Origin: Opitutales bacterium
GTDB taxonomy: Bacteria > Verrucomicrobiota > Verrucomicrobiia > Opitutales > UBA2987
Assembly (NCBI GenBank): GCA_965226885.1
Contig: CBDDEL010000012.1
Location: 1 to 64,000 of the forward strand
DNA length: 64,000 nt
Direction: 5' to 3'
Positions 1 through 64,000 of the stretch are shown here, in pieces. The notes under the pieces are model-generated. The model was given only the letters and a program-made list of their open reading frames with translations, ran no database searches and had not been told where the DNA came from. The first letter of the stretch is position 1, and the number at the start of each line of letters is the position of its first letter. Both the position numbers and the translations under genes were made by a program.

Positions 1-981
1 GAGATTCACCGCTTTAATAAAGCCCAGCAGGATTTGCTGCTGCCCGATGTCGAACAGGGAAATATCCGTCTCATCGGGGCCACCACCCATAATCCCGGTT
101 TTTACGTAATCGCCCCACTGCTCAGCCGCAGTCATCTCTTCCGCCTGCAACCGATCGCCCCGCAACTCACCGTGCAAGTTCTGCAAAAGGCTTTGGTCGA
201 TGCCGAATACGGTCTGGGCAAACAGAAGTGCCATGCCGATGACAAAGTCCTTATGGATCTGGCCCGGTTGAGTGATGGAGATATGCGCCGGGCCTTGAAT
301 GCCCTCGAAACCCTCGTTGCCACCCTGGAAAATGGAACCAAATTATCTACCGATGACGTCGCCATATTCGCCCGCGAAAGGCAGATACGCTACGATGCCA
401 ACGAGGATGAACACTACGATACGGCCTCGGCCTTTATCAAAAGCCTGCGCGGCGGAGACCCCGATGCGGCCCTCTACTGGCTGGCCAAGATGCTGGCCGG
501 CGGGGAGGACCCGCGGTTTATCGCCCGGCGTCTGGTCATCCTGGCGTCGGAGGATGTGGGGCTGGCCGATCCTCACGCCCTGCCATTGGCCATGGCGGCC
601 TTTCAGGCTTGCGAGGTGATCGGGCTTCCCGAATGCGAGCTGAACCTGGCCCACGCCGTCATATATCTGGCCATGGCGCCCAAGAGCAACAGCGCCTGCG
701 CCGCCATCGGCGAAGCAAAAAAAGCTTTGCGGGAAGGTCAATTGCAGAAAGTTCCCCTTCACCTGCGCGATGCCAGCACAAAAACCAATAAGGGATTCGG
801 GCACGGGAAAGACTATCGCTACAGCCACAATTATCCCGAGGCGATATCCGGCCAGGAATACATGGAAATGCCCCAAAAATTCTACCAGCCAAAAAAATCG
901 GGGGCGGAGACGGCTATTGCCGAGCGTCTTGCCAGATGGAAGCAATTAAAGGAAAAAATACAGGCGAAAGGAAAACCATAA
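1..981 (+). CDS. rarA: Replication-associated recombination protein A (MgsA/RarA AAA+ ATPase), 5' end outside window
   Basis: Frame open from base 1 (EIHRFNKAQQDLLLP); motifs LIGATTHNP, HYDTASAFIKSLRGGDPDAALYWLAKM, RRLVILASEDVGLADP, PKSN. Confidence 0.95.
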   Translation, partial: EIHRFNKAQQDLLLPDVEQGNIRLIGATTHNPGFYVIAPLLSRSHLFRLQPIAPQLTVQVLQKALVDAEYGLGKQKCHADDKVLMDLARLSDGDMRRALNALETLVATLENGTKLSTDDVAIFARERQIRYDANEDEHYDTASAFIKSLRGGDPDAALYWLAKMLAGGEDPRFIARRLVILASEDVGLADPHALPLAMAAFQACEVIGLPECELNLAHAVIYLAMAPKSNSACAAIGEAKKALREGQLQKVPLHLRDASTKTNKGFGHGKDYRYSHNYPEAISGQEYMEMPQKFYQPKKSGAETAIAERLARWKQLKEKIQAKGKP

Positions 982-1126
982 GCTCTCCATGGGAACCTGA
1001 TCAATGGTTCTGTTGTCCTTTAAAATAGCGTTGTAGAATGGAAGTCGCTGTGTTAGTAGATAATTGCCGTTTCATTAAAATTTCTATGCCTTTGACATGC
1101 GTAACTAGATAACACCACCTCCAGCC

Positions 1127-1572
1127 ATGAAAATCTTGTCCTGCATATTTCCAGCCAACTTTTATCGTTTACTATCCGTAATGGTCCTCATTTTGGGAGT
1201 TTCCGCCCTACAAGCTCAAGATGAAGATAGCGAGGAAGGCGTAATGCCGGAACTCGGGGCCTATATTCCGCAGGGGGAAGGCTTTGTGAACCTCCGCATT
1301 GTCAATGGCCATTTTGAACTTTATTTTTTGGACGCGGAAAAAAAAGTGGTCGAACCTGTTTATACTACGGCTTATTTAAAATATGAAAATATCGCCAAAA
1401 AGACCGGGATGAGCGCATTACCCTGAACCTCACAAGCGCCGGGGACTACCAGTACCTGACCAGTGGACGATTCGTAAAAAAGCCGTATAGATTCTGGATA
1501 AATATCCTTTTCAAGGACTCCAACGATCCCGACAAGAGGATTCCTTTCGGAAGGCACCGATTATCGCAATAA
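1127..1572 (+). pseudogene. Secreted hypothetical protein with a frameshift at the A-run 1397-1401
   Basis: Signal-peptide-like N-terminus; ORF 1127-1426 continues in a shifted frame (KDRDERITLNLTS...RHRLSQ) to TAA 1570-1572, just before the next gene. Confidence 0.55.
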
Positions 1573-1585
1573 AGCGACCGGCTGA

Positions 1586-2008
1586 TTGCAATTGAAAAAA
1601 CATTTGCAGAACGGGCTTCTGGCCGCATTGGGAGTGGTCATCGCCTCGCATACTTCTTCCGGCATTCATTATGTGGATGGCTTGACCCTGCTGGTGGTTA
1701 TAATCGTATTGAGCGTTCTCAATATTTTTCTCAAACCCCTGCTGCTGCTTTTAGCGATTCCGTTTATCATCCTCACTCTTGGATTGGGGCTTTGGGTGAT
1801 TAACGCCATCCTTCTCTTGCTGGCCGGTTATCTGGTTGAGGGCTTCGTGGTGGTTTCGCTTCCGGCGGCCCTTTGGGGCGCTTTTGTCATGAGCCTCACA
1901 TCGATCATGGGCAACCTGATATTAGGCGGCAATACCGTCGTCAGGGTGAAGCGCTCTGGGAGAAAAGCTCCGCCCTTCCGGTCCGATGAGGATATCATCG
2001 ACGTTTGA
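1586..2008 (+). CDS. 4-TM phage holin family / YvlD-like membrane protein
   Basis: LNIFLKPLLLLLAIPFIILTLGLGLWVINA...VEGF motif typical of the family. Confidence 0.85.
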   Translation: MQLKKHLQNGLLAALGVVIASHTSSGIHYVDGLTLLVVIIVLSVLNIFLKPLLLLLAIPFIILTLGLGLWVINAILLLLAGYLVEGFVVVSLPAALWGAFVMSLTSIMGNLILGGNTVVRVKRSGRKAPPFRSDEDIIDV

Positions 2009-2055
2009 GCAAAATACGCCGCGTTAAATCCTTAGCTTGAAATGAACCTAATTTA

Positions 2056-3872
2056 GAGGCTGTCCCAAAAATATAAAGATTTTATAGTCAACTGGATGAC
2101 GTTGATAAAAAGAGCCGGAAAGAGCAAGTTTTTGCTCGATCCGGCCAAAAAAGGGTTCTATAATTGAGTTAGCGAAAATCAATATAGCCCTTTCTATGAA
2201 AAATATAGCCATCCAATGCCTCCTGCGTCCAGCTTTAACTGTGGTCGACCGGTGCCTCGATTACGATAACTTCCGCGCCACCATTGATCGAATCGATCGG
2301 CTGCTGATCGACTCGGAGGTGGAATCGCAGGCCATTGAGCTGGCCTTGGAGGGGTGGCCGCCAATGGGTCTAAAGGCCCGGCGGCAGCGGGCCAGTTTTG
2401 CCATCAAGGCACTGCGCATGGATACGCTGGGCCGTCTGCTCGGAGGGATTTCGTTTCGGCATTTGTCGCGGGCTCTGGGCAGCAGCGATCTGTTGGCCGA
2501 CTTTTGCCGTGTCCGGCAGATCGATGGCATCAGGGGCATCTCCAAAAGCACCCTGGAGCGGGCCTCGAAGTTTTTCAGCGAAGAGCAGTTGAGGGCCTTG
2601 CACCGGACCTTGACTGAGGTGGTGGGCGATGCCCTTCTGGCCCGGCAGGTGGGATTGGACAAGCCGATTGACACCACCATTTGCCTGATCGACGGCACCT
2701 GTTTGGAGGCTAACATTCATTGGCCGACGGACTGGGTATTACTCAAGGATGTAGCCGGCACGTTGCTCAAAGCGATCCGGCTGATCCGCGAGAAGGCCGG
2801 TGTGCGCCATCGCATGCCGATCGAACCGGAGCCCTTGGCTCGGCAGATGAATCGGCTGTGCATACAGATGACCCACAGCCGGCGGCGAAAGGACAGCGCG
2901 CGGCAGCGCAAGGGTATCTTGAGGCAGATGAAAAAGCTGCTCAAACGGATCGGGGAGCATGCCCGCAGTCACCGGGAATTATTGCAAGCCTGCTGGGAGC
3001 AAAGCGATTACAGCGAAAAACAGGTCCAACAGATCCTCGCCCGGATGGAGCGCATGAGCGAGCAAATCCCGGTGGTCATCAAACAGGCGCACGAGCGGAT
3101 CATTGGCGGCCGCCAGGTGAAAAACGCAGAGAAAGTCTTGAGTGTTTACGAACTCGATGTGCAGGTGATTGTGCGAGGTAAAGCGGGCCAAGAGGTCGAG
3201 TTCGGCAACACCCTGTTTTTGGGAGAAAGCGTTGAAGGGTACCTGCTGGACTGGAAACTCTACGGCAGCCGAACTCCAAGCGAAAATGAACAAATGCAAG
3301 AGAGTTTGCAAAGACAGAACCGCTTCAACCTGGAAGAACCCATAGCGGCCATGTGCGCGGACCGGGGATTTGCCTCCCAGCGGGCCCGCCGGCAGTTAGC
3401 CCAGGAGGGAATCTACGACGCGCTCTGTCCACGCGATCCGAAGCAGTTGAAAAAACGGATGGAGGAACCACTGTTCAGGCAATTGCAAAAGCGCCGGGCC
3501 AGCACCGAAGGGCGGATCGGGGTATTGAAGAATCGCTGGCAGGCCGGGCGGTTGCGCAGCAAAGGCTTTGCCAACCGCTCGATCAGCGTAGCCTGGTCGG
3601 TACTCTCGCACAACCTATGGAAAGTAGCCAAGATGCTGGCCCAGCAAGACGAACTAAAAACCAAAGCGGCGGCCTAGAGAGCGGAAAAGCAAGGACAATA
3701 CTTTTTCACAGCCGTACTGTCGGCTCATACAAAGAAAACCAGGCAACCGGACCCTAAAACCAGTATCCTAACGTCATAGAAGAGCAAAGTTGATACTCTC
3801 CCAAATGCAAATACCTCTAAAATGAGCGCCTATCAAAAGCCCTCGCAAAAATCACCCTTTTGGGACAGCCTC
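2056..3872 (+). mobile_element. IS5/ISNCY-like insertion sequence, copy 1 (1817 bp)
   Basis: Terminal inverted repeats GAGGCTGTCCCAAAA / TTTTGGGACAGCCTC; 7-bp TSD TAATTTA (2049-2055, 3873-3879). Confidence 0.95.
2196..3677 (+). CDS. DDE transposase (IS5/ISNCY-like), 493 aa
   Basis: IDGTCLEANIHWPTD, GKAGQEVEFG, ADRGF, RASTEGRIGVLK motifs; three near-identical copies in the window. Confidence 0.92.
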   Translation: MKNIAIQCLLRPALTVVDRCLDYDNFRATIDRIDRLLIDSEVESQAIELALEGWPPMGLKARRQRASFAIKALRMDTLGRLLGGISFRHLSRALGSSDLLADFCRVRQIDGIRGISKSTLERASKFFSEEQLRALHRTLTEVVGDALLARQVGLDKPIDTTICLIDGTCLEANIHWPTDWVLLKDVAGTLLKAIRLIREKAGVRHRMPIEPEPLARQMNRLCIQMTHSRRRKDSARQRKGILRQMKKLLKRIGEHARSHRELLQACWEQSDYSEKQVQQILARMERMSEQIPVVIKQAHERIIGGRQVKNAEKVLSVYELDVQVIVRGKAGQEVEFGNTLFLGESVEGYLLDWKLYGSRTPSENEQMQESLQRQNRFNLEEPIAAMCADRGFASQRARRQLAQEGIYDALCPRDPKQLKKRMEEPLFRQLQKRRASTEGRIGVLKNRWQAGRLRSKGFANRSISVAWSVLSHNLWKVAKMLAQQDELKTKAAA

Positions 3873-3900
3873 TAATTTATCCTAGGCTGTACTCATTGGC

Positions 3901-4758
3901 AGGGAAACTACAGTCGTTACGGTAAAAAAATTCCACCAGCAGGGCGCACGGGTTTTAACCGACTCGCTGGCCGTCGAGGAACCGTTGGAAATCAAACTGG
4001 GCTATGAACGCTCCGGCAACTACATCCGGCGGAGCATCTCCATTACCATGCGCACTCCAGGCCGGGATTTCGACCTGGCCAGCGGATTCCTGTTAACCGA
4101 GGGTATCATCACCGATTACGATCAAATCGTGAAAATTTCCGATCTTGACGGACAAAATGACGAAAAGGCGACTGCGGCCGTGGCCGGCCAGTCGGTCTGC
4201 GTGGAACTGAAGCCGGAAGTCCAAATTGACCTGAAACGGCTGGAAAGGCATTTTTACACCACCTCAAGTTGCGGCGTTTGCGGCAAGGCTTCCCTCGAAG
4301 CGCTCAACCTGGCCGGATTCAAAGCGCCCCCGGCCGAAGGACCCATTTTCGCCCCCAAGGTTATCGAATCGCTGCCCCTGACATTGCAGCGAAACCAGCC
4401 GGGATACAACGCCACCGGGGGTTTGCATGGGGCCGCTTTGTTTGATCCGGGGGGCGGCCTGGTGGTATTGCGGGAAGACGTGGGCCGCCACAACGCCGTT
4501 GACAAGGTGATCGGCTCACAACTGCGCCAAAACCGCCTCCCGCTCCACGAATGCCTTTCACTGGTCAGCGGGCGAACCAGTTTCGAGATACTGCAAAAGG
4601 CTTTGGCGGCCGGAATTCCCATTGTTGCCGGTGTGGGCGCGCCTTCCAGTCTAGCGGTGGAGGTGGCCTGCGCCTTTAACCTTACTTTGATCGGATTTCT
4701 TCGAGAGGGCCAATTCAACCTCTACAGCGGCGGCCAAAGGATTATGAATAGCGATTAA
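3901..4758 (+). CDS. fdhD: Formate dehydrogenase accessory sulfurtransferase FdhD (start uncertain; IS inserted immediately upstream)
   Basis: DSLAVEEPLEI, TMRTPG, SSCGVCG, TGGLHGAA, REDVGRHNAVDK; reading frame open upstream of the called TTG at 3985. Confidence 0.92.
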   Translation, partial: RETTVVTVKKFHQQGARVLTDSLAVEEPLEIKLGYERSGNYIRRSISITMRTPGRDFDLASGFLLTEGIITDYDQIVKISDLDGQNDEKATAAVAGQSVCVELKPEVQIDLKRLERHFYTTSSCGVCGKASLEALNLAGFKAPPAEGPIFAPKVIESLPLTLQRNQPGYNATGGLHGAALFDPGGGLVVLREDVGRHNAVDKVIGSQLRQNRLPLHECLSLVSGRTSFEILQKALAAGIPIVAGVGAPSSLAVEVACAFNLTLIGFLREGQFNLYSGGQRIMNSD

Positions 4759-5120
4759 TAGGAATTTTCTTTATTTGCGTTTATCTATGCAATCAACGAT
4801 TTTATGAAACTTTTAAGTTAACCGACCATGCCCCAAAATCTCAGTGAATTATCTGGCCGAAAAGGCGTTGTGGACAACCTTTTTGCCAGAATGGGAGAGG
4901 CCGCCGCTGCCGACGGGACGCCTTCCTTGAAGGATCTCGAACGGCTGGCCGACGAGTTCCTCATGGGCAAGGCCAACACCTACGGAACGGCCACCTTCTA
5001 TGATTTCATGAAGCCCGAGAACAAGGACAAAAAGGTCTATCTATGCAATGGCACGGCATGTTATGCAATGGCACGGCATGTCTTTGCGCGGGCACACAAG
5101 AGAACGTTCGAGCGGAATTG

Positions 5121-5922
5121 GGTAGTGTATAAAAAAAGAATGTTATTTTGTATTTTTAGCTGTACAAATAGCGTTAGGCAGTTTATTCTTAGTGCATGGT
5201 TACTAAAATTATTAATTGTCGGCACTGTGGAAGTGAAAATATCATTAAATTTGGCAAGACGCCCAACCATAAACAGCGCTACCGCTGCCATGATTGTGGT
5301 AAACAAAGCCGCGAAAACCCCACAGTGAAATACACCGAAGAGCAAAAAGAAATGATCCTTCGAGTCTATCAGGAACGCAGCAGTCTACGCGGTTTACAGC
5401 GCGCCTTCGGGGTGAGTCCCAACACCGTTTTGAGTTGGTTAAAAAAAACGACAATCGCTGCGACCGCTCAAAAGCACGATTCTTGCGGCCCGCCGCCATG
5501 ATGTCATTGAACTGGACGAACTGTGGTCTTTTGTGGGGCGCAAGAGCGATGCCCAATGGGTTTGGATCGCTCTTTGCCGACGCACCCGTCAAATCCTCTC
5601 CTATGCCATTGGGCCTCGGGATTGGTATCGTTGCCGGGAACTTTACGAGCGTCTGCCACGGGCCTACAAAAGATGTGCCACCTACAGCGACTTTTGGAGC
5701 ACTTATGATGAAGTCTTTCCTCATAACCGATCCGTGGGAAAAGAAACCGGTGAAACGGCCCATGTGGAACGATGGAACAATACCCTGCGCCAACGACTGG
5801 GTCGTTTCACACGCAAAACCCTCTCCTTTTCCAAGCTTAAGAGTATGCATGAAACCTGTCTGAGACTTTTCATTCATCAATATAATCAAGAATTAGCCAC
5901 CATTCCTACTTAATACACTACC
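5121..5922 (+). mobile_element. IS1 family element, copy 1 (802 bp)
   Basis: Ends GGTAGTGTAT / ATACACTACC; 8-bp TSD CGGAATTG. Confidence 0.95.
5196..5913 (+). CDS. IS1 transposase InsA/InsB with predicted -1 programmed frameshift
   Basis: InsA zinc ribbon CRHC...CHDC plus HTH; InsB DELWSF...SDFW...[11 protein letters not shown]-rich slippery run near 5440-5448. Confidence 0.9.
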
Positions 5923-7437
5923 CGGAATTGAAGAGCCACTTCAACGAAAGTGAAATCGGGCATATGACTTGCCTGGGCCGTTGTCACGAAAATGGCGCCT
6001 TCCATTACAATGACAATGGGAAAAATTACTCGGCCAAAAATGCGCAAGAAATCGCCTCTGTTCTCACCGCCAAGGGCGACGAAGACCAACACAATCAAGA
6101 CCAATACAGAGTCAGGGCATGGGGAAAACCGGTCTTGACGGCTGAATTTGAAGGCTTCGATACTCATTATGCTGTTCTCCGGGAAGCGCTCAAAAGGGAA
6201 TCATCCGGGATTCTGGAGGAAATTAAAAAATCGCAACTGCGGGGACGCGGAGGTGCGGGGTTTCCCATGGGTTTCAAACTGGAGTCGTGCCGGAACACGC
6301 CAGGGGACGTCAAATTCATCATCTGCAATGCGGACGAAGGCGATCCGGGCGCTTATTCCGACCGCTATTTGTTGGAACAACGGCCGCACTCAGTCCTTTT
6401 CGGCATGTTGATGGCTGGCTATGTGACGCATGCCAACTGGGGCATATCCAACTGGGGCATATTATACATCCGGGCCGAATACCCCGAAGCAGTCGAAATC
6501 GTGCAGGAGGCCATTGATGAATTGAGGGCCAACGACCTGTTAGGGAAGAATATCCTGGGAAGCGGTTTCGATTTCGACCTTAAATTTATTCAGGCACAGG
6601 GTTCCTACATTTGCGGCGAGGAAACCGCCCTGATTAACTCGATCGAGGGCCAGCGCCCGGAAGTGAGGACGCGGCCGCCTTATCCGGCGCAGGTTGGATT
6701 GTTCAATAAACCGACCATCGTCAATAACGTGGAGACTCTGGCAGCGCTGCATTTTATCCTCAAAAATGGGGGCACGGCTTACCGCTCTCTGGGCACAGAA
6801 AAATCGAGCGGCACCAAGCTGGTTTGCCTCGATAGTTTCTTCAAAAATCCCGGTCTCTGCGAAGTTGAAATGGGAACCCCCCTTTTCGCAGTGGTGAACG
6901 ATCTGGGCGGCGGGTTCCGTTCGCCGGTCAAAGCCATGCACATAGGCGGGCCTTTGGGAGGGATGGTTCCGGTGGAGAAAATCGATGACTTGACGATCGA
7001 TTTCGAGTCTTTTACCGAAGAGGGGTTTTTACTCGGACATGCTTCCATAGTGTGCATTCCGGAGGATTTTCCCATGATCGAATATCTGGAGCACCTTTTT
7101 GATTTTGCGGCCTATGAGAGCTGTGGGAAATGCTTCCCTTGCCGGTTGGGAACCCTCCGCGCCCACGAGTTGCTGCAAAAAGCCAATCGCAATGGGTCGG
7201 GGCCGGTCTTTAAAATCGACCGTGAATTGTTCGACGACCTCCTGCACACCCTGGAAACGGGTTCCCTCTGCGCGCACGGCGGAGGCATTCCCCTGCCCGT
7301 CAAAAACGCGCTTGAATATTTTGCCGAAGAGTTGAAAATATACTTTGAGAACTGAGACGCCTCCACGATGAGCAAGATTGCCTATATCAACGACCGGCCA
7401 ATTGCCTATATCAACGTCCGGCCATTTTCCTATGATA

Positions 7438-9268
7438 GAGGCTGTCCCAAAAGGGTGATTTTTGCGAGGGCTTTTGATAGGCGCTCATTTTAGAGGTATT
7501 TGCATTTGGGAGAGTATCAACTTTGCTCTCCTATGACGTTAGGATACTGGTTTTGGGGTCCGGTTGCCTGGTTTTCTTTGTATGAGCCGACAGTACGGCT
7601 GTGAAAAAGTATTGTCCTTGCTTTTCCGCTCTCTAGGCCGCCGCTTTGGTTTTTAGTTCGTCTTGCTGGGCCAGCATCTTGGCTACTTTCCATAGGTTGT
7701 GCGAGAGTACCGACCAGGCTACGCTGATCGAGCGGTTGGCAAAGCCTTTGCTGCGCAACCGCCCGGCCTGCCAGCGATTCTTCAATACCCCGATCCGCCC
7801 TTCGGTGCTGGCCCGGCGCTTTTGCAATTGTCTGAACAGTGGTTCCTCCATCCGTTTTTTCAACTGCTTCGGATCGCGTGGACAGAGCGCGTCGTAGATT
7901 CCCTCCTGGGCTAACTGCCGGCGGGCCCGCTGGGAGGCAAATCCCCGGTCCGCGCACATGGCCGCTATGGGTTCTTCCAGGTTGAAGCGGTTCTGTCTTT
8001 GCAAACTCTCTTGCATTTGTTCATTTTCGCTTGGAGTTCGGCTGCCGTAGAGTTTCCAGTCCAGCAGGTACCCTTCAACGCTTTCTCCCAAAAACAGGGT
8101 GTTGCCGAACTCGACCTCTTGGCCCGCTTTACCTCGCACAATCACCTGCCCATCGAGTTCGTAAACACTCAAGACTTTCTCTGCGTTTTTCACCTGCCGG
8201 CCGCCAATGATCCGCTCGTGCGCCTGTTTGATGACCACCGGGATTTGCTCGCTCATGCGCTCCATCCGGGCGAGGATCTGTTGGACCTGTTTTTCGCTGT
8301 AATCGCTTTGCTCCCAGCAGGCTTGCAATAATTCCCGGTGACTGCGGGCATGCTCCCCGATCCGTTTGAGCAGCTTTTTCATCTGCCTCAAGATACCCTT
8401 GCGCTGCCGCGCGCTGTCCTTTCGCCGCCGGCTGTGGGTCATCTGTATGCACAGCCGATTCATCTGCCGAGCCAAGGGCTCCGGTTCGATCGGCATGCGA
8501 TGGCGCACACCGGCCTTCTCGCGGATCAGCCGGATCGCTTTGAGCAACGTGCCGGCTACATCCTTGAGTAATACCCAGTCCGTCGGCCAATGAATGTTAG
8601 CCTCCAAACAGGTGCCGTCGATCAGGCAAATGGTGGTGTCAATCGGCTTGTCCAATCCCACCTGCCGGGCCAGAAGGGCATCGCCCACCACCTCAGTCAA
8701 GGTCCGGTGCAAGGCCCTCAACTGCTCTTCGCTGAAAAACTTCGAGGCCCCCTCCAGGGTGCTTTTGGAGATGCCCCTGATGCCATCGATCTGCCGGACA
8801 CGGCAAAAGTCGGCCAACAGATCGCTGCTGCCCAGAGCCCGCGACAAATGCCGAAACGAAATCCCTCCGAGCAGACGGCCCAGCGTATCCATGCGCAGTG
8901 CCTTGATGGCAAAACTGGCCCGCTGCCGCCGGGCCTTTAGACCCATTGGCTGCCACCCCTCCAAGGCCAGCTCAATGGCCTGCGATTCCACCTCCGAGTC
9001 GATCAGCAGCCGATCGATTCGATCAATGGTGGCGCGGAAGTTATCGTAATCGAGGCACCGGTCGACCACAGTTAAAGCTGGACGCAGGAGGCATTGGATG
9101 GCTATATTTTTCATAGAAAGGGCTACATAGAAAGGGCTATATTGATTTTCGCTAACTCAATTATAGAACCCTTTTTTGGCCGGATCGAGCAAAAACTTGC
9201 TCTTTCCGGCTCTTTTTATCAACGTCATCCAGTTGACTATAAAATCTTTATATTTTTGGGACAGCCTC
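7438..9268 (-). mobile_element. IS5/ISNCY-like insertion sequence, copy 2, inside fdhF
   Basis: Same TIRs as copy 1; 7-bp TSD TATGATA (7431-7437, 9269-9275); extra 14-bp duplication at 9112-9139. Confidence 0.95.
7633..9114 (-). CDS. DDE transposase (IS5/ISNCY-like), 493 aa
   Basis: Near-identical to 2196-3677. Confidence 0.92.
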   Translation of the reverse strand: MKNIAIQCLLRPALTVVDRCLDYDNFRATIDRIDRLLIDSEVESQAIELALEGWQPMGLKARRQRASFAIKALRMDTLGRLLGGISFRHLSRALGSSDLLADFCRVRQIDGIRGISKSTLEGASKFFSEEQLRALHRTLTEVVGDALLARQVGLDKPIDTTICLIDGTCLEANIHWPTDWVLLKDVAGTLLKAIRLIREKAGVRHRMPIEPEPLARQMNRLCIQMTHSRRRKDSARQRKGILRQMKKLLKRIGEHARSHRELLQACWEQSDYSEKQVQQILARMERMSEQIPVVIKQAHERIIGGRQVKNAEKVLSVYELDGQVIVRGKAGQEVEFGNTLFLGESVEGYLLDWKLYGSRTPSENEQMQESLQRQNRFNLEEPIAAMCADRGFASQRARRQLAQEGIYDALCPRDPKQLKKRMEEPLFRQLQKRRASTEGRIGVLKNRWQAGRLRSKGFANRSISVAWSVLSHNLWKVAKMLAQQDELKTKAAA

Positions 9269-10932
9269 TATGATAACGGCGAGACCCTCTTGTCATTCAT
9301 CAAAAGGAATCATGGGCCGGATGCAGTCCCCACTTTGTGCGATGCTCCCAACCTGGAACCTTTCGGCTCCTGCCGGGTGTGCAGCGTAGATGTGGCCCTG
9401 GAACGCGGGGGCAAGGCCAAAACCCAGGCCGCCTGCCATACTCCCATCATGGAGGGCAGTTATATTTATCCGGATTCCGAAAACGTCCAGCGACTGAGGA
9501 GAAACATCATTGAGCTGGTCTTAACCGACCATCCCCTGGATTGCCTCATTTGCGAGGTAAACGGAAATTGCGAATTGCAAACGGTGGCCGCCCGGGTCGG
9601 TATTCGCGAGGTGCGCTATCCCGCTGGCAAAACGCACTTGCACCGGGAAAAGGATTTGACCCACCCCTACATGACTTCCGACTTGTCGAAGTGCATCAAT
9701 TGCTACCGCTGTGTGCGCGCTTGCGATGAAGTGCAGGGCCAATTTGTCCTCAACATGGCAGGGCGAGGATTTGACAGCCATATTATCAAGGGGTTCGACC
9801 AGTCTTTCATGGACTCGGATTGCGTTAGCTGCGGCGCTTGTTCGCAGGCCTGCCCGACCTCCGCCATTTCCGATATTTTCCAGTCCAAGTCTATTCATGC
9901 CGATAAAAAGACCCGCACCGTGTGCACTTACTGCGGTGTCGGCTGCAACCTGGAGGTCGCCACCAGGGGCGATAAAATCCTCTCCATTCAAGCTCCTTTC
10001 GACGCCGAGGCCAATAACGGCCACACCTGCCTAAAAGGTCGTTATGCCTTCAAGTTCTACGATCATCCGGATCGTTTGCGCAGCCCCATGATCAAGCGCA
10101 ATGGAAACTTCGAGTCCGTTAGCTGGGATGAAGCCTATGATTTCATGGCCGGTAAATTCAAGTCCATCAAAACGGAGCACGGCCCCGACGCAATTGCCGG
10201 CATTTCCTGCGCGCGGACCCCCAATGAGGAAAATTACCTCATGCAAAAATTCATCCGTTCGGTTATCGGGACGAACAATATCGATTGCTGCGCGCGGGTC
10301 TGCCACTCCCCCACGGCGTTGGGTATGCAGCGTTCCTTCGGCACCGGCGCGGCCACCAATTCCATTGATGACCTCGAGCATACCGACTGTATTTTTATCA
10401 TTGGAGCCAATCCCACCGACGCTCACCCCGTGACCGGCGCCAAAATGAGGCAGGCCGTCATGAAGGGAACCACCATGATCATTGTGGACCCGCGAAAAAT
10501 CGAATTGTCGAAATACGCCCAGTATAACCTGCAATTGCGGCCGGGGACGAATGTCGCCCTCCTCAATATGATGCTCTACTTCATTATCGAGGAAGGATTG
10601 GAGGATCAGCAATTTATCGATAGCCGGTGCGAGGGTTACGAGGAAATGAAGGAGGAAATCCTCAAACTCGACATCGACAAATTGGCGGAAATAACCGGGG
10701 TCGATAAGGAACTGGTGAGAGAGGCCAGCATCGCCTACGCCAGCGCCGGGGCGGCCATGTGTAAACGCCGGGATGAAACCGGTACGGGGGTCGGGGTAAA
10801 ACCGGTACGCTTGGAATAAGGTTTAGGTTAGTAATTGCAGGTACGTCAAGGTTTAGGGTTTGGGAGTTGGTTTTGGGGATTGGCTTGGGGTCGGTGAGGA
10901 GGCCGGAGGCCGACGAGCCGGGCCCAAGGCGT

Positions 10933-11694
10933 TTATTGTTTTGTGCCACGGCGTCGAGCATCGCGCAAGCGGTAGCTTTGCCCGTTGGCTTCGAGGATAT
11001 GCACCCGATGGGTGAGTCGGTCCAGCAGAGCTCCGGTGAGCCGTTCGGAACCGAGCACTTCGATCCAGTTCTCAAAGGGCAGGTTGGTGGTGACGATGAG
11101 ACTGGTGCGCTCGTAAGCGCGGCTGACCACGTCGAAGAGCAGTTCGGAACCGGTCTTGGAAAAAGGGACGTAACCGAGTTCGTCGAGGATGAGTCGGTCG
11201 AGCCTTTCGAGTTGCTTCATGAAGCGCTGCAGGTCGTGGTTGTCGCGTTGCTCGAGCATATGGGTAACCAGGGCGGTGACCCCGAAGAAACGGATCCGCC
11301 GGCCCTGGGCACAGGCGGCAAAGCCCAGGGCGGTGGCCAGGTGCGTTTTACCGGTACCGGCGTTACCGAGGAGCAGCACGTTTTCGCGCTGGTCGACATA
11401 CTCCCCGCGCATGAGCTCTCGGATGAGCGCTTCGTTGATCGAGGGCTGCGCTTCAAAGGCGAAGCTCTCGAGGGTCTTGAGCACGGGGAAACGGGCGTTT
11501 TTGATCCGCCGCTGGGCGGCCCGCTGTTCGCGTTCAATGAGCTCCCGTTCGACCAGATGCAACAAAAAGGCGGCGTAATCGAGCCGGTCCCGGGAACAAG
11601 CCGCGGCCACCGCCGGCCATTCGCGCAGGATGGTGGGCAACTTCAGTTTCTTGAGGTGATGGTGTAACAGCAGCTGGTTTTTTTCTTCCTTCAT
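10933..11694 (-). CDS. istB: IS21 helper ATPase IstB
   Basis: GNAGTGKTHLA Walker A, LILDELGY, TTNLPF, ALLDRLTH. Confidence 0.95.
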   Translation of the reverse strand: MKEEKNQLLLHHHLKKLKLPTILREWPAVAAACSRDRLDYAAFLLHLVERELIEREQRAAQRRIKNARFPVLKTLESFAFEAQPSINEALIRELMRGEYVDQRENVLLLGNAGTGKTHLATALGFAACAQGRRIRFFGVTALVTHMLEQRDNHDLQRFMKQLERLDRLILDELGYVPFSKTGSELLFDVVSRAYERTSLIVTTNLPFENWIEVLGSERLTGALLDRLTHRVHILEANGQSYRLRDARRRGTKQ

Positions 11695-13196
11695 AAAGCC
11701 CCTCCTGGAATCTTGAGCAGTTCGCTGTAGGCACCGAGGTCAGGGGCGGCCACACGGACGTGACGCAGGTGTGGATGGCCGTCCAGCCGGAAGGTTCTGC
11801 TCCCGTAGTCTTCCTGAGGATAGAGATACTGGGCGATGGCCTCACGAGTCAGTCCCCCCACCCGCAGGGCCGAGACGACGGCCTGCTGCAAGGCCGCCAT
11901 GGGGTGTTTCTCCAACAGCCGCAGCACCCGGATATACTCCCGGGTGCCTTCGCCCCCGCATTGGCTTTCGAGCCGGCGTCTGAGGACCTGCAGGCACTGC
12001 GGCAACTGCCAGCCCGAGAGTGGGCGGGCGAAGTCCAAAGCGCCCGGTTTTTTCTCCAGCAAAGCCAGGTAGTGCACCGGCTCGAAAGAGACTTGCTCTT
12101 TATCCCAAATGCGGCGGTGCCGGGCCACCTCTTGGCCCCCACAGAAGATCACCACCTGCCGACAGGACCCTTCCACCACCACCGGATGGTGGGCGCAGCG
12201 CACCGGCACCGAATAGTCGTTGCACTCGAAGCGCACCAGCGAGAGGCTGCTGACGCAGGTCGAGCGTTTGCGGCTCGCTTCAAAGGGTATGGGCGGCAAC
12301 GCCAGCATGACGGCGCGCTCCTCGGCCAGCAGTTCCTTTTTCACCGCCCTTTTCCCGCGTAATTTACGCTCCATGTCCCGCTCACATGCCTCCAACAGCT
12401 TTGCGTTGAGTTCCTCCAGGTCCCGAACCTGCGGTACCGGTACCAGGAAGTTGGCCCGGGCATAACGCACGATCCCCTCGACCACGCCCTTCTCGTTGGG
12501 CCGGGCGGGCAGACAGAAGTGTTCCTCGAACAGGTAATGGCTCTGTAGCTGCAGAAACCCGTCGGTCAGCTTGCGTTCACGCGAACCGATAATCTTACCC
12601 ACCGCCACCTTCGAGTTGTCATAGCTGATGCGCCGGGGCACCGCCCCGAAAAACTCAAAAGCTCGCAGGTGCCCCTCCCAGAAGCTCTCCGTGCACTCCC
12701 GTTCGAACACCTGCACGAAAAAGGCATCGCTGTAGGGCAGGCTCATGGCAAAAAATGGCCGCCTACGCAATTGCCCCGCCTCCTTCACCAGGGCATGACC
12801 GAAGTCCACCTGTCCCTCCCCGGGGCGGTGCTCCAGCGGCACGAACACTTCCCGCCGCCTCGCTCGCAGCTCGGCCACCACCTCCTTGACCGCCGTGTAG
12901 CCCCCTTGGTAGCCCTTCTCCCGACCCAAACGCTGGTAGATCCGTTTGGCCGTATGGCGCTGCTTCTTGGGCACGTTCCGGTCCGCTTTGAGCACCTCCT
13001 CGATCCAGCCCACATACGGATCGATCTTGCGCTCTCGCCTCTTCTTGCGCCGGTCTCCCGGCGGCTGGGAATAGGCCAGCATCTTTCCCAGGGTCTCCCA
13101 GTGCAGTCCCTCTTCTCGCATTACAGAGCGCTTGCTCTGCTTGTCCCGCAGCACTTTGTGCCGCACTCTTGTCCATTGCTTCATATCTCGATACAC
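11691..13196 (-). CDS. istA: IS21 transposase IstA
   Basis: HTAKRIYQRL, GQVDFG, YDN, EKGVVEG; overlaps istB start. Confidence 0.95.
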   Translation of the reverse strand: MYRDMKQWTRVRHKVLRDKQSKRSVMREEGLHWETLGKMLAYSQPPGDRRKKRRERKIDPYVGWIEEVLKADRNVPKKQRHTAKRIYQRLGREKGYQGGYTAVKEVVAELRARRREVFVPLEHRPGEGQVDFGHALVKEAGQLRRRPFFAMSLPYSDAFFVQVFERECTESFWEGHLRAFEFFGAVPRRISYDNSKVAVGKIIGSRERKLTDGFLQLQSHYLFEEHFCLPARPNEKGVVEGIVRYARANFLVPVPQVRDLEELNAKLLEACERDMERKLRGKRAVKKELLAEERAVMLALPPIPFEASRKRSTCVSSLSLVRFECNDYSVPVRCAHHPVVVEGSCRQVVIFCGGQEVARHRRIWDKEQVSFEPVHYLALLEKKPGALDFARPLSGWQLPQCLQVLRRRLESQCGGEGTREYIRVLRLLEKHPMAALQQAVVSALRVGGLTREAIAQYLYPQEDYGSRTFRLDGHPHLRHVRVAAPDLGAYSELLKIPGGAL

Positions 13197-14773
13197 TCCT
13201 CCTTTCTAGGATAAGCGTACCGGTTTTAAAGCGCCCTCTTTACCGTACCGGTTTTTCCCCGGCGTTTACAGCCATGGAATTCCACGGGCTGGGGGTAACC
13301 GAGCATTCGCAGGGCACTTTCGCCGTTATGCTCATAACGGACCTGGCCATGATTACGGGCAATATCGCCAAAAAAGGGGCCGGAGTGAATCCTCTGCGTG
13401 GTCAAAACAATGTGCAGGGCGCCGCCGACATGGGTTGCCAACCGCATCAGGGCGCGGGTTATCTGGACGTTACGGATGAGGCCGTCAACCAGCGTTACAA
13501 TGAATTTTACGGGGCCACGCTGCCCCGCCATATCGGCTACAAAATCCCGGAGATGTTCGATGCGGCCATTTCGGGAGATTTGAAAGCGATCTGGATCATC
13601 GGCGAGGATGTCGTGCAGACCGATCCGAATACTCACAAAGTGAAAAAAGCGTTGGGCAATCTCGACCTGCTCATCGTCCAGGAATTGTTCATGACGGAAA
13701 CCGCGAAAATGGCGGACGTTATCCTGCCAGGCGCTTCATTCCTGGAAAAAAGCGGCACCTTCACCAATGGGGAGAGGCGAATTCAGCGGGTCAACAAAGT
13801 GGTTGAGCCCATTGCGGGATGCCGGGGCGACGGGCAGATCATTGTCGATATGATGAACCGGATGGGTTATGCGCAACCCGATTACACACCCGAAGGCATG
13901 CTGGAGGAAATCTCCCAAATCGTGCCCTTTTTTAAAGGAGCCAAGTGGGAAAACCTGGGTGACAATGGCCTGCAGTGGCCCGTGCTGGAGGACGGCAGTG
14001 ATACCAAAATGCTCCACATCAATGATTTCAAACGGGGCAAAGGAAAATTTCATTTCATCGATTTCAAGGAATCGGCGGAAATCGAAAAATACGGCAAAGA
14101 CTTTCCCTACATCATAACGACAAACAGGGAACTGGAGCATTATAATTCTGGCGTTATGACCCGGCGGACCGGCAATATCGAATTGCTGAATGAGGATGTG
14201 CTTTTGATCCATCCGGGGGATGCGGCGGATAACTTCATCGAGGACGGCGGCATGGTCTGTGTGGAATCGGCCAGAGGGAAAGTGGATTTAAAAGCCAAAA
14301 TAACCGATGAGGTGAAGCCGGGAATCCTCAGTTCCACTTTTCATTTTCCAGAAATCATGCTCAATAAGATCACTTCCGACGAGCATTGCTCGGAAGCACT
14401 TTGCCCGGAATACAAAGTCGTCTCAGTGCGCATCAGAAAAAGCAGAGGGCGGAGAAAAGCGAAAGAGGCTGGCAAAACTCAGGCCAGGCCGAAGGCGGCG
14501 GTAGTCGCCCCGGCAGCGATTCAAGGTCCATCCTGAACGTCTGTTTAAGAGGACTCGTTCAGCCCGGAACTCGTTAACGGCGGCGCCCTTCAACCCCCTC
14601 CCCCAACCAATAGGGAGCCCGGTTCAAGTTGTGGTTGCTGAGGGTCGAGCAGGTTGTGGAAGCGAATCCGAGTGCTGGCTGGGGCGTAGTAATTTGCCTC
14701 AATTGGAGACTAATTATGCCGTGCACAGCCGCAAGCCTTCTACTCGCCGGGAAGGGTTTTCGAAGCATCCGCG

Positions 14774-15575
14774 GGTAGTGTATAAAAAAAGAATGTTATT
14801 TTGTATTTTTAGCTGTACAAATAGCGTTAGGCAGTTTATTCTTAGTGCATGGTTACTAAAATTATTAATTGTCGGCACTGTGGAAGTGAAAATATCATTA
14901 AATTTGGCAAGACGCCCAACCATAAACAGCGCTACCGCTGCCATGATTGTGGTAAACAAAGCCGCGAAAACCCCACAGTGAAATACACCGAAGAGCAAAA
15001 AGAAATGATCCTTCGAGTCTATCAGGAACGCAGCAGTCTACGCGGTTTACAGCGCGCCTTCGGGGTGAGTCCCAACACCGTTTTGAGTTGGTTAAAAAAA
15101 ACGACAATCGCTGCGACCGCTCAAAAGCACGATTCTTGCGGCCCGCCGCCATGATGTCATTGAACTGGACGAACTGTGGTCTTTTGTGGGGCGCAAGAGC
15201 GATGCCCAATGGGTTTGGATCGCTCTTTGCCGACGCACCCGTCAAATCCTCTCCTATGCCATTGGGCCTCGGGATTGGTATCGTTGCCGGGAACTTTACG
15301 AGCGTCTGCCACGGGCCTACAAAAGATGTGCCACCTACAGCGACTTTTGGAGCACTTATGATGAAGTCTTTCCTCATAACCGATCCGTGGGAAAAGAAAC
15401 CGGTGAAACGGCCCATGTGGAACGATGGAACAATACCCTGCGCCAACGACTGGGTCGTTTCACACGCAAAACCCTCTCCTTTTCCAAGCTTAAGAGTATG
15501 CATGAAACCTGTCTGAGACTTTTCATTCATCAATATAATCAAGAATTAGCCACCATTCCTACTTAATACACTACC
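14774..15575 (+). mobile_element. IS1 family element, copy 2
   Basis: 802 bp, same as copy 1; TSD CATCCGCG. Confidence 0.95.
14849..15566 (+). CDS. IS1 transposase InsA/InsB (frameshifted)
   Basis: Same ORFs as copy 1. Confidence 0.9.
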
Positions 15576-15884
15576 CATCCGCGGATACGGTCATTTCCTG
15601 CTGCCCTCAATGCGGTTCTGTCAACTCTCGCTAAATGCCGATTTTTATGCAAATGTTTCATCCGGTGGTGGTAAACTTGATGAAGTAATATATATTTCTG
15701 ATTGATATTCATGCCCTAAGTTTAGAGAGGATCGGCTGGAAATCGTATCAGTAGATTTACGCAATTTCATTGGAAAATTTGATTAACCTCACAATTGGGA
15801 ACTTGAGGGTTTGGATTGGCCCGGTCTACCTGGTATGCCTTAATAGGTGTCCATCATGTCGAGTCTGAACTACATTAATCGAAT

Positions 15885-17390
15885 ATGAAAATTTTTTTCT
15901 CAGGCCTCTATCAGGAAACGAACAGTTTTTGCCCTGCTATGACGGATATGGGGTGCTTTCAACGCGGTTATCTTTTGCAGGGCGATGCCATCCGGGAACA
16001 GTTGTACGGAACCAATACCGAAATCGGGGGTTTTTTTGAGGCCCTTGAAAACCATCCCGAGCCAATCGAAATCATACCGGGCATGGCGGCCTGGGCAGTC
16101 ACTTACGGCCCTGTTTTAAAGGATACTTTCGCCCAACTGGCGGCCATGATCGTTGAGCCGCTGAAAAATTCTTTGCCCGTGGACGGAGTTTTTCTTTCTT
16201 TGCACGGTTCCCTCTTGGTAGAGCATCTGGATGACGGTGAAGGCCACATTCTGAAAATGGTCAGGGACATTGTGGGCGCTTCCACACCCATCGTCTGCTC
16301 CCTGGATTTTCACGCCGTTGTAACTGAGCGGATGCTGAAAAATGCCGACCTTCTTGTCGGTTACCGGACTTACCCGCACATTGACATGGGCAATACCGGG
16401 CGTCGTGCAACGGAGGCTTTGCTCAGGCTGACGGCGGAAAAATCTCGATTCGGAATAATTTTTAGGCGAGTGCCCATGATTTTGCCGGTGGACAACACCG
16501 AGACCCTCGACGGCCCCATGGCTGAAGTTATGCAGAGGGTAAAGGACTGGGAAAAGCGCCCTCAAGTTATCCACGCATCGGCTTTTTGCACGCATCCCTG
16601 GGTTGATCTTAAAGGGCATGGAATTGCCTTGCTCGCCTATGTCGAAAATTCTGCTCAAGAGGAGATGGAAAGGCAATTTGCGGAACTCGCCGACGAGATA
16701 TGGAATCGACGCCGGGAGTTTTTTCAGGATTACCCGAATGTCGAGGAATTCACACGAAATATTGCCGATTACAAAAAACCCATTGCCATCGTCGATTCCG
16801 GGGATATCACAACGGCGGGCGCAATGGGGGACAGCACGGTTTTGCTGCGCAGCCTCCTCTCGGTGGCAGGACGCCTGTTTGAGGCCGTGGCCATTCCAAT
16901 CGTCGATCCCACCACACTGGAAATAGCCTGGAATGCCGGGGTAGGGCAAAAAATCGATTGCTCGGTTGGCGGTTCCGATGACAAGGAAGCCTACAACCTG
17001 CGAGTGTCCGTTAGGGCAACCGTAATGCGGTTAAGCGACCGGCCTATCAAAATTAAAGGAACGTCTTTTGGCGGAATGAAACTGGATATCAGGAGGCGCG
17101 CTCTTCTTCAGATTGGAGAAAATATTTTCCTCCTGACGATTGAATTCACTTCGATGATGCATGATCCTGAATTCTGGAGGAGCATGGGTCTGGAACCGGA
17201 ATCAATGGACTTGATTGTCCAGAAATCCCATAAACTGTTCCGGGCCGGTTATTCGGATATCGTCAAATCGGTCGTTACGGTTGACACGGCGGGCTGCACG
17301 GATCGAAATATAAAGCGATCACCTTTCAGAAACATAGATCGTCCCATTTTTCCAATGGACGACGTAAACCACTATGGAACATTAAGTTAA
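15885..17390 (+). CDS. M81 family metallopeptidase (MlrC-like)
   Basis: QETNSF, DGVFLSLHGS, DDGEG, SLDFHA, YRTYPHIDM. Confidence 0.9.
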   Translation: MKIFFSGLYQETNSFCPAMTDMGCFQRGYLLQGDAIREQLYGTNTEIGGFFEALENHPEPIEIIPGMAAWAVTYGPVLKDTFAQLAAMIVEPLKNSLPVDGVFLSLHGSLLVEHLDDGEGHILKMVRDIVGASTPIVCSLDFHAVVTERMLKNADLLVGYRTYPHIDMGNTGRRATEALLRLTAEKSRFGIIFRRVPMILPVDNTETLDGPMAEVMQRVKDWEKRPQVIHASAFCTHPWVDLKGHGIALLAYVENSAQEEMERQFAELADEIWNRRREFFQDYPNVEEFTRNIADYKKPIAIVDSGDITTAGAMGDSTVLLRSLLSVAGRLFEAVAIPIVDPTTLEIAWNAGVGQKIDCSVGGSDDKEAYNLRVSVRATVMRLSDRPIKIKGTSFGGMKLDIRRRALLQIGENIFLLTIEFTSMMHDPEFWRSMGLEPESMDLIVQKSHKLFRAGYSDIVKSVVTVDTAGCTDRNIKRSPFRNIDRPIFPMDDVNHYGTLS

Positions 17391-17393
17391 AGC

Positions 17394-18287
17394 ATGAATC
17401 AACGCATTGGATTTATCGGAGTCGGCAACATGGGCGCGGGTATCGTCAAGAACCTGCGTAAAAATAAGATTGAGGTCGGTTTTACGGCTCGGGAAAACCA
17501 GCGCGCCCTGGCCGCAGCGGAGCGCTTGACCGAACTTGGAGCCAGGCGGGCAGCTAATTATGAGAACCTGGCCCAGGAGTCCGATGTGGTCATGCTCTGT
17601 CTGCCGGACACACCGACGGTCGAGCACATTTTGCTGAACGATGAGGGTATCGGCCCAAGCCTTCGCGAGGGGCAGATTATCGTTGACCTCTCCACCAGCT
17701 ATCCTCCTTCCACCCGCCGCCTGTGTGCCCTTTTCAAAGATCGGGGCATTGATTTGCTGGACGCCCCCCTGACCGGAAGCAAGGTGCAGGCCGAAGAAGG
17801 CAATCTAAACGTAATGTGTGGCGGCTCAAAAGAGGCTTATGATATTGTGAAACCCGTTTTCGAGGCTTTTTCCGCCCATGTTTTCCATGTCGGCGAGTCG
17901 GGCTCCGGGCACGCTATTAAACTAATCAATAACTATTTTGGGCAGGCTTCGCTTATGACCCTTTGCGAAATCCTCCCCTTTGCCCAAAAATATGGTATAA
18001 GCCTGCAAGCCCTATATGACGTAATCTCGGTCAGCGGCGGCAACAACGCCACTTTTCAAGGGTTGATGCCGAGATTGATGAAACGCGATTTCAGTGTTAA
18101 TTTCCAGCAAAAACTGGCCCGCAAGGACGTCCACTATATGAACAATCTGGCTCGTGAAACGGGAACCCCAACGCCGATGGCGGCGGCTGTCTTATCCCTC
18201 CACGATATGGCCACGGCAAAAGGTTACGGAGATGAAGACATTTCCGCCATGCTGAGATTCTTCGAAGAATTCGCCGGTAACGGTTAA
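17394..18287 (+). CDS. NAD(P)-dependent oxidoreductase, beta-hydroxyacid dehydrogenase family
   Basis: IGFIGVGNMG, DAPLTGS, GSGHAIKLINN, KD motif. Confidence 0.9.
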   Translation: MNQRIGFIGVGNMGAGIVKNLRKNKIEVGFTARENQRALAAAERLTELGARRAANYENLAQESDVVMLCLPDTPTVEHILLNDEGIGPSLREGQIIVDLSTSYPPSTRRLCALFKDRGIDLLDAPLTGSKVQAEEGNLNVMCGGSKEAYDIVKPVFEAFSAHVFHVGESGSGHAIKLINNYFGQASLMTLCEILPFAQKYGISLQALYDVISVSGGNNATFQGLMPRLMKRDFSVNFQQKLARKDVHYMNNLARETGTPTPMAAAVLSLHDMATAKGYGDEDISAMLRFFEEFAGNG

Positions 18288-19303
18288 GGCAAATCCTTTA
18301 ATATTTGGGCCAGGTTTCGACCCATTTCGATCATTCCATTGTCGCCGGGATGCAGAAGGTCGGCAGTCAGTCCGCTGATGTCCGTCAACAGATCGGTACC
18401 CTCGATCAGGCGCACATTATCGTAGGGGCAGGCGGCGACTGCGTCCCGCAAGGCCTGGCGGTATTCTTCGCAATGGGCTTTGAAGGGATTGTCCTTGAGG
18501 ACGATGCCAAAATCCAGAAATAAGGGATAGAGGGTGATGCAGGCAACCGTTCGGGTGGGATCGCTCCCCGCGATTCTGTTTACCATGTAACTGACACGGC
18601 TGTAGAATTCATCAATCGCAAATCCCCTCATCATGTTTACGTAAAGGGCGAGGGTGGCGATTTGCCAGTCATCCCGATCAGCCATGTAATCGGCAAATTC
18701 GGGTTCGCAAAAAGCCGAACCGCCCACCCCCAGGTTAATCAAATCCGCCCCCAAATGCCTGGCCGTCTGGCTCACATAGGTGAGGTGCGGTCCCTCTGCA
18801 TGAAAACCGTGGGTGATCGATGTTCCGTAGGCCAGGTAGCGCAGGGACGGCAGGTCTTCGGCTGCGGGCGGGCGAACGTTTTCGCCTTCAACGCCGTGAA
18901 AAATAACGGGGTCGCGCGCGGGCGGCCCGCCGAAAATCAGCCGGAATACCCGCGGTGAGAATGCCATATCGCGGTAATAGGCGGGGTCCAGTTGAGAGAG
19001 TATTTCCGGCGGGTCGATTTCAATGGTTTGGGGTTGCGGGCCGATAATAAAACGTTGGTTCGTGTCGAACAGCCCGCAAAAAACAGTCACTTTGGTCTGC
19101 CCCTCGGAGGAAAGGGTAAGGCGGCTCGGGCCATCCGCCGAAAATCGGATTTCGCAAGTATCCGGCTGCAAAACCCTCATTTGGGCTCCCTCGTTCAAAG
19201 CCAGGCGGACATTTTCGGGAACACGCTGCAACCGCCAGCCCTGGCCATCCGGCACAGTCCTCAATTCACCTACATTATGAAATTCCAGATTTTGAAATAT
19301 CAT
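18284..19303 (-). CDS. SGNH/GDSL hydrolase family protein
   Basis: YGTSITHG, NLGVGG, DLLHPGD. Confidence 0.85.
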   Translation of the reverse strand: MIFQNLEFHNVGELRTVPDGQGWRLQRVPENVRLALNEGAQMRVLQPDTCEIRFSADGPSRLTLSSEGQTKVTVFCGLFDTNQRFIIGPQPQTIEIDPPEILSQLDPAYYRDMAFSPRVFRLIFGGPPARDPVIFHGVEGENVRPPAAEDLPSLRYLAYGTSITHGFHAEGPHLTYVSQTARHLGADLINLGVGGSAFCEPEFADYMADRDDWQIATLALYVNMMRGFAIDEFYSRVSYMVNRIAGSDPTRTVACITLYPLFLDFGIVLKDNPFKAHCEEYRQALRDAVAACPYDNVRLIEGTDLLTDISGLTADLLHPGDNGMIEMGRNLAQILKDLP

Positions 19304-19317
19304 TAGTTATTAAAAAT

Positions 19318-19937
19318 TCAGATTATACCGGCCACATGACCTTGGAAAAGTTTAATTACGAATACCCCGAGATTGCTCGAGATGTGGGCTGCGATGCATG
19401 GAAGGAGCGAACGCGTGGGATTGAACCGGTTAAAGCGAACCGTGTAAAACCAAAGGGAATTGGCAAATAAAATCAGGAGAGTCCAGAGGCTTCCCGTTGT
19501 AAAATTAAGGGACAAATTGCCCGTGAGCGAGGATTCTCCCCACAACAGCCAATATTGCACATGGCCCAGGGTAAAAAGGGCGGACACGGCTAGGATGCTC
19601 GACCATAAAATTACTCGACCCCGATTTTCGATAACCAGATAGCCCCGAAAGATAAGCTCCTCAAGAAATCCCGCCGCCACCATGACGAGAAGATAAGACC
19701 CTCTTATATCGGACTGGGTGGCGGAAGTTCCCAGACGGTATTCCCCAATCGTCTCAATGGCAAGGATGACCAGCGCGCCCGCTATGGCCCCCATTATTAA
19801 AAAAAAGGAAGCCGGCGCAGCTCCCGGAAACGCCCGCAAACCGGTTTTTTTGCCGCTCAAGTCTCCCAGCCATTGTTTGCCCAGAGATAGAGTGCAATCC
19901 CAAAAATAAATATGGAGAAGAAAAAATCAGCGTTCAC
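19318..19937 (-). pseudogene. CPBP (CAAX/Abi) intramembrane metalloprotease, frameshifted near the N-terminus
   Basis: EELIFRG, FxxxH and H..SN motifs; hydrophobic leader from GTG 19937 (VNADFFFSIFIFGIALYL) is out of frame with 19860-19318, shift near 19885. Confidence 0.7.
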
Positions 19938-20004
19938 AGGTATAAATCACTCCTTTTTTCCTATTTTTTGCGGATGATTGCAGAAAACTTGATTTTAGAG
20001 GTTA

Positions 20005-21060
20005 ATGAGTTACGTTTTACCAATGTCATTAACCACGACCAGCCTTCCAGAGCCCAGGCGAACAATTCGCTATGTAGGCTTGGAGTCCATTTCGGAGCCT
20101 GTCAAACCGCATCTCAATCTCCTCAAGCAATTCATGCAAGGGCAGGTGGATGATTTTGAGGAGGAAACCCGTGAACTGGTCACCTACTGCCTGAAGAATA
20201 GCGGAAAGCGCATCCGCCCGATCCTCCTGTTTTATAGCGGCTGGACTACTTCCCGGACTGGTTTACACGATCTGGTGAAAGCCGCCGCCGTTATTGAATT
20301 GGTGCATCTGGCGACTTTGGTTCACGACGACATTCTTGATGAGGCTTCCATGCGTCACAACGAATCCACCGTCAGTGAAAAATTTGGCCCCGGAATCGCC
20401 GTTTTGCTCGGGGACGCCCTCTTTTCCCAAGCCCTCAAGCTGGCCTCGGAGTTTCCCACCGTGGATGTCTGCCGGGCCGTCTCCCAATCCACCCGCCGGG
20501 TCTGCGCCGGGGAGATCGGGCAGTCCTTCGAGCGGGGCAACACGGCCCTGGCGGTCGAAGATTATTACCACATCATTAATTATAAAACAGCCGAACTCTT
20601 CTATGTATCCTGCCATCTAGGGGCGAAACTGGCAGGTTATGACGACGGCTTTATTTCGGCCGCGGGCCGGTTCGGGCGCAGTCTTGGCATCGCCTACCAG
20701 ATATTTGACGATATTGCCGATTTTATCGGACAAGAAGACCGTATCGGGAAAACCCTGGGAACCGATGTTGCCAGCGGAAAATTCACCCTCCCGCTGATTT
20801 TGCTGCTTCGCAAATTAAGCCGGCTCAAGGGCAAGGAACTGGTGCGATCATTCCACAATGGCAAACCGGCGGACATCTTGGGCTTGAATCGATTGATGGC
20901 CGAGAAAGGAATTTTCGATGAAGTAAGTCAATGCTTCCAGCGGGAGATTGAAACAGCCGAAAGTGCCCTCGTTCCTTTTTCCGATTACCCGCCAACCGGC
21001 CACCTCAAGGAAATCAGCGCCTATGTCAAAAGACAGGTGGAAAAGTTTACCTGGCCCTAA
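20005..21060 (+). CDS. Polyprenyl diphosphate synthase
   Basis: GKRIRP, HLATLVHDD, KTA, AYQIFDD. Confidence 0.93.
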   Translation: MSYVLPMSLTTTSLPEPRRTIRYVGLESISEPVKPHLNLLKQFMQGQVDDFEEETRELVTYCLKNSGKRIRPILLFYSGWTTSRTGLHDLVKAAAVIELVHLATLVHDDILDEASMRHNESTVSEKFGPGIAVLLGDALFSQALKLASEFPTVDVCRAVSQSTRRVCAGEIGQSFERGNTALAVEDYYHIINYKTAELFYVSCHLGAKLAGYDDGFISAAGRFGRSLGIAYQIFDDIADFIGQEDRIGKTLGTDVASGKFTLPLILLLRKLSRLKGKELVRSFHNGKPADILGLNRLMAEKGIFDEVSQCFQREIETAESALVPFSDYPPTGHLKEISAYVKRQVEKFTWP

Positions 21061-21181
21061 TCCCGCATTCCGGACTGCAAAATCGAAACATTTGCCCTAT
21101 CAACCTGTCTCAAATTGGCAATCCGAAGCATTTTTATTTTATATTGATTTTATCCACCCATTCCCTATTATGGCCTCCTAA

Positions 21182-21841
21182 ATGAGTCTGACCAAAGCAG
21201 CCGGCGAAGCTCTCGCTACTACTACCGATGGCGAAGCTCTCGCTACTACTACCGATCTGCGGGAAAATGCCGTCGATAGCGATATGGCGTTTGTTCGCCG
21301 CGTCCAGCAGGGTGATGTGGGCGCTTTTGATCAGCTTATTTTAAAATACCGCGAACGGCTCTTTTCCATCATCTACAATCTCACCTCGAACCGGGAAGAT
21401 GCTGCCGATCTGACCCAGGACGCCTTTATCAAGGCTTTCCGGTCCATTAACCGGTTCAAGGGCAAATCCAGCTTTTTTACCTGGCTCTATCGAATCGCCA
21501 TCAACGGCGCGCTGACCCACCTCAAGCGCAACCGTTTGCGCAGGTTTTTCAGCTTCGAGACCATTCACGAAGAAATGGGCGCCACCGATATCATGGAGGC
21601 CCTCGCCGTACACACCAACTCCGACAAATCTGCACTACTCAGTGAACTTCAGGAAAAATTGAACGAAGCACTGCACAAATTGTCTCCTAACCATAGAACT
21701 GTTGTGGTTTTATTCGAAATCGAGGAGCTCAGTCATCAAGAAATTTCTGAGATCATGCAGTGTTCGGTCGGGACCGTGCGCTCGCGTCTGCATTACGCCA
21801 AACAGCAATTGCAGGCCTATTTGCAGAATTATTTAAGTTAG
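21182..21841 (+). CDS. ECF sigma-70 factor (RpoE-like)
   Basis: DAADLTQDAF, FFTWLYRIA, GTVRSRLH; in-frame 27-bp duplication GEALATTTD x2. Confidence 0.93.
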   Translation: MSLTKAAGEALATTTDGEALATTTDLRENAVDSDMAFVRRVQQGDVGAFDQLILKYRERLFSIIYNLTSNREDAADLTQDAFIKAFRSINRFKGKSSFFTWLYRIAINGALTHLKRNRLRRFFSFETIHEEMGATDIMEALAVHTNSDKSALLSELQEKLNEALHKLSPNHRTVVVLFEIEELSHQEISEIMQCSVGTVRSRLHYAKQQLQAYLQNYLS

Positions 21842-21849
21842 CAGACTTC

Positions 21850-22476
21850 ATGTCTTCACAACCGCTCCAGTCCACCAAGATCAAAATCACCCTTGAGGAG
21901 GTGCTCCGCCTCAAAAGGCGTGAGAAGCCGTCGGCGGAATTCTGGGAGCAGTTCGACCGCGAGCTGCGCCGCAAGACCCTGCGGGCGCTGGTTGATGAAA
22001 AACCCTGGCATCAGAAATACCTGACACCGGTTTTCGGCCGCTTGGCCATCGCCCTGCCCCTTGCCTCCGCCACTGTCCTGGCCCTCGTCTTCACCATTTT
22101 TCAAGATGGGATTTCGCTTGGCGATCCCACCCTCGGCAAGGCTCAGACTTCTCTCGTTCCCAAAGGCAAAGAACACCGGGCCCAGTCCCAGGGTTATGGC
22201 CGGGGTCGTAATGCCTTTGCCCATACGCAGGTCAATAATGCCAGCCGGGTTGCAATGCCTTTTACCAGCTCATACGTCACTGTGCAAACAAGGGTAAGTT
22301 TTGTCATTAATGTCATTCCCTTGCCTTCGAACAGCCAACGAGCCTTCGACACGGTTATGACGCCCCATACTTTGACTGCCTCTAACGCTGCCATGAATTT
22401 AATTCAAAAAGAGCCCATGGCGGGCGATACTCCATTGGTCAAATTTGTTTCCGCGCCTACATTGGATTATTTCTAA
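21850..22476 (+). CDS. Putative anti-sigma factor / single-pass membrane protein
   Basis: Directly follows ECF sigma; LKRREKPSAEFWEQFDRELR then a TM segment. Confidence 0.65.
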   Translation: MSSQPLQSTKIKITLEEVLRLKRREKPSAEFWEQFDRELRRKTLRALVDEKPWHQKYLTPVFGRLAIALPLASATVLALVFTIFQDGISLGDPTLGKAQTSLVPKGKEHRAQSQGYGRGRNAFAHTQVNNASRVAMPFTSSYVTVQTRVSFVINVIPLPSNSQRAFDTVMTPHTLTASNAAMNLIQKEPMAGDTPLVKFVSAPTLDYF

Positions 22477-22478
22477 AC

Positions 22479-23695
22479 GTGATTTTTAATAGGCAAAACA
22501 TCAGTTTAGTCTCCTTGTCGGTTCTTTTTTTTTTGGCTGGCCCAACGGCGCACTGACTCAGGAGGACGGCGATTTCTTCAGTCTCCAGCGCCGCCTGATT
22601 GAATTATTCGAGGAAAACAAGGGCGCCATTGTCAGGGTAAGAGCCCGGTTTCAAAAAGGAGAGGGTGAAGAAAGAGCCCAATTGTTTTTGGGAACCGGCT
22701 TTTTTATCAGCCCGGAGGGCCATGTCCTCACCAACAGAAACAAAGCCACCCACCTTGATAACGGCCAAAAGGCGGATCGCATTTCCGTAGATCATAACGG
22801 CATCGATTATGCCGCGGAAATCCTCGGCAGCGACCGGTCCACCAACCTGACGCTCATTAAGGTCGATACCCTGCCCAAGAATTTCAATTTTGTGCACCTC
22901 AGCGATTCACCGGTCACGCCGCCCATCGGCAGCATGGTGGTGCGACTGAGCGCGTTGCACGAATTTGGACCAAGCCCGCGGCTGGGATTGGTTACGGGTC
23001 TGGAAAGTAGTTTTGGCACGGAAAGTTTTCGCGTGCCCTACATTCGCACCAACATGCCCCTGGGTCCCGGAGAATCGGGTTCTCCCTTGCTCGACCTCAG
23101 CGGCAAGCTGGTCGCCGTGTCTGTGGCCAACCTTCCCCCCAACCTGCAAAGCTCCTATTCCATCCCGGCCAGGGCTGCCCTGAGGATACGCGACGAACTG
23201 CTTTTTTCTGGCTTAGTTACTTATGGCTGGCTTGGTTTCCAGGTGCAAATGCGAACCACCACCCAGCAGGGCGCCCAGGTAGTCTTGCAGCAAATTATGC
23301 CCGACGGTCCGGCCGAAAAATCCGGCCTCCTGACCGGCGACATCCTGTTGAAAATCGGCGATCAGGACATTCGCCATACGGGCGACGTGGGCCAAGCGTT
23401 GTTTTACCTGAGAGAGGGTCAATTTGTGACGGCCAGGGTGATTCGGGGCACCGAACAGATCGATTTTACGGTGAAAGTGGAAGCCTGGCCGGAAGATCAG
23501 CCATTCCTGGCCAAAACCGGGACTTTGTCCGGAGAAAAGGACAATGAAACCCCCTTTAAAGAAGGCGTCCAGCAGCCGGTGGCGGCGGAAGTTGCGAATG
23601 TTGAAAGTGAAAACATCTCAAACGGAGACGCTGTGGCAAATACAGTCGAAGTGGAAGGCGGCGAATCAAAGAATTCCGGCAACGACGATCAATAG
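22479..23695 (+). CDS. HtrA/DegP-like S1C serine protease with PDZ domain; signal peptide out of frame at T10 tract (22525-22534)
   Basis: GTGFFISPEGHVLTN, GESGSPL, WLG, GPAEKSGL..GD PDZ motif; GTG 22479 leader stops unless the T-run is shifted. Confidence 0.8.
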
Positions 23696-23850
23696 TTCGA
23701 TCATTATAAGCGGGAATACTTTTTAATTGGCAGTTGTCTCAGGAAATTTTTCCGTTCAGACATTTAAACTTTTTTTCATCTTTCGATTATAATAAGGTAT
23801 ATTGCTGTATGTTGAGTTCTAATAAACAAGAGGATCAATCGGAACAAAAA

Positions 23851-25236
23851 ATGAGAATGGAAAAAGATTCCATGGGTCCGCTGGAAGTGCCCGAGGGGGC
23901 TCTTTATGGGGCTTCCACCCAGCGGGCCGTGCTTAATTTCCCCATTAGCGGCCACTGCATGCCGGGCGATTTCATACGCGGTCTGGGCATAATAAAGTCG
24001 GCCTGTGCCGCCGCCAATATGGAATTGGGCCGCCTGAGCAAAGAAAAAGGCGATCTTATCATCGCCGCCGCCAAGGAAATATCCGAGGGTTTGCTCGACG
24101 AGCATTTTCCCGTCGATGTTTTCCAGACCGGTTCCGGCACCTCCTCCAACATGAATGCCAATGAGGTGATCGCCAACCGGTGCAGTCAACTGACGGGAAA
24201 ACCCATCGGGTCGAAAGACCCCATCCATCCCAATGACGATGTGAATTTGGGGCAATCTTCCAACGATATCATTCCCACCGTATTGCACATCAGCCTGGCC
24301 CTCGCCCTCCAGGAAAAACTCATACCGGCTCTGGACAGACTAGCCTCTGCCCTTGAGGAAAAATCGGAAGCCTGGAAGGATATCGTTAAAATCGGGCGAA
24401 CCCATTTGATGGATGCAACCCCCTTGACCCTCGGCCAGGAGTTTTCCGGCTATGCCGCCCAGGTCCGCAAGGGTAGTCAACGCGCCGGCAAGGCGCGGGA
24501 AGTTTTGACCGAACTCGCCATCGGTGGCACCGCCGTGGGAACCGGCATCAATGCCCACCCGCAATTCGCCGGCAAAGTGTGCCGGATTTTGTCCGAAACC
24601 ACTGCCATCCCGTTTCGGGAGGCGGACAATCACTTTGAGGCCCAGGGGGGGCGGGACGACTGCGTGGAAGCCGCCGGTTACATCAACACCATCGCGGCCA
24701 GCCTGACGAAGGTGGCCAACGACATCCGGCTGCTCGGTTCCGGTCCGCGTTCCGGCCTCGGAGAATTGACCCTCCCGGCCACCCAGCCAGGCTCCTCCAT
24801 CATGCCGGGCAAAATAAATCCGGTCATGAGTGAAATGCTCGTGCAGGCCTCCATTTATGCCATGGGCCTCTGCCATTGCGTTACCCTTTGCGGCCGCGAC
24901 GGACATTTCGAGCTCAACGTCACTATTCCATTGATGGCCCAATCCCTGCACGAATCGATCACCTGCCTGAGCAATGGCGCAGTGGTATTTGCCGAACGCT
25001 GTGTTGAGGGCCTCGAAGTCAACCGGGAACGCTGCCGGGAACTCGTGGACAGTTCTCTCATGCTGGTAACCGCCCTCAACCCCTACATCGGCTACGACAA
25101 AGCGGCCGAAGTCGCCAAAACCGCTTTCGCGGAAAACAAAACCCTCCGCCAAGTCGTCCTCGAAAAGGGCCTTTTGGACGAAGCTACCCTGGACAAGGCT
25201 TTGCGGCCCATTGAAATGGTTCGGCCCAAGGCATAA
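23851..25236 (+). CDS. fumC: Class II fumarate hydratase
   Basis: EKDSMG, QTGSGTSSNMN, HPNDDVN, GSSIMPGK(I)NP. Confidence 0.95.
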   Translation: MRMEKDSMGPLEVPEGALYGASTQRAVLNFPISGHCMPGDFIRGLGIIKSACAAANMELGRLSKEKGDLIIAAAKEISEGLLDEHFPVDVFQTGSGTSSNMNANEVIANRCSQLTGKPIGSKDPIHPNDDVNLGQSSNDIIPTVLHISLALALQEKLIPALDRLASALEEKSEAWKDIVKIGRTHLMDATPLTLGQEFSGYAAQVRKGSQRAGKAREVLTELAIGGTAVGTGINAHPQFAGKVCRILSETTAIPFREADNHFEAQGGRDDCVEAAGYINTIAASLTKVANDIRLLGSGPRSGLGELTLPATQPGSSIMPGKINPVMSEMLVQASIYAMGLCHCVTLCGRDGHFELNVTIPLMAQSLHESITCLSNGAVVFAERCVEGLEVNRERCRELVDSSLMLVTALNPYIGYDKAAEVAKTAFAENKTLRQVVLEKGLLDEATLDKALRPIEMVRPKA

Positions 25237-25248
25237 GCCTTTTCTGCA

Positions 25249-25671
25249 ATGGCTTTTTCAACTTCCTCGTTGGCCTTTCGCACAAAAAATGGCAAGGCCA
25301 CCTACGAAATTACCGCGGAGATCGAGCGAGAGCTGACCCGCGCCGGCCTGCGAGAGGGAACCGTGACGGTTTTTTGCCGCCACACCAGTTGTAGCCTGGT
25401 CATCATGGAAAATGCCGATCCTTCCGCCCGCCGGGACCTGGAATTTTTTTTTGAAAAACTGGTTCCCGAGGGAGACCCGGATTTCGTCCACACCCTGGAA
25501 GGCCCCGACGACATGCCCAGCCACATAAAAATGGCCCTCACCCGCACAACCGAAGTAATTCCCTTCGCCAATGGAAAACTGGCCCTGGGCACATGGCAGG
25601 GAGTATTTTTATGGGAACACCGGGCCCACCCTCACACCCGCCAGATCATACTCAGTTTCGCCGGGGAATAG
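25249..25671 (+). CDS. yjbQ: YjbQ family protein (UPF0047)
   Basis: HTSCSL, ENADP, EGPDDMPSHIK, LGTWQG. Confidence 0.9.
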   Translation: MAFSTSSLAFRTKNGKATYEITAEIERELTRAGLREGTVTVFCRHTSCSLVIMENADPSARRDLEFFFEKLVPEGDPDFVHTLEGPDDMPSHIKMALTRTTEVIPFANGKLALGTWQGVFLWEHRAHPHTRQIILSFAGE

Positions 25672-25737
25672 TTCAGCCCATCCATAATTACTTGCCAATA
25701 AAGGCGCATCCCTGAATGAACGAATGCAGTCGTATTC

Positions 25738-26763
25738 ATGAAAACCGGTAAATGGATAAACATCGGCCTGATCGGAGCCGGGCGCATTGGCCGGTTGCAT
25801 GCCGAAAACCTTTCGCGTCATATAGACGGGGCGCGGTTGTCAGCCATTGCAGATGTTTGCCTAGAGACCGCCGAGGAAATCGCGCAAAAATTTGAGGTTC
25901 CCATGGCCGTCCCGGATTATCGGGTCTTGCTTGAAAACCCGGCCATCGACGCGGTTGCCATCTGCTCCGCCACCGATACCCACTCCGCCATCATCGAAGC
26001 CGCCGCCGAGGCCGGCAAAGACATTTTTTGCGAGAAACCGATCGATTTCAGCCTGCAAAAAATCGACCTTGCGCTGGCCGCGGTGAAAAAGGCGGGCGTC
26101 AAGCTGCAAATTGGGTTTAACCGGCGTTTCGACCCCAATTTTCAAAAAGTCAGGCAATTGGTCGCGGCGGGGAAAATCGGCACTCCCCACCTGCTCCGCA
26201 TCACCAGCCGGGACCCCGCCCCCCCGCCGCTCGAATACATCAAAGTGTCGGGAGGTATTTTTCTGGACATGACGATTCACGATTTCTACATGGCTTCATT
26301 CCTCATGCAGCAACCGGTATCGGAAATTTACGCTGCCGGCAGTGTTCTCGTGGACCCCGCCATCGGGACCGCCGGCGACATCGACACAGCGGCCATCACC
26401 CTTCGATTCGAGGGTGGCGCCATCGGCGTGATCGACAATAGCCGCCAGGCTGTTTACGGTTATGATCAGAGGGTGGAGGTGTTTGGATCGGCGGGCATGG
26501 TGACCATCGGCAACAACTCACCTGATCAGCACGTTTACAGCAACAAGGAGGGCGTCCATTCCACCCTTCCCCATTATTTCTTTTTGGAACGCTACCGCGA
26601 ATCCTACATCGCCGAGATGCGGGAGTTCGTCCAATGCCTGCAACAAGACACACCGCCCGCTGTCTCCGGGGAGGAGGGCCGCCTGCCAGTGGTCATGGGC
26701 CTGGCCGCCCGAAAATCCTGGAAGGAAAACCGCCCCGTCAATTTAAGCGAAATAGATTCGTGA
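25738..26763 (+). CDS. iolG: Inositol 2-dehydrogenase
   Basis: GAGRIG, CEKP, GFNRRFD, SRDP, DMTIHD, YGYDQRVE. Confidence 0.9.
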   Translation: MKTGKWINIGLIGAGRIGRLHAENLSRHIDGARLSAIADVCLETAEEIAQKFEVPMAVPDYRVLLENPAIDAVAICSATDTHSAIIEAAAEAGKDIFCEKPIDFSLQKIDLALAAVKKAGVKLQIGFNRRFDPNFQKVRQLVAAGKIGTPHLLRITSRDPAPPPLEYIKVSGGIFLDMTIHDFYMASFLMQQPVSEIYAAGSVLVDPAIGTAGDIDTAAITLRFEGGAIGVIDNSRQAVYGYDQRVEVFGSAGMVTIGNNSPDQHVYSNKEGVHSTLPHYFFLERYRESYIAEMREFVQCLQQDTPPAVSGEEGRLPVVMGLAARKSWKENRPVNLSEIDS

Positions 26764-26767
26764 AAAG

Positions 26768-26951
26768 GTGAAGTTGTTTGACTTCATGAGGAAGGCGCCA
26801 GCGATTGAGCGGCTGCCGGAAGAGCAAGTTCCGAAGGCTTACCGCCAGAGGCGCATTCAGGTCTTCACCGCCGTTTATCTGGGTTACGCCTTTTACTACC
26901 TGATCCGCAAAAATATCGCCCCTGCCCTACCTTTGCTGATGGAGGATCTAG
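26768..26951 (+). pseudogene. GlpT/UhpC-type MFS transporter, N-terminal fragment truncated by IS1380
   Basis: YRQRRIQVFTAVYLGYAFYYLIRKNI; no continuation after the IS. Confidence 0.8.
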
Positions 26952-29328
26952 CCCGGAAATTTCATAAAAAAAGTATCGCTGATATGCTTATCTGCTGATA
27001 TACAGCAGGATAGATTAAACATTAAAGCAATATCAGCGATGACAAAAAGTAAACAATTAGAACTACAGTTGACAAGGGTAAAAGGCCGCCGTGTGCGGGT
27101 TGATTTTAAGGGCGGTGAGGTTACTTCGGATGCCGGGCTGCTTTTGATCCGGGAAGTGGATCGGCGGTTGGGCTTGACCGAGCAAGCGGCCCGGCAATTA
27201 GTAGACAAACGGCAGAAGGGCAAAGTGCGCCATGAGATGCTGGCCATGATCCGGCAGCGCGTTTACGGGCTGGTGGCGGGCTATGAGGATTTGAACGACT
27301 TTGACACCCTGCGCCGCGATCCTTTGTTGCAAACGGTAACGGGGCGCACTGAAGCGTTGGCCAGCGCGCCGACTTTGTGTCGTTTTGAAAACGGGCAGGA
27401 TCGGCGGGCAGCCTTTGCCCTGAACGAGTTGCTGGTCGAACAGTTCATCGGATCCTTTGCCGAGGAACCCGAAGAGATCATCCTGGACTTTGACGCCACC
27501 GACAATCCGGTGCACGGGCTCCAGGAGGGACGTTTTTTCCACGGTTATTATGATCATTACTGTTTTTTGCCGCTGTATGTTTTTTGCGGCGATCAGCTTC
27601 TGGTGGCCTACCTGCGGCCCAGCAAGATCGATGCGAGCAAGCATGCCGGGGCCATCCTCAAATTGCTGGTTAAACGGTTTCGCCAAAGCTGGCCCCATAC
27701 GCGGATTATTTGGCGTGCCGACAGCGGATTCTGCCGGGATCGGATTCTCTCGTGGTGCGAGCGCAACGAGGTTTATTTTATAGTGGGAACGGCCCGCCAT
27801 GCACGCTTGCAGCAAGCGGCCCGGCAGGGTAGTGTATAAAAAAAGAATGTTATTTTGTATTTTTAGCTGTACAAATAGCGTTAGGCAGTTTATTTTTAGT
27901 GCATGGTTACTAAAATTATTAATTGTCGGCACTGTAGAAGTGAAAATATCATTAAATTTGGCAAGACGCCCAACCATAAACAGCGCTACCGCTGCCATGA
28001 TTGTGGTAAACAAAGCCGCGAAAACCCCACAGTGAAATACACCGAAGAGCAAAAAGAAATGATCCTTCGAGTCTATCAGGAACGCAGCAGTCTACGCGGT
28101 TTACAGCGCGCCTTCGGGGTGAGTCCCAACACCGTTTTGAGTTGGTTAAAAAAAACGACAATCGCTGCGACCGCTCAAAAGCACGATTCTTGCGGCCCGC
28201 CGCCATGATGTCATTGAACTGGACGAACTGTGGTCTTTTGTGGGGCGCAAGAGCGATGCCCAATGGGTTTGGATCGCTCTTTGCCGACGCACCCGTCAAA
28301 TCCTCTCCTATGCCATTGGGCCTCGGGATTGGTATCGTTGCCGGGAACTTTACGAGCGTCTGCCACGGGCCTACAAAAGATGTGCCACCTACAGCGACTT
28401 TTGGAGCACTTATGATGAAGTCTTTCCTCATAACCGATCCGTGGGAAAAGAAACCGGTGAAACGGCCCATGTGGAACGATGGAACAATACCCTGCGCCAA
28501 CGACTGGGTCGTTTCACACGCAAAACCCTCTCCTTTTCCAAGCTTAAGAGTATGCATGAAACCTGTCTGAGACTTTTCATTCATCAACATAATCAAGAAT
28601 TAGCCACCATTCCTACTTAATACACTACCCCCGGCAGTTGCAGGAGCAAGCCAAACAATGGTTCGAGGGTAGCGGCAAAAAGCAACGGCTGTTTCAGCAC
28701 TTCGAGTATGGGGCAAAATCGTGGCGGCGCCAACGCCTTATCATCCACAAAGCCGAACACACCGCACAGGGGTCCAACCCGCGCTTCGTGGTGACGAACC
28801 TGCAGGGCGATCCCCAAGAGCTTTACGACAAAGTATACTGTGGCCGCGGTGAGATGGAGAACCGGATCAAGGAACAGATGCAATTGTTCAGCGAACGCAC
28901 CAGCGCGCATAAATGGTGGGCCAACCAGTGGCGATTGCTCTTGTCGGGGCTGGCCTACACCTTGATGGAAGCCTTGCGCCGGTTCGCATTAAAAGGGACG
29001 AAGTGGGCGCGGCTCCAATGCCACAGTCTACGGCTAAAATTAATCAAGATCGGAGCGGTAATCGTGCGCAACACCCGAACGATTCACTTTCATCTAAGTG
29101 AAAGTTATCCATGGGCCAGTCTTTTCAACCATGCGGCCCGCCGGTTGGTGCCAACCTAAAGGGCGCATTGGCGCTGCCCCCGGCGCTACCGAACCAATGG
29201 GGGAAAGGGGGAAGTGTCTCTACACCCTGAAAAACACCTCAAAATCAAGACGATCCGCCCAAAATACAAAGAAATCCATCTCCAATAGCAATAACGAGCC
29301 AAACTTTACCCTTCATGAAATATCCGGG
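26952..29328 (+). mobile_element. IS1380 family element (variant A) interrupted by IS1
   Basis: Ends CCCGGAAATTTCAT / ATGAAATATCCGGG, CTAG on both sides; transposase 27039-29159 (TSDAG, LDFDAT, RADSGF, RGEMENRIKE) split at 27828. Confidence 0.93.
27828..28629 (+). mobile_element. IS1 family element, copy 3, nested in IS1380
   Basis: 802 bp; TSD CCCGGCAG; InsA/InsB 27903-28620. Confidence 0.95.
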
Positions 29329-29330
29329 CT

Positions 29331-29786
29331 AGTCTAAATGTTCGGCATAATTTTATAGATCTAAGCCAAAGTTCGCAGGGAATGGCAATCCTCGGGCTTC
29401 TTCAATCTGATGGAACGGAAGTTTTTTTCGACCCGCAGAATAAAGATCCATTTGAGGGAGAACCCGTTGAAGGAAATCCCGGTTGGAGGACCTCTACCTG
29501 GTATTTAAATTATGATGTTAATTACTGGCCCTGGATTGAACATGAGGAACATGGCTGGCAGTTTGTTTCAGAGGAAAGCGACAGAGGGGAAAACATTTTT
29601 ATTTGGGACCTCGGTTTGGGGGAGTGGCTGTTTGTGAACGAAAGCGCCTACCGGTGGATGTATCTCTACGGTGCAAATCCCGGCTGGGTCTGGACTTTTG
29701 AGGGCAACACCCCGAAACGCCGTTTTTTCCAAAGAGCCAGCGACGGCAGTCTCTTCAGCTTCCCAGCGGGGTTGCCTCTGGAATAA
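29331..29786 (+). pseudogene. C-terminal remnant of a secreted protein (LRR-cap-like segment plus Trp-rich C-terminal domain)
   Basis: Frame open from the IS end: SLNVRHNFIDLSQSSQGMAILGLLQSDGTEVFFDPQ, then WRTSTW...WPWIEHEEHGW. Confidence 0.6.
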
Positions 29787-29947
29787 ATCTTGAAGCGTGG
29801 AATTCACAATCGAGAAATAACCGCCGCACTATTTTGCTTTCCGTAGTATTGCAATCAATAGATTAAGTAAAGAAACCGGCCGGCAGTAAACCATTGACGG
29901 CGGATATTGATTCTCCAGAATTTGTTAATTTATTTCCCGACTTCGCC

Positions 29948-30742
29948 ATGAGTAAATTATCAGTTGTTATCTGGAATGAAAACGTTCACGAACGGGTGAA
30001 TGAAGACGTCAAGAAAATTTATCCCGATGGTATTCATAACGCCATTGCGGGGGGATTGCGCTCCAGCGATAGCGATGGGCTGCTCGAAGTCTCGACGGCT
30101 ACTTTGGAGCAGCCTGAACATGGGTTGAGCGAGGAGCGTCTGGCAAAAACGGATGTCCTGTTTTGGTGGGGGCACCGCGCCCACGGTGAAGTCGATGAAA
30201 AAATAGTCGATCGGGTGCAGCAGCGCGTCCTCGCCGGTATGGGATTGATTCTGCTCCACTCGGCCCATTTTTCCAAAATATTCAAACGGCTGATGGGGAC
30301 TTCCTGCTCCCTCAAGTGGCGTGAAGCCGGGGAGCGTGAACGGCTCTGGGTGGTCAATCCCGGCCATCCCATTGTTCGGGGCATAGGGGAATGCGTGGAG
30401 TTGGAAAATGCGGAAATGTATGGCGAACCTTTCGGCATACCGGCGCCGGACGAGCAGGTGTTTATCTCATGGTTTGAGGGGGGCGAAGTATTTCGCTCCG
30501 GCTGCTGCTGGTTTAGGGGAAATGGCAAAATATTTTATTTCAGGCCGGGCCACGAAACTTATCCAATTTTCCATAACGAGCAGATTCATCGCATCCTCTA
30601 TAATGCAGCCCAATGGGCTGCCCCTCAGGGAGCCTGGGATGATGTTATGAACGCGCACAATGTGCCCGTGGGGAAGGCTCGCGAAAAAATCCTCCAAAAG
30701 GGCACTTCCCTGCACAGCGAAGGCGAAGAAGGTTTTAAATAG
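29948..30742 (+). CDS. thuA: ThuA-like trehalose utilization protein
   Basis: [44 protein letters not shown]. Confidence 0.9.
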
Positions 30743-32568
30743 AGGCTGTCCCAAAAATATAAAGATTTTATAGTCTTTTATAGTCAACTGGATGACGTTG
30801 ATAAAAAGAGCCGGAAAGAGCAAGTTTTTGCTCGATCCGGCCAAAAAAGGGTTCTATAATTGAGTTAGCGAAAATCAATATAGCCCTTTCTATGAAAAAT
30901 ATAGCCATCCAATGCCTCCTGCGTCCAGCTTTAACTGTGGTCGACCGGTGCCTCGATTACGATAACTTCCGCGCCACCATTGATCGAATCGATCGGCTGC
31001 TGATCGACTCGGAGGTGGAATCGCAGGCCATTGAGCTGGCCTTGGAGGGGTGGCAGCCAATGGGTCTAAAGGCCCGGCGGCAGCGGGCCAGTTTTGCCAT
31101 CAAGGCACTGCGCATGGATACGCTGGGCCGTCTGCTCGGAGGGATTTCGTTTCGGCATTTGTCGCGGGCTCTGGGCAGCAGCGATCTGTTGGCCGACTTT
31201 TGCCGTGTCCGGCAGATCGATGGCATCAGGGGCATCTCCAAAAGCACCCTGGAGCGGGCCTCGAAGTTTTTCAGCGAAGAGCAGTTGAGGGCCTTGCACC
31301 GGACCTTGACTGAGGTGGTGGGCGATGCCCTTCTGGCCCGGCAGGTGGGATTGGACAAGCCGATTGACACCACCATTTGCCTGATCGACGGCACCTGTTT
31401 GGAGGCTAACATTCATTGGCCGACGGACTGGGTATTACTCAAGGATGTAGCCGGCACGTTGCTCAAAGCGATCCGGCTGATCCGCGAGAAGGCCGGTTTG
31501 CGCCATCGCATGCCGATCGAACCGGAGCCCTTGGCTCGGCAGATGAATCGGCTGTGCATACAGATGACCCACAGCCGGCGGCGAAAGGACAGCGCGCGGC
31601 AGCGCAAGGGTATCTTGAGGCAGATGAAAAAGCTGCTCAAACGGATCGGGGAGCATGCCCGCAGTCACCGGGAATTATTGCAAGCCTGCTGGGAGCAAAG
31701 CGATTACAGCGAAAAACAGGTCCAACAGATCCTCGCCCGGATGGAGCGCATGAGCGAGCAAATCCCGGTGGTCATCAAACAGGCGCACGAGCGGATCATT
31801 GGCGGCCGCCAGGTGAAAAACGCAGAGAAAGTCTTGAGTGTTTACGAACTCGATGGGCAGGTGATTGTGCGAGGTAAAGCGGGCCAAGAGGTCGAGTTCG
31901 GCAACACCCTGTTTTTGGGAGAAAGCGTTGAAGGGTACCTGCTGGACTGGAAACTCTACGGCAGCCGAACTCCAAGCGAAAATGAACAAATGCAAGAGAG
32001 TTTGCAAAGACAGAACCGCTTCAACCTGGAAGAACCCATAGCGGCCATGTGCGCGGACCGGGGATTTGCCTCCCAGCGGGCCCGCCGGCAGTTAGCCCAG
32101 GAGGGAATCTACGACGCGCTCTGTCCACGCGATCCGAAGCAGTTGAAAAAACGGATGGAGGAACCACTGTTCAGACAATTGCAAAAGCGCCGGGCCAGCA
32201 CCGAAGGGCGGATCGGGGTATTGAAGAATCGCTGGCAGGCCGGGCGGTTGCGCAGCAAAGGCTTTGCCAACCGCTCGATCAGCGTAGCCTGGTCGGTACT
32301 CTCGCACAACCTATGGAAAGTAGCCAAGATGCTGGCCCAGCAAGACGAACTAAAAACCAAAGCGGCGGCCTAGAGAGCGGAAAAGCAAGGACAATACTTT
32401 TTCACAGCCGTACTGTCGGCTCATACAAAGAAAACCAGGCAACCGGACCCCAAAACCAGTATCCTAACGTCATAGGAGAGCAAAGTTGATACTCTCCCAA
32501 ATGCAAATACCTCTAAAATGAGCGCCTATCAAAAGCCCTCGCAAAAATCACCCTTTTGGGACAACCTG
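30742..32568 (+). mobile_element. IS5/ISNCY-like insertion sequence, copy 3, at the thuA stop codon
   Basis: Left TIR intact; right TIR GGGACAACCTG (2 changes); 6-bp TSD TAAATA; 10-bp internal duplication 30766-30785. Confidence 0.93.
30892..32373 (+). CDS. DDE transposase (IS5/ISNCY-like), 493 aa
   Basis: Near-identical to the other two copies. Confidence 0.92.
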   Translation: MKNIAIQCLLRPALTVVDRCLDYDNFRATIDRIDRLLIDSEVESQAIELALEGWQPMGLKARRQRASFAIKALRMDTLGRLLGGISFRHLSRALGSSDLLADFCRVRQIDGIRGISKSTLERASKFFSEEQLRALHRTLTEVVGDALLARQVGLDKPIDTTICLIDGTCLEANIHWPTDWVLLKDVAGTLLKAIRLIREKAGLRHRMPIEPEPLARQMNRLCIQMTHSRRRKDSARQRKGILRQMKKLLKRIGEHARSHRELLQACWEQSDYSEKQVQQILARMERMSEQIPVVIKQAHERIIGGRQVKNAEKVLSVYELDGQVIVRGKAGQEVEFGNTLFLGESVEGYLLDWKLYGSRTPSENEQMQESLQRQNRFNLEEPIAAMCADRGFASQRARRQLAQEGIYDALCPRDPKQLKKRMEEPLFRQLQKRRASTEGRIGVLKNRWQAGRLRSKGFANRSISVAWSVLSHNLWKVAKMLAQQDELKTKAAA

Positions 32569-32670
32569 TAAATAACGGCGAAAAACCTATCGCTCGTTAA
32601 ATAATTAATAATACTCTGGTCTCTGGTCCGGTCGGCCAATTTCTAAGCCTGTATGCTCAGTTCCGCCGCT

Positions 32671-33516
32671 TTAAACTTCAATCATCTCATTGTCGATCAG
32701 GCGTGTATTTCCGAATTTTACGGCCAGTGCCAACAAGACCATTCCCATTATCTCTTCAATATTCTCTAAGGTCTCTGTATTCACCATTTCAACGTAGTCG
32801 ATTTCCGCTCCCGGGCGTGACTCGATAAGCCGAGTCATTCGAGAGAGTATCTCTCTCCTGGAATGTGACTTTTCAAGCAAAAGCTTCTTGCCCAGTAGTA
32901 GCGATTCGTAGAGCACGGGCGCGTGTTTTCTTTCCTCTGCCGATAGATAGACATTGCGGGAACTCACGGCCAGCCCGTCTTTCTCCCGTATGGTTGGCCC
33001 GATAATAATTTCGACGTCCATATTGAAGTCGGCCATCATGCGCTTGATAATCAGGGCCTGTTGGGCGTCCTTTTGGCCGAACACAGAGATATGCGGCCGC
33101 ACGATGTTGAACAGCTTGCAGACGACCGTTGCTACGCCCCGAAAAAAAATGGGCCGGGATACCCCGCAGAGCGGCGTCATCATGTCATCGATGTGCAGCC
33201 AGGTCTTGTAACCAGACGGATACATCGTGGTATTGTCCGGCATAAAGACTACTTCGCAGCCGATACCCTCCAACATTTTCAAATCGCGCTCTATACTCCG
33301 CGGATAGGCAGTAAAATCTTCGTGCGGTGCAAACTGTGAAGGATTAACATAGATACTTACGACCAGGACGTTTGTTTTCTCTTTGGCAATCCGCATAAGA
33401 CTAAGATGGCCCTCGTGCAAATAGCCCATCGTGGGAACAAGTCCGATGGTCTTCCCTGCGCGTCGGTATTGCATCATAAGCTGACGCATCGGCTCTATGG
33501 AATCATATATTTCCAT
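32671..33516 (-). CDS. panC: Pantoate--beta-alanine ligase
   Basis: VPTMGYLHEGH, FGQKDAQQ, DGLAVSSRN, RLIDN. Confidence 0.95.
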   Translation of the reverse strand: MEIYDSIEPMRQLMMQYRRAGKTIGLVPTMGYLHEGHLSLMRIAKEKTNVLVVSIYVNPSQFAPHEDFTAYPRSIERDLKMLEGIGCEVVFMPDNTTMYPSGYKTWLHIDDMMTPLCGVSRPIFFRGVATVVCKLFNIVRPHISVFGQKDAQQALIIKRMMADFNMDVEIIIGPTIREKDGLAVSSRNVYLSAEERKHAPVLYESLLLGKKLLLEKSHSRREILSRMTRLIESRPGAEIDYVEMVNTETLENIEEIMGMVLLALAVKFGNTRLIDNEMIEV

Positions 33517-33526
33517 GGAACTCGAT

Positions 33527-34333
33527 TTAATAGCTATGTTCCATGCCCGGGAATTCACCGCTTTTGACCTCTTCAATGTAAGCCGTAAACGCACCCTTCA
33601 TGGTGTCAGCTAGATTGGCATATCGTTTGAGAAACCTTGGTGAGAAGTCCTCGGTCTGACCCAGCATGTCATTCACCACCAGGACTTGTCCGTCACAGTG
33701 CTGCCCGGCACCTATCCCGATAGTGGGTATTGTGAGCGCCTCGCTGATATTTTTTGCCACTTCTGCCGGGATCTTTTCAAGCACCAGAGCAAAGCAACCG
33801 GCTTCTTCCAAAGAAATGGCCTCTTCTGCAATCCGGACGGCTGCGGCTTCGTTTTTACCCTGAAGTTTGAACCCCCCGAACTGGTTAACCGACTGTGGCG
33901 TCATACCTACATGCCCCATCACAGGAATGCCTATACCGGTCAACTGTTTGACCAATGGCGCAATATCCTTGCCCCCTTCAAGCTTTACAGCGTTGGCCCC
34001 GCCTTCTTTTAACATACGGCCTGCGTTGCGAATGGTGTCCTCCGCGGAAACATGATAGCTGAGGAAAGGCAGGTCGGCTATTAGCAAGGCTCGCTTGCGG
34101 CCTCGATTGACCGCTTTAACGTGATAAAGCAATTCGTCCACAGTGATCGGCAGGGTGGTTTCATGACCGGAAAATACCATCGCGGCAGAGTCGCCAACAA
34201 GAATACAATCGATTCCCGAGGCATCCAGGAGTCGTGCGGTTTGATAGTCGTATGCTGTCAGCATGCAGATTTTTTCCGCCTTCCGTTTCATGGAACGCAG
34301 CGATTGAGTAGTTACATTTTCTGATGTAGGCAT
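33527..34333 (-). CDS. panB: 3-methyl-2-oxobutanoate hydroxymethyltransferase
   Basis: LTAYD, LVGDS, VKLEGG, GHVGMTPQS, IGIGAG, DGQVLV. Confidence 0.96.
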   Translation of the reverse strand: MPTSENVTTQSLRSMKRKAEKICMLTAYDYQTARLLDASGIDCILVGDSAAMVFSGHETTLPITVDELLYHVKAVNRGRKRALLIADLPFLSYHVSAEDTIRNAGRMLKEGGANAVKLEGGKDIAPLVKQLTGIGIPVMGHVGMTPQSVNQFGGFKLQGKNEAAAVRIAEEAISLEEAGCFALVLEKIPAEVAKNISEALTIPTIGIGAGQHCDGQVLVVNDMLGQTEDFSPRFLKRYANLADTMKGAFTAYIEEVKSGEFPGMEHSY

Positions 34334-34527
34334 GATTCAAGATAGAATTAAACTGGTCTGGTATAGCGATCAGCAACTGAACGCGATACCTAAATCTACT
34401 GGGCGAACTAGATTATCCTGCGGGCAGAGATGCACACATTGATGGGGGGGGCGGTGCAACCCCACACTGGTAAGAGGCAAGGCGAGCAGGCTCGACAATC
34501 GAAATCGCTTAGGCAAGTTTTGCACAG

Positions 34528-35937
34528 ATGGAACCTTTGCCTCTCGAAGCTCTCGCTTGCCTGCCTCCCCTGCCTTCCGGTTCCCTCAGAAAGCAAATTT
34601 TCGAGAGACAGCGGAAATCGGGATTCAAAATCGTAGTTCTCGACGACGATCCGACCGGAACCCAAACCGTCCACGATGCCAATGTTTTGATTCGTTGGGA
34701 TGAGGAATCGCTGGGGCGGGAGTTCGCCAATCCTGAAAGTATTCTTTACCTGTTGACGAACTCGAGAAGCCTGGCCCCGGCTGAGGCTGAAAAGTTGGCC
34801 TACCGGACTGGACGCCTGATTCGCAAGGTCGAAAGCGCGGTAGGACGGCCTGCATTGGTTATCAGCCGGAGCGATTCCACGCTCAGGGGGCATTATCCCA
34901 TAGAGGTGAAAAGCTTGGCCCAAGCCTTGGGAAAACCGAAAGCTGTCCAGGTGTTGATTCCTGCCTTTATTGAGGGAGGGCGCTATACGATCGACGACAT
35001 ACATTATGTGAGAGAGGGGGATTTTCTGGTTCCCGCCGGCCAAACCGAATTTGCCGCCGACGCGACATTTGGGTATCGGTCCTCAAATCTGATCGATTGG
35101 GTGGTGGAAAAATACTCCGGACGGATTAGCCGGGAAGCCGTTCAGACGATTTCCATTGCCCTGCTTCGAAAAAGAGGACCGAAAGGCGTTACTGAATTTC
35201 TGCTCGGGGCGGATGCCGGATCTGTGGTCATTGTCAACGCGTCCTGTAATGACGATCTCGAAATTTTTGCGTTAGGTTATCTCCAGGCCATCGAGCAACG
35301 CCCGGAATTTATACTGCGCACGGCCGCTTCCATGGTACCCGCCCTGGCCGGTTTGCCCCCAAAGGCATTATTGTCTGTCAATCAGGTTGGGAACCTGACG
35401 GCGAAAGGCCGGGGCGGTTTAATTGTTGTTGGTTCCTATGTAAAGAAAGCCACTGACCAATTGAACCGTTTGCTCGATCAATTCGGCGACGGTGGTTTTT
35501 GCCTGGAGGTTGATTCTCTGCTCGACCCTGAGAAGAAGGTTCCTTACCTGAAATCGATTGCCGAAAAAATCGATCGACGACTGGGCAACGATCAATTGGC
35601 AATTGTTTACACATCCCGCAAGTTGCGAAAAGGGTCGAACTCGCAATCGAGCCTCGAAATCGGACGAATGGTGGCGGACGGCTTGAACAGCTTGGCAGGG
35701 CAGGTCAGAACCCGCCCAAGATTCATCATAGCAAAAGGGGGAATAACGTCCTCTGAAATTGCAGGGCATAGTTGCGGCGCTGCACAAGCCAGGATTATGG
35801 GACAAATCGAGGTGGGCGTTCCTTTCTGGATTCTTCGGGACGGCTCGAAGTTTCCGCAATTACCCTACGTTGTGTTTCCCGGCAACGTTGGAGACAACGA
35901 CGCACTCCTCAATGTCCTGCGGAAAATGAACCCATGA
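34528..35937 (+). CDS. Four-carbon acid sugar kinase family protein (DUF1537)
   Basis: VLDDDPTGTQTVH, SRSDSTLRGH, AKGGITS, VFPGNVG. Confidence 0.9.
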   Translation: MEPLPLEALACLPPLPSGSLRKQIFERQRKSGFKIVVLDDDPTGTQTVHDANVLIRWDEESLGREFANPESILYLLTNSRSLAPAEAEKLAYRTGRLIRKVESAVGRPALVISRSDSTLRGHYPIEVKSLAQALGKPKAVQVLIPAFIEGGRYTIDDIHYVREGDFLVPAGQTEFAADATFGYRSSNLIDWVVEKYSGRISREAVQTISIALLRKRGPKGVTEFLLGADAGSVVIVNASCNDDLEIFALGYLQAIEQRPEFILRTAASMVPALAGLPPKALLSVNQVGNLTAKGRGGLIVVGSYVKKATDQLNRLLDQFGDGGFCLEVDSLLDPEKKVPYLKSIAEKIDRRLGNDQLAIVYTSRKLRKGSNSQSSLEIGRMVADGLNSLAGQVRTRPRFIIAKGGITSSEIAGHSCGAAQARIMGQIEVGVPFWILRDGSKFPQLPYVVFPGNVGDNDALLNVLRKMNP

Positions 35938-36084
35938 ATTTTGTCATCCTTTTGAGTGAGAACAAAGGGCCGGAAAAACCATTGACTTTTATTGGCCCCT
36001 AACTATGATGCAAAATTGGTTGGATGGGTATGTTAACGAAAAACGCCACCTTTACTTTGACCAGAAAGACGGAATGAGGACCCA

Positions 36085-36683
36085 ATGAAATATACATGTG
36101 CATTATCGCTTGCAGTCATTTTGGGTGGCGGCACAAGTGTAGCGGCAACCGTAGAGCATGGACGCACCAACTACACCGAGACCGGAAGCGGCAATACTTT
36201 TACCGTGCACAGTCGCGAGGGCGGCTCGGCTGGCTTTGACGTCATCGGTCTGAACAGGGGCGACGTCGAGGTCACATTCACGGGGTCGGCCGACATCCCG
36301 AACGAATTTTCCGGCGGCGTAGCGATCTCCTCACCATTAAGCGCTAACTTCAACAACCTGTTCACACCCGATGGGCACGCAACAACCGCCGTTGATAGAA
36401 ACTCAGCGGGTAATTACTTAATTTCGACGTTTCACGTTACAAGCGGCGTTGAAACAAACGTTGAGGTCGCCGTAGGCTACTTCAAGTACTCCGATGGGTG
36501 GCTCGGGGGTGTTTTCCGTAATACCTCGAACGGCGGACCTCTGGCTGACAGCGTGTCATCATTTGCCCCAGGTGTTTCCCTGGCAGCCGGCACGGTCATT
36601 GATCAGGGAGGCGGCACAACCTTGGTCGATCTTCGGGCGTTTCGGGTGCTGTTGGCAGATGGTGTCCCCGCATCCAGCGCTAA
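36085..36683 (+). pseudogene. Secreted Gly/Ser/Thr-rich protein truncated by IS1380
   Basis: Signal peptide; ORF runs into the IS end at 36684. Confidence 0.6.
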
Positions 36684-37879
36684 CCCGGAAATTTCATAAA
36701 AAAAGTATCGCTGATATGCTTATCTGCTGATATACAGCAGGATAGATTAAACATTAAAGCAATATCAGCGATGACAAAAAGTAAACAATTAGAACTACAG
36801 TTGACAAGGGTAAAAGGCCGCCGTGTGCGGGTTGATTTTAAGGGCGGTGAGGTTACTTCGGATGCCGGGCTGCTTTTGATCCGGGAAGTGGATCGGCGGT
36901 TGGGCTTGACCGAGCAAGCGGCCCGGCAATTAGTAGACAAACGGCAGAAGGGCAAAGTGCGCCATGAGATGCTGGCCATGATCCGGCAGCGCGTTTACGG
37001 GCTGGTGGCGGGCTATGAGGATTTGAACGACTTTGACACCCTGCGCCGCGATCCTTTGTTGCAAACGGTAACGGGGCGCACTGAAGCGTTGGCCAGCGCG
37101 CCGACTTTGTGTCGTTTTGAAAACGGGCAGGATCGGCGGGCAGCCTTTGCCCTGAACGAGTTGCTGGTCGAACAGTTCATGGGATCCTTTGCCGAGGAAC
37201 CCGAAGAGATCATCCTGGACTTTGACGCCACCGACAATCCGGTGCACGGGCTCCAGGAGGGACGTTTTTTCCACGGTTATTATGATCATTACTGTTTTTT
37301 GCGCTGTATGTTTTTTGCGGCGATCAGCTTCTGGTGGCCTACCTGCGGCCCAGCAAGATCGATGCGAGCAAGCATGCCGGGGCCATCCTCAAATTGCTGG
37401 TTAAACGGATTCGCCAAAGCTGGCCCCATACGCGGATTATTTGGCGTGCCGACAGCGGATTCTGCCGGGATCGGATTCTCTCGTGGTGCGAGCGCAACGA
37501 GGTTTATTTTATAGTGGGAACGGCCCGCCATGCACGCTTGCAGCAAGCGGCCCGGCAGTTGCAGGAGCAAGCCAAACAATGGTTCGAGGGTAGCGGCAAA
37601 AAGCAACGGCTGTTTCAGCACTTCGAGTATGGGGCAAAATCGTGGCGGCGCCAACGCCTTATCATCCACAAAGCCGAACACACCGCACAGGGGTCCAACC
37701 CGCGCTTCGTGGTGACGAACCTGCAGGGCGATCCCCAAGAGCTTTACGACAAAGTATACTGTGGCCGCGGTGAGATGGAGAACCGGATCAAGGAACAGAT
37801 GCAATTGTTCAGCGAACGCACCAGCGCGCATAAATGGTGGGCCAACCAGTGGCGATTGCTCTTGTCGGGGCTGGCCTAC

Positions 37880-39207
37880 TGATGTGCACTGGAAAAAGTG
37901 GACACGAGATTCTCCTAAATGGAGAATCGAAGCATGGGAAGAAGACGCTTTAGTATAGAGTTCAAAAATGAGGCAGTTCAACTGATGATACTCGATGGTC
38001 TGAGCGCCACCGAGGTATCGACCAAACTTGGGGTCAACACCAACCAATTGTATAGGTGGAAGAGGCTCTATCTGGACGATCAGCAGGGCGAAGCCACCTC
38101 AAAGCGACAGAGCAGTCCGAAGGAGATGGCGGCCGAGATAGATCGTCTTCGCAAAGAGCTGCGCCGCTCGGAGCGGATCAACCAGATACTAAAAAAAACG
38201 GTGGGCTACTTTGCCAAGGACGAACAATGAAGTACCAGTTTGTCAAAGACAACGAGGGGCGCTTCAAGATCGAGGAAATATGCTCGGCGATGGGGATTTG
38301 TCGCAGTGGCTATTACTGCTGGAGGCCCCGAGCGCCCTCGGCCCGGCGGATCGAGGACGAGGGAATCAAGGGGGCGATCCTGAAGGTACACAAAGAGGCC
38401 AAGGGCCGCTATGGGCATCGGCCAATGCACCGCCATCTGAAGGATGATGAGGGCATCGATTGCGGCCGTGACCGGGCTCTGCGTCTGATGCGTGAAATGG
38501 GAATCAAAAGCACCCAGAGTAAACGCTTTAAGCCATTAAAAACCAACAGTAACCATCCCTATGGTTACAGCCCCAATGTGCTTAAAAAGCATGGCCAGCC
38601 GACCCATATCGACGAGGTCTGGGTGGCGGACACGACCTACCTACGGACCCTGGCCGGTTGGATGTACTTGGCCACGGTGATGGACCTGTTCAGCCGACGC
38701 CTGCTGGGCTGGAGCGTTTCCAACCACAACGACGCGAAGCTGGTTGGCAAGGCCCTCAAAGCCGCGGCCATGACCCGCGGCACACTGCGCACCGGGATTA
38801 TTCATCACAGCGATCGGGGCAGCCCCTACGCCAGCGACGACTATCAGAGGCTGGTCTCTGAACTAGGCATGAAGCCGAGCATGAGCGCCCAAGGCAACTG
38901 CTACGACAACGCGGCCATGGAATCGTTCTACGGCCGCTTCAAGACCAGCACGATTCGAGGCCGCCACTTTGCCGACGAGCGCGAACTGCGATCAACTGTC
39001 TTCGAATACGTGGAAATCTTCTACAACCGATATCGCAAACATTCCTCTCTGAGTTACCAAAGCCCAGTCCAATTCGAGGAAAATATTTGCCCCCCATGGG
39101 GGGCAACGAGAAAACAAAACCCTTTACCAAAACAAGCCGCCTGACACACTAATCAATAAACAATGAATATAAGAGAATCCCGTGTCCAACAAATCCAGTA
39201 CACGTCA
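37880..39207 (+). mobile_element. IS3 family element
   Basis: TG...CA imperfect IRs (TGATGTGCACTGG...GGACACG / CGTGTCC...CCAGTACACGTCA); orfA 37934-38230, orfB to 39144; no TSD. Confidence 0.93.
37934..39144 (+). CDS. IS3 transposase OrfA/OrfB (predicted -1 frameshift at the A-run near 38191-38198)
   Basis: OrfA HTH (EFKNEAV...LYRW); OrfB WVADTTY, HHSDRGS, CYDNAAMESF. Confidence 0.92.
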
Positions 39208-39362
39208 CTGCCCCCGGCACTACCGAACCAATGGGGGAAAGGGGGCAGTGTCTCTACACCCTGAAAAACACCTAAAAATCAAGACGATCTGCTCAAAATA
39301 CAAAGAAATCCATCTCCAATAGCAATAACGAGCCAAACTTTACCCTTCATGAAATATCCGGG

Positions 39363-40220
39363 TTAGGGCGAAAGGCCCATCTTATAACCTGCCATGATTT
39401 GATGGCTATTCGTTCTGCGCGTGGAGATTTTCAGCAAAATAAAACCTCATTTACCGGACGCATATTGCAAAAATATATATTCAATGGACTCAAGAAGGCA
39501 TCTTTTGTGGCCTGTATTTCAGAAAGCACGAAAAGAGATCTCCATGCTCTTGGCTATGCCAGGCCGGAGCGGACCCAAACTATTCCCTTGGGTTTGAACT
39601 ATCCTTATCATCGCGTAACTTGGAGCGAGGCCGAGCGCTTGCTGGAAAAATTCAATTTACCGGAAAATTGCAAAATTGTCCTGCATGTGGGCAATAATTC
39701 CTGGTACAAAAATCGTGATGGCTTATTGCGCATTTTTAGGGCGGCGAAAAAAAATAAGGCATTGGAATCTGCGGTCCTATTGTTTGTCGGGGCACCGTTA
39801 TCTATAATACAAAAACAGTTTATCCACTCCAGCGATCTGGAGTCCTCTGTTTTTCCTGTTGGAAAGGTTGATGATGAAGAATTGAGGGCTTTTTATTCGA
39901 TTTCAGACGCGTTAGTTTATCCTTCTCACTACGAAGGCTTCGGGTGGCCCCCGATTGAGGCGCAGGCTTGTGGCTGTCCAGTAATAGCTTCGAGCGGCGG
40001 CTCTCTTTTTGAAATACTCAGAGAAAGCGCTATGATATGCGAACCCTTGGAAGAAGAAAATTTTGTCCGCAATCTGGTTTCTGTTTTAAGCTCCGAAATT
40101 TTACGGGAGAAATTGCGAAGTAAGGGATATGAAAACATTAAAAGATTTTCCAGCGATGCAATGTTGGAAAAGTACCTGATGGTTTACGAAGAACTTGCGC
40201 AGGAGTCATCCGAAAATTGA
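39363..40220 (+). pseudogene. GT4 glycosyltransferase, N-terminus removed at the IS1380 boundary
   Basis: Frame open from the IS (GERPILITCHDLMAIR); EGFGWPPIEAQACG. Confidence 0.8.
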
Positions 40221-40265
40221 ATAGCATGATACCACCGGGGAGAGCGGCCCGATAACAGAAAGACG

Positions 40266-41462
40266 ATGAAAGTCCTGTTTTGCACCCACTCGTGCAGTCC
40301 CGCAATTGGCGGACCGAGTGAAACTTTGCGCAATTTGCCTGCCGCGCTGCAATCTATGGGGCATGAGCCCGAACTTCTGACATTAGATTCGCCAGACGGA
40401 GCCTGGTTGAATGATTTCCCCTTTCCGGTGCATGTGATAGGCCCTGGCATTTCCAGCTACGGATACACAAATCGGATGATTCCCTGGTTGATAAGGAATA
40501 TATACCGGTTTGATGCGCTAACCGTTCATGGGCTTTGGCAATACCACGGTTTCGCGGTTCGACAGGTCCTCCAGCCAACCTCGATTCCTTATTATGTTTA
40601 TCCGCACGGCATGCTCAATCCCTGGGCCAAGCGTTATTATCCGCTCAAGCATCTGAAAAAATGGATTTACTGGCATTTGGCTGAATATCGTATCTTGCGC
40701 GATGCCCGCGCTGTTCTATTTACGAGCGAAGAGGAGCGGCGTCTGGCTCGCCAGGTTTTTCGTCTTTATCGATGCAACGAGATGGTAGTCAATTATGGAT
40801 CGATCGGTGCTCAAGGCGATTGCAGACGGCAGAAAGAAATGTTTTTGGAACGTTATCCTCATCTGGAAAATAAAAAGATAATTCTGTTTTTGGGTCGTTT
40901 GCATGAAAAAAAAGGACTCGAATTGCTGTTGAGCGCTTTTGCCCGATTGTTGAGATCGAAGAAGCCCTCGGAAATCCGGGATTACCACCTGGTGATAGCT
41001 GGCGCCAGCCAATACAACTTTTATCTGAAATCGCTCCAGGAATTGGAGGCACGGGAATTTGCTATTATCTCTGGTTCCGAAGAGGTCCCCGTTACCTGGA
41101 CAGGATTGCTGCAAGGAGATTTGAAATGGGGCGCTTTTAGGGCAGCAGACGTTTTTATTTTGCCGTCCCACCAGGAAAATTTTGGCATCGCTGTGGCCGA
41201 GGCATTATCCACCGGAACACCGGTTCTCATAAGCGACGAGGTCAATATCTGGCGTGAGATCAAAAACGATAGGGCCGGGTTTATCGAAGACGACACTCTG
41301 GCTGGTTGCCACCGTTTGCTCAAACGGTATTTAGCGGCAGAGGGAAATGAATGGGAGGCCATGCGGTCGAATGCGCGTAGCTGTTTTTTAAATCGATTTG
41401 AAATTACGAAAGCGGCTGAAAGTCTTCTCCAGGTGATTGAGGAGGGCCTGCCCAGAAAATGA
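40266..41462 (+). CDS. GT4 family glycosyltransferase
   Basis: HGLW, PHGML, GRLHEKKG, ENFGIAVAEA. Confidence 0.9.
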   Translation: MKVLFCTHSCSPAIGGPSETLRNLPAALQSMGHEPELLTLDSPDGAWLNDFPFPVHVIGPGISSYGYTNRMIPWLIRNIYRFDALTVHGLWQYHGFAVRQVLQPTSIPYYVYPHGMLNPWAKRYYPLKHLKKWIYWHLAEYRILRDARAVLFTSEEERRLARQVFRLYRCNEMVVNYGSIGAQGDCRRQKEMFLERYPHLENKKIILFLGRLHEKKGLELLLSAFARLLRSKKPSEIRDYHLVIAGASQYNFYLKSLQELEAREFAIISGSEEVPVTWTGLLQGDLKWGAFRAADVFILPSHQENFGIAVAEALSTGTPVLISDEVNIWREIKNDRAGFIEDDTLAGCHRLLKRYLAAEGNEWEAMRSNARSCFLNRFEITKAAESLLQVIEEGLPRK

Positions 41463-42613
41463 AAATTACCATCGTGCAGGGCGCTTTTTTGCCCGTGCCG
41501 CCATTGTTGGGCGGCGCGGTGGAAAAGGTTTGGCTCGAGTTGGGAAAATATTTTGTCAAAAAAGGCCATGAGGTAACGCATATTTCCAGGCAATTCGGTG
41601 AATTGCCGCTTGAGGAATATCAAGATGGTGTCAGCCATGTGCGGGTGGCGGGGTACAACGCGCCGAAATCCATTGTATTGTTGAAATGGCTCGACTTGGC
41701 CTATTCACGGCGTGTTACCCGGTGGCTTCCCTGCGGCGACATTCTCGTCAGTAATACTTTTTGGCTGCCTGTTTTAATAAGAAATGAAAATTTTGGGCGG
41801 CTCTATGTCCATGTGGCTCGCTATCCCAAAAGACAATTGTGGTTTTATCGTCATGCGGACCGGTTGCAGACTGTTTCCGGGGCCGTGGCCGGGGCAATGG
41901 CCTCCCAGGTTCCTTCGTTGAGTGATAAAATAAAAGTCATACCTAATCCGGTATCGTTAAAACCATTGAAGGAGATGAAAATTATCGGCGATGCGGCCAA
42001 ATTCAATTTGCTTTATGTCGGTCGCCTGCACCCGGAGAAAGGTCTCCACCTGATCTTTGAGGCGCTTTCTTTAATGGCAGCCTTGGAAGTTTCCAAAATC
42101 CGTTTAACAATGGTGGGTCCTTGGGAAGCGGCCCATGGCGGTGGGGGTGAGCCTTATTTGCGTAGGCTTAAACAACTGTCGGCCAACTGCGATTGCCGGA
42201 TTGAGTGGGTTGGGCCCGTTTTTAATGCGGATGAGCTGGATTCATATTACCGAAAAGCCGACCTTTTTCTCTATCCATCTCTGGCGGAGAAGGGTGAATC
42301 TCCATCTCTGGCGGAGAAGGGTGAATCCTTTGGCTTAGCCCCATTGGAGGCGATGGCCCACGGTTGTCCCGCATTGGTTTCGGCGTTGGGATGTTTCGAG
42401 GACTTTATCGAAGACGGCAAAAATGGATTTGTCTTTAACCATCGTTTACCCTCCCCTAGGGAAAGCCTGGCCGTAAGACTGAAGGAAATCCTAACTCAAC
42501 CGGAATTGCTGGCCACGGCCGGGATAAATGCCCATAATACAGCAAAAAATTTTTCCATTGAAAAGGTGGCGTGTGCCTACCTTGAAGATTTTCAATCCCT
42601 GTTGAGCATGTGA
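41459..42613 (+). CDS. GT4 family glycosyltransferase with an in-frame 9-aa duplication
   Basis: GGAVE, GRLHPEKG, (PSLAEKGES)x2 FGLAPLEA. Confidence 0.9.
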   Translation: MKITIVQGAFLPVPPLLGGAVEKVWLELGKYFVKKGHEVTHISRQFGELPLEEYQDGVSHVRVAGYNAPKSIVLLKWLDLAYSRRVTRWLPCGDILVSNTFWLPVLIRNENFGRLYVHVARYPKRQLWFYRHADRLQTVSGAVAGAMASQVPSLSDKIKVIPNPVSLKPLKEMKIIGDAAKFNLLYVGRLHPEKGLHLIFEALSLMAALEVSKIRLTMVGPWEAAHGGGGEPYLRRLKQLSANCDCRIEWVGPVFNADELDSYYRKADLFLYPSLAEKGESPSLAEKGESFGLAPLEAMAHGCPALVSALGCFEDFIEDGKNGFVFNHRLPSPRESLAVRLKEILTQPELLATAGINAHNTAKNFSIEKVACAYLEDFQSLLSM

Positions 42614-43162
42614 ACGAAAAATCGAATTTGAATAGCATGGAGCAGGCGTCCAAGTACGCCAGTCCCTGGACCTTCCACCAGCGTTGTTTGATGGCGCTTT
42701 GGAGTTTGTGCTGGGCGCTGTTCTGCACTTGGACACCAAAACCCTTCAACCTGTGGCGGCTTTTCTGGCTGCGATTATTGGGGCCCATTTAGAGGGAGTT
42801 CCGTTTATTCACCAACGAGCGCGTATCACAATACCCTGGAACCTGACTATGGGGGATCGGGCCTGCCTGGGAGATCGGGCTCACGCCTACAGCCTGGGCG
42901 AGATTGAAATCAAAGCTCATGCCACGGTGGCCCAAGAGGTTTATTTATGCGCTGCAACGCATGATTTTGAGCTTCCCTCCATGCCGCTGACGGTCGGTAA
43001 AATAACTGTTGAGGAAAATGTCTTTATCGGCGCCCGGGCATTTATCCTACCTGGAGTGACTATTGGCCGCGACTCCATCATCGGGGCCTGTTCTGTGGTG
43101 ACAAAAGACATGCCTGCCGGAATGATTTGTCACGGGCATCCTTGCAAGCCGATCCGGCCTAG
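42610..43162 (+). pseudogene. WcaF-like hexapeptide-repeat acetyltransferase, frameshifted near 42780, 3' end abutting IS1380
   Basis: N-terminal WRLFWLRLLG frame and IPWNL...GAR AFILPGVTIG frame are offset by one base. Confidence 0.82.
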
Positions 43163-43909
43163 CCCGGATATTTCATGAAGGGTAAAGTTTGGCTCGTTAT
43201 TGCTATTGGAGATGGATTTCTTTGTATTTTGAGCAGATCGTCTTGATTTTTAGGTGTTTTTCAGGGTGTAGAGACACTGCCCCCTTTCCCCCATTGGTTC
43301 GGTAGTGCCGGGGGCAGCACCAATGCACCCTTTAGGTTGGCACCAATCGGCGGGCCGCATGGTTGAAAAGACTGGCCCAAGGATAACTCTCACTTAGGTG
43401 AAAGTGAATCGTTCGGGTGTTGCGCACGATGACCGCTCCGATCTTGATTAATTTGAGCCGCAGGGTGTGGCATTGGGCCCGCGCCCACTTCGTCCCTTTT
43501 AAGGCTAACCGGCGCATGGCTTCCATCAAGGTGTAGGCCAGCGCCGACAAGAGCAATCGCCACTGATTGGCCCACCATTGATGGGCGCTGGTGCGCTCGC
43601 TGAACAATTGCATCTGTTCCTTGATTCGGTTCTCCATTTCACCGCGGCCACAGTATACCTTGTCGTAAAGCTCCTGGGGATCGCCCGGCAGGTTCGTCAC
43701 CACGAAGCGCGGGTTGGACCCCTGTGCGGTGTGTTCGGCTTTATGGATGACCAACCGCAGCCATCGCCACGAATCGGCAGCATAGACGAAGTCCTGGAAT
43801 AACCGTTGTTTTTTACCCCTTAGTTCGAACCATTCTTTGGCCTGCTTTTGCAACTGCTGGGCGTCTTGCTGCAAGCGTGCATTGCGAGCCATCCCCACGA
43901 TGTAACTAA
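43163..43909 (-). mobile_element. IS1380 variant B, 3' half (inverted)
   Basis: IRR at 43163; breaks exactly at the internal TTAG. Confidence 0.9.
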
Positions 43910-44733
43910 CCCGGATATTTCGTAAAAAAAGTATCGTTGATATGCTTAACTGCTGATATACAGCAGGATAGATCAATAATTAAAGCAATATCAGCGATGA
44001 CAAAAGGTAAACAATTAAAGCTACAGTTGACAAGGGTAAAAGGCCGCCGTGTGCGGGTTGATTTCAAGGGCGGAGAGGTTACTTCGGATGCCGGACTGCT
44101 TTTGATCCGGGAAGTGGATCGGCAGTTGGGCTTGACCGAACGAGCGGCCCGACAGTTAGTGGACAAACGGCAGAAGGGCAAAGTACGCCATGAGGTATTG
44201 GGGATGCTGCGGCAGCGCGTTTACGGGCTGGTGGCGGGCTATGAGGATTTGAACGACTTTGATACCCTGCGCCACGATCCATTGTTGCAAACGGTAACGG
44301 GGCGCATTGAAACGTTGGCCAGCGCGCCGACTTTGTGTCGTTTTGAAAACGGGCAGGATCGGCGGGCGGCCTTTGCGGTAAACGAGCTGTTGGTCGAACA
44401 GTTCATGGGCTCCTTTGCCGAGGAACCCGAAGAGATCATCCTGGACTTTGACGCCACCGACAATCCGGTGCACGGGCTCCAGGAGGGACGTTTTTTCCAC
44501 GGTTATTATGATCATTACTGTTTTCTGCCGCTATATGTTTTTTGCGGTGATCAGCTGCTGGTGGCCTACCTGCGGCCGAGCAAGATCGATGCCAGCAAGC
44601 ATGCCGGGGCCATCCTCAAATTGCTGGTTAAACGGATTCGCCAAAGCTGGCCCCGTACGCGGATTATTTGGCGCGCCGACAGTGGATTTTGTCGAGACCG
44701 GATACTCTCTTGGTGCGACCGCAACGAAGTTAG
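43910..44733 (+). mobile_element. IS1380 variant B, 5' half
   Basis: IRL CCCGGATATTTCGT; ends at the same internal TTAG. Confidence 0.9.
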
Positions 44734-46240
44734 CCCGGATATTTCGTAAAAAAAGTATCGTTGATATGCTTAACTGCTGATATACAGCAGGATAGATCAA
44801 TAATTAAAGCAATATCAGCGATGACAAAAGGTAAACAATTAAAGCTACAGTTGACAAGGGTAAAAGGCCGCCGTGTGCGGGTTGATTTCAAGGGCGGAGA
44901 GGTTACTTCGGATGCCGGACTGCTTTTGATCCGGGAAGTGGATCGGCAGTTGGGCTTGACCGAACGAGCGGCCCGACAGTTAGTGGACAAACGGCAGAAG
45001 GGCAAAGTACGCCATGAGGTCTTGGGGATGCTGCGGCAGCGCGTTTACGGGCTGGTGGCGGGCTATGAGGATTTGAACGACTTTGATACCCTGCGCCACG
45101 ATCCATTGTTGCAAACGGTAACGGGGCGCATTGAAACGTTGGCCAGCGCGCCGACTTTGTGTCGTTTTGAAAACGGGCAGGATCGGCGGGCGGCCTTTGC
45201 GGTAAACGAGCTGTTGGTCGAACAGTTCATGGGCTCTTTTGCCGAGGAACCCGAAGAGATCATCCTGGACTTTGACGCCACCGACAATCCGGTGCACGGG
45301 CTCCAGGAGGGACGTTTTTTCCACGGTTATTATGATCATTACTGTTTTCTGCCGCTATATGTTTTTTGCGGTGATCAGCTGCTGGTGGCCTACCTGCGGC
45401 CGAGCAAGATCGATGCCAGCAAGCATGCCGGGGCCATCCTCAAATTGCTGGTTAAACGGATTCGCCAAAGCTGGCCCCGTAAGCGGATTATTTGGCGCGC
45501 CGACAGTGGATTTTGTCGAGACCGGATACTCTCTTGGTGCGACCGCAACGAAGTTAGTTACATCGTGGGGATGGCTCGCAATGCACGCTTGCAGCAAGAC
45601 GCCCAGCAGTTGCAAAAGCAGGCCAAAGAATGGTTCGAACTAAGGGGTAAAAAACAACGGTTATTCCAGGACTTCGTCTATGCTGCCGATTCGTGGCGAT
45701 GGCTGCGGTTGGTCATCCATAAAGCCGAACACACCGCACAGGGGTCCAACCCGCGCTTCGTGGTGACGAACCTGCCGGGCGATCCCCAGGAGCTTTACGA
45801 CAAGGTATACTGTGGCCGCGGTGAAATGGAGAACCGAATCAAGGAACAGATGCAATTGTTCAGCGAGCGCACCAGCGCCCATCAATGGTGGGCCAATCAG
45901 TGGCGATTGCTCTTGTCGGCGCGGGCCCAATGCCACACCCTGCGGCTCAAATTAATCAAGATCGGAGCGGTCATCGTGCGCAACACCCGAACGATTCACT
46001 TTCACCTAAGTGAGAGTTATCCTTGGGCCAGTCTTTTCAACCATGCGGCCCGCCGATTGGTGCCAACCTAAAGGGTGCATTGGTGCTGCCCCCGGCACTA
46101 CCGAACCAATGGGGGAAAGGGGGCAGTGTCTCTACACCCTGAAAAACACCTAAAAATCAAGACGATCTGCTCAAAATACAAAGAAATCCATCTCCAATAG
46201 CAATAACGAGCCAAACTTTACCCTTCATGAAATATCCGGG
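44734..46240 (+). mobile_element. IS1380 variant B, both ends present, with a 60-bp in-frame internal deletion
   Basis: TTAG on both sides; transposase 44821-46071 lacks LAYTLMEAMRRLALKGTKWA, deletion between GGCGC microhomologies. Confidence 0.92.
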
Positions 46241-46243
46241 TTA

Positions 46244-48712
46244 GCAGGACACAGTTGTTTTTGGGATTTTGCGGCGTCCTTGTGCTCCTTGGGTTATTAG
46301 CCGTGCCCTTGTATCGGCATGTAAAAATTTGGGTAGTGTATTAAGTAGGAATGGTGGCTAATTCTTGATTATATTGATGAATGAAAAGTCTCAGACAGGT
46401 TTCATGCATACTCTTAAGCTTGGAAAAGGAGAGGGTTTTGCGTGTGAAACGACCCAGTCGTTGGCGCAGGGTATTGTTCCATCGTTCCACATGGGCCGTT
46501 TCACCGGTTTCTCTTTTCCCACGGATCGGTTATGAGGAAAGACTTCATCATAAGTGCTCCAAAAGTCGCTGTAGGTGGCACATCTTTTGTAGGCCCGTGG
46601 CAGACGCTCGTAAAGTTCCCGGCAACGATACCAATCCCGAGGCCCAATGGCATAGGAGAGGATTTGACGGGTGCGTCGGCAAAGAGCGATCCAAACCCAT
46701 TGGGCATCGCTCTTGCGCCCCACAAAAGACCACAGTTCGTCCAGTTCAATGACATCATGGCGGCGGGCCGCAAGAATCGTGCTTTTGAGCGGTCGCAGCG
46801 ATTGTCGTTTTTTTTAACCAACTCAAAACGGTGTTGGGACTCACCCCGAAGGCGCGCTGTAAACCGCGTAGACTGCTGCGTTCCTGATAGACTCGAAGGA
46901 TCATTTCTTTTTGCTCTTCGGTGTATTTCACTGTGGGGTTTTGCGGCTTTGTTTACCACAATCATGGCAGCGGTAGCGCTGTTTATGGTTGGGCGTCTTG
47001 CCAAATTTAATGATATTTTCACTTCCACAGTGCCGACAATTAATAATTTTAGTAACCATGCACTAAAAATAAACTGCCTAACGCTATTTGTACAGCTAAA
47101 AATACACAATAACATTCTTTTTTTATACACTACCAAAGTTTGGCGTGCCCGGCGCCTGGCCGAAACGGCTTTGGAATTATCGGCCGACAGGGAAACCATT
47201 ATGGAGGCATGGGAGAAGGCTCAGGCTGCCTACAATCTTGCACCCGCCGACTACGATGCCGTTTATGCTCTGGCCCGGGTTATGACCAAGGGAGACCCTT
47301 CCCTGGCACTGCCGTTTTGGGAGGAGGTCCTGAAGCTATCCAATGGCTCAGCCAAAGATCGGTTGGAACTAGTCGGGACGGCCCTTGCTATAAAAAGGTT
47401 TCCCTTGGCAGAGGAGCATTTGGATATCCTCAAAAAAGAGATACCCTTGCACCCGGAATACCTTTACCTGCAATCGCGGCTTTACCTGGGGCAGAATCAA
47501 CTCGACGAAGCGATAGAGCTGGCTTCCCTTTTATTGGAACAGGAAGACATTCCCGATAAGGCGCACCTTTACTTCGTTCAATTAAGCCAGCTTTCACCTC
47601 AACCGAAAATTCGCCAGGCTGGCATCGATCACTTGTGGGATCTGGCCCGGCGCACCGATGGGCTGGGGATTTCCGCCATCAAGAACCTGGCGCGGTTTCC
47701 GGGGCGAAACCCTGAAACTACTCCAACCCTGATTGGGCTCCTGGATAAACATCCGGCCCCCACCCTGCAGGAGCAATTGCTGCGTTTGGAGATGGAACTG
47801 ACTTTGCCCGGAATCAATGCCGAACAAATTATCCTCAAAGCGGAAGAACAACTCGATTTGCAGGTACCGGAAAAACGGCTGGAATTCGCCCGCTGGCTGA
47901 ATGGAAAGCGTCTGCACGTACACACATTGAGGATTATTGATGAAGAGAGGGCTTTGAGCCGCAAAGATTTTTTTCTGGTCTGGATCGATGCGATGGCCGT
48001 TTTAAACCGCTGGGAGGAGATCGGAGGTATTTTGGAGCAACCGGGGATTCCCCTCGAGACTACCTTTATGCATCTGTTCAAGATGCGGTTCTTAAGGGCC
48101 ACCGACCAGTTTGCGAGAGCTGATATCGAATGGGAAAAAGCTCTTTTTTCCGCTGTCGGCGAGCCGGTCAGACTTTGGTATATGTTTAATTATGCGCAAC
48201 GACTGAATTTATCCCCTTATGCGCGCAGCGCCCTCGAGCGGTTGATTTCTTTCCCCTCAGCCATGCGGGAAGCTTACGAAAAACTCCTGCTTTTGGAACG
48301 CGGTTTGGGCAGCACCGGGGCGATGCTGGCGGTGGTTCGCAGAATGGCAACGGTTTATCCCATCGATTCCGCTGTAAATAACGATATTGCCTACCTCAGC
48401 CTGCTCCTCAGGGAGGACGTTAAAAAGTCGGTCCGCAATGCGCGTCGGCTGGTTGAGGAAAACCCCAGATACCTGTCTCACCGGGTTACCCTTGCCTTGG
48501 GCTATTATCGGCAGAGCAATGCGGTGGCCGCCTTGCAGTTATTTGTCGGCCTTAATTTTGATGAAATTGATATCCCCAATCGCTGGCTCCCGGTTTTTGC
48601 CGCCATTTTGGAGGCCAATGGGTTGTCGTTGCAGGCCGACAATATGCGAAGAAAGATAAATTCCGAGGCTTTGCTGCCGGAAGAGCGTAGCTTGTCGATG
48701 TCCAGCTTTTGA
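46244..48712 (+). pseudogene. Membrane-anchored TPR-like helical repeat protein disrupted by IS1 (start lost at IS1380)
   Basis: RTQLFLGFCGVLVLLGLLAVPLYRHVKIW (46244-46331) joins RARRLAET... (from ~47143); NNDIAYLSLL TPR-like C-terminus. Confidence 0.78.
46332..47134 (-). mobile_element. IS1 family element, copy 4 (frameshifted)
   Basis: Same ends; imperfect TSD AAAATTTG / AAAGTTTG; small indels break insA/insB. Confidence 0.93.
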
Positions 48713-48760
48713 TCGATTTCAATTTCGGCCCATCAATCAAACGAACAATAGGGGGATGGT

Positions 48761-49759
48761 TCAGAGGCTGGCCGGTGGAATCTGAGGCGTTGACTGTATC
48801 GGAATATCCGTGGGCGCAGCTGGGTCTCCAGGGCTGGCAGTAGGGCCGGAAGCAGTGCTGGAAGGAGATTGAAATAACGTAGTTAATATCGGATAATTTA
48901 GAATGGCGCTGCTGGCCGGAATATCTCCGAAGAGACTGATTTCGTATATTTTCAAACCACTGCTCGTTGTGGTTCCTTCTCCTCCTCCTGCATCGCCTCC
49001 GCCTCCGCTTTCCTGTAAATTTCCTAATGCCGCATCGATTTCTAGGTTGGCCTCTGCGACGATTGAGTTGATCTCGGCGGCAATGGCTGGGTCTAAGTTT
49101 TCCATCCTGGCAACCCCGATTTCAGTAATTGCGCCTTGAGCGTCAACCGTCACTGAGAGAACGAGCTGCTTTCCCCCCGTAATCTGGCTGGTATTTCCGC
49201 CGGTAGGAGTGAATTCAAACTCGCCCTGCGCCACACCGATGATGGCATTGACCGTATCCACTGTGATTTGCTGCAATTGCACAATCCAGTCGGTGCCGCG
49301 AATGCCGCCAATGCCGATGGGTGTGACAATTTCAAAGTTCGAACGCGGACGGAGGCTTTTGGTGCTGCCCACGATACTGCCGTAATCGAGCTTGAGCCGT
49401 GTCGTGGACACGCTGGGCTCGCGTGTTAACCCCCTCAACCGGCCCGTTTCCTCGTGGGGTTCCTGGGTAAATTGGGCCACCTGGAGCCGGGAATTTTCCC
49501 TAACCGTGACGGTGGAGCCGCTTGAAAAGAGCAAAGCCACGCTGCCATCGGCTCCTGTCACAATGGTGTATTGGTCCGTAATCTGGACTCCATTGGCTGC
49601 CGTAATGGATTCGCCGGTGGCATCATTGGTCGCGGTTACGGTGCCTTTTACATTGGCCATGATGATTACATTAGAAACCTGGCAGAAGACCTGGAAAGGC
49701 AGGGACAGAAATAAAACCAGAAAAATTGCCGTTTTCGGCTGAGGATATTTGCGAAACAT
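48761..49759 (-). CDS. FecR-domain-containing exported protein
   Basis: Signal peptide; TIVTGADG..ALLFSSGS, FEIVTPIGIGGIRGT. Confidence 0.82.
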   Translation of the reverse strand: MFRKYPQPKTAIFLVLFLSLPFQVFCQVSNVIIMANVKGTVTATNDATGESITAANGVQITDQYTIVTGADGSVALLFSSGSTVTVRENSRLQVAQFTQEPHEETGRLRGLTREPSVSTTRLKLDYGSIVGSTKSLRPRSNFEIVTPIGIGGIRGTDWIVQLQQITVDTVNAIIGVAQGEFEFTPTGGNTSQITGGKQLVLSVTVDAQGAITEIGVARMENLDPAIAAEINSIVAEANLEIDAALGNLQESGGGGDAGGGEGTTTSSGLKIYEISLFGDIPASSAILNYPILTTLFQSPSSTASGPTASPGDPAAPTDIPIQSTPQIPPASL

Positions 49760-49825
49760 TAGATTAAATTAAATTTAAAAATAGTTCGGTTAATCATGAT
49801 GTTGTTATGGAGCGGCCAGCTTTCT

Positions 49826-51043
49826 TTATCCTGAATTGCCCCTATTGCTGGAGGAGGCCTGGGCCGGGCGGACGGGCAGCCAGCGAATGAGCAGGTAACG
49901 GCCTCCGAGGTTGTTAAAATTCATCCGTACCCGCTCTTCTCCGGGTTCCACCTGCTGGACAGCCACCGGTTCATGGTTCCCGAAAAATCTCTCGGGAAGT
50001 CTGACAATATTCAAATTGCCGGCAGGTTTGTTTTGGCTTTCTTTTGGCTCAGGGCTATTATCCAAAACATCATCCAGATTGGGCAGGAAGTAAAACTGGA
50101 GAGTGCCCGGGCCCGATTCATAGAGAAGGGATAATTTGTTGACGGTGGCGTTTTGCTTCAGGTCCAAAACAAGGATGGATTGTTCATCTTCGGGTGAAAA
50201 CTCATAATAGGTCAAAGAGTCATCGTCGATCATGAGGTTGGCGTCGGTAAGCGACCCCGAATTGAGGTAGGCGATTTCAGTGCCCGAGTAGAGCGAGGCG
50301 TAATCGTAACTGACGGTTTCCGTAGTTGCGGAGATATCTAATTCCGCCTCCACCTCATTCACACTTTCCTGGGCGGCCATTTCTCTGCGCTGAAATTTGG
50401 TTTGGCTGATATTGGGTTCTCCAAAGAGCCCCAGGCTGGCAATTTCTCCAGATTTTTCGATTTCAAATTTCAGTTGGACAAATTGGGCTAGAATAATGGG
50501 AAAGGTGTAGTTGGTTCGCTGTTTGGGAGCAATTGAGATGTTTTCGCCGACCTCAGTCCAGCGTTGGCTATCAAGGGGTAGAAATGTGTCGGAGACAGAG
50601 ATATCCACCTTGCCGAGGGCGGAATAGCTCATCAGAAAGACCCGGTTGATGGGGTAGGGATTGACCAGATTGATGATCAGGGTGTGGGAGCCTTGGTTGA
50701 AGTTGTAAGCGAGGGTTTCGTCATCGCTCAAGAGGATTCCAACATCCGAACCTTCACTTGAATTGATGGAAATCTGTGCCTCTTGTCCCTTTTCATCAAT
50801 GTAGGTGATAGAAACATCCATGTGCCAGCGGGCCAGGTTCTTGGGCAGGGCGACCAGGTATTCCTCGCTGACTTGGGGAATTTGATGAAGCTCAAGCGAT
50901 TGGCCTGTGGCTGATGGCAGATACCCGGCCAGTAGTATCAGAACCGGAGAAATAATACGCAAAACGTCCTTTAATCCCATATTCGATACATTTCGGCATC
51001 TATGAAAAGAGCTTAAATACGGAAACTTCATTGAAACTTTCAT
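49826..51043 (-). CDS. Exported hypothetical protein (beta-rich, possibly discoidin-like domains)
   Basis: 405-aa ORF with hydrophobic leader; two similar LLSDDET / MIDDDSLT segments. Confidence 0.65.
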   Translation of the reverse strand: MKVSMKFPYLSSFHRCRNVSNMGLKDVLRIISPVLILLAGYLPSATGQSLELHQIPQVSEEYLVALPKNLARWHMDVSITYIDEKGQEAQISINSSEGSDVGILLSDDETLAYNFNQGSHTLIINLVNPYPINRVFLMSYSALGKVDISVSDTFLPLDSQRWTEVGENISIAPKQRTNYTFPIILAQFVQLKFEIEKSGEIASLGLFGEPNISQTKFQRREMAAQESVNEVEAELDISATTETVSYDYASLYSGTEIAYLNSGSLTDANLMIDDDSLTYYEFSPEDEQSILVLDLKQNATVNKLSLLYESGPGTLQFYFLPNLDDVLDNSPEPKESQNKPAGNLNIVRLPERFFGNHEPVAVQQVEPGEERVRMNFNNLGGRYLLIRWLPVRPAQASSSNRGNSG

Positions 51044-51379
51044 ACTGTGATTAATTGTGTTGAACCTATCTTAATCTACGGTCTTTGGCAAGAATTTATA
51101 AGAGGCTTATCATATGCCTTTTGCCAGTTCAAGGTTGCTGTAACTCTTTCTATAAGAATTAAATCTGGAATTTTTTAAAAATAAAAATTATTTTTAAAAA
51201 AAATATTAAAATCATCTTGAAACTGCTATTTTCCCCGAATTTCGACGATATTCAATTGACAGTTGAATCCACCTCAAGTTAACCTGAGACAGATTGGATA
51301 AATTATAGGGGGGACCTATCTTTATCCTGCTTACCTGTTCTTTATCCTGCTTACCTGTTTTATGCTATCATAATAAACA

Positions 51380-52645
51380 ATGGATAAAGAATATCAATTT
51401 TTACAGAGAAATACTTTATATCAGTTTTTGAAATCGAGCATTCCCGCTGCTATCCTCATTATAGTTGCCGTTGGATTGATTTTTCCCACTGGGGCTAAAG
51501 GAGCCCCACCGGCACCTCCCCCTCCTGTTGATTATATTTGGGATGGGGACACAAATGACTTATTTTCCACGGACGATAACTGGGATAATGTAGCGCCGGG
51601 AACAAGTAAAAATGTTGAGGATATTAATACAATTATCTTTAACCGAGCAGGCGATGTCGACCATAACGTTGAGCTCGACCAAGGCGCGGGAGGTTCCAAC
51701 ACACAGCCTATAGGATTAATTAAAATTGAAAGTACAAATAATCGAAGCTTTACCTTCGACGAGTCAACTGAAGGCAATTATGAATATCTCCTATATGGAG
51801 TTGATGTTGGTGGAACAATATTCGGATTTGATAAATGATAGCACCGGCGACCAAACATTCAATGTCAAAGTTGGCATGGAAAACTCCCAGACCTGGCAGT
51901 CAGCCGGCAATGTCACATTCGATGACACGGTATTTTCCGGCAGTAACGGCGAAAATCTGACTTTGAGTGGAAGTTCGGGGATTACCTTTACATTTGCTGA
52001 AGACGTTAACAATGCCTTGGAAAACACAACTGGGAATGAAGTAACCCTCATCCAGGATTTTGCAGGCACAGTTAATATGGATGGGGTGTTTTATCACACA
52101 TCCCTCGAACTCCAGCAAGGCACTTTTCTCTTGCGTGGAAACGATCTTGTCGAGGGCTCAAATTCGAACCCGACTAATCGAACCTGACTAATTTAATATT
52201 CAGCGACATTGGAGATGGCACATTTAGCACAGATGGGTATAACACAGATGGGTATAATGCGACTTTTAATGGGTCGATGACACTATCTGCCAATGGCACC
52301 ATTGACTTGGGATCCGGTGGCGGTACTGTGCTTAATTTTGAAGAGGGGGGAAGCCGCACTGGCGGCACCTTAACTATTGATAATTGGGATGGCGATATTT
52401 GGTCTGGAGGCGGAACGGATCAGATTTTTTTCGGGGAAGGCGAAATCCTTGACGATACATTTCTAAATAACGTTTACTGGAGCCATCTTCCTGCCTATCA
52501 ATTGGGTGCACGACAATTACCATCGGGAGAAATCCTTCCGCTCATTCCAGAACCTTCCACCTATGCCGGAATCGGATTTCTCATTGGATTCATATTTTGG
52601 CGAGAAGGTAAACGCAGAATGGCAGGAAATTCGGACCCCTCATAG
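51380..52645 (+). pseudogene. PEP-CTERM sorting-domain protein split by frameshifts
   Basis: Signal peptide; C-terminal IPEPSTYAGIGFLIGFIFWREGKRR; +1 indel near 51827 and 14-bp duplication at 52164-52191. Confidence 0.82.
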
Positions 52646-52768
52646 AATTCATTTCTAAATAATTTCTATACAAAGAGGTGTTAAATGCTCCAAGCCTCTC
52701 TTTTTTGGCTGGTATGGAAATCGGGGTATTTGACAGTCAAACTCTTGATGCCGTAGCGCTCAGGTGTT

Positions 52769-52904
52769 GGGAGAAGCAAGTAAATCATCTCGATTGACCT
52801 GCCCTCAATACCATGAAGGACCGATTGATTGGGTCTTTCAATGGGGGCCGTAGCCGAAGCATGGCGTTTCCATGGCCCCTCAAATCATAGGACTGAGGTT
52901 CTCT
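52769..52904 (+). ncRNA. Candidate structured small RNA (family unassigned)
   Basis: TTGACA at 52730 upstream; closing GAGAA/TTCTC pairing; hairpins TGAAGGACC/GGTCTTTCA and GGGGCC/GGCCCC; no ORF. Confidence 0.3.
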
Positions 52905-53095
52905 GTAGAATATTGTGCTGCTTGTAAACGCCGGGATGAAACCGGTACGGGGGTCGGGGTAAAACCGGTACGCTTGGAATAAGGTTTAGGTTAGTAATTG
53001 CAGGTACGTCAAGGTTTAGGGTTTGGGAGTTGGTTTTGGGGATTGGCTTGGGGTCGGTGAGGAGGCCGGAGGCCGACGAGCCGGGCCCAAGGCGT

Positions 53096-53863
53096 TTATT
53101 GTTTTGTGCCACGGCGACGGCGTCGAGCATCGCGCAAGCGGTAGCTTTGCCCGTTGGCTTCGAGGATATGCACCCGATGGGTGAGTCGGTCCAGCAGAGC
53201 TCCGGTGAGCCGTTCGGAACCGAGCACTTCGATCCAGTTCTCAAAGGGCAGGTTGGTGGTGACGATGAGACTGGTGCGCTCGTAAGCGCGGCTGACCACG
53301 TCGAAGAGCAGTTCGGAACCGGTCTTGGAAAAAGGGACGTAACCGAGTTCGTCGAGGATGAGTAGGTCGAGCCTTTCGAGTTGCTTCATGAAGCGCTGCA
53401 GGTCGTGGTTGTCGCGTTGCTCGAGCATATGGGTAACCAGGGCGGTGACCCCGAAGAAACGGATCCGCCGGCCCTGGGCACAGGCGGCAAAGCCCAGGGC
53501 GGTGGCCAGGTGCGTTTTACCGGTACCGGCGTTACCGAGGAGCAGCACGTTTTCGCGCTGGTCGACATACTCCCCGCGCATGAGCTCTCGGATGAGCGCT
53601 TCGTTGAGCGAGGGCTGCGCTTCAAAGGCGAAGCTCTCGAGGGTCTTGAGCACGGGGAAACGGGCGTTTTTGATCCGCCGCTGGGCGGCCCGCTGTTCGC
53701 GTTCAATGAGCTCCCGTTCGACCAGATGCAACAAAAAGGCGGCGTAATCGAGCCGGTCCCGGGAACAAGCCGCGGCCACCGCCGGCCATTCGCGCAGGAT
53801 GGTGGGCAACTTCAGTTTCTTGAGGTGATGGTGTAACAGCAGCTGGTTTTTTTCTTCCTTCAT
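53096..53863 (-). CDS. istB: IS21 helper ATPase IstB
   Basis: As copy 1. Confidence 0.93.
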   Translation of the reverse strand: MKEEKNQLLLHHHLKKLKLPTILREWPAVAAACSRDRLDYAAFLLHLVERELIEREQRAAQRRIKNARFPVLKTLESFAFEAQPSLNEALIRELMRGEYVDQRENVLLLGNAGTGKTHLATALGFAACAQGRRIRFFGVTALVTHMLEQRDNHDLQRFMKQLERLDLLILDELGYVPFSKTGSELLFDVVSRAYERTSLIVTTNLPFENWIEVLGSERLTGALLDRLTHRVHILEANGQSYRLRDARRRRRGTKQ

Positions 53864-55371
53864 AAAGCCCCTCCTGGAATCTTGAGCAGTTCGCTGTAGG
53901 CACCGAGGTCAGGGGCGGCCACACGGACGTGACGCAGGTGTGGATGGCCGTCCAGCCGGAAGGTTCTGCTCCCGTAGTCTTCCTGAGGATAGAGATACTG
54001 GGCGATGGCCTCACGAGTCAGTCCCCCCACCCGCAGGGCCGAGACGACGGCCTGCTGCAAGGCCGCCATGGGGTGTTTCTCCAACAGCCGCAGCACCCGG
54101 ATATACTCCCGGGTGCCTTCGCCCCCGCATTGGCTTTCGAGCCGGCGTCTGAGGACCTGCAGGCACTGCGGCAACTGCCAGCCCGAGAGTGGGCGGGCGA
54201 AGTCCAAAGCGCCCGGTTTTTTCTCCAGCAAAGCCAGGTAGTGCACCGGCTCGAAAGAGACTTGCTCTTTATCCCAAATGCGGCGGTGCCGGGCCACCTC
54301 TTGGCCCCCACAGAAGATCACCACCTGCCGACAGGACCCTTCCACCACCACCGGATGGTGGGCGCAGCGCACCGGCACCGAATAGTCGTTGCACTCGAAG
54401 CGCACCAGCGAGAGGCTGCTGACGCAGGTCGAGCGTTTGCGGCTCGCTTCAAAGGGTATGGGCGGCAACGCCAGCATGACGGCGCGCTCCTCGGCCAGCA
54501 GTTCCTTTTTCACCGCCCTTTTCCCGCGTAATTTACGCTCCATGTCCCGCTCACATGCCTCCAACAGCTTTGCGTTGAGTTCCTCCAGGTCCCGAACCTG
54601 CGGTACCGGTACCAGGAAGTTGGCCCGGGCATAACGCACGATCCCCTCGACCACGCCCTTCTCGTTGGGCCGGGCGGGCAGACAGAAGTGTTCCTCGAAC
54701 AGGTAATGGCTCTGTAGCTGCAGAAACCCGTCGGTCAGCTTGCGTTCACGCGAACCGATAATCTTACCCACCGCCACCTTCGAGTTGTCATAGCTGATGC
54801 GCCGGGGCACCGCCCCGAAAAACTCAAAAGCTCGCAGGTGCCCCTCCCAGAAGCTCTCCGTGCACTCCCGTTCGAACACCTGCACGAAAAAGGCATCGCT
54901 GTAGGGCAGGCTCATGGCAAAAAATGGCCGCCTACGCAATTGCCCCGCCTCCTTCACCAGGGCATGACCGAAGTCCACCTGTCCCTCCCCGGGGCGGTGC
55001 TCCAGCGGCACGAACACTTCCCGCCGCCTCGCTCGCAGCTCGGCCACCACCTCCTTGACCGCCGTGTAGCCCCCTTGGTAGCCCTTCTCCCGACCCAAAC
55101 GCTGGTAGATCCGTTTGGCCGTATGGCGCTGCTTCTTGGGCACGTTCCGGTCCGCTTTGAGCACCTCCTCGATCCAGCCCACATACGGATCGATCTTGCG
55201 CTCTCGCCTCTTCTTGCGCCGGTATCCCGGCGGCTGGGAATAGGCCAGGGCCAGCATCTTTCCCAGGGTCTCCCAGTGCAGTCCCTCTTCTCGCATTACA
55301 GAGCGCTTGCTCTACTTGTCCCGCAGCACTTTGTGCCGCACTCTTGTCCATTGCTTCATATCTCGATACAC
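53860..55371 (-). pseudogene. istA: IS21 transposase IstA with an early nonsense codon
   Basis: CAG in copy 1 is TAG here (55312-55314). Confidence 0.85.
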
Positions 55372-55453
55372 TCCTCCTTTCTAGGATAAGCGTACCGGTT
55401 TTAAAGCGCCCTCTTTACCGTACCGGTTTTTTCCCGGCGTTTACACTACCCGG

Positions 55454-55574
55454 ATTCGATCATCAAATAACCAAGAAAAGGATTGAAAAATCATAGTGAA
55501 AGCAGAAAATTGGATCGAAATATTGGAATGCAGCTATTTTCAACGATTATTAATGTTCATATGGGAAATCTCGG
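55454..55574 (+). repeat. Dispersed non-coding element, copy A (IS1380-like right end)
   Basis: 121 bp, colinear with 62263-62383; ends CATATGGGAAATCTCGG. Confidence 0.85.
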
Positions 55575-55674
55575 AATTTATCTGACTTTGGACCGACTAT
55601 TGCCTATCTGAACACTGATCAATTATATATCGGCATGGATAAAACTTTCAGGGAAACTAGGAAAGCCAGCTAAT

Positions 55675-57693
55675 ATGTGTGGGATTGTGGGATATACGGG
55701 TCATTCCCTAGATGAAAGGAAATTGCAAAGGGCAGTCGATTCCCTCCATCACCGGGGCCCTGACGGGAGCGGGATATACATCGATCCGCATCAGTGTGCG
55801 GGGTTGGGACACGCCCGTTTGTCGATCATCGACCTGGAAACCGGGGCTCAACCACTCTACGCCCAGAATGATGAATTGGTGCTGGTTTGCAATGGGGAGA
55901 TTTACGACTTCGAACGGATCAGACATGAACTCGAATTAATTGGTCACGTATTCTATACTAAAAGCGATTCGGAGGTAATCCTGCATCTCTATCGGGAGTA
56001 TGGAACAGAATTCGTCCACCACCTAAGGGGCGAATTTGCCTTTTTGCTGCTGGATAAACGCAAACGCGTATTCATAGCGGTTCGCGACCGTTTTGGCATT
56101 AAACCTTTATATTTTCACGAGAATGAAGGGAAATTTGTCTTTGCCTCGGAAGCCAAGGCTATTTTCGCAACAGGATGCCATAATCCTAAAATTGACGTAA
56201 TTGCCGTTAGAAACTTTCTCAGCGGGGTTATTCCGGACTCGATTTTTAAAGATATTGAGGTTGTTCCACCGGGATGCCTGATGAAGGTGGACCTCGATAG
56301 CCGGAAGCATGAGATTCACCAATACTGGGATTTGGATTTGCCGCTCGAATGCGAAATCAAAGATGGCAAGGAACTCGATCATCATGCGCAAACCGTCCGT
56401 GAAGCCCTCGATGAAGCGGTTCGTCTGCGTTTGCGTGCGGATGTCCCCGTTGGCATCTATCTGAGTGGAGGAATTGATTCAGCAATTGTGGCCGCATCGG
56501 CCGCCAAACAGCATCCCGGCCGGATTAAGGCATTTACCATATCCTTTCCCGGGGAGGAAAATTTTAATGAGTATCGATTGGCCAAAGATATGGCCAAAAA
56601 GATTGGGGCCGAGTTCCATTCGGTTACCTGCGATCACGAAACAATGCTCAAGAACACCGAGGATTGCTTATGGGTTTCCGAATTTCCTTTTCATAATTTT
56701 CACGGAGTTGGCAAATTTCTCTTGTCTCGTTTGGCACAGCAGCATGTCAAAGTGGTTTTGACCGGGGAAGGCTCCGACGAGGTATTTTTGGGGTATGTCT
56801 TTTTTCAACCCGGCAAAGGCGCCATAACGTGCCAGATGGAAAACCGTTTGAAGACGCTGCGCACTCCCAGTGGACCTCATATCAGTGCAATTATCGAGGC
56901 GATTGGCTTTCTGCCTTGGCAGGAGCATGCGGAATCCTTTACCAAGGGGCGGCAGAAGTTTATAAGGAACCTTTTCCATCCCGACCAACATTCGCGGATT
57001 TCCGATAATCACCCCCTGGAGTGGCTCAAGCGGCGTATAGAGCGAACCCAAACGGATGAACGGTCCCCGGTCAAAAAAATTCAATACTTCTGCATCAAAG
57101 CGATACTGGCTCCCTATATCCTGACAATTCTTGGCGATCGGCAGGAAATGGGACACTCCATAGAAGGGCGCACACCTTTTCTTGATCACCATCTCTTCGA
57201 TAAAGCCAGGAGAATTCCGGACCGTTTCAAGATACACAATGGGGTCGAGAAATATGTATTGCGAGAAGCGTTAAAAGACGAGATTACCGACGAAATATAC
57301 AAACGTGAAAAATGGCCCTTCTGCGCCCCACCCTTGTGGATAAAAAAGGGCATTTATTCAACACTCGATCAGATTTACGATCGTTATTTATCTAAAAAAG
57401 CCATCGCAAAAAGTGGTATTTTCAACTACCGCATGATTCGTCGCTGCCGCTGGCTAGGACAACTGATTTTCTTCGATTGCGCAATAAAACGGAAATTGAA
57501 CCAGATGTGTGTTTTCATTCTCACCGTTCAGATTCTGGACCAGCTTTACGTCCAAAATTTCGAGGAAAATCTGCAAAAACGACTGGCTGACAGGAAAGAG
57601 TCCGCCTACAAAACACCATCGGCTGCATCCAGTCCAAAGAAAAAGGATAAGCCACAGATCAATGATCCTCTATTGCAGAGCGAAAAGCTGTAG
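55675..57693 (+). CDS. asnB: Asparagine synthase (glutamine-hydrolyzing)-family amidotransferase
   Basis: MCGI Ntn start, HRGPD, NGEIY, RDRFGIKPL, LSGGIDS, TGEGSDE. Confidence 0.92.
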   Translation: MCGIVGYTGHSLDERKLQRAVDSLHHRGPDGSGIYIDPHQCAGLGHARLSIIDLETGAQPLYAQNDELVLVCNGEIYDFERIRHELELIGHVFYTKSDSEVILHLYREYGTEFVHHLRGEFAFLLLDKRKRVFIAVRDRFGIKPLYFHENEGKFVFASEAKAIFATGCHNPKIDVIAVRNFLSGVIPDSIFKDIEVVPPGCLMKVDLDSRKHEIHQYWDLDLPLECEIKDGKELDHHAQTVREALDEAVRLRLRADVPVGIYLSGGIDSAIVAASAAKQHPGRIKAFTISFPGEENFNEYRLAKDMAKKIGAEFHSVTCDHETMLKNTEDCLWVSEFPFHNFHGVGKFLLSRLAQQHVKVVLTGEGSDEVFLGYVFFQPGKGAITCQMENRLKTLRTPSGPHISAIIEAIGFLPWQEHAESFTKGRQKFIRNLFHPDQHSRISDNHPLEWLKRRIERTQTDERSPVKKIQYFCIKAILAPYILTILGDRQEMGHSIEGRTPFLDHHLFDKARRIPDRFKIHNGVEKYVLREALKDEITDEIYKREKWPFCAPPLWIKKGIYSTLDQIYDRYLSKKAIAKSGIFNYRMIRRCRWLGQLIFFDCAIKRKLNQMCVFILTVQILDQLYVQNFEENLQKRLADRKESAYKTPSAASSPKKKDKPQINDPLLQSEKL

Positions 57694-58007
57694 AACCTGT
57701 TTCACCTCTAATTTAATTTTCAGCGGAACTGCCGGGACGCAGAAGGTCGCCCATTCGATAGGCGTCCTTTCCCTTCGATGAATAGAAAAGAGCAAAATAT
57801 CCGCCCAAAACGAAGATGATGTGACCGCCGAAAACACGACCATTGCCAGTGTGAGTCTCTATGGGATGGGGAATGAACCCTTGGTTAGGGTATTTCCATT
57901 GCTGTGATGACAAATTTCCGGACGGGTCAGTAGGGCCAAAGCGATTACTTCTTGGCTGAAATAGCTGGATTGACAATTGTCAAAACGAATTGTCAAAACG
58001 TATTGAA

Positions 58008-58255
58008 ATCAGATAATTGGATCTTAATATTGTTGCCTACCTATTTTCAACGATTATGAATGTTCATATGGGAAATCTCGGTTTGTGGTGAGCTTGGTTG
58101 ATAAAACGCTTGAAGATGGCGGCTGTAGGCTATCAGATAATTGGATCTTAATATTGTTGCCTACCTATTTTCAACGATTATGAATGTTCATATGGGAAAT
58201 CTCGGTTTGTGGTGAGCTTGGTTGATAAAACGCTTGAAGATGGCGGCTGTAGGCT
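58008..58255 (+). repeat. 124-bp perfect tandem duplication containing element copies B1 (ends 58081) and B2 (ends 58205)
   Basis: 58008-58131 repeated at 58132-58255. Confidence 0.92.
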
Positions 58256-58324
58256 TATAGTACCCAATCGGCAGATGCGTCAGCGCTGCCTGTAATGAAG
58301 TTAGCTTAACTAAAGGAGATTCTG

Positions 58325-59545
58325 ATGAAAAAAATAACCAATGCAAAAATCGTGTGCGTACTATATGACGATCCGGTTGATGGCTATCCCACAAATTACG
58401 CGCGCAGCGATATTCCTATGCTGGATACGTACCCAGACGGACAAACTTTGCCATCTCCACAGACGATTGATCATACTCCCGGCGCACTTCTCGGCAGCGT
58501 TTCTGGCGAGTTAGGTCTGCGTAAGTTCCTGGAAGAGCGTGGCCATACACTTGTCGTGACCTCCGATAAAGATGGCCAGGAATCTGTGTTTGAAAGAGAG
58601 CTTGTTGATGCAGATATAGTGATCTCTCAACCCTTTTGGCCTGCGTATCTAACTGCAGAGCGGATAGCAAAGGCCAAAAATCTTCAGTTGGCAATCACGG
58701 CTGGTATTGGATCAGATCACGTTGATTTACAGGCGGCGATAGACCATAACATTACCGTTTGCGAAATTACCTATAGTAATAGTATCAGTGTGGCGGAGCA
58801 TGTCTGCATGATGATATTGTCTCTGGTTCGCAACTATATCCCGTCGTACAACTGGGTAATCAAAGGAGGATGGAACATAGCCGATTGTGTTTCGAGGTCG
58901 TATGATATTGAAGGGATGAACGTTGGGACCGTCGCGGCAGGTCGTATTGGAAGCGCGGTACTCAAAAGAATGAAACCTTTTGATGTGAAACTTCATTATA
59001 CCGACAGGCACCGACTTTCAGTTGGAATTGAAAAGGAACTCAACGTGACTTTCCATGAGAGCGTTGAATCCATGATCAAGGTGTGTGATGTGGTGACAAT
59101 CAACTGCCCACTTCATCCTGAGACGGAGCATATGTTTGATGAGAAAATGATTAGCAAAATGAAGCGTGGCGCCTACCTGGTTAATACAGCTCGAGGAAAG
59201 ATTTGTGACCGCGACGCTGTCGCAAAAGCCTTGGAGAGTGGTCATTTGGCCGGCTATGCGGGCGATGTCTGGTTTCCGCAACCGGCGCCTAATGATCATC
59301 CGTGGAGAACCATGCCGCACCATGCAATGACACCACACACTTCAGGCACTTCTTTGTCGGCACAGTCAAGATATGCCGCGGGTAGCAGAGAGATATTGGA
59401 ATGCTGGTTCGAAGGTGAGCCGATTCGGAATGAATATCTCATAGTTGATGGAGGGAAGCTTGCGGGTGCAGGGGCACACTCCTATAGTGAGGGCAACGTT
59501 ACCGGCGGTTCAAAGGAGGCAGAGAAATTCGAGACGGTCGACTAA
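58325..59545 (+). CDS. fdh: NAD-dependent (metal-independent) formate dehydrogenase
   Basis: VLYDDP..GYP, GSVSGELGLR, SQPFWPAY, AGIGSDH, AAGRIG, GDVWFPQP, MTPHTSG. Confidence 0.96.
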   Translation: MKKITNAKIVCVLYDDPVDGYPTNYARSDIPMLDTYPDGQTLPSPQTIDHTPGALLGSVSGELGLRKFLEERGHTLVVTSDKDGQESVFERELVDADIVISQPFWPAYLTAERIAKAKNLQLAITAGIGSDHVDLQAAIDHNITVCEITYSNSISVAEHVCMMILSLVRNYIPSYNWVIKGGWNIADCVSRSYDIEGMNVGTVAAGRIGSAVLKRMKPFDVKLHYTDRHRLSVGIEKELNVTFHESVESMIKVCDVVTINCPLHPETEHMFDEKMISKMKRGAYLVNTARGKICDRDAVAKALESGHLAGYAGDVWFPQPAPNDHPWRTMPHHAMTPHTSGTSLSAQSRYAAGSREILECWFEGEPIRNEYLIVDGGKLAGAGAHSYSEGNVTGGSKEAEKFETVD

Positions 59546-59571
59546 GTGAATTCATTGCTATCAAGCGAAGC

Positions 59572-59668
59572 TGTAAACGCCGGGATGCAACCGGCACAGT
59601 AAACGGGTCGCTTTAAAACCGGTAAGCTTCGTCTTCAAAAGAGGAGTATACCGAGATATGAAGCAATG
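59572..59668 (+). mobile_element. Remnant left end of a diverged IS21-family element
   Basis: TGTAAACGCCGGGA...CGCTTTAAAACCGGTA...GAGGAGT...CGAGATATGAAGCAATG aligns with the istA-proximal end of the resident IS21, with many substitutions. Confidence 0.75.
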
Positions 59669-59707
59669 AGTATAAAGAGGTTTCCTGAATTGTCAAATTC
59701 AGCCAGG

Positions 59708-59784
59708 GAAAGCAGAAAATTGGATCGAAATATTAGAAAGTAGCTATTTTCAACGATTATGAATGTTCATATGGGAAATCTCGG
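59708..59784 (+). repeat. Dispersed non-coding element, copy C
   Basis: GAAAGCAGAAAATTGGATCGAAATATT...CATATGGGAAATCTCGG. Confidence 0.85.
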
Positions 59785-59851
59785 ATTGAATATTCGGTGA
59801 ACGCCAATGTCTAAGCCACTTCCAAAAGATATTATTGCTAGGTTTTTTAAA

Positions 59852-60021
59852 GAACTTCCGAAGGCCTCGACACCGCCCTCAGAGGCAAAGGTTGGCGATT
59901 CTACGATTTCCCGGACGTCGGCGCTACTCGGCTCATGTGCGGCTGGGACACGACGGAAGACGATGTCAACAAGTTTGTGGCCGATGCCGTAGAGTTGGCC
60001 GGAAAGGAGAAAAGATCATGA
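59852..60021 (+). pseudogene. C-terminal fragment resembling low-specificity threonine aldolase
   Basis: ALRGKGWRFYDF...RLMCGWDTTEDDVNKFV; stop overlaps the next start (ATGA). Confidence 0.6.
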
Positions 60022-61487
60022 AAACCTGTCAACACTTCATCAATGGCGAGTATCAGAGCAGCGCCGAGACATTTGAAACCGTCAACCCGGCGACCGGCGA
60101 AGTAATCGCCACGGCGGCACGGGGAGCAAAAGCGGAGATTGAATTGGCCGTGGATGTCGCCCGAGAGACGTTTATGACGACGTCATGGGCGGACATGGAT
60201 GGTCGGCTGCGCGGGGAGTTGCTGCGAAATGTGGCCGAGGCGATACGCCGGCATGCCGAGGAAATCGTCCCTATGGAAGTCGCCGATGCGGGCAAGACCA
60301 TCGGCGATGCCCGTGCGGAGGTGGAGATCGCGGCCCAGGTCTGGGACTATTATGCGGACCTGACACAGTGCGCCATCGGCACGGTTAATTCCGTGCCCGC
60401 GCCGGATCAGTTCGACTATACCATTCGTCAACCGATGGGCGTAATCGGAATCATCATTCCCTGGAATTTCCCATTTGTGCTCACGGCGCTGAAGTTGGCG
60501 CCCGCCCTGGCGGCGGGCAACACGGCTGTGTTGAAGCCGGCCGAAGACACGCCCGTGACAGCCAGTATGCTGGGCGCGCTGTTGAATGAAGCCGGCGTTC
60601 CCGGCGGAGTTGTGAACATCGTTTTTGGGTTCGGCGAAGAGGCCGGCGCGGCGCTTGCCGCCAACGAGAAGGTGGAAAAACTGGTCTTCACCGGCTCAAC
60701 GGAAGTCGGTTCGCAGGTGATGCAGGCGGCGGCGAAAAATATTACTGATGTCACGTTGGAGTTGGGCGGCAAGAGTGCCAACATCATTTTCGCCGACGCG
60801 GACCGTGAGCAGGCATTGATCAGTGCGGCATTCGGTTGCCTCCTCCACAGCGGGCAGTGCTGCTGCGCGGGAACGCGGTTGTTAATCGAAAATAAGATTT
60901 ACGACTCGTTCGTGAATGAGCTCAGCGAGCGCTTCGAGCGTGTTCGTGTCGGTGATCCCGCCGATGAAAAGACCCACCTCGGTCCCATCATCAATGCCAA
61001 CCAGATGGACAGGATCGAACATTACGTCAACGTCGGGAAAGAGGAGGGAGCGACCCTCATCACGGGCGGCGCCCGAGCCGCGGGCGGTGTGCTCGACAAT
61101 GGTTTCTTCTACCAACCCACCCTGTTCGGTAACGCCAACAATGATATGCAGATCGCGCGCGATGAGATCTTCGGTCCGGTCCTGCCCTGCATGCCGTTTG
61201 ACGACATCGATCAGGCCATCGCCACGGCCAATGAATCCACCTACGGCCTCGCCGCCGGGCTCTGCACGCGCGATCTGGTGAAGGCACATTATGCGGCGAA
61301 GCGGCTTCAGGCAGGTACGGTGTGGATCAACACCTTTAACGGCCTCGCACTCAACGCGCCTTTTCTCGGTTGGAAACGGAGCGGGATCGGCGTCGAGCGG
61401 GGTGTCGAGGGTCTGCACGATCACATGCGGTTGAAGCATGTGCGCATCGACATGTCGCAGAAACCACTGCCCGTTTTTGGGGATTGA
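60018..61487 (+). CDS. Aldehyde dehydrogenase family protein
   Basis: IPWNFP, KPAE, FTGS, LELGGKS, GQCC, EIFGPV; RBS GGAG before ATG 60018. Confidence 0.93.
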   Translation: MKTCQHFINGEYQSSAETFETVNPATGEVIATAARGAKAEIELAVDVARETFMTTSWADMDGRLRGELLRNVAEAIRRHAEEIVPMEVADAGKTIGDARAEVEIAAQVWDYYADLTQCAIGTVNSVPAPDQFDYTIRQPMGVIGIIIPWNFPFVLTALKLAPALAAGNTAVLKPAEDTPVTASMLGALLNEAGVPGGVVNIVFGFGEEAGAALAANEKVEKLVFTGSTEVGSQVMQAAAKNITDVTLELGGKSANIIFADADREQALISAAFGCLLHSGQCCCAGTRLLIENKIYDSFVNELSERFERVRVGDPADEKTHLGPIINANQMDRIEHYVNVGKEEGATLITGGARAAGGVLDNGFFYQPTLFGNANNDMQIARDEIFGPVLPCMPFDDIDQAIATANESTYGLAAGLCTRDLVKAHYAAKRLQAGTVWINTFNGLALNAPFLGWKRSGIGVERGVEGLHDHMRLKHVRIDMSQKPLPVFGD

Positions 61488-61587
61488 TAGGTTGAGGGAA
61501 TGAGAAGGGTTAAAGGTTCAGGTTGGAATGGTGCTGATTTTCAGAGCCATTCCGATTTTACCCTATTTTCGGTCCGAGTCTTTACAT

Positions 61588-61935
61588 TTACCAGTCGACC
61601 CACAGTCTGGTCCACCGGATGCCAGATGGGGGCCCTCCTCTTTGCACCAGTGCGTCGCCAGGAAGGTGCCGTCTTGCAAGCGCACGGCGGTGGGGAAGCC
61701 GAACATGAAACTATCCAACTCCTCAACGCCCGACTCCAGGCCTTGCGGCCGTTCGCGCCGGGCCCCGCCGTCATACATCAGTCCTTCATAGCGCAGGTCC
61801 CAGGCCGTGTCCGTGAAGCTCACCAGGTTCATGACAATGCCTTGATCACCGTAGCGACGGTTGTAGAGTACCAGGAGCCGGTCCCCACCCAGAGGAATCG
61901 GAGTCATGGTTTGGCCCCATATGCCGGTGGATTGG
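61588..61935 (-). pseudogene. C-terminal fragment of a sialidase/BNR-like beta-propeller protein
   Basis: STGIWGQTMTPIPLGGDRLLVLYNRR...FGFPTAVRLQDGTFLATHW, then frameshifted GIRWTRLWVDW*. Confidence 0.55.
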
Positions 61936-62260
61936 GATCAGAGTTTCATTGGCCCGATCCACGAAAGATTCCACGGCGGACGACATTTTTTTCATGGCCG
62001 CCTCGTAACCTTCCGCTGCCTGCTCCATCGCACGGCCGAACGTCTCCTGATTGATCGACCCCAGATCGAGCAGTTCATTCAGCTTTTCATGTTCAAGATT
62101 GAGCCTTTCAAGGGGTGTACGCGTTTGCTCAATAATAGCCTTGGCCACTCCCTGCAACTCATTGCGCCGAGTCATTAACTGCAAACCCTTCGCGGTTTCT
62201 GTGTTCTCCGAAATGATGGCAGCGACCGCGTCCTGGTTAATTGACTTTATTAAATACTGC
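61936..62260 (-). pseudogene. Internal fragment resembling a phage tail tape-measure protein
   Basis: QTRTPLERLNLEHEKLNELLDLGSINQETFGRA helical repeat motif; no plausible native start or end. Confidence 0.5.
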
Positions 62261-62262
62261 CA

Positions 62263-62383
62263 ATTTGATCATCAAATAACGAAGGATAAGATTGAAAAAT
62301 CACATTGAAAGCAGAAAATTGGATCGAAATATTAGAAAGTGGCTATTTTCAACGATTATGAATGTTCATATGGGAGATCTCGG
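62263..62383 (+). repeat. Dispersed non-coding element, copy D
   Basis: 121 bp, colinear with copy A; ends CATATGGGAGATCTCGG. Confidence 0.85.
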
Positions 62384-62503
62384 TTTATACGTCAACGAAT
62401 ACTGCCCCTACGAGGTATCTTGCATATCAGGTGCAACCTCAAGAGCAGGTTCTTACTCCTTTTTTTCTAGCCGGCGCGGGCAAAGCCCGACAGTCTTCCG
62501 GAT

Positions 62504-64000
62504 ATGAAACAGGAAATCAATCGTCGTAAGTTCTTGGGAACATCGATCGCGGCCGGCGCGGGCCTGACGCTTGGGGCTTTCGCTCCGCGGAGCAGGGGTC
62601 AGCATAGTAAAACGTATCAGACTTCTTCACCCAAGCTGGGATACATCTCCCCTCGTGGAAGCCGGCGGATCATTTATGTCAGCGATCCCTCCAGTATCGC
62701 CTCAGGTTATTTACCCGATCCAGCCTCTGAGGCAGATTTGCGCCGATGGGTGGATGAACTGGCGCACGCACAGGTCGATACTTTTATCCAGGAGGCTTAC
62801 ACCCAGGGGTGGACCACCTATTGGCGAACGGATGGTTTTGAGTATGACGCCCGCCCGCAGCATCGCCGCTTTCTTCCTCTATTGGATGAGGGCATACAAC
62901 CGCTGGAGGTGCTTCTGGAGCAGGCTCATGAGCGAGGCATGGAATTTCTGGTGGGTATCCGAATCAACGATAATCATGGCCATATCTCGGTAAAACAAGG
63001 CGTGGGTTTCGGAGCCTCCTTTCTGGCAAATAATCCACAGTGGTTATTAAAGGAGGCGCCGCCGGGGCCCTATTATCAGCTAAGTTCGCCCATGGACTTT
63101 AGTTTTCCCGAGGTGCGGGACTACCTTTTCTCCGTCACGGAGGCACTGGTCAGCCGTTTTCACGTTGATGGCCTGGAATTATGCTTCCGGGACCATCGTT
63201 ACTTTCCGCCCGACAAAGGGCGGGAGGGACAGCCTCTCATGACCGAACTGGTTAGGCGGATCCGTCAAATGCTGGACCAGAAGGGCCGAAGTAGAAACAA
63301 GAAGTTGCAACTTGGAGCGCGTGTTTACCAGACGGTGGAAGAATGCCAGATTCAGGGACTGGATGTCCCGGGTTGGATTTCCGAAGGCCTGCTGAATTAT
63401 CTTGCCCCGGGTGATGTCATGTACTCTGATTTAAACGCCCCTTATGAGCAATTCACTCAACTGGCCCGCGCCTCGGATTGCCTGGTCTATCCGGCGCTTC
63501 TACCCTGGAGCAGCCTAAGGATGAGGCGCCGCCTTGGGGGAATGCCTATCTCGCTTGAGCAACAGCGCGCAATCGCTCAGAACTTCTACGGGGCCGGAGC
63601 CGACGGGGTCTCATTCTATAACCACTTCGTCACCTTGAAATGGGCGCCGTTCTATCCGATGATGCTGCACGATTTCGTTGAACTGAAAAGCCCGCCGCAA
63701 GTCTCTCGAGGAAATCGCCATTACGTCTTTGAACCCATCTGGGCGGGCTGTAAGGGCTTCGGCGGCGAGGGACGCACCTCAACCGGCGCCCTGAAGGCAG
63801 ATCGGATCGTCCTGAGGCGCGCCGACTCGGGGGCCGGGGGAAGCTATCGATTTCGCATCTGCGAGGATTTTGAGCAGGTGCGGAGAGCGGCGCTGCTATT
63901 TCGCGGCCATCCCATGACGTTAAAGGACAAGCTGGAGATCCGGCTCAACGGAACTCCGATCTCTTCCGCAGCGCAAAAGCGACGAAACGACGAACAGCGG
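62504..64000 (+). CDS. TAT-exported glycoside-hydrolase-like protein (GHL10/YddW-like TIM barrel), runs off the window
   Basis: Read manually, not in the ORF track: MKQEINRRKFL TAT motif; AHERGMEFLVGIRINDNH; MDFSFPEVRDY...VDGLELCF. Confidence 0.75.
   Translation, partial: MKQEINRRKFLGTSIAAGAGLTLGAFAPRSRGQHSKTYQTSSPKLGYISPRGSRRIIYVSDPSSIASGYLPDPASEADLRRWVDELAHAQVDTFIQEAYTQGWTTYWRTDGFEYDARPQHRRFLPLLDEGIQPLEVLLEQAHERGMEFLVGIRINDNHGHISVKQGVGFGASFLANNPQWLLKEAPPGPYYQLSSPMDFSFPEVRDYLFSVTEALVSRFHVDGLELCFRDHRYFPPDKGREGQPLMTELVRRIRQMLDQKGRSRNKKLQLGARVYQTVEECQIQGLDVPGWISEGLLNYLAPGDVMYSDLNAPYEQFTQLARASDCLVYPALLPWSSLRMRRRLGGMPISLEQQRAIAQNFYGAGADGVSFYNHFVTLKWAPFYPMMLHDFVELKSPPQVSRGNRHYVFEPIWAGCKGFGGEGRTSTGALKADRIVLRRADSGAGGSYRFRICEDFEQVRRAALLFRGHPMTLKDKLEIRLNGTPISSAAQKRRNDEQR

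What the first reader, a model, noticed from the sequence alone, without database searches (positions are those of the whole stretch)
55454..64000. Array of unrelated cargo genes separated by a repeated, polarised ~120-bp terminal element: candidate gene-capture platform
Seen: five copies of a non-coding motif, ending at 55574, 58081, 58205, 59784 and 62383, all on the + strand. They share CTATTTTCAACGATTAT(G/T)AATGTTCATATGGG(A/G)AATCTCGG-type cores. Similarity stops abruptly after TCTCGG, which is followed each time by different A/T-rich bases. Each independent copy lies ~100-230 bp upstream of a different co-oriented gene (asnB-like, NAD-fdh, aldehyde dehydrogenase module, TAT glycoside hydrolase) with visibly different base composition. 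No cognate transposase or integrase is in the array. Known: IS1380-family elements such as ISEcp1 mobilise DNA downstream of their right end using surrogate ends, and carry an outward promoter near IRR. The motif end resembles the IRR of the IS1380 in this window (TTCATGAAATATCCGGG) but is not the same element. Inference: repeated insertion of IS1380-like transposition units just inside a previous unit's right end would build this end-cargo-end-cargo stack. The result would be an integron-like accretion system run by a DDE transposase acting in trans.
Basis: partly seen in the sequence, partly recalled or inferred. Interest (0 to 1): 0.85.

Follow-up and report, generated by a model that had tools for sequence, protein, structure and literature searches.

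The report
Transposon right-ends stacked with captured genes
The repeated ~120-bp motif is the right-hand end of an IS1380-family jumping gene, left in front of genes that such elements carry along with them, so the "array" is a pile-up of transposition units of a known type (as for ISEcp1) in an uncultured marine Opitutales bacterium.

Summary
Five + strand copies end at the stated coordinates with a sharp 3' edge at TCTCGG. Two of them are one perfect 124-bp tandem duplication, so four are independent.

The motif is the right end (RE) of a 1,700-bp IS1380-family insertion sequence, here called ISx. Its 445-aa transposase is intact in a related genome (G032) and broken in every copy in this genome. 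The genome holds about 51 REs but only 11-13 ISx bodies. In 32 of 38 independent loci the RE faces a co-oriented ORF.

The cargo is not syntenic:
- asnB has left its genus-native locus.
- The formate dehydrogenase (FDH) gene is 100% and 96% identical in two other genomes, again next to REs.
- The ALDH and GHL10 genes have no orthologue in the genus.

In congeneric genome G004, a 6.3-kb unit runs from an ISx left end to the window's own RE4-type solo end. It is flanked by a 6-bp target duplication, so solo REs work as transposition ends.

Best reading: stacked ISEcp1/ISPme1-type transposition units whose IS bodies were lost. Promoter activity, the order of nesting and any integron-like targeting are not shown. 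Earlier notes of this scan on this genome concern other features.

The parts
52923..55445 (-). Full IS21-family element (IstA 478 aa, IstB 255 aa) that cuts off the IS body upstream of RE1. It has no target duplication, so this junction is a rearrangement and not a simple insertion.
   Evidence: inverted repeats I2/I3; PF01695 IstB; Mu-transposase C-terminal domain; about 80 copies in the genome; left flank unrelated to ISx.
55453..55574 (+). RE1: the last ~122 bp of ISx (ISx positions 1579-1700), ending in TCTCGG.
   Evidence: 92% identical to ISx.
55575..57815 (+). asnB module: about 100 nt of native upstream sequence, the asparagine synthase CDS (55675-57693) and about 120 nt of native 3' flank.
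   Evidence: (TIGR01536). The flank is 105/113 identical to the emptied native locus at C17:205.6 kb. One search shows a contig joint 55574>57816 in run X5.
57816..57982 (+). 167-nt spacer, probably the remnant of an older cargo. It directly follows an RE in a contig of run X5.
   Evidence: joint table; unique in the genome.
57983..58081 (+). RE2: about 95-120 bp of the ISx right end (ISx positions ~1608-1700).
58132..58205 (+). RE3: a copy of RE2 made by the perfect 124-bp tandem duplication 58008-58131 / 58132-58255.
   Evidence: family D2, 100% identical.
58309..59571 (+). FDH module: a 16-nt leader with AAGGAG and the NAD-dependent formate dehydrogenase CDS (58325-59545). The left breakpoint at 58309 recurs in three different contexts.
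   Evidence: NF005750, 712.8 bits; joints 59784>58309 in X3 and 58083>58309 in X5.
59572..59668 (+). Solo IS21 end fragment between FDH and RE4. G004 has it at the same place.
   Evidence: (I1, D6, D7).
59689..59784 (+). RE4: about 96 bp of the ISx right end. In G004 the same FDH-IS21 fragment-RE4 segment forms the right terminus of a 6.3-kb transposition unit.
59858..61936 (+). ALDH module. It holds a 55-codon 3' remnant of an upstream gene whose TGA overlaps the ALDH ATG, the aldehyde dehydrogenase CDS (60018-61487), and part of a convergent - strand frame. GC is about 59%. A 73-nt spacer (59785-57) precedes it.
   Evidence: PF00171; 97% identical block inside a 21.8-kb contig of run X8.
62247..62383 (+). 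RE5: the last 137 bp of ISx (positions 1564-1700).
62407..64000 (+). GHL10 module (CDS from 62504; the gene and module run on to C12:64227, beyond the window). It starts 23 nt after RE5. A second copy lies at C16:630055-631886.
   Evidence: (PF02638).

Best explanation
The motif is the right end (RE) of a 1.7-kb IS1380-family insertion sequence, ISx. The RE comprises the terminal inverted repeat plus about 80-120 bp of A/T-rich subterminal DNA. That DNA holds a promoter-like TTGAAA-17 nt-AATATT that faces outward.

Like ISEcp1 and ISPme1, ISx moves together with DNA on its 3' side as a transposition unit. The window's array is a stack of such units: RE1-asnB, RE2/3-FDH, RE4-ALDH and RE5-GHL10. 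Their IS bodies have been lost.

Shown:
- What the RE is.
- That the cargo is foreign or relocated.
- That REs face co-oriented genes.
- That REs are clustered.
- That a solo RE can serve as the distal transposition end of a unit driven by an upstream full ISx.

Inferred:
- That the IS bodies were lost partly because later units landed in the A/T-rich end of an earlier ISx, and partly through deletions made by other ISs such as the IS21 at RE1.
- That the retained ends transcribe the cargo.
- That the stack grew by nested insertion.

In this genome ISx looks non-autonomous, so the array is most likely a fossil or is movable only in trans.
For: Identity of the element:
- Full-length copies of 1,700 bp carry IRL CCCATATTTCCCATTTCATC. 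The reverse complement of the RE matches it at 18 of 25 positions.
- The 445-aa ORF in G032 scores 365 bits on NF033539 'IS1380 family transposase' (cut-off 180) and 434 bits on PF13701.

Excess of right ends:
- Coverage along ISx is 11-13 copies for the body, 16-17 for the left end and 47 for the last 50 bp.

Orientation:
- In 32 of 38 independent loci with a non-repeated downstream flank, the RE faces a co-oriented ORF (binomial p = 2.4e-5).
- Seven of these have an ATG 0-19 nt after the end.

Cargo is not native as a block:
- asnB orthologues (81-88% aa) sit in another context in 3 of 4 congeners. The DNA that flanks asnB in G004 and G001 lies about 125 bp apart on C17 of this genome, with no asnB between. 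The array copy carries 113 nt of that locus's 3' flank at 93% identity.
- FDH is 100% aa identical in G004 and 96% in G032, which belongs to another family. The next best hit is 33%. In G032 an RE lies 4 nt from its ATG.
- ALDH and GHL10 have best hits of 46% and 32% in the 5 genomes searched.
- At 3 of 4 other RE loci, the DNA just downstream of the RE has no DNA match in 4 congeners.

Transposition unit:
- In G004:C21, the stretch from IRL at 6519 to RE4 at 204 (6,316 bp; ISx, an enolase-like gene, FDH, RE4) interrupts an older ISx between positions 84 and 79. CTTATA is duplicated on both sides.

Population variants:
- Contigs of other runs join an RE directly to 57816 (the asnB module is absent) and directly to 58309.

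Literature (passages read in PMC9330008; PMC6061673):
- IS1380-family ISEcp1 and ISPme1 mobilise 3'-adjacent DNA and carry strong outward promoters. For ISEcp1 this is TTGAAA-18N-TACAAT.
- A ~200-bp ISEcp1 remnant retained as a promoter has been described.
Against: - Only one unit with a clean target duplication was found. In this genome, 0 of 10 IRL/RE pairs on the same strand within 60 kb have matching 5-6-mers. No further match was seen by eye among 12 IRL and 25 RE flanks of G004 and G032.
- No unit in the window can be tested for a target duplication, because no ISx left end remains there.
- Spacers of 103, 73 and 23 nt of unknown origin lie between RE and the FDH, ALDH and GHL10 modules.
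- The second GHL10 copy (C16, 99.1% identical) has no RE beside it.
- All ISx transposase genes in this genome are broken. Only 3 of 23 HSPs span residues 1-445, and each of these has 1-2 stops.
- Promoter activity rests on a 9-of-12 consensus match and on orientation only. Copies of 58 nt or less lack those hexamers.
- The variant joints come from assembled contigs laid at 90% likeness, with short sides of 24-61 letters. The tool warns that such joints can come from repeats or from other organisms.
- In G032, three ISx copies carry shuffled combinations of left and right flanks. Homologous recombination therefore also moves flanks.
Confidence: 0.7

Rival explanations
1. Independent insertions plus decay. 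ISx copies inserted one by one upstream of genes already resident at this locus. Their bodies later decayed or were deleted, and the ends were kept as useful promoters. On this view the array is a chance cluster in an IS graveyard and no cargo was moved.
For: The genome is extremely IS-rich, with repeat families of about 330, 213, 165 and 80 copies and at least 242 copies of another IS1380-family element. An IS21 truncates RE1. RE-flanking bases are A/T-rich, as expected for insertion into promoter regions. Remnant-promoter fixation is known for ISEcp1 (PMC9330008, passage read).
Against: The four cargo genes are not neighbours in any relative searched. asnB has left its native locus and brought 113 nt of native flank with it. 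FDH travels with REs between families. ALDH and GHL10 have no orthologue in the genus. Four same-strand REs within 7 kb occurred in 0 of 5000 random placements. The G004 unit shows cargo and RE moving together.
Confidence: 0.1
2. Homologous recombination between dispersed REs or ISx copies. The ~100-bp ends act as portable homology, possibly as one-sided anchors for foreign DNA, with an illegitimate join at the other side. Recombination, not transposition, would then be the main process that puts new DNA after an RE.
For: In G032, three ISx copies carry the flank pairs (L1,R1), (L2,R2) and (L2,R1). RE4 has the same upstream DNA in G000 and G004 but different DNA downstream. The asnB module's right junction shows a 3-nt ATG overlap between the native sequence and the recipient sequence.
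Against: A single crossover swaps flanks but cannot insert a module between an RE and its old flank. The new DNA appears to start exactly at the RE edge, and the old flank resumes without loss, in three cases: asnB, and the FDH contexts in G000 and G004. Illegitimate joins would not do this repeatedly. The G004 unit has a target duplication, which recombination does not make.
Confidence: 0.08
3. Dedicated accretion at the RE edge. The outer boundary of a resident RE is itself the preferred insertion point for incoming units (end-targeting, as IS30 or IS26 target their own ends). REs would then act as reusable docking sites and expression sites, which is.
For: RE|57816 versus RE|asnB module|57816. 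RE|58309 (runs X3, X5) versus RE+103 nt|58309 (G000) versus RE+1.68 kb|58309 (G004). The end of the asnB module coincides with the end of native-locus homology to within 3 nt. ISx units do insert into ISx sequence (G004).
Against: No recombinase or intact transposase sits nearby. The joints rest on short contig overlaps. No tandem RE-IRL junction, the expected intermediate, was seen. The one proven insertion (G004) went into an ISx left end, not next to an RE. That IS30 and IS26 target their own ends is recalled, not checked here.
Confidence: 0.12

Closest known systems
ISEcp1 transposition units (IS1380 family; blaCTX-M, blaCMY-2 and others in Enterobacterales)
   Same: The transposase family is the same (NF033539). 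The IS sits 5' of co-oriented cargo. The unit comprises the IS plus 3' DNA and is flanked by a short A/T-rich target duplication (5-bp duplications in PMC6061673). An outward TTGAAA-type -35 lies near the right end (PMC9330008). Truncated right-end remnants are kept in front of cargo.
   Different: The transposase is only 23% identical to that of ISEcp1. The cargo is metabolic genes in an uncultured marine Opitutales. There are about 51 right ends per genome against 11-13 IS bodies. Units are stacked end-cargo-end-cargo. The proven unit ends at a genuine solo RE, not at a surrogate IRR-like sequence. The duplication is 6 bp in that one case.
ISPme1 'transposable modules' (TMos) of Paracoccus (IS1380 family)
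   Same: It is an environmental IS1380 member that mobilises 3'-adjacent segments of variable length and carries a strong outward promoter (PMC9330008, passage read).
   Different: I saw no report there of arrays of solo right ends, or of solo ends reused as termini. The primary paper was not read.
IS26 pseudo-compound arrays / translocatable units
   Same: Cargo segments are separated by repeated copies of one IS-derived sequence, all in direct orientation.
   Different: The separators here are ~100-bp ends without a transposase gene. The family is different (IS6 versus IS1380). What I say of the IS26 mechanism is recalled, not checked.
Integron (intI / attI / attC cassettes)
   Same: Each gene of a co-oriented string is preceded by a conserved element. 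One module shows presence/absence variation exactly at that element's edge.
   Different: There is no tyrosine recombinase and no attC-like folded site. Modules include gene fragments and flanking DNA rather than single ORF cassettes. Each gene has its own putative promoter end.

Membership tests
IS1380 family insertion sequence | DDE transposase of the IS1380 type | tested here: met
   L059:5091-6428 (445 aa) scores 365 bits on NF033539 (cut-off 180) and 434 bits on PF13701 DDE_Tnp_1_4. The copies in G000 are 90-92% identical to it but interrupted.
IS1380 family insertion sequence | Single-ORF element of about 1.7 kb with terminal inverted repeats that begin with CC (size and IR features recalled from ISfinder, which was not consulted) | tested here: met
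   The element is 1,700 bp. The IRL begins CCCATATTTCCC and the reverse complement of the IRR begins CCGAGATTTCCC; they match at 18 of 25 positions. The left boundary is defined by 14 copies with different flanks.
IS1380 family insertion sequence | Short target-site duplication (4-5 bp recalled; 5 bp for ISEcp1 in PMC6061673) | tested here: inconclusive
   One unit in G004 has CTTATA on both sides. In G000, 0 of 10 IRL/RE pairs show a match. No further match was seen by eye among the flanks of G004 and G032.
ISEcp1/ISPme1-type transposition unit (TMo) | The IS and its 3'-adjacent DNA move as one unit, bounded by the IRL and a distal right end and flanked by a target duplication | tested here: met
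   The 6,316-bp unit at G004:C21 6519..204 interrupts an older ISx at positions 79-84. It was shown in a congener, not in the window itself. The distal end is a genuine RE.
ISEcp1/ISPme1-type transposition unit (TMo) | Outward promoter in the right end that drives the cargo | tested here: inconclusive
   TTGAAA-17-AATATT matches 9 of 12 consensus positions. 32 of 38 loci are co-oriented. The RNA run was held only as contigs, which cannot show transcript starts.
ISEcp1/ISPme1-type transposition unit (TMo) | Use of surrogate (imperfect) IRR-like sequences as the distal end | not tested
   The right edges of the modules (57815, 61936, 64227) were not scored against the IRR. By eye there is no clear resemblance at 57815.
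Integron | IntI tyrosine recombinase with attI, and cassettes that end in a folded attC | tested here: not met
   No integrase domain was found among the ORFs scanned in 49.8-64 kb. The RE has no significant fold (z = -0.49) and there is no Rfam match. Modules carry gene fragments.
MITE (non-autonomous element with both ends) | Both terminal inverted repeats flank a short internal sequence | tested here: not met
   The window copies have no IRL. Three internally deleted ISx derivatives with both ends exist elsewhere: C1:28439-28658, C15:103314-103605 and C16:781803-782198.

The most novel reading that the evidence does not exclude
Solo IS1380-family right ends may be more than debris. On this reading they form a reusable platform. 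Each ~100-bp end (i) still serves as a legitimate transposition terminus for any upstream ISx, so RE-cargo-RE stacks move as nested units. Each end (ii) also attracts new units to its own outer edge. Cargo would then accrete gene by gene behind a portable promoter. That would be a transposase-driven functional analogue of an integron, operating on metabolic genes across Opitutales families.
Probability: 0.15. Interest if true: 0.7.

Novelty: new variant of a known kind. Interest (0 to 1): 0.5.

Why it matters
ISEcp1-type capture is known almost only from antibiotic-resistance genes in clinical Enterobacterales. Here a distant IS1380 relative appears to have done the same with ordinary metabolic genes in an uncultured marine Verrucomicrobium: asparagine synthase, formate dehydrogenase, an aldehyde dehydrogenase and a glycoside-hydrolase-like gene.

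It has left about 50 right ends, most of them facing genes. At least one cargo gene (FDH) is shared at 96-100% identity between families.

This gives a natural system for three questions:
- How often does IS1380-type read-through transposition rewire expression and move genes outside the clinic?
- Do leftover ends remain active as termini?
- How do stacks of units form?

For annotation, it also shows that a conserved 'upstream motif' can be an IS end.

Tried and rejected
- **RNA element.** Rfam gave 0 matches at E<=1 over 52000-64000. The RE4 region folds no better than shuffled sequence (z = -0.49).
- **Target duplications in this genome.** 0 of 10 same-strand IRL/RE pairs within 60 kb match. 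No second clean duplication was seen in the G004/G032 flanks.
- **Intact ISx transposase in G000.** None found.
- **Four near-identical full ISx copies as evidence of ISx activity.** Rejected. They are passengers inside a 7.4-kb element bounded by TAGAGGCTGTCCC inverted repeats.
- **Decayed transposase genes upstream of solo ends.** Among the 23 HSPs of at least 60% identity, none lies beside a solo RE. This comes from reading coordinates, not from a formal test.
- **Selective conservation of promoter hexamers.** Conservation is uniform over the last ~90 nt in 30 distinct copies, so nothing can be concluded.
- **Transcription start mapping.** All runs, including the RNA run X20, are held as contigs. 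X20 covers parts of FDH and ALDH but shows no starts. Uncovered parts are not evidence.
- **Family of the 55-codon remnant before ALDH and of the - strand frames at 61563-61907 and 57713-57976.** No Pfam family reached its cut-off.
- **Second array at G004:C23.** Four short REs lie within 12 kb, but two are followed by other ISs and two by ORFs with no Pfam hit. This adds little.
- **Boundaries of the abundant IS1380-family element by megablast.** Blurred by nesting. They were settled instead from its IR strings.
- **A review I wanted (PMC6148190).** Not held.
- **ISfinder.** Could not be consulted.

Full report
**Observation**

In a five-way alignment the shared block ends exactly at TCTCGG and the following bases differ. 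One correction applies. Copies 2 and 3 are the two halves of a perfect 124-bp tandem duplication (58008-58131 / 58132-58255, 100% identical), so four copies are independent.

Each copy lies 100-243 nt upstream of a co-oriented ORF:
- an asparagine synthase (TIGR01536);
- an NAD-dependent formate dehydrogenase (FDH; NF005750, 713 bits);
- an aldehyde dehydrogenase (ALDH; PF00171);
- a GHL10-type glycoside-hydrolase-like protein.

GC is about 45-49% in asnB and FDH and about 55-60% in the ALDH block and GHL10. The stretch 55454-64000 holds no ISx transposase and no integrase. An IS21 (52923-55445; IstA/IstB) abuts copy 1, and a 97-nt solo IS21 end lies just before copy 4.

**What the motif is**

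The window's genome (5.48 Mb, 17 contigs) gives 55 blastn matches to the 121-bp copy. Of these, 51 reach its 3' end, while their 5' ends vary.

In several places the similarity runs on upstream for 1.6 kb. That defines a 1,700-bp element, here called ISx. It has:
- a left end CCCATATTTCCCATTTCATC, fixed by 14 copies with different left flanks;
- a right end whose reverse complement matches the left end at 18 of 25 positions;
- one long ORF.

In related genome G032 the ORF is intact (445 aa, two identical copies). It scores 365 bits on NCBIfam 'IS1380 family transposase' (cut-off 180) and 434 bits on PF13701. It is 23% identical to the ISEcp1 transposase; the best plasmid match is 61%.

It matches no Rfam family and does not fold better than shuffled sequence.

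That element has at least 242 copies in the genome and is ~31% identical at the protein level.

**Genome-wide pattern**

Coverage along ISx is 11-13 copies for the body, 16-17 for the left end, 38 for positions 1601-1650 and 47 for the last 50 bp. Right ends outnumber bodies about fourfold, and many solo ends start near position 1600-1610.

No ISx copy in this genome has an open transposase frame. Of 23 HSPs at 60% identity or more, only three span residues 1-445, and each of those has 1-2 stops. The rest are split by other ISs or truncated. Four near-identical full copies are passengers inside a 7.4-kb element bounded by TAGAGGCTGTCCC inverted repeats, so they do not show ISx activity.

I merged duplicated flanks and dropped 6 of the 44 flank groups, those whose downstream flank is itself a multi-copy repeat. 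Among the remaining loci, 32 of 38 REs face a co-oriented ORF of at least 90 aa (p = 2.4e-5). In seven of them an ATG lies 0-19 nt beyond the end.

REs are clustered. Twenty of 50 have a neighbour within 10 kb (P = 0.0012). A run of four on one strand within 7 kb was never reached in 5000 random placements.

The RE occurs in all 4 other genomes of the genus and in 3 of 36 other genomes of the order that were searched, one of them (G032) with 17 matches. Exact matches to its last 24 nt in the species-representative collection fall in 10 stretches. Eight are in two MAG records titled Opitutales bacterium. That agrees with the label in earlier notes of this scan.

**The cargo is not native as a block**

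*asnB.* Orthologues of 81-88% aa identity exist in 3 of 4 congeners; it was not found in G003, which is 81% complete. In G004 and G001 those orthologues are flanked by DNA whose counterparts in this genome lie at C17:204288-205574 and C17:205699-207042. These two blocks are only about 125 bp apart with no asnB between them. asnB is single-copy here. The array copy carries 113 nt of that locus's 3' flank at 93% identity (105/113), and homology stops at 57815-57818. asnB therefore reached the array as a ~2.2-kb piece of a genus-type locus. The 7% divergence suggests it came from a related strain and was not a fresh internal move.

*FDH.* It is 100% aa identical in G004 and 96% in G032, which belongs to another family. 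The next best hit is 33%. In G032 a 133-nt solo RE ends 4 nt before its ATG. In G004 and here the shared DNA starts at 58309, 16 nt before the ATG.

*ALDH and GHL10.* They have no orthologue in the five genomes searched (best 46% and 32%). The ALDH block 59858-61936 lies at 97% identity inside a 21.8-kb contig of a seawater run, with other DNA on both sides. It begins with a 55-codon 3' remnant of an upstream gene whose stop codon overlaps the ALDH start.

*Other loci.* At 3 of 4 other RE loci tested, the DNA just downstream of the RE has no DNA-level match in four congeners, while more distant or upstream DNA does. The fourth locus has only 65-70% matches.

**A transposition unit caught in a relative**

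In G004:C21 a full ISx (91% identical) is followed by a small ORF and an enolase-like gene. After them come the same FDH (99.7% nt), a later IS insertion, the same IS21 end fragment and the same RE4-type solo end as in the window.

The DNA to the left of this ISx's left end is positions 1-84 of an older ISx. The DNA to the right of RE4 continues that older ISx from position 79. CTTATA is therefore present on both sides.

This 6,316-bp stretch is one transposition unit with a 6-bp target duplication, and its distal terminus is a genuine solo RE. It shows that ISx moves 3' cargo, that solo REs remain usable ends, and that ISx units land inside ISx sequence. In the window, RE4 has the same upstream DNA but different DNA downstream (73 nt, then the ALDH block). 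That is what the same kind of unit would give if it had inserted at another target.

**Variants in other samples**

Contigs of three DNA runs and one RNA run were laid on 50000-64000. Error-free contigs confirm the window's RE1-asnB, asnB-57816-RE2 and RE4-ALDH junctions.

Other contigs join an RE directly to 57816, with the asnB module 55575-57815 absent (run X5, depth 4.3, side 36). Others join an RE directly to 58309 (X3, side 61; X5, side 28). The FDH gene has depth 100-120 in X3 and X5 against 2-6 for its neighbours, and shows 38 differences. A more abundant organism there therefore carries a variant of it.

These joints rest on short overlaps in assembled contigs at 90% likeness and need long reads. 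If real, new DNA has appeared exactly between an RE and its former flank. The asnB module's right edge coincides with the end of native-locus homology to within 3 nt.

**Mechanism**

The best-supported reading (0.7) is a stack of ISEcp1/ISPme1-type units. Passages in PMC9330008 describe both elements as IS1380 members that mobilise 3'-adjacent DNA and carry outward promoters. For ISEcp1 the promoter is TTGAAA-18N-TACAAT. The same passages describe a ~200-bp ISEcp1 remnant fixed as a promoter. PMC6061673 describes units with 5-bp A/T-rich duplications.

The RE carries TTGAAA-17-AATATT about 50 nt from its end.

Loss of the IS bodies is inferred. It could come from insertion of later units into the A/T-rich end of an earlier ISx, which would explain truncated REs preceded by the previous cargo. 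It could also come from deletions made by other ISs. The IS21 at RE1 has no target duplication and an unrelated left flank.

Points against or still open:
- Only one clean duplication was found.
- Spacers of 23-103 nt lie between RE and three of the modules.
- A 99.1% identical second copy of the GHL10 module has no RE beside it, and its edges hug the ORF.
- Flank pairs are shuffled among three ISx copies in G032, which shows that homologous recombination also acts.
- There is no direct evidence of transcription.

**Comparison and novelty**

This works like ISEcp1 transposition units and ISPme1 transposable modules, and ISx passes the tests for IS1380 membership. It is not an integron: there is no integrase or attC, and the modules carry gene fragments.

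What differs from the described cases:
- the host and the cargo;
- the number of right ends per genome;
- the end-cargo-end-cargo stacking;
- a unit that terminates at a genuine solo end.

My two literature searches listed clinical ISEcp1 contexts and reviews. I did not see such arrays described, but the searches were narrow and the primary ISPme1 paper was not read. I rate this a new variant of a known kind, interest 0.5.

The bolder reading is that RE edges are preferred docking points, giving an integron-like accretion. The evidence does not exclude it, and I put it at about 0.15.

Noticed in passing
window 58008-58255: A perfect 124-bp tandem duplication covers the last 74 nt of the RE plus 50 nt of flank. 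An 11-bp tandem duplicate (CAGGTGCAACC) distinguishes the two GHL10 copies and a contig of run X3 at 62427. Earlier notes of this scan report many shorter tandem duplications in this genome.
   Followed up: partly
G000 C17:205574-205699: The genus-native asnB locus is empty. The blocks that flank asnB in G004 and G001 lie about 125 bp apart here, and the only asnB is the array copy.
   Followed up: yes
window 62407-64000 (to C12:64227) and G000 C16:630055-631886: The GHL10 gene is duplicated as a 1.83-kb piece at 99.1% identity. The piece starts 97 nt before the ATG and ends 1-2 nt before the stop codon, so each copy uses a different stop. The C16 copy has no RE beside it. The mechanism is unexplained.
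   Followed up: partly
G000 C10:127655-135050, C11:161818-169213, C9 and C16 (four copies): A 7.4-kb element bounded by TAGAGGCTGTCCC... inverted repeats carries a defective ISx (TGG>TAG in the transposase) plus 5.6 kb of cargo that includes an ~840-aa secreted-protein ORF. It is present in 4 copies at 99.4-99.9% identity.
   Followed up: partly
whole genome G000; window 44734-46240 and others: The IS load is extreme. Repeat families of about 330, 213, 165, 145, 80 (IS21) and 49 copies flank the REs. A second IS1380-family element (~1.5 kb, IRs CCCGGATATTTC...) gives at least 242 near-full-length tblastn hits.
   Followed up: partly
window 58340-59463 in runs X3 and X5: FDH is covered at depth 100-120 with 38 differences, while neighbouring genes are at depth 2-6. 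A much more abundant organism in those samples therefore carries a ~96.6% identical FDH.
   Followed up: no
L067 (3.1-kb contig) and L071: A full-length ISx (92.7% identical) sits on a 3.1-kb contig of a MAG record titled Thermoplasmatota archaeon. A ~26-nt RE tail sits on a contig of a record titled candidate division WOR-3. This is probably mis-binning, but cross-phylum transfer is not excluded.
   Followed up: partly
G032:C1:1-14000 (L059) and G032:C2:3974-5658: Two intact ISx copies lie 7.3 kb apart, each preceded by a 99.8% identical 3.2-kb segment. Different genes follow each copy: a GFO/IDH/MocA oxidoreductase at +22 nt and an SSF symporter at +38 nt. A third copy combines the left flank of one with the right flank of the other.
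   Followed up: partly
G000 C1:28439-28658, C15:103314-103605, C16:781803-782198: Three internally deleted ISx derivatives (about 220-400 bp) keep both ends and so are MITE-like.
   Followed up: no
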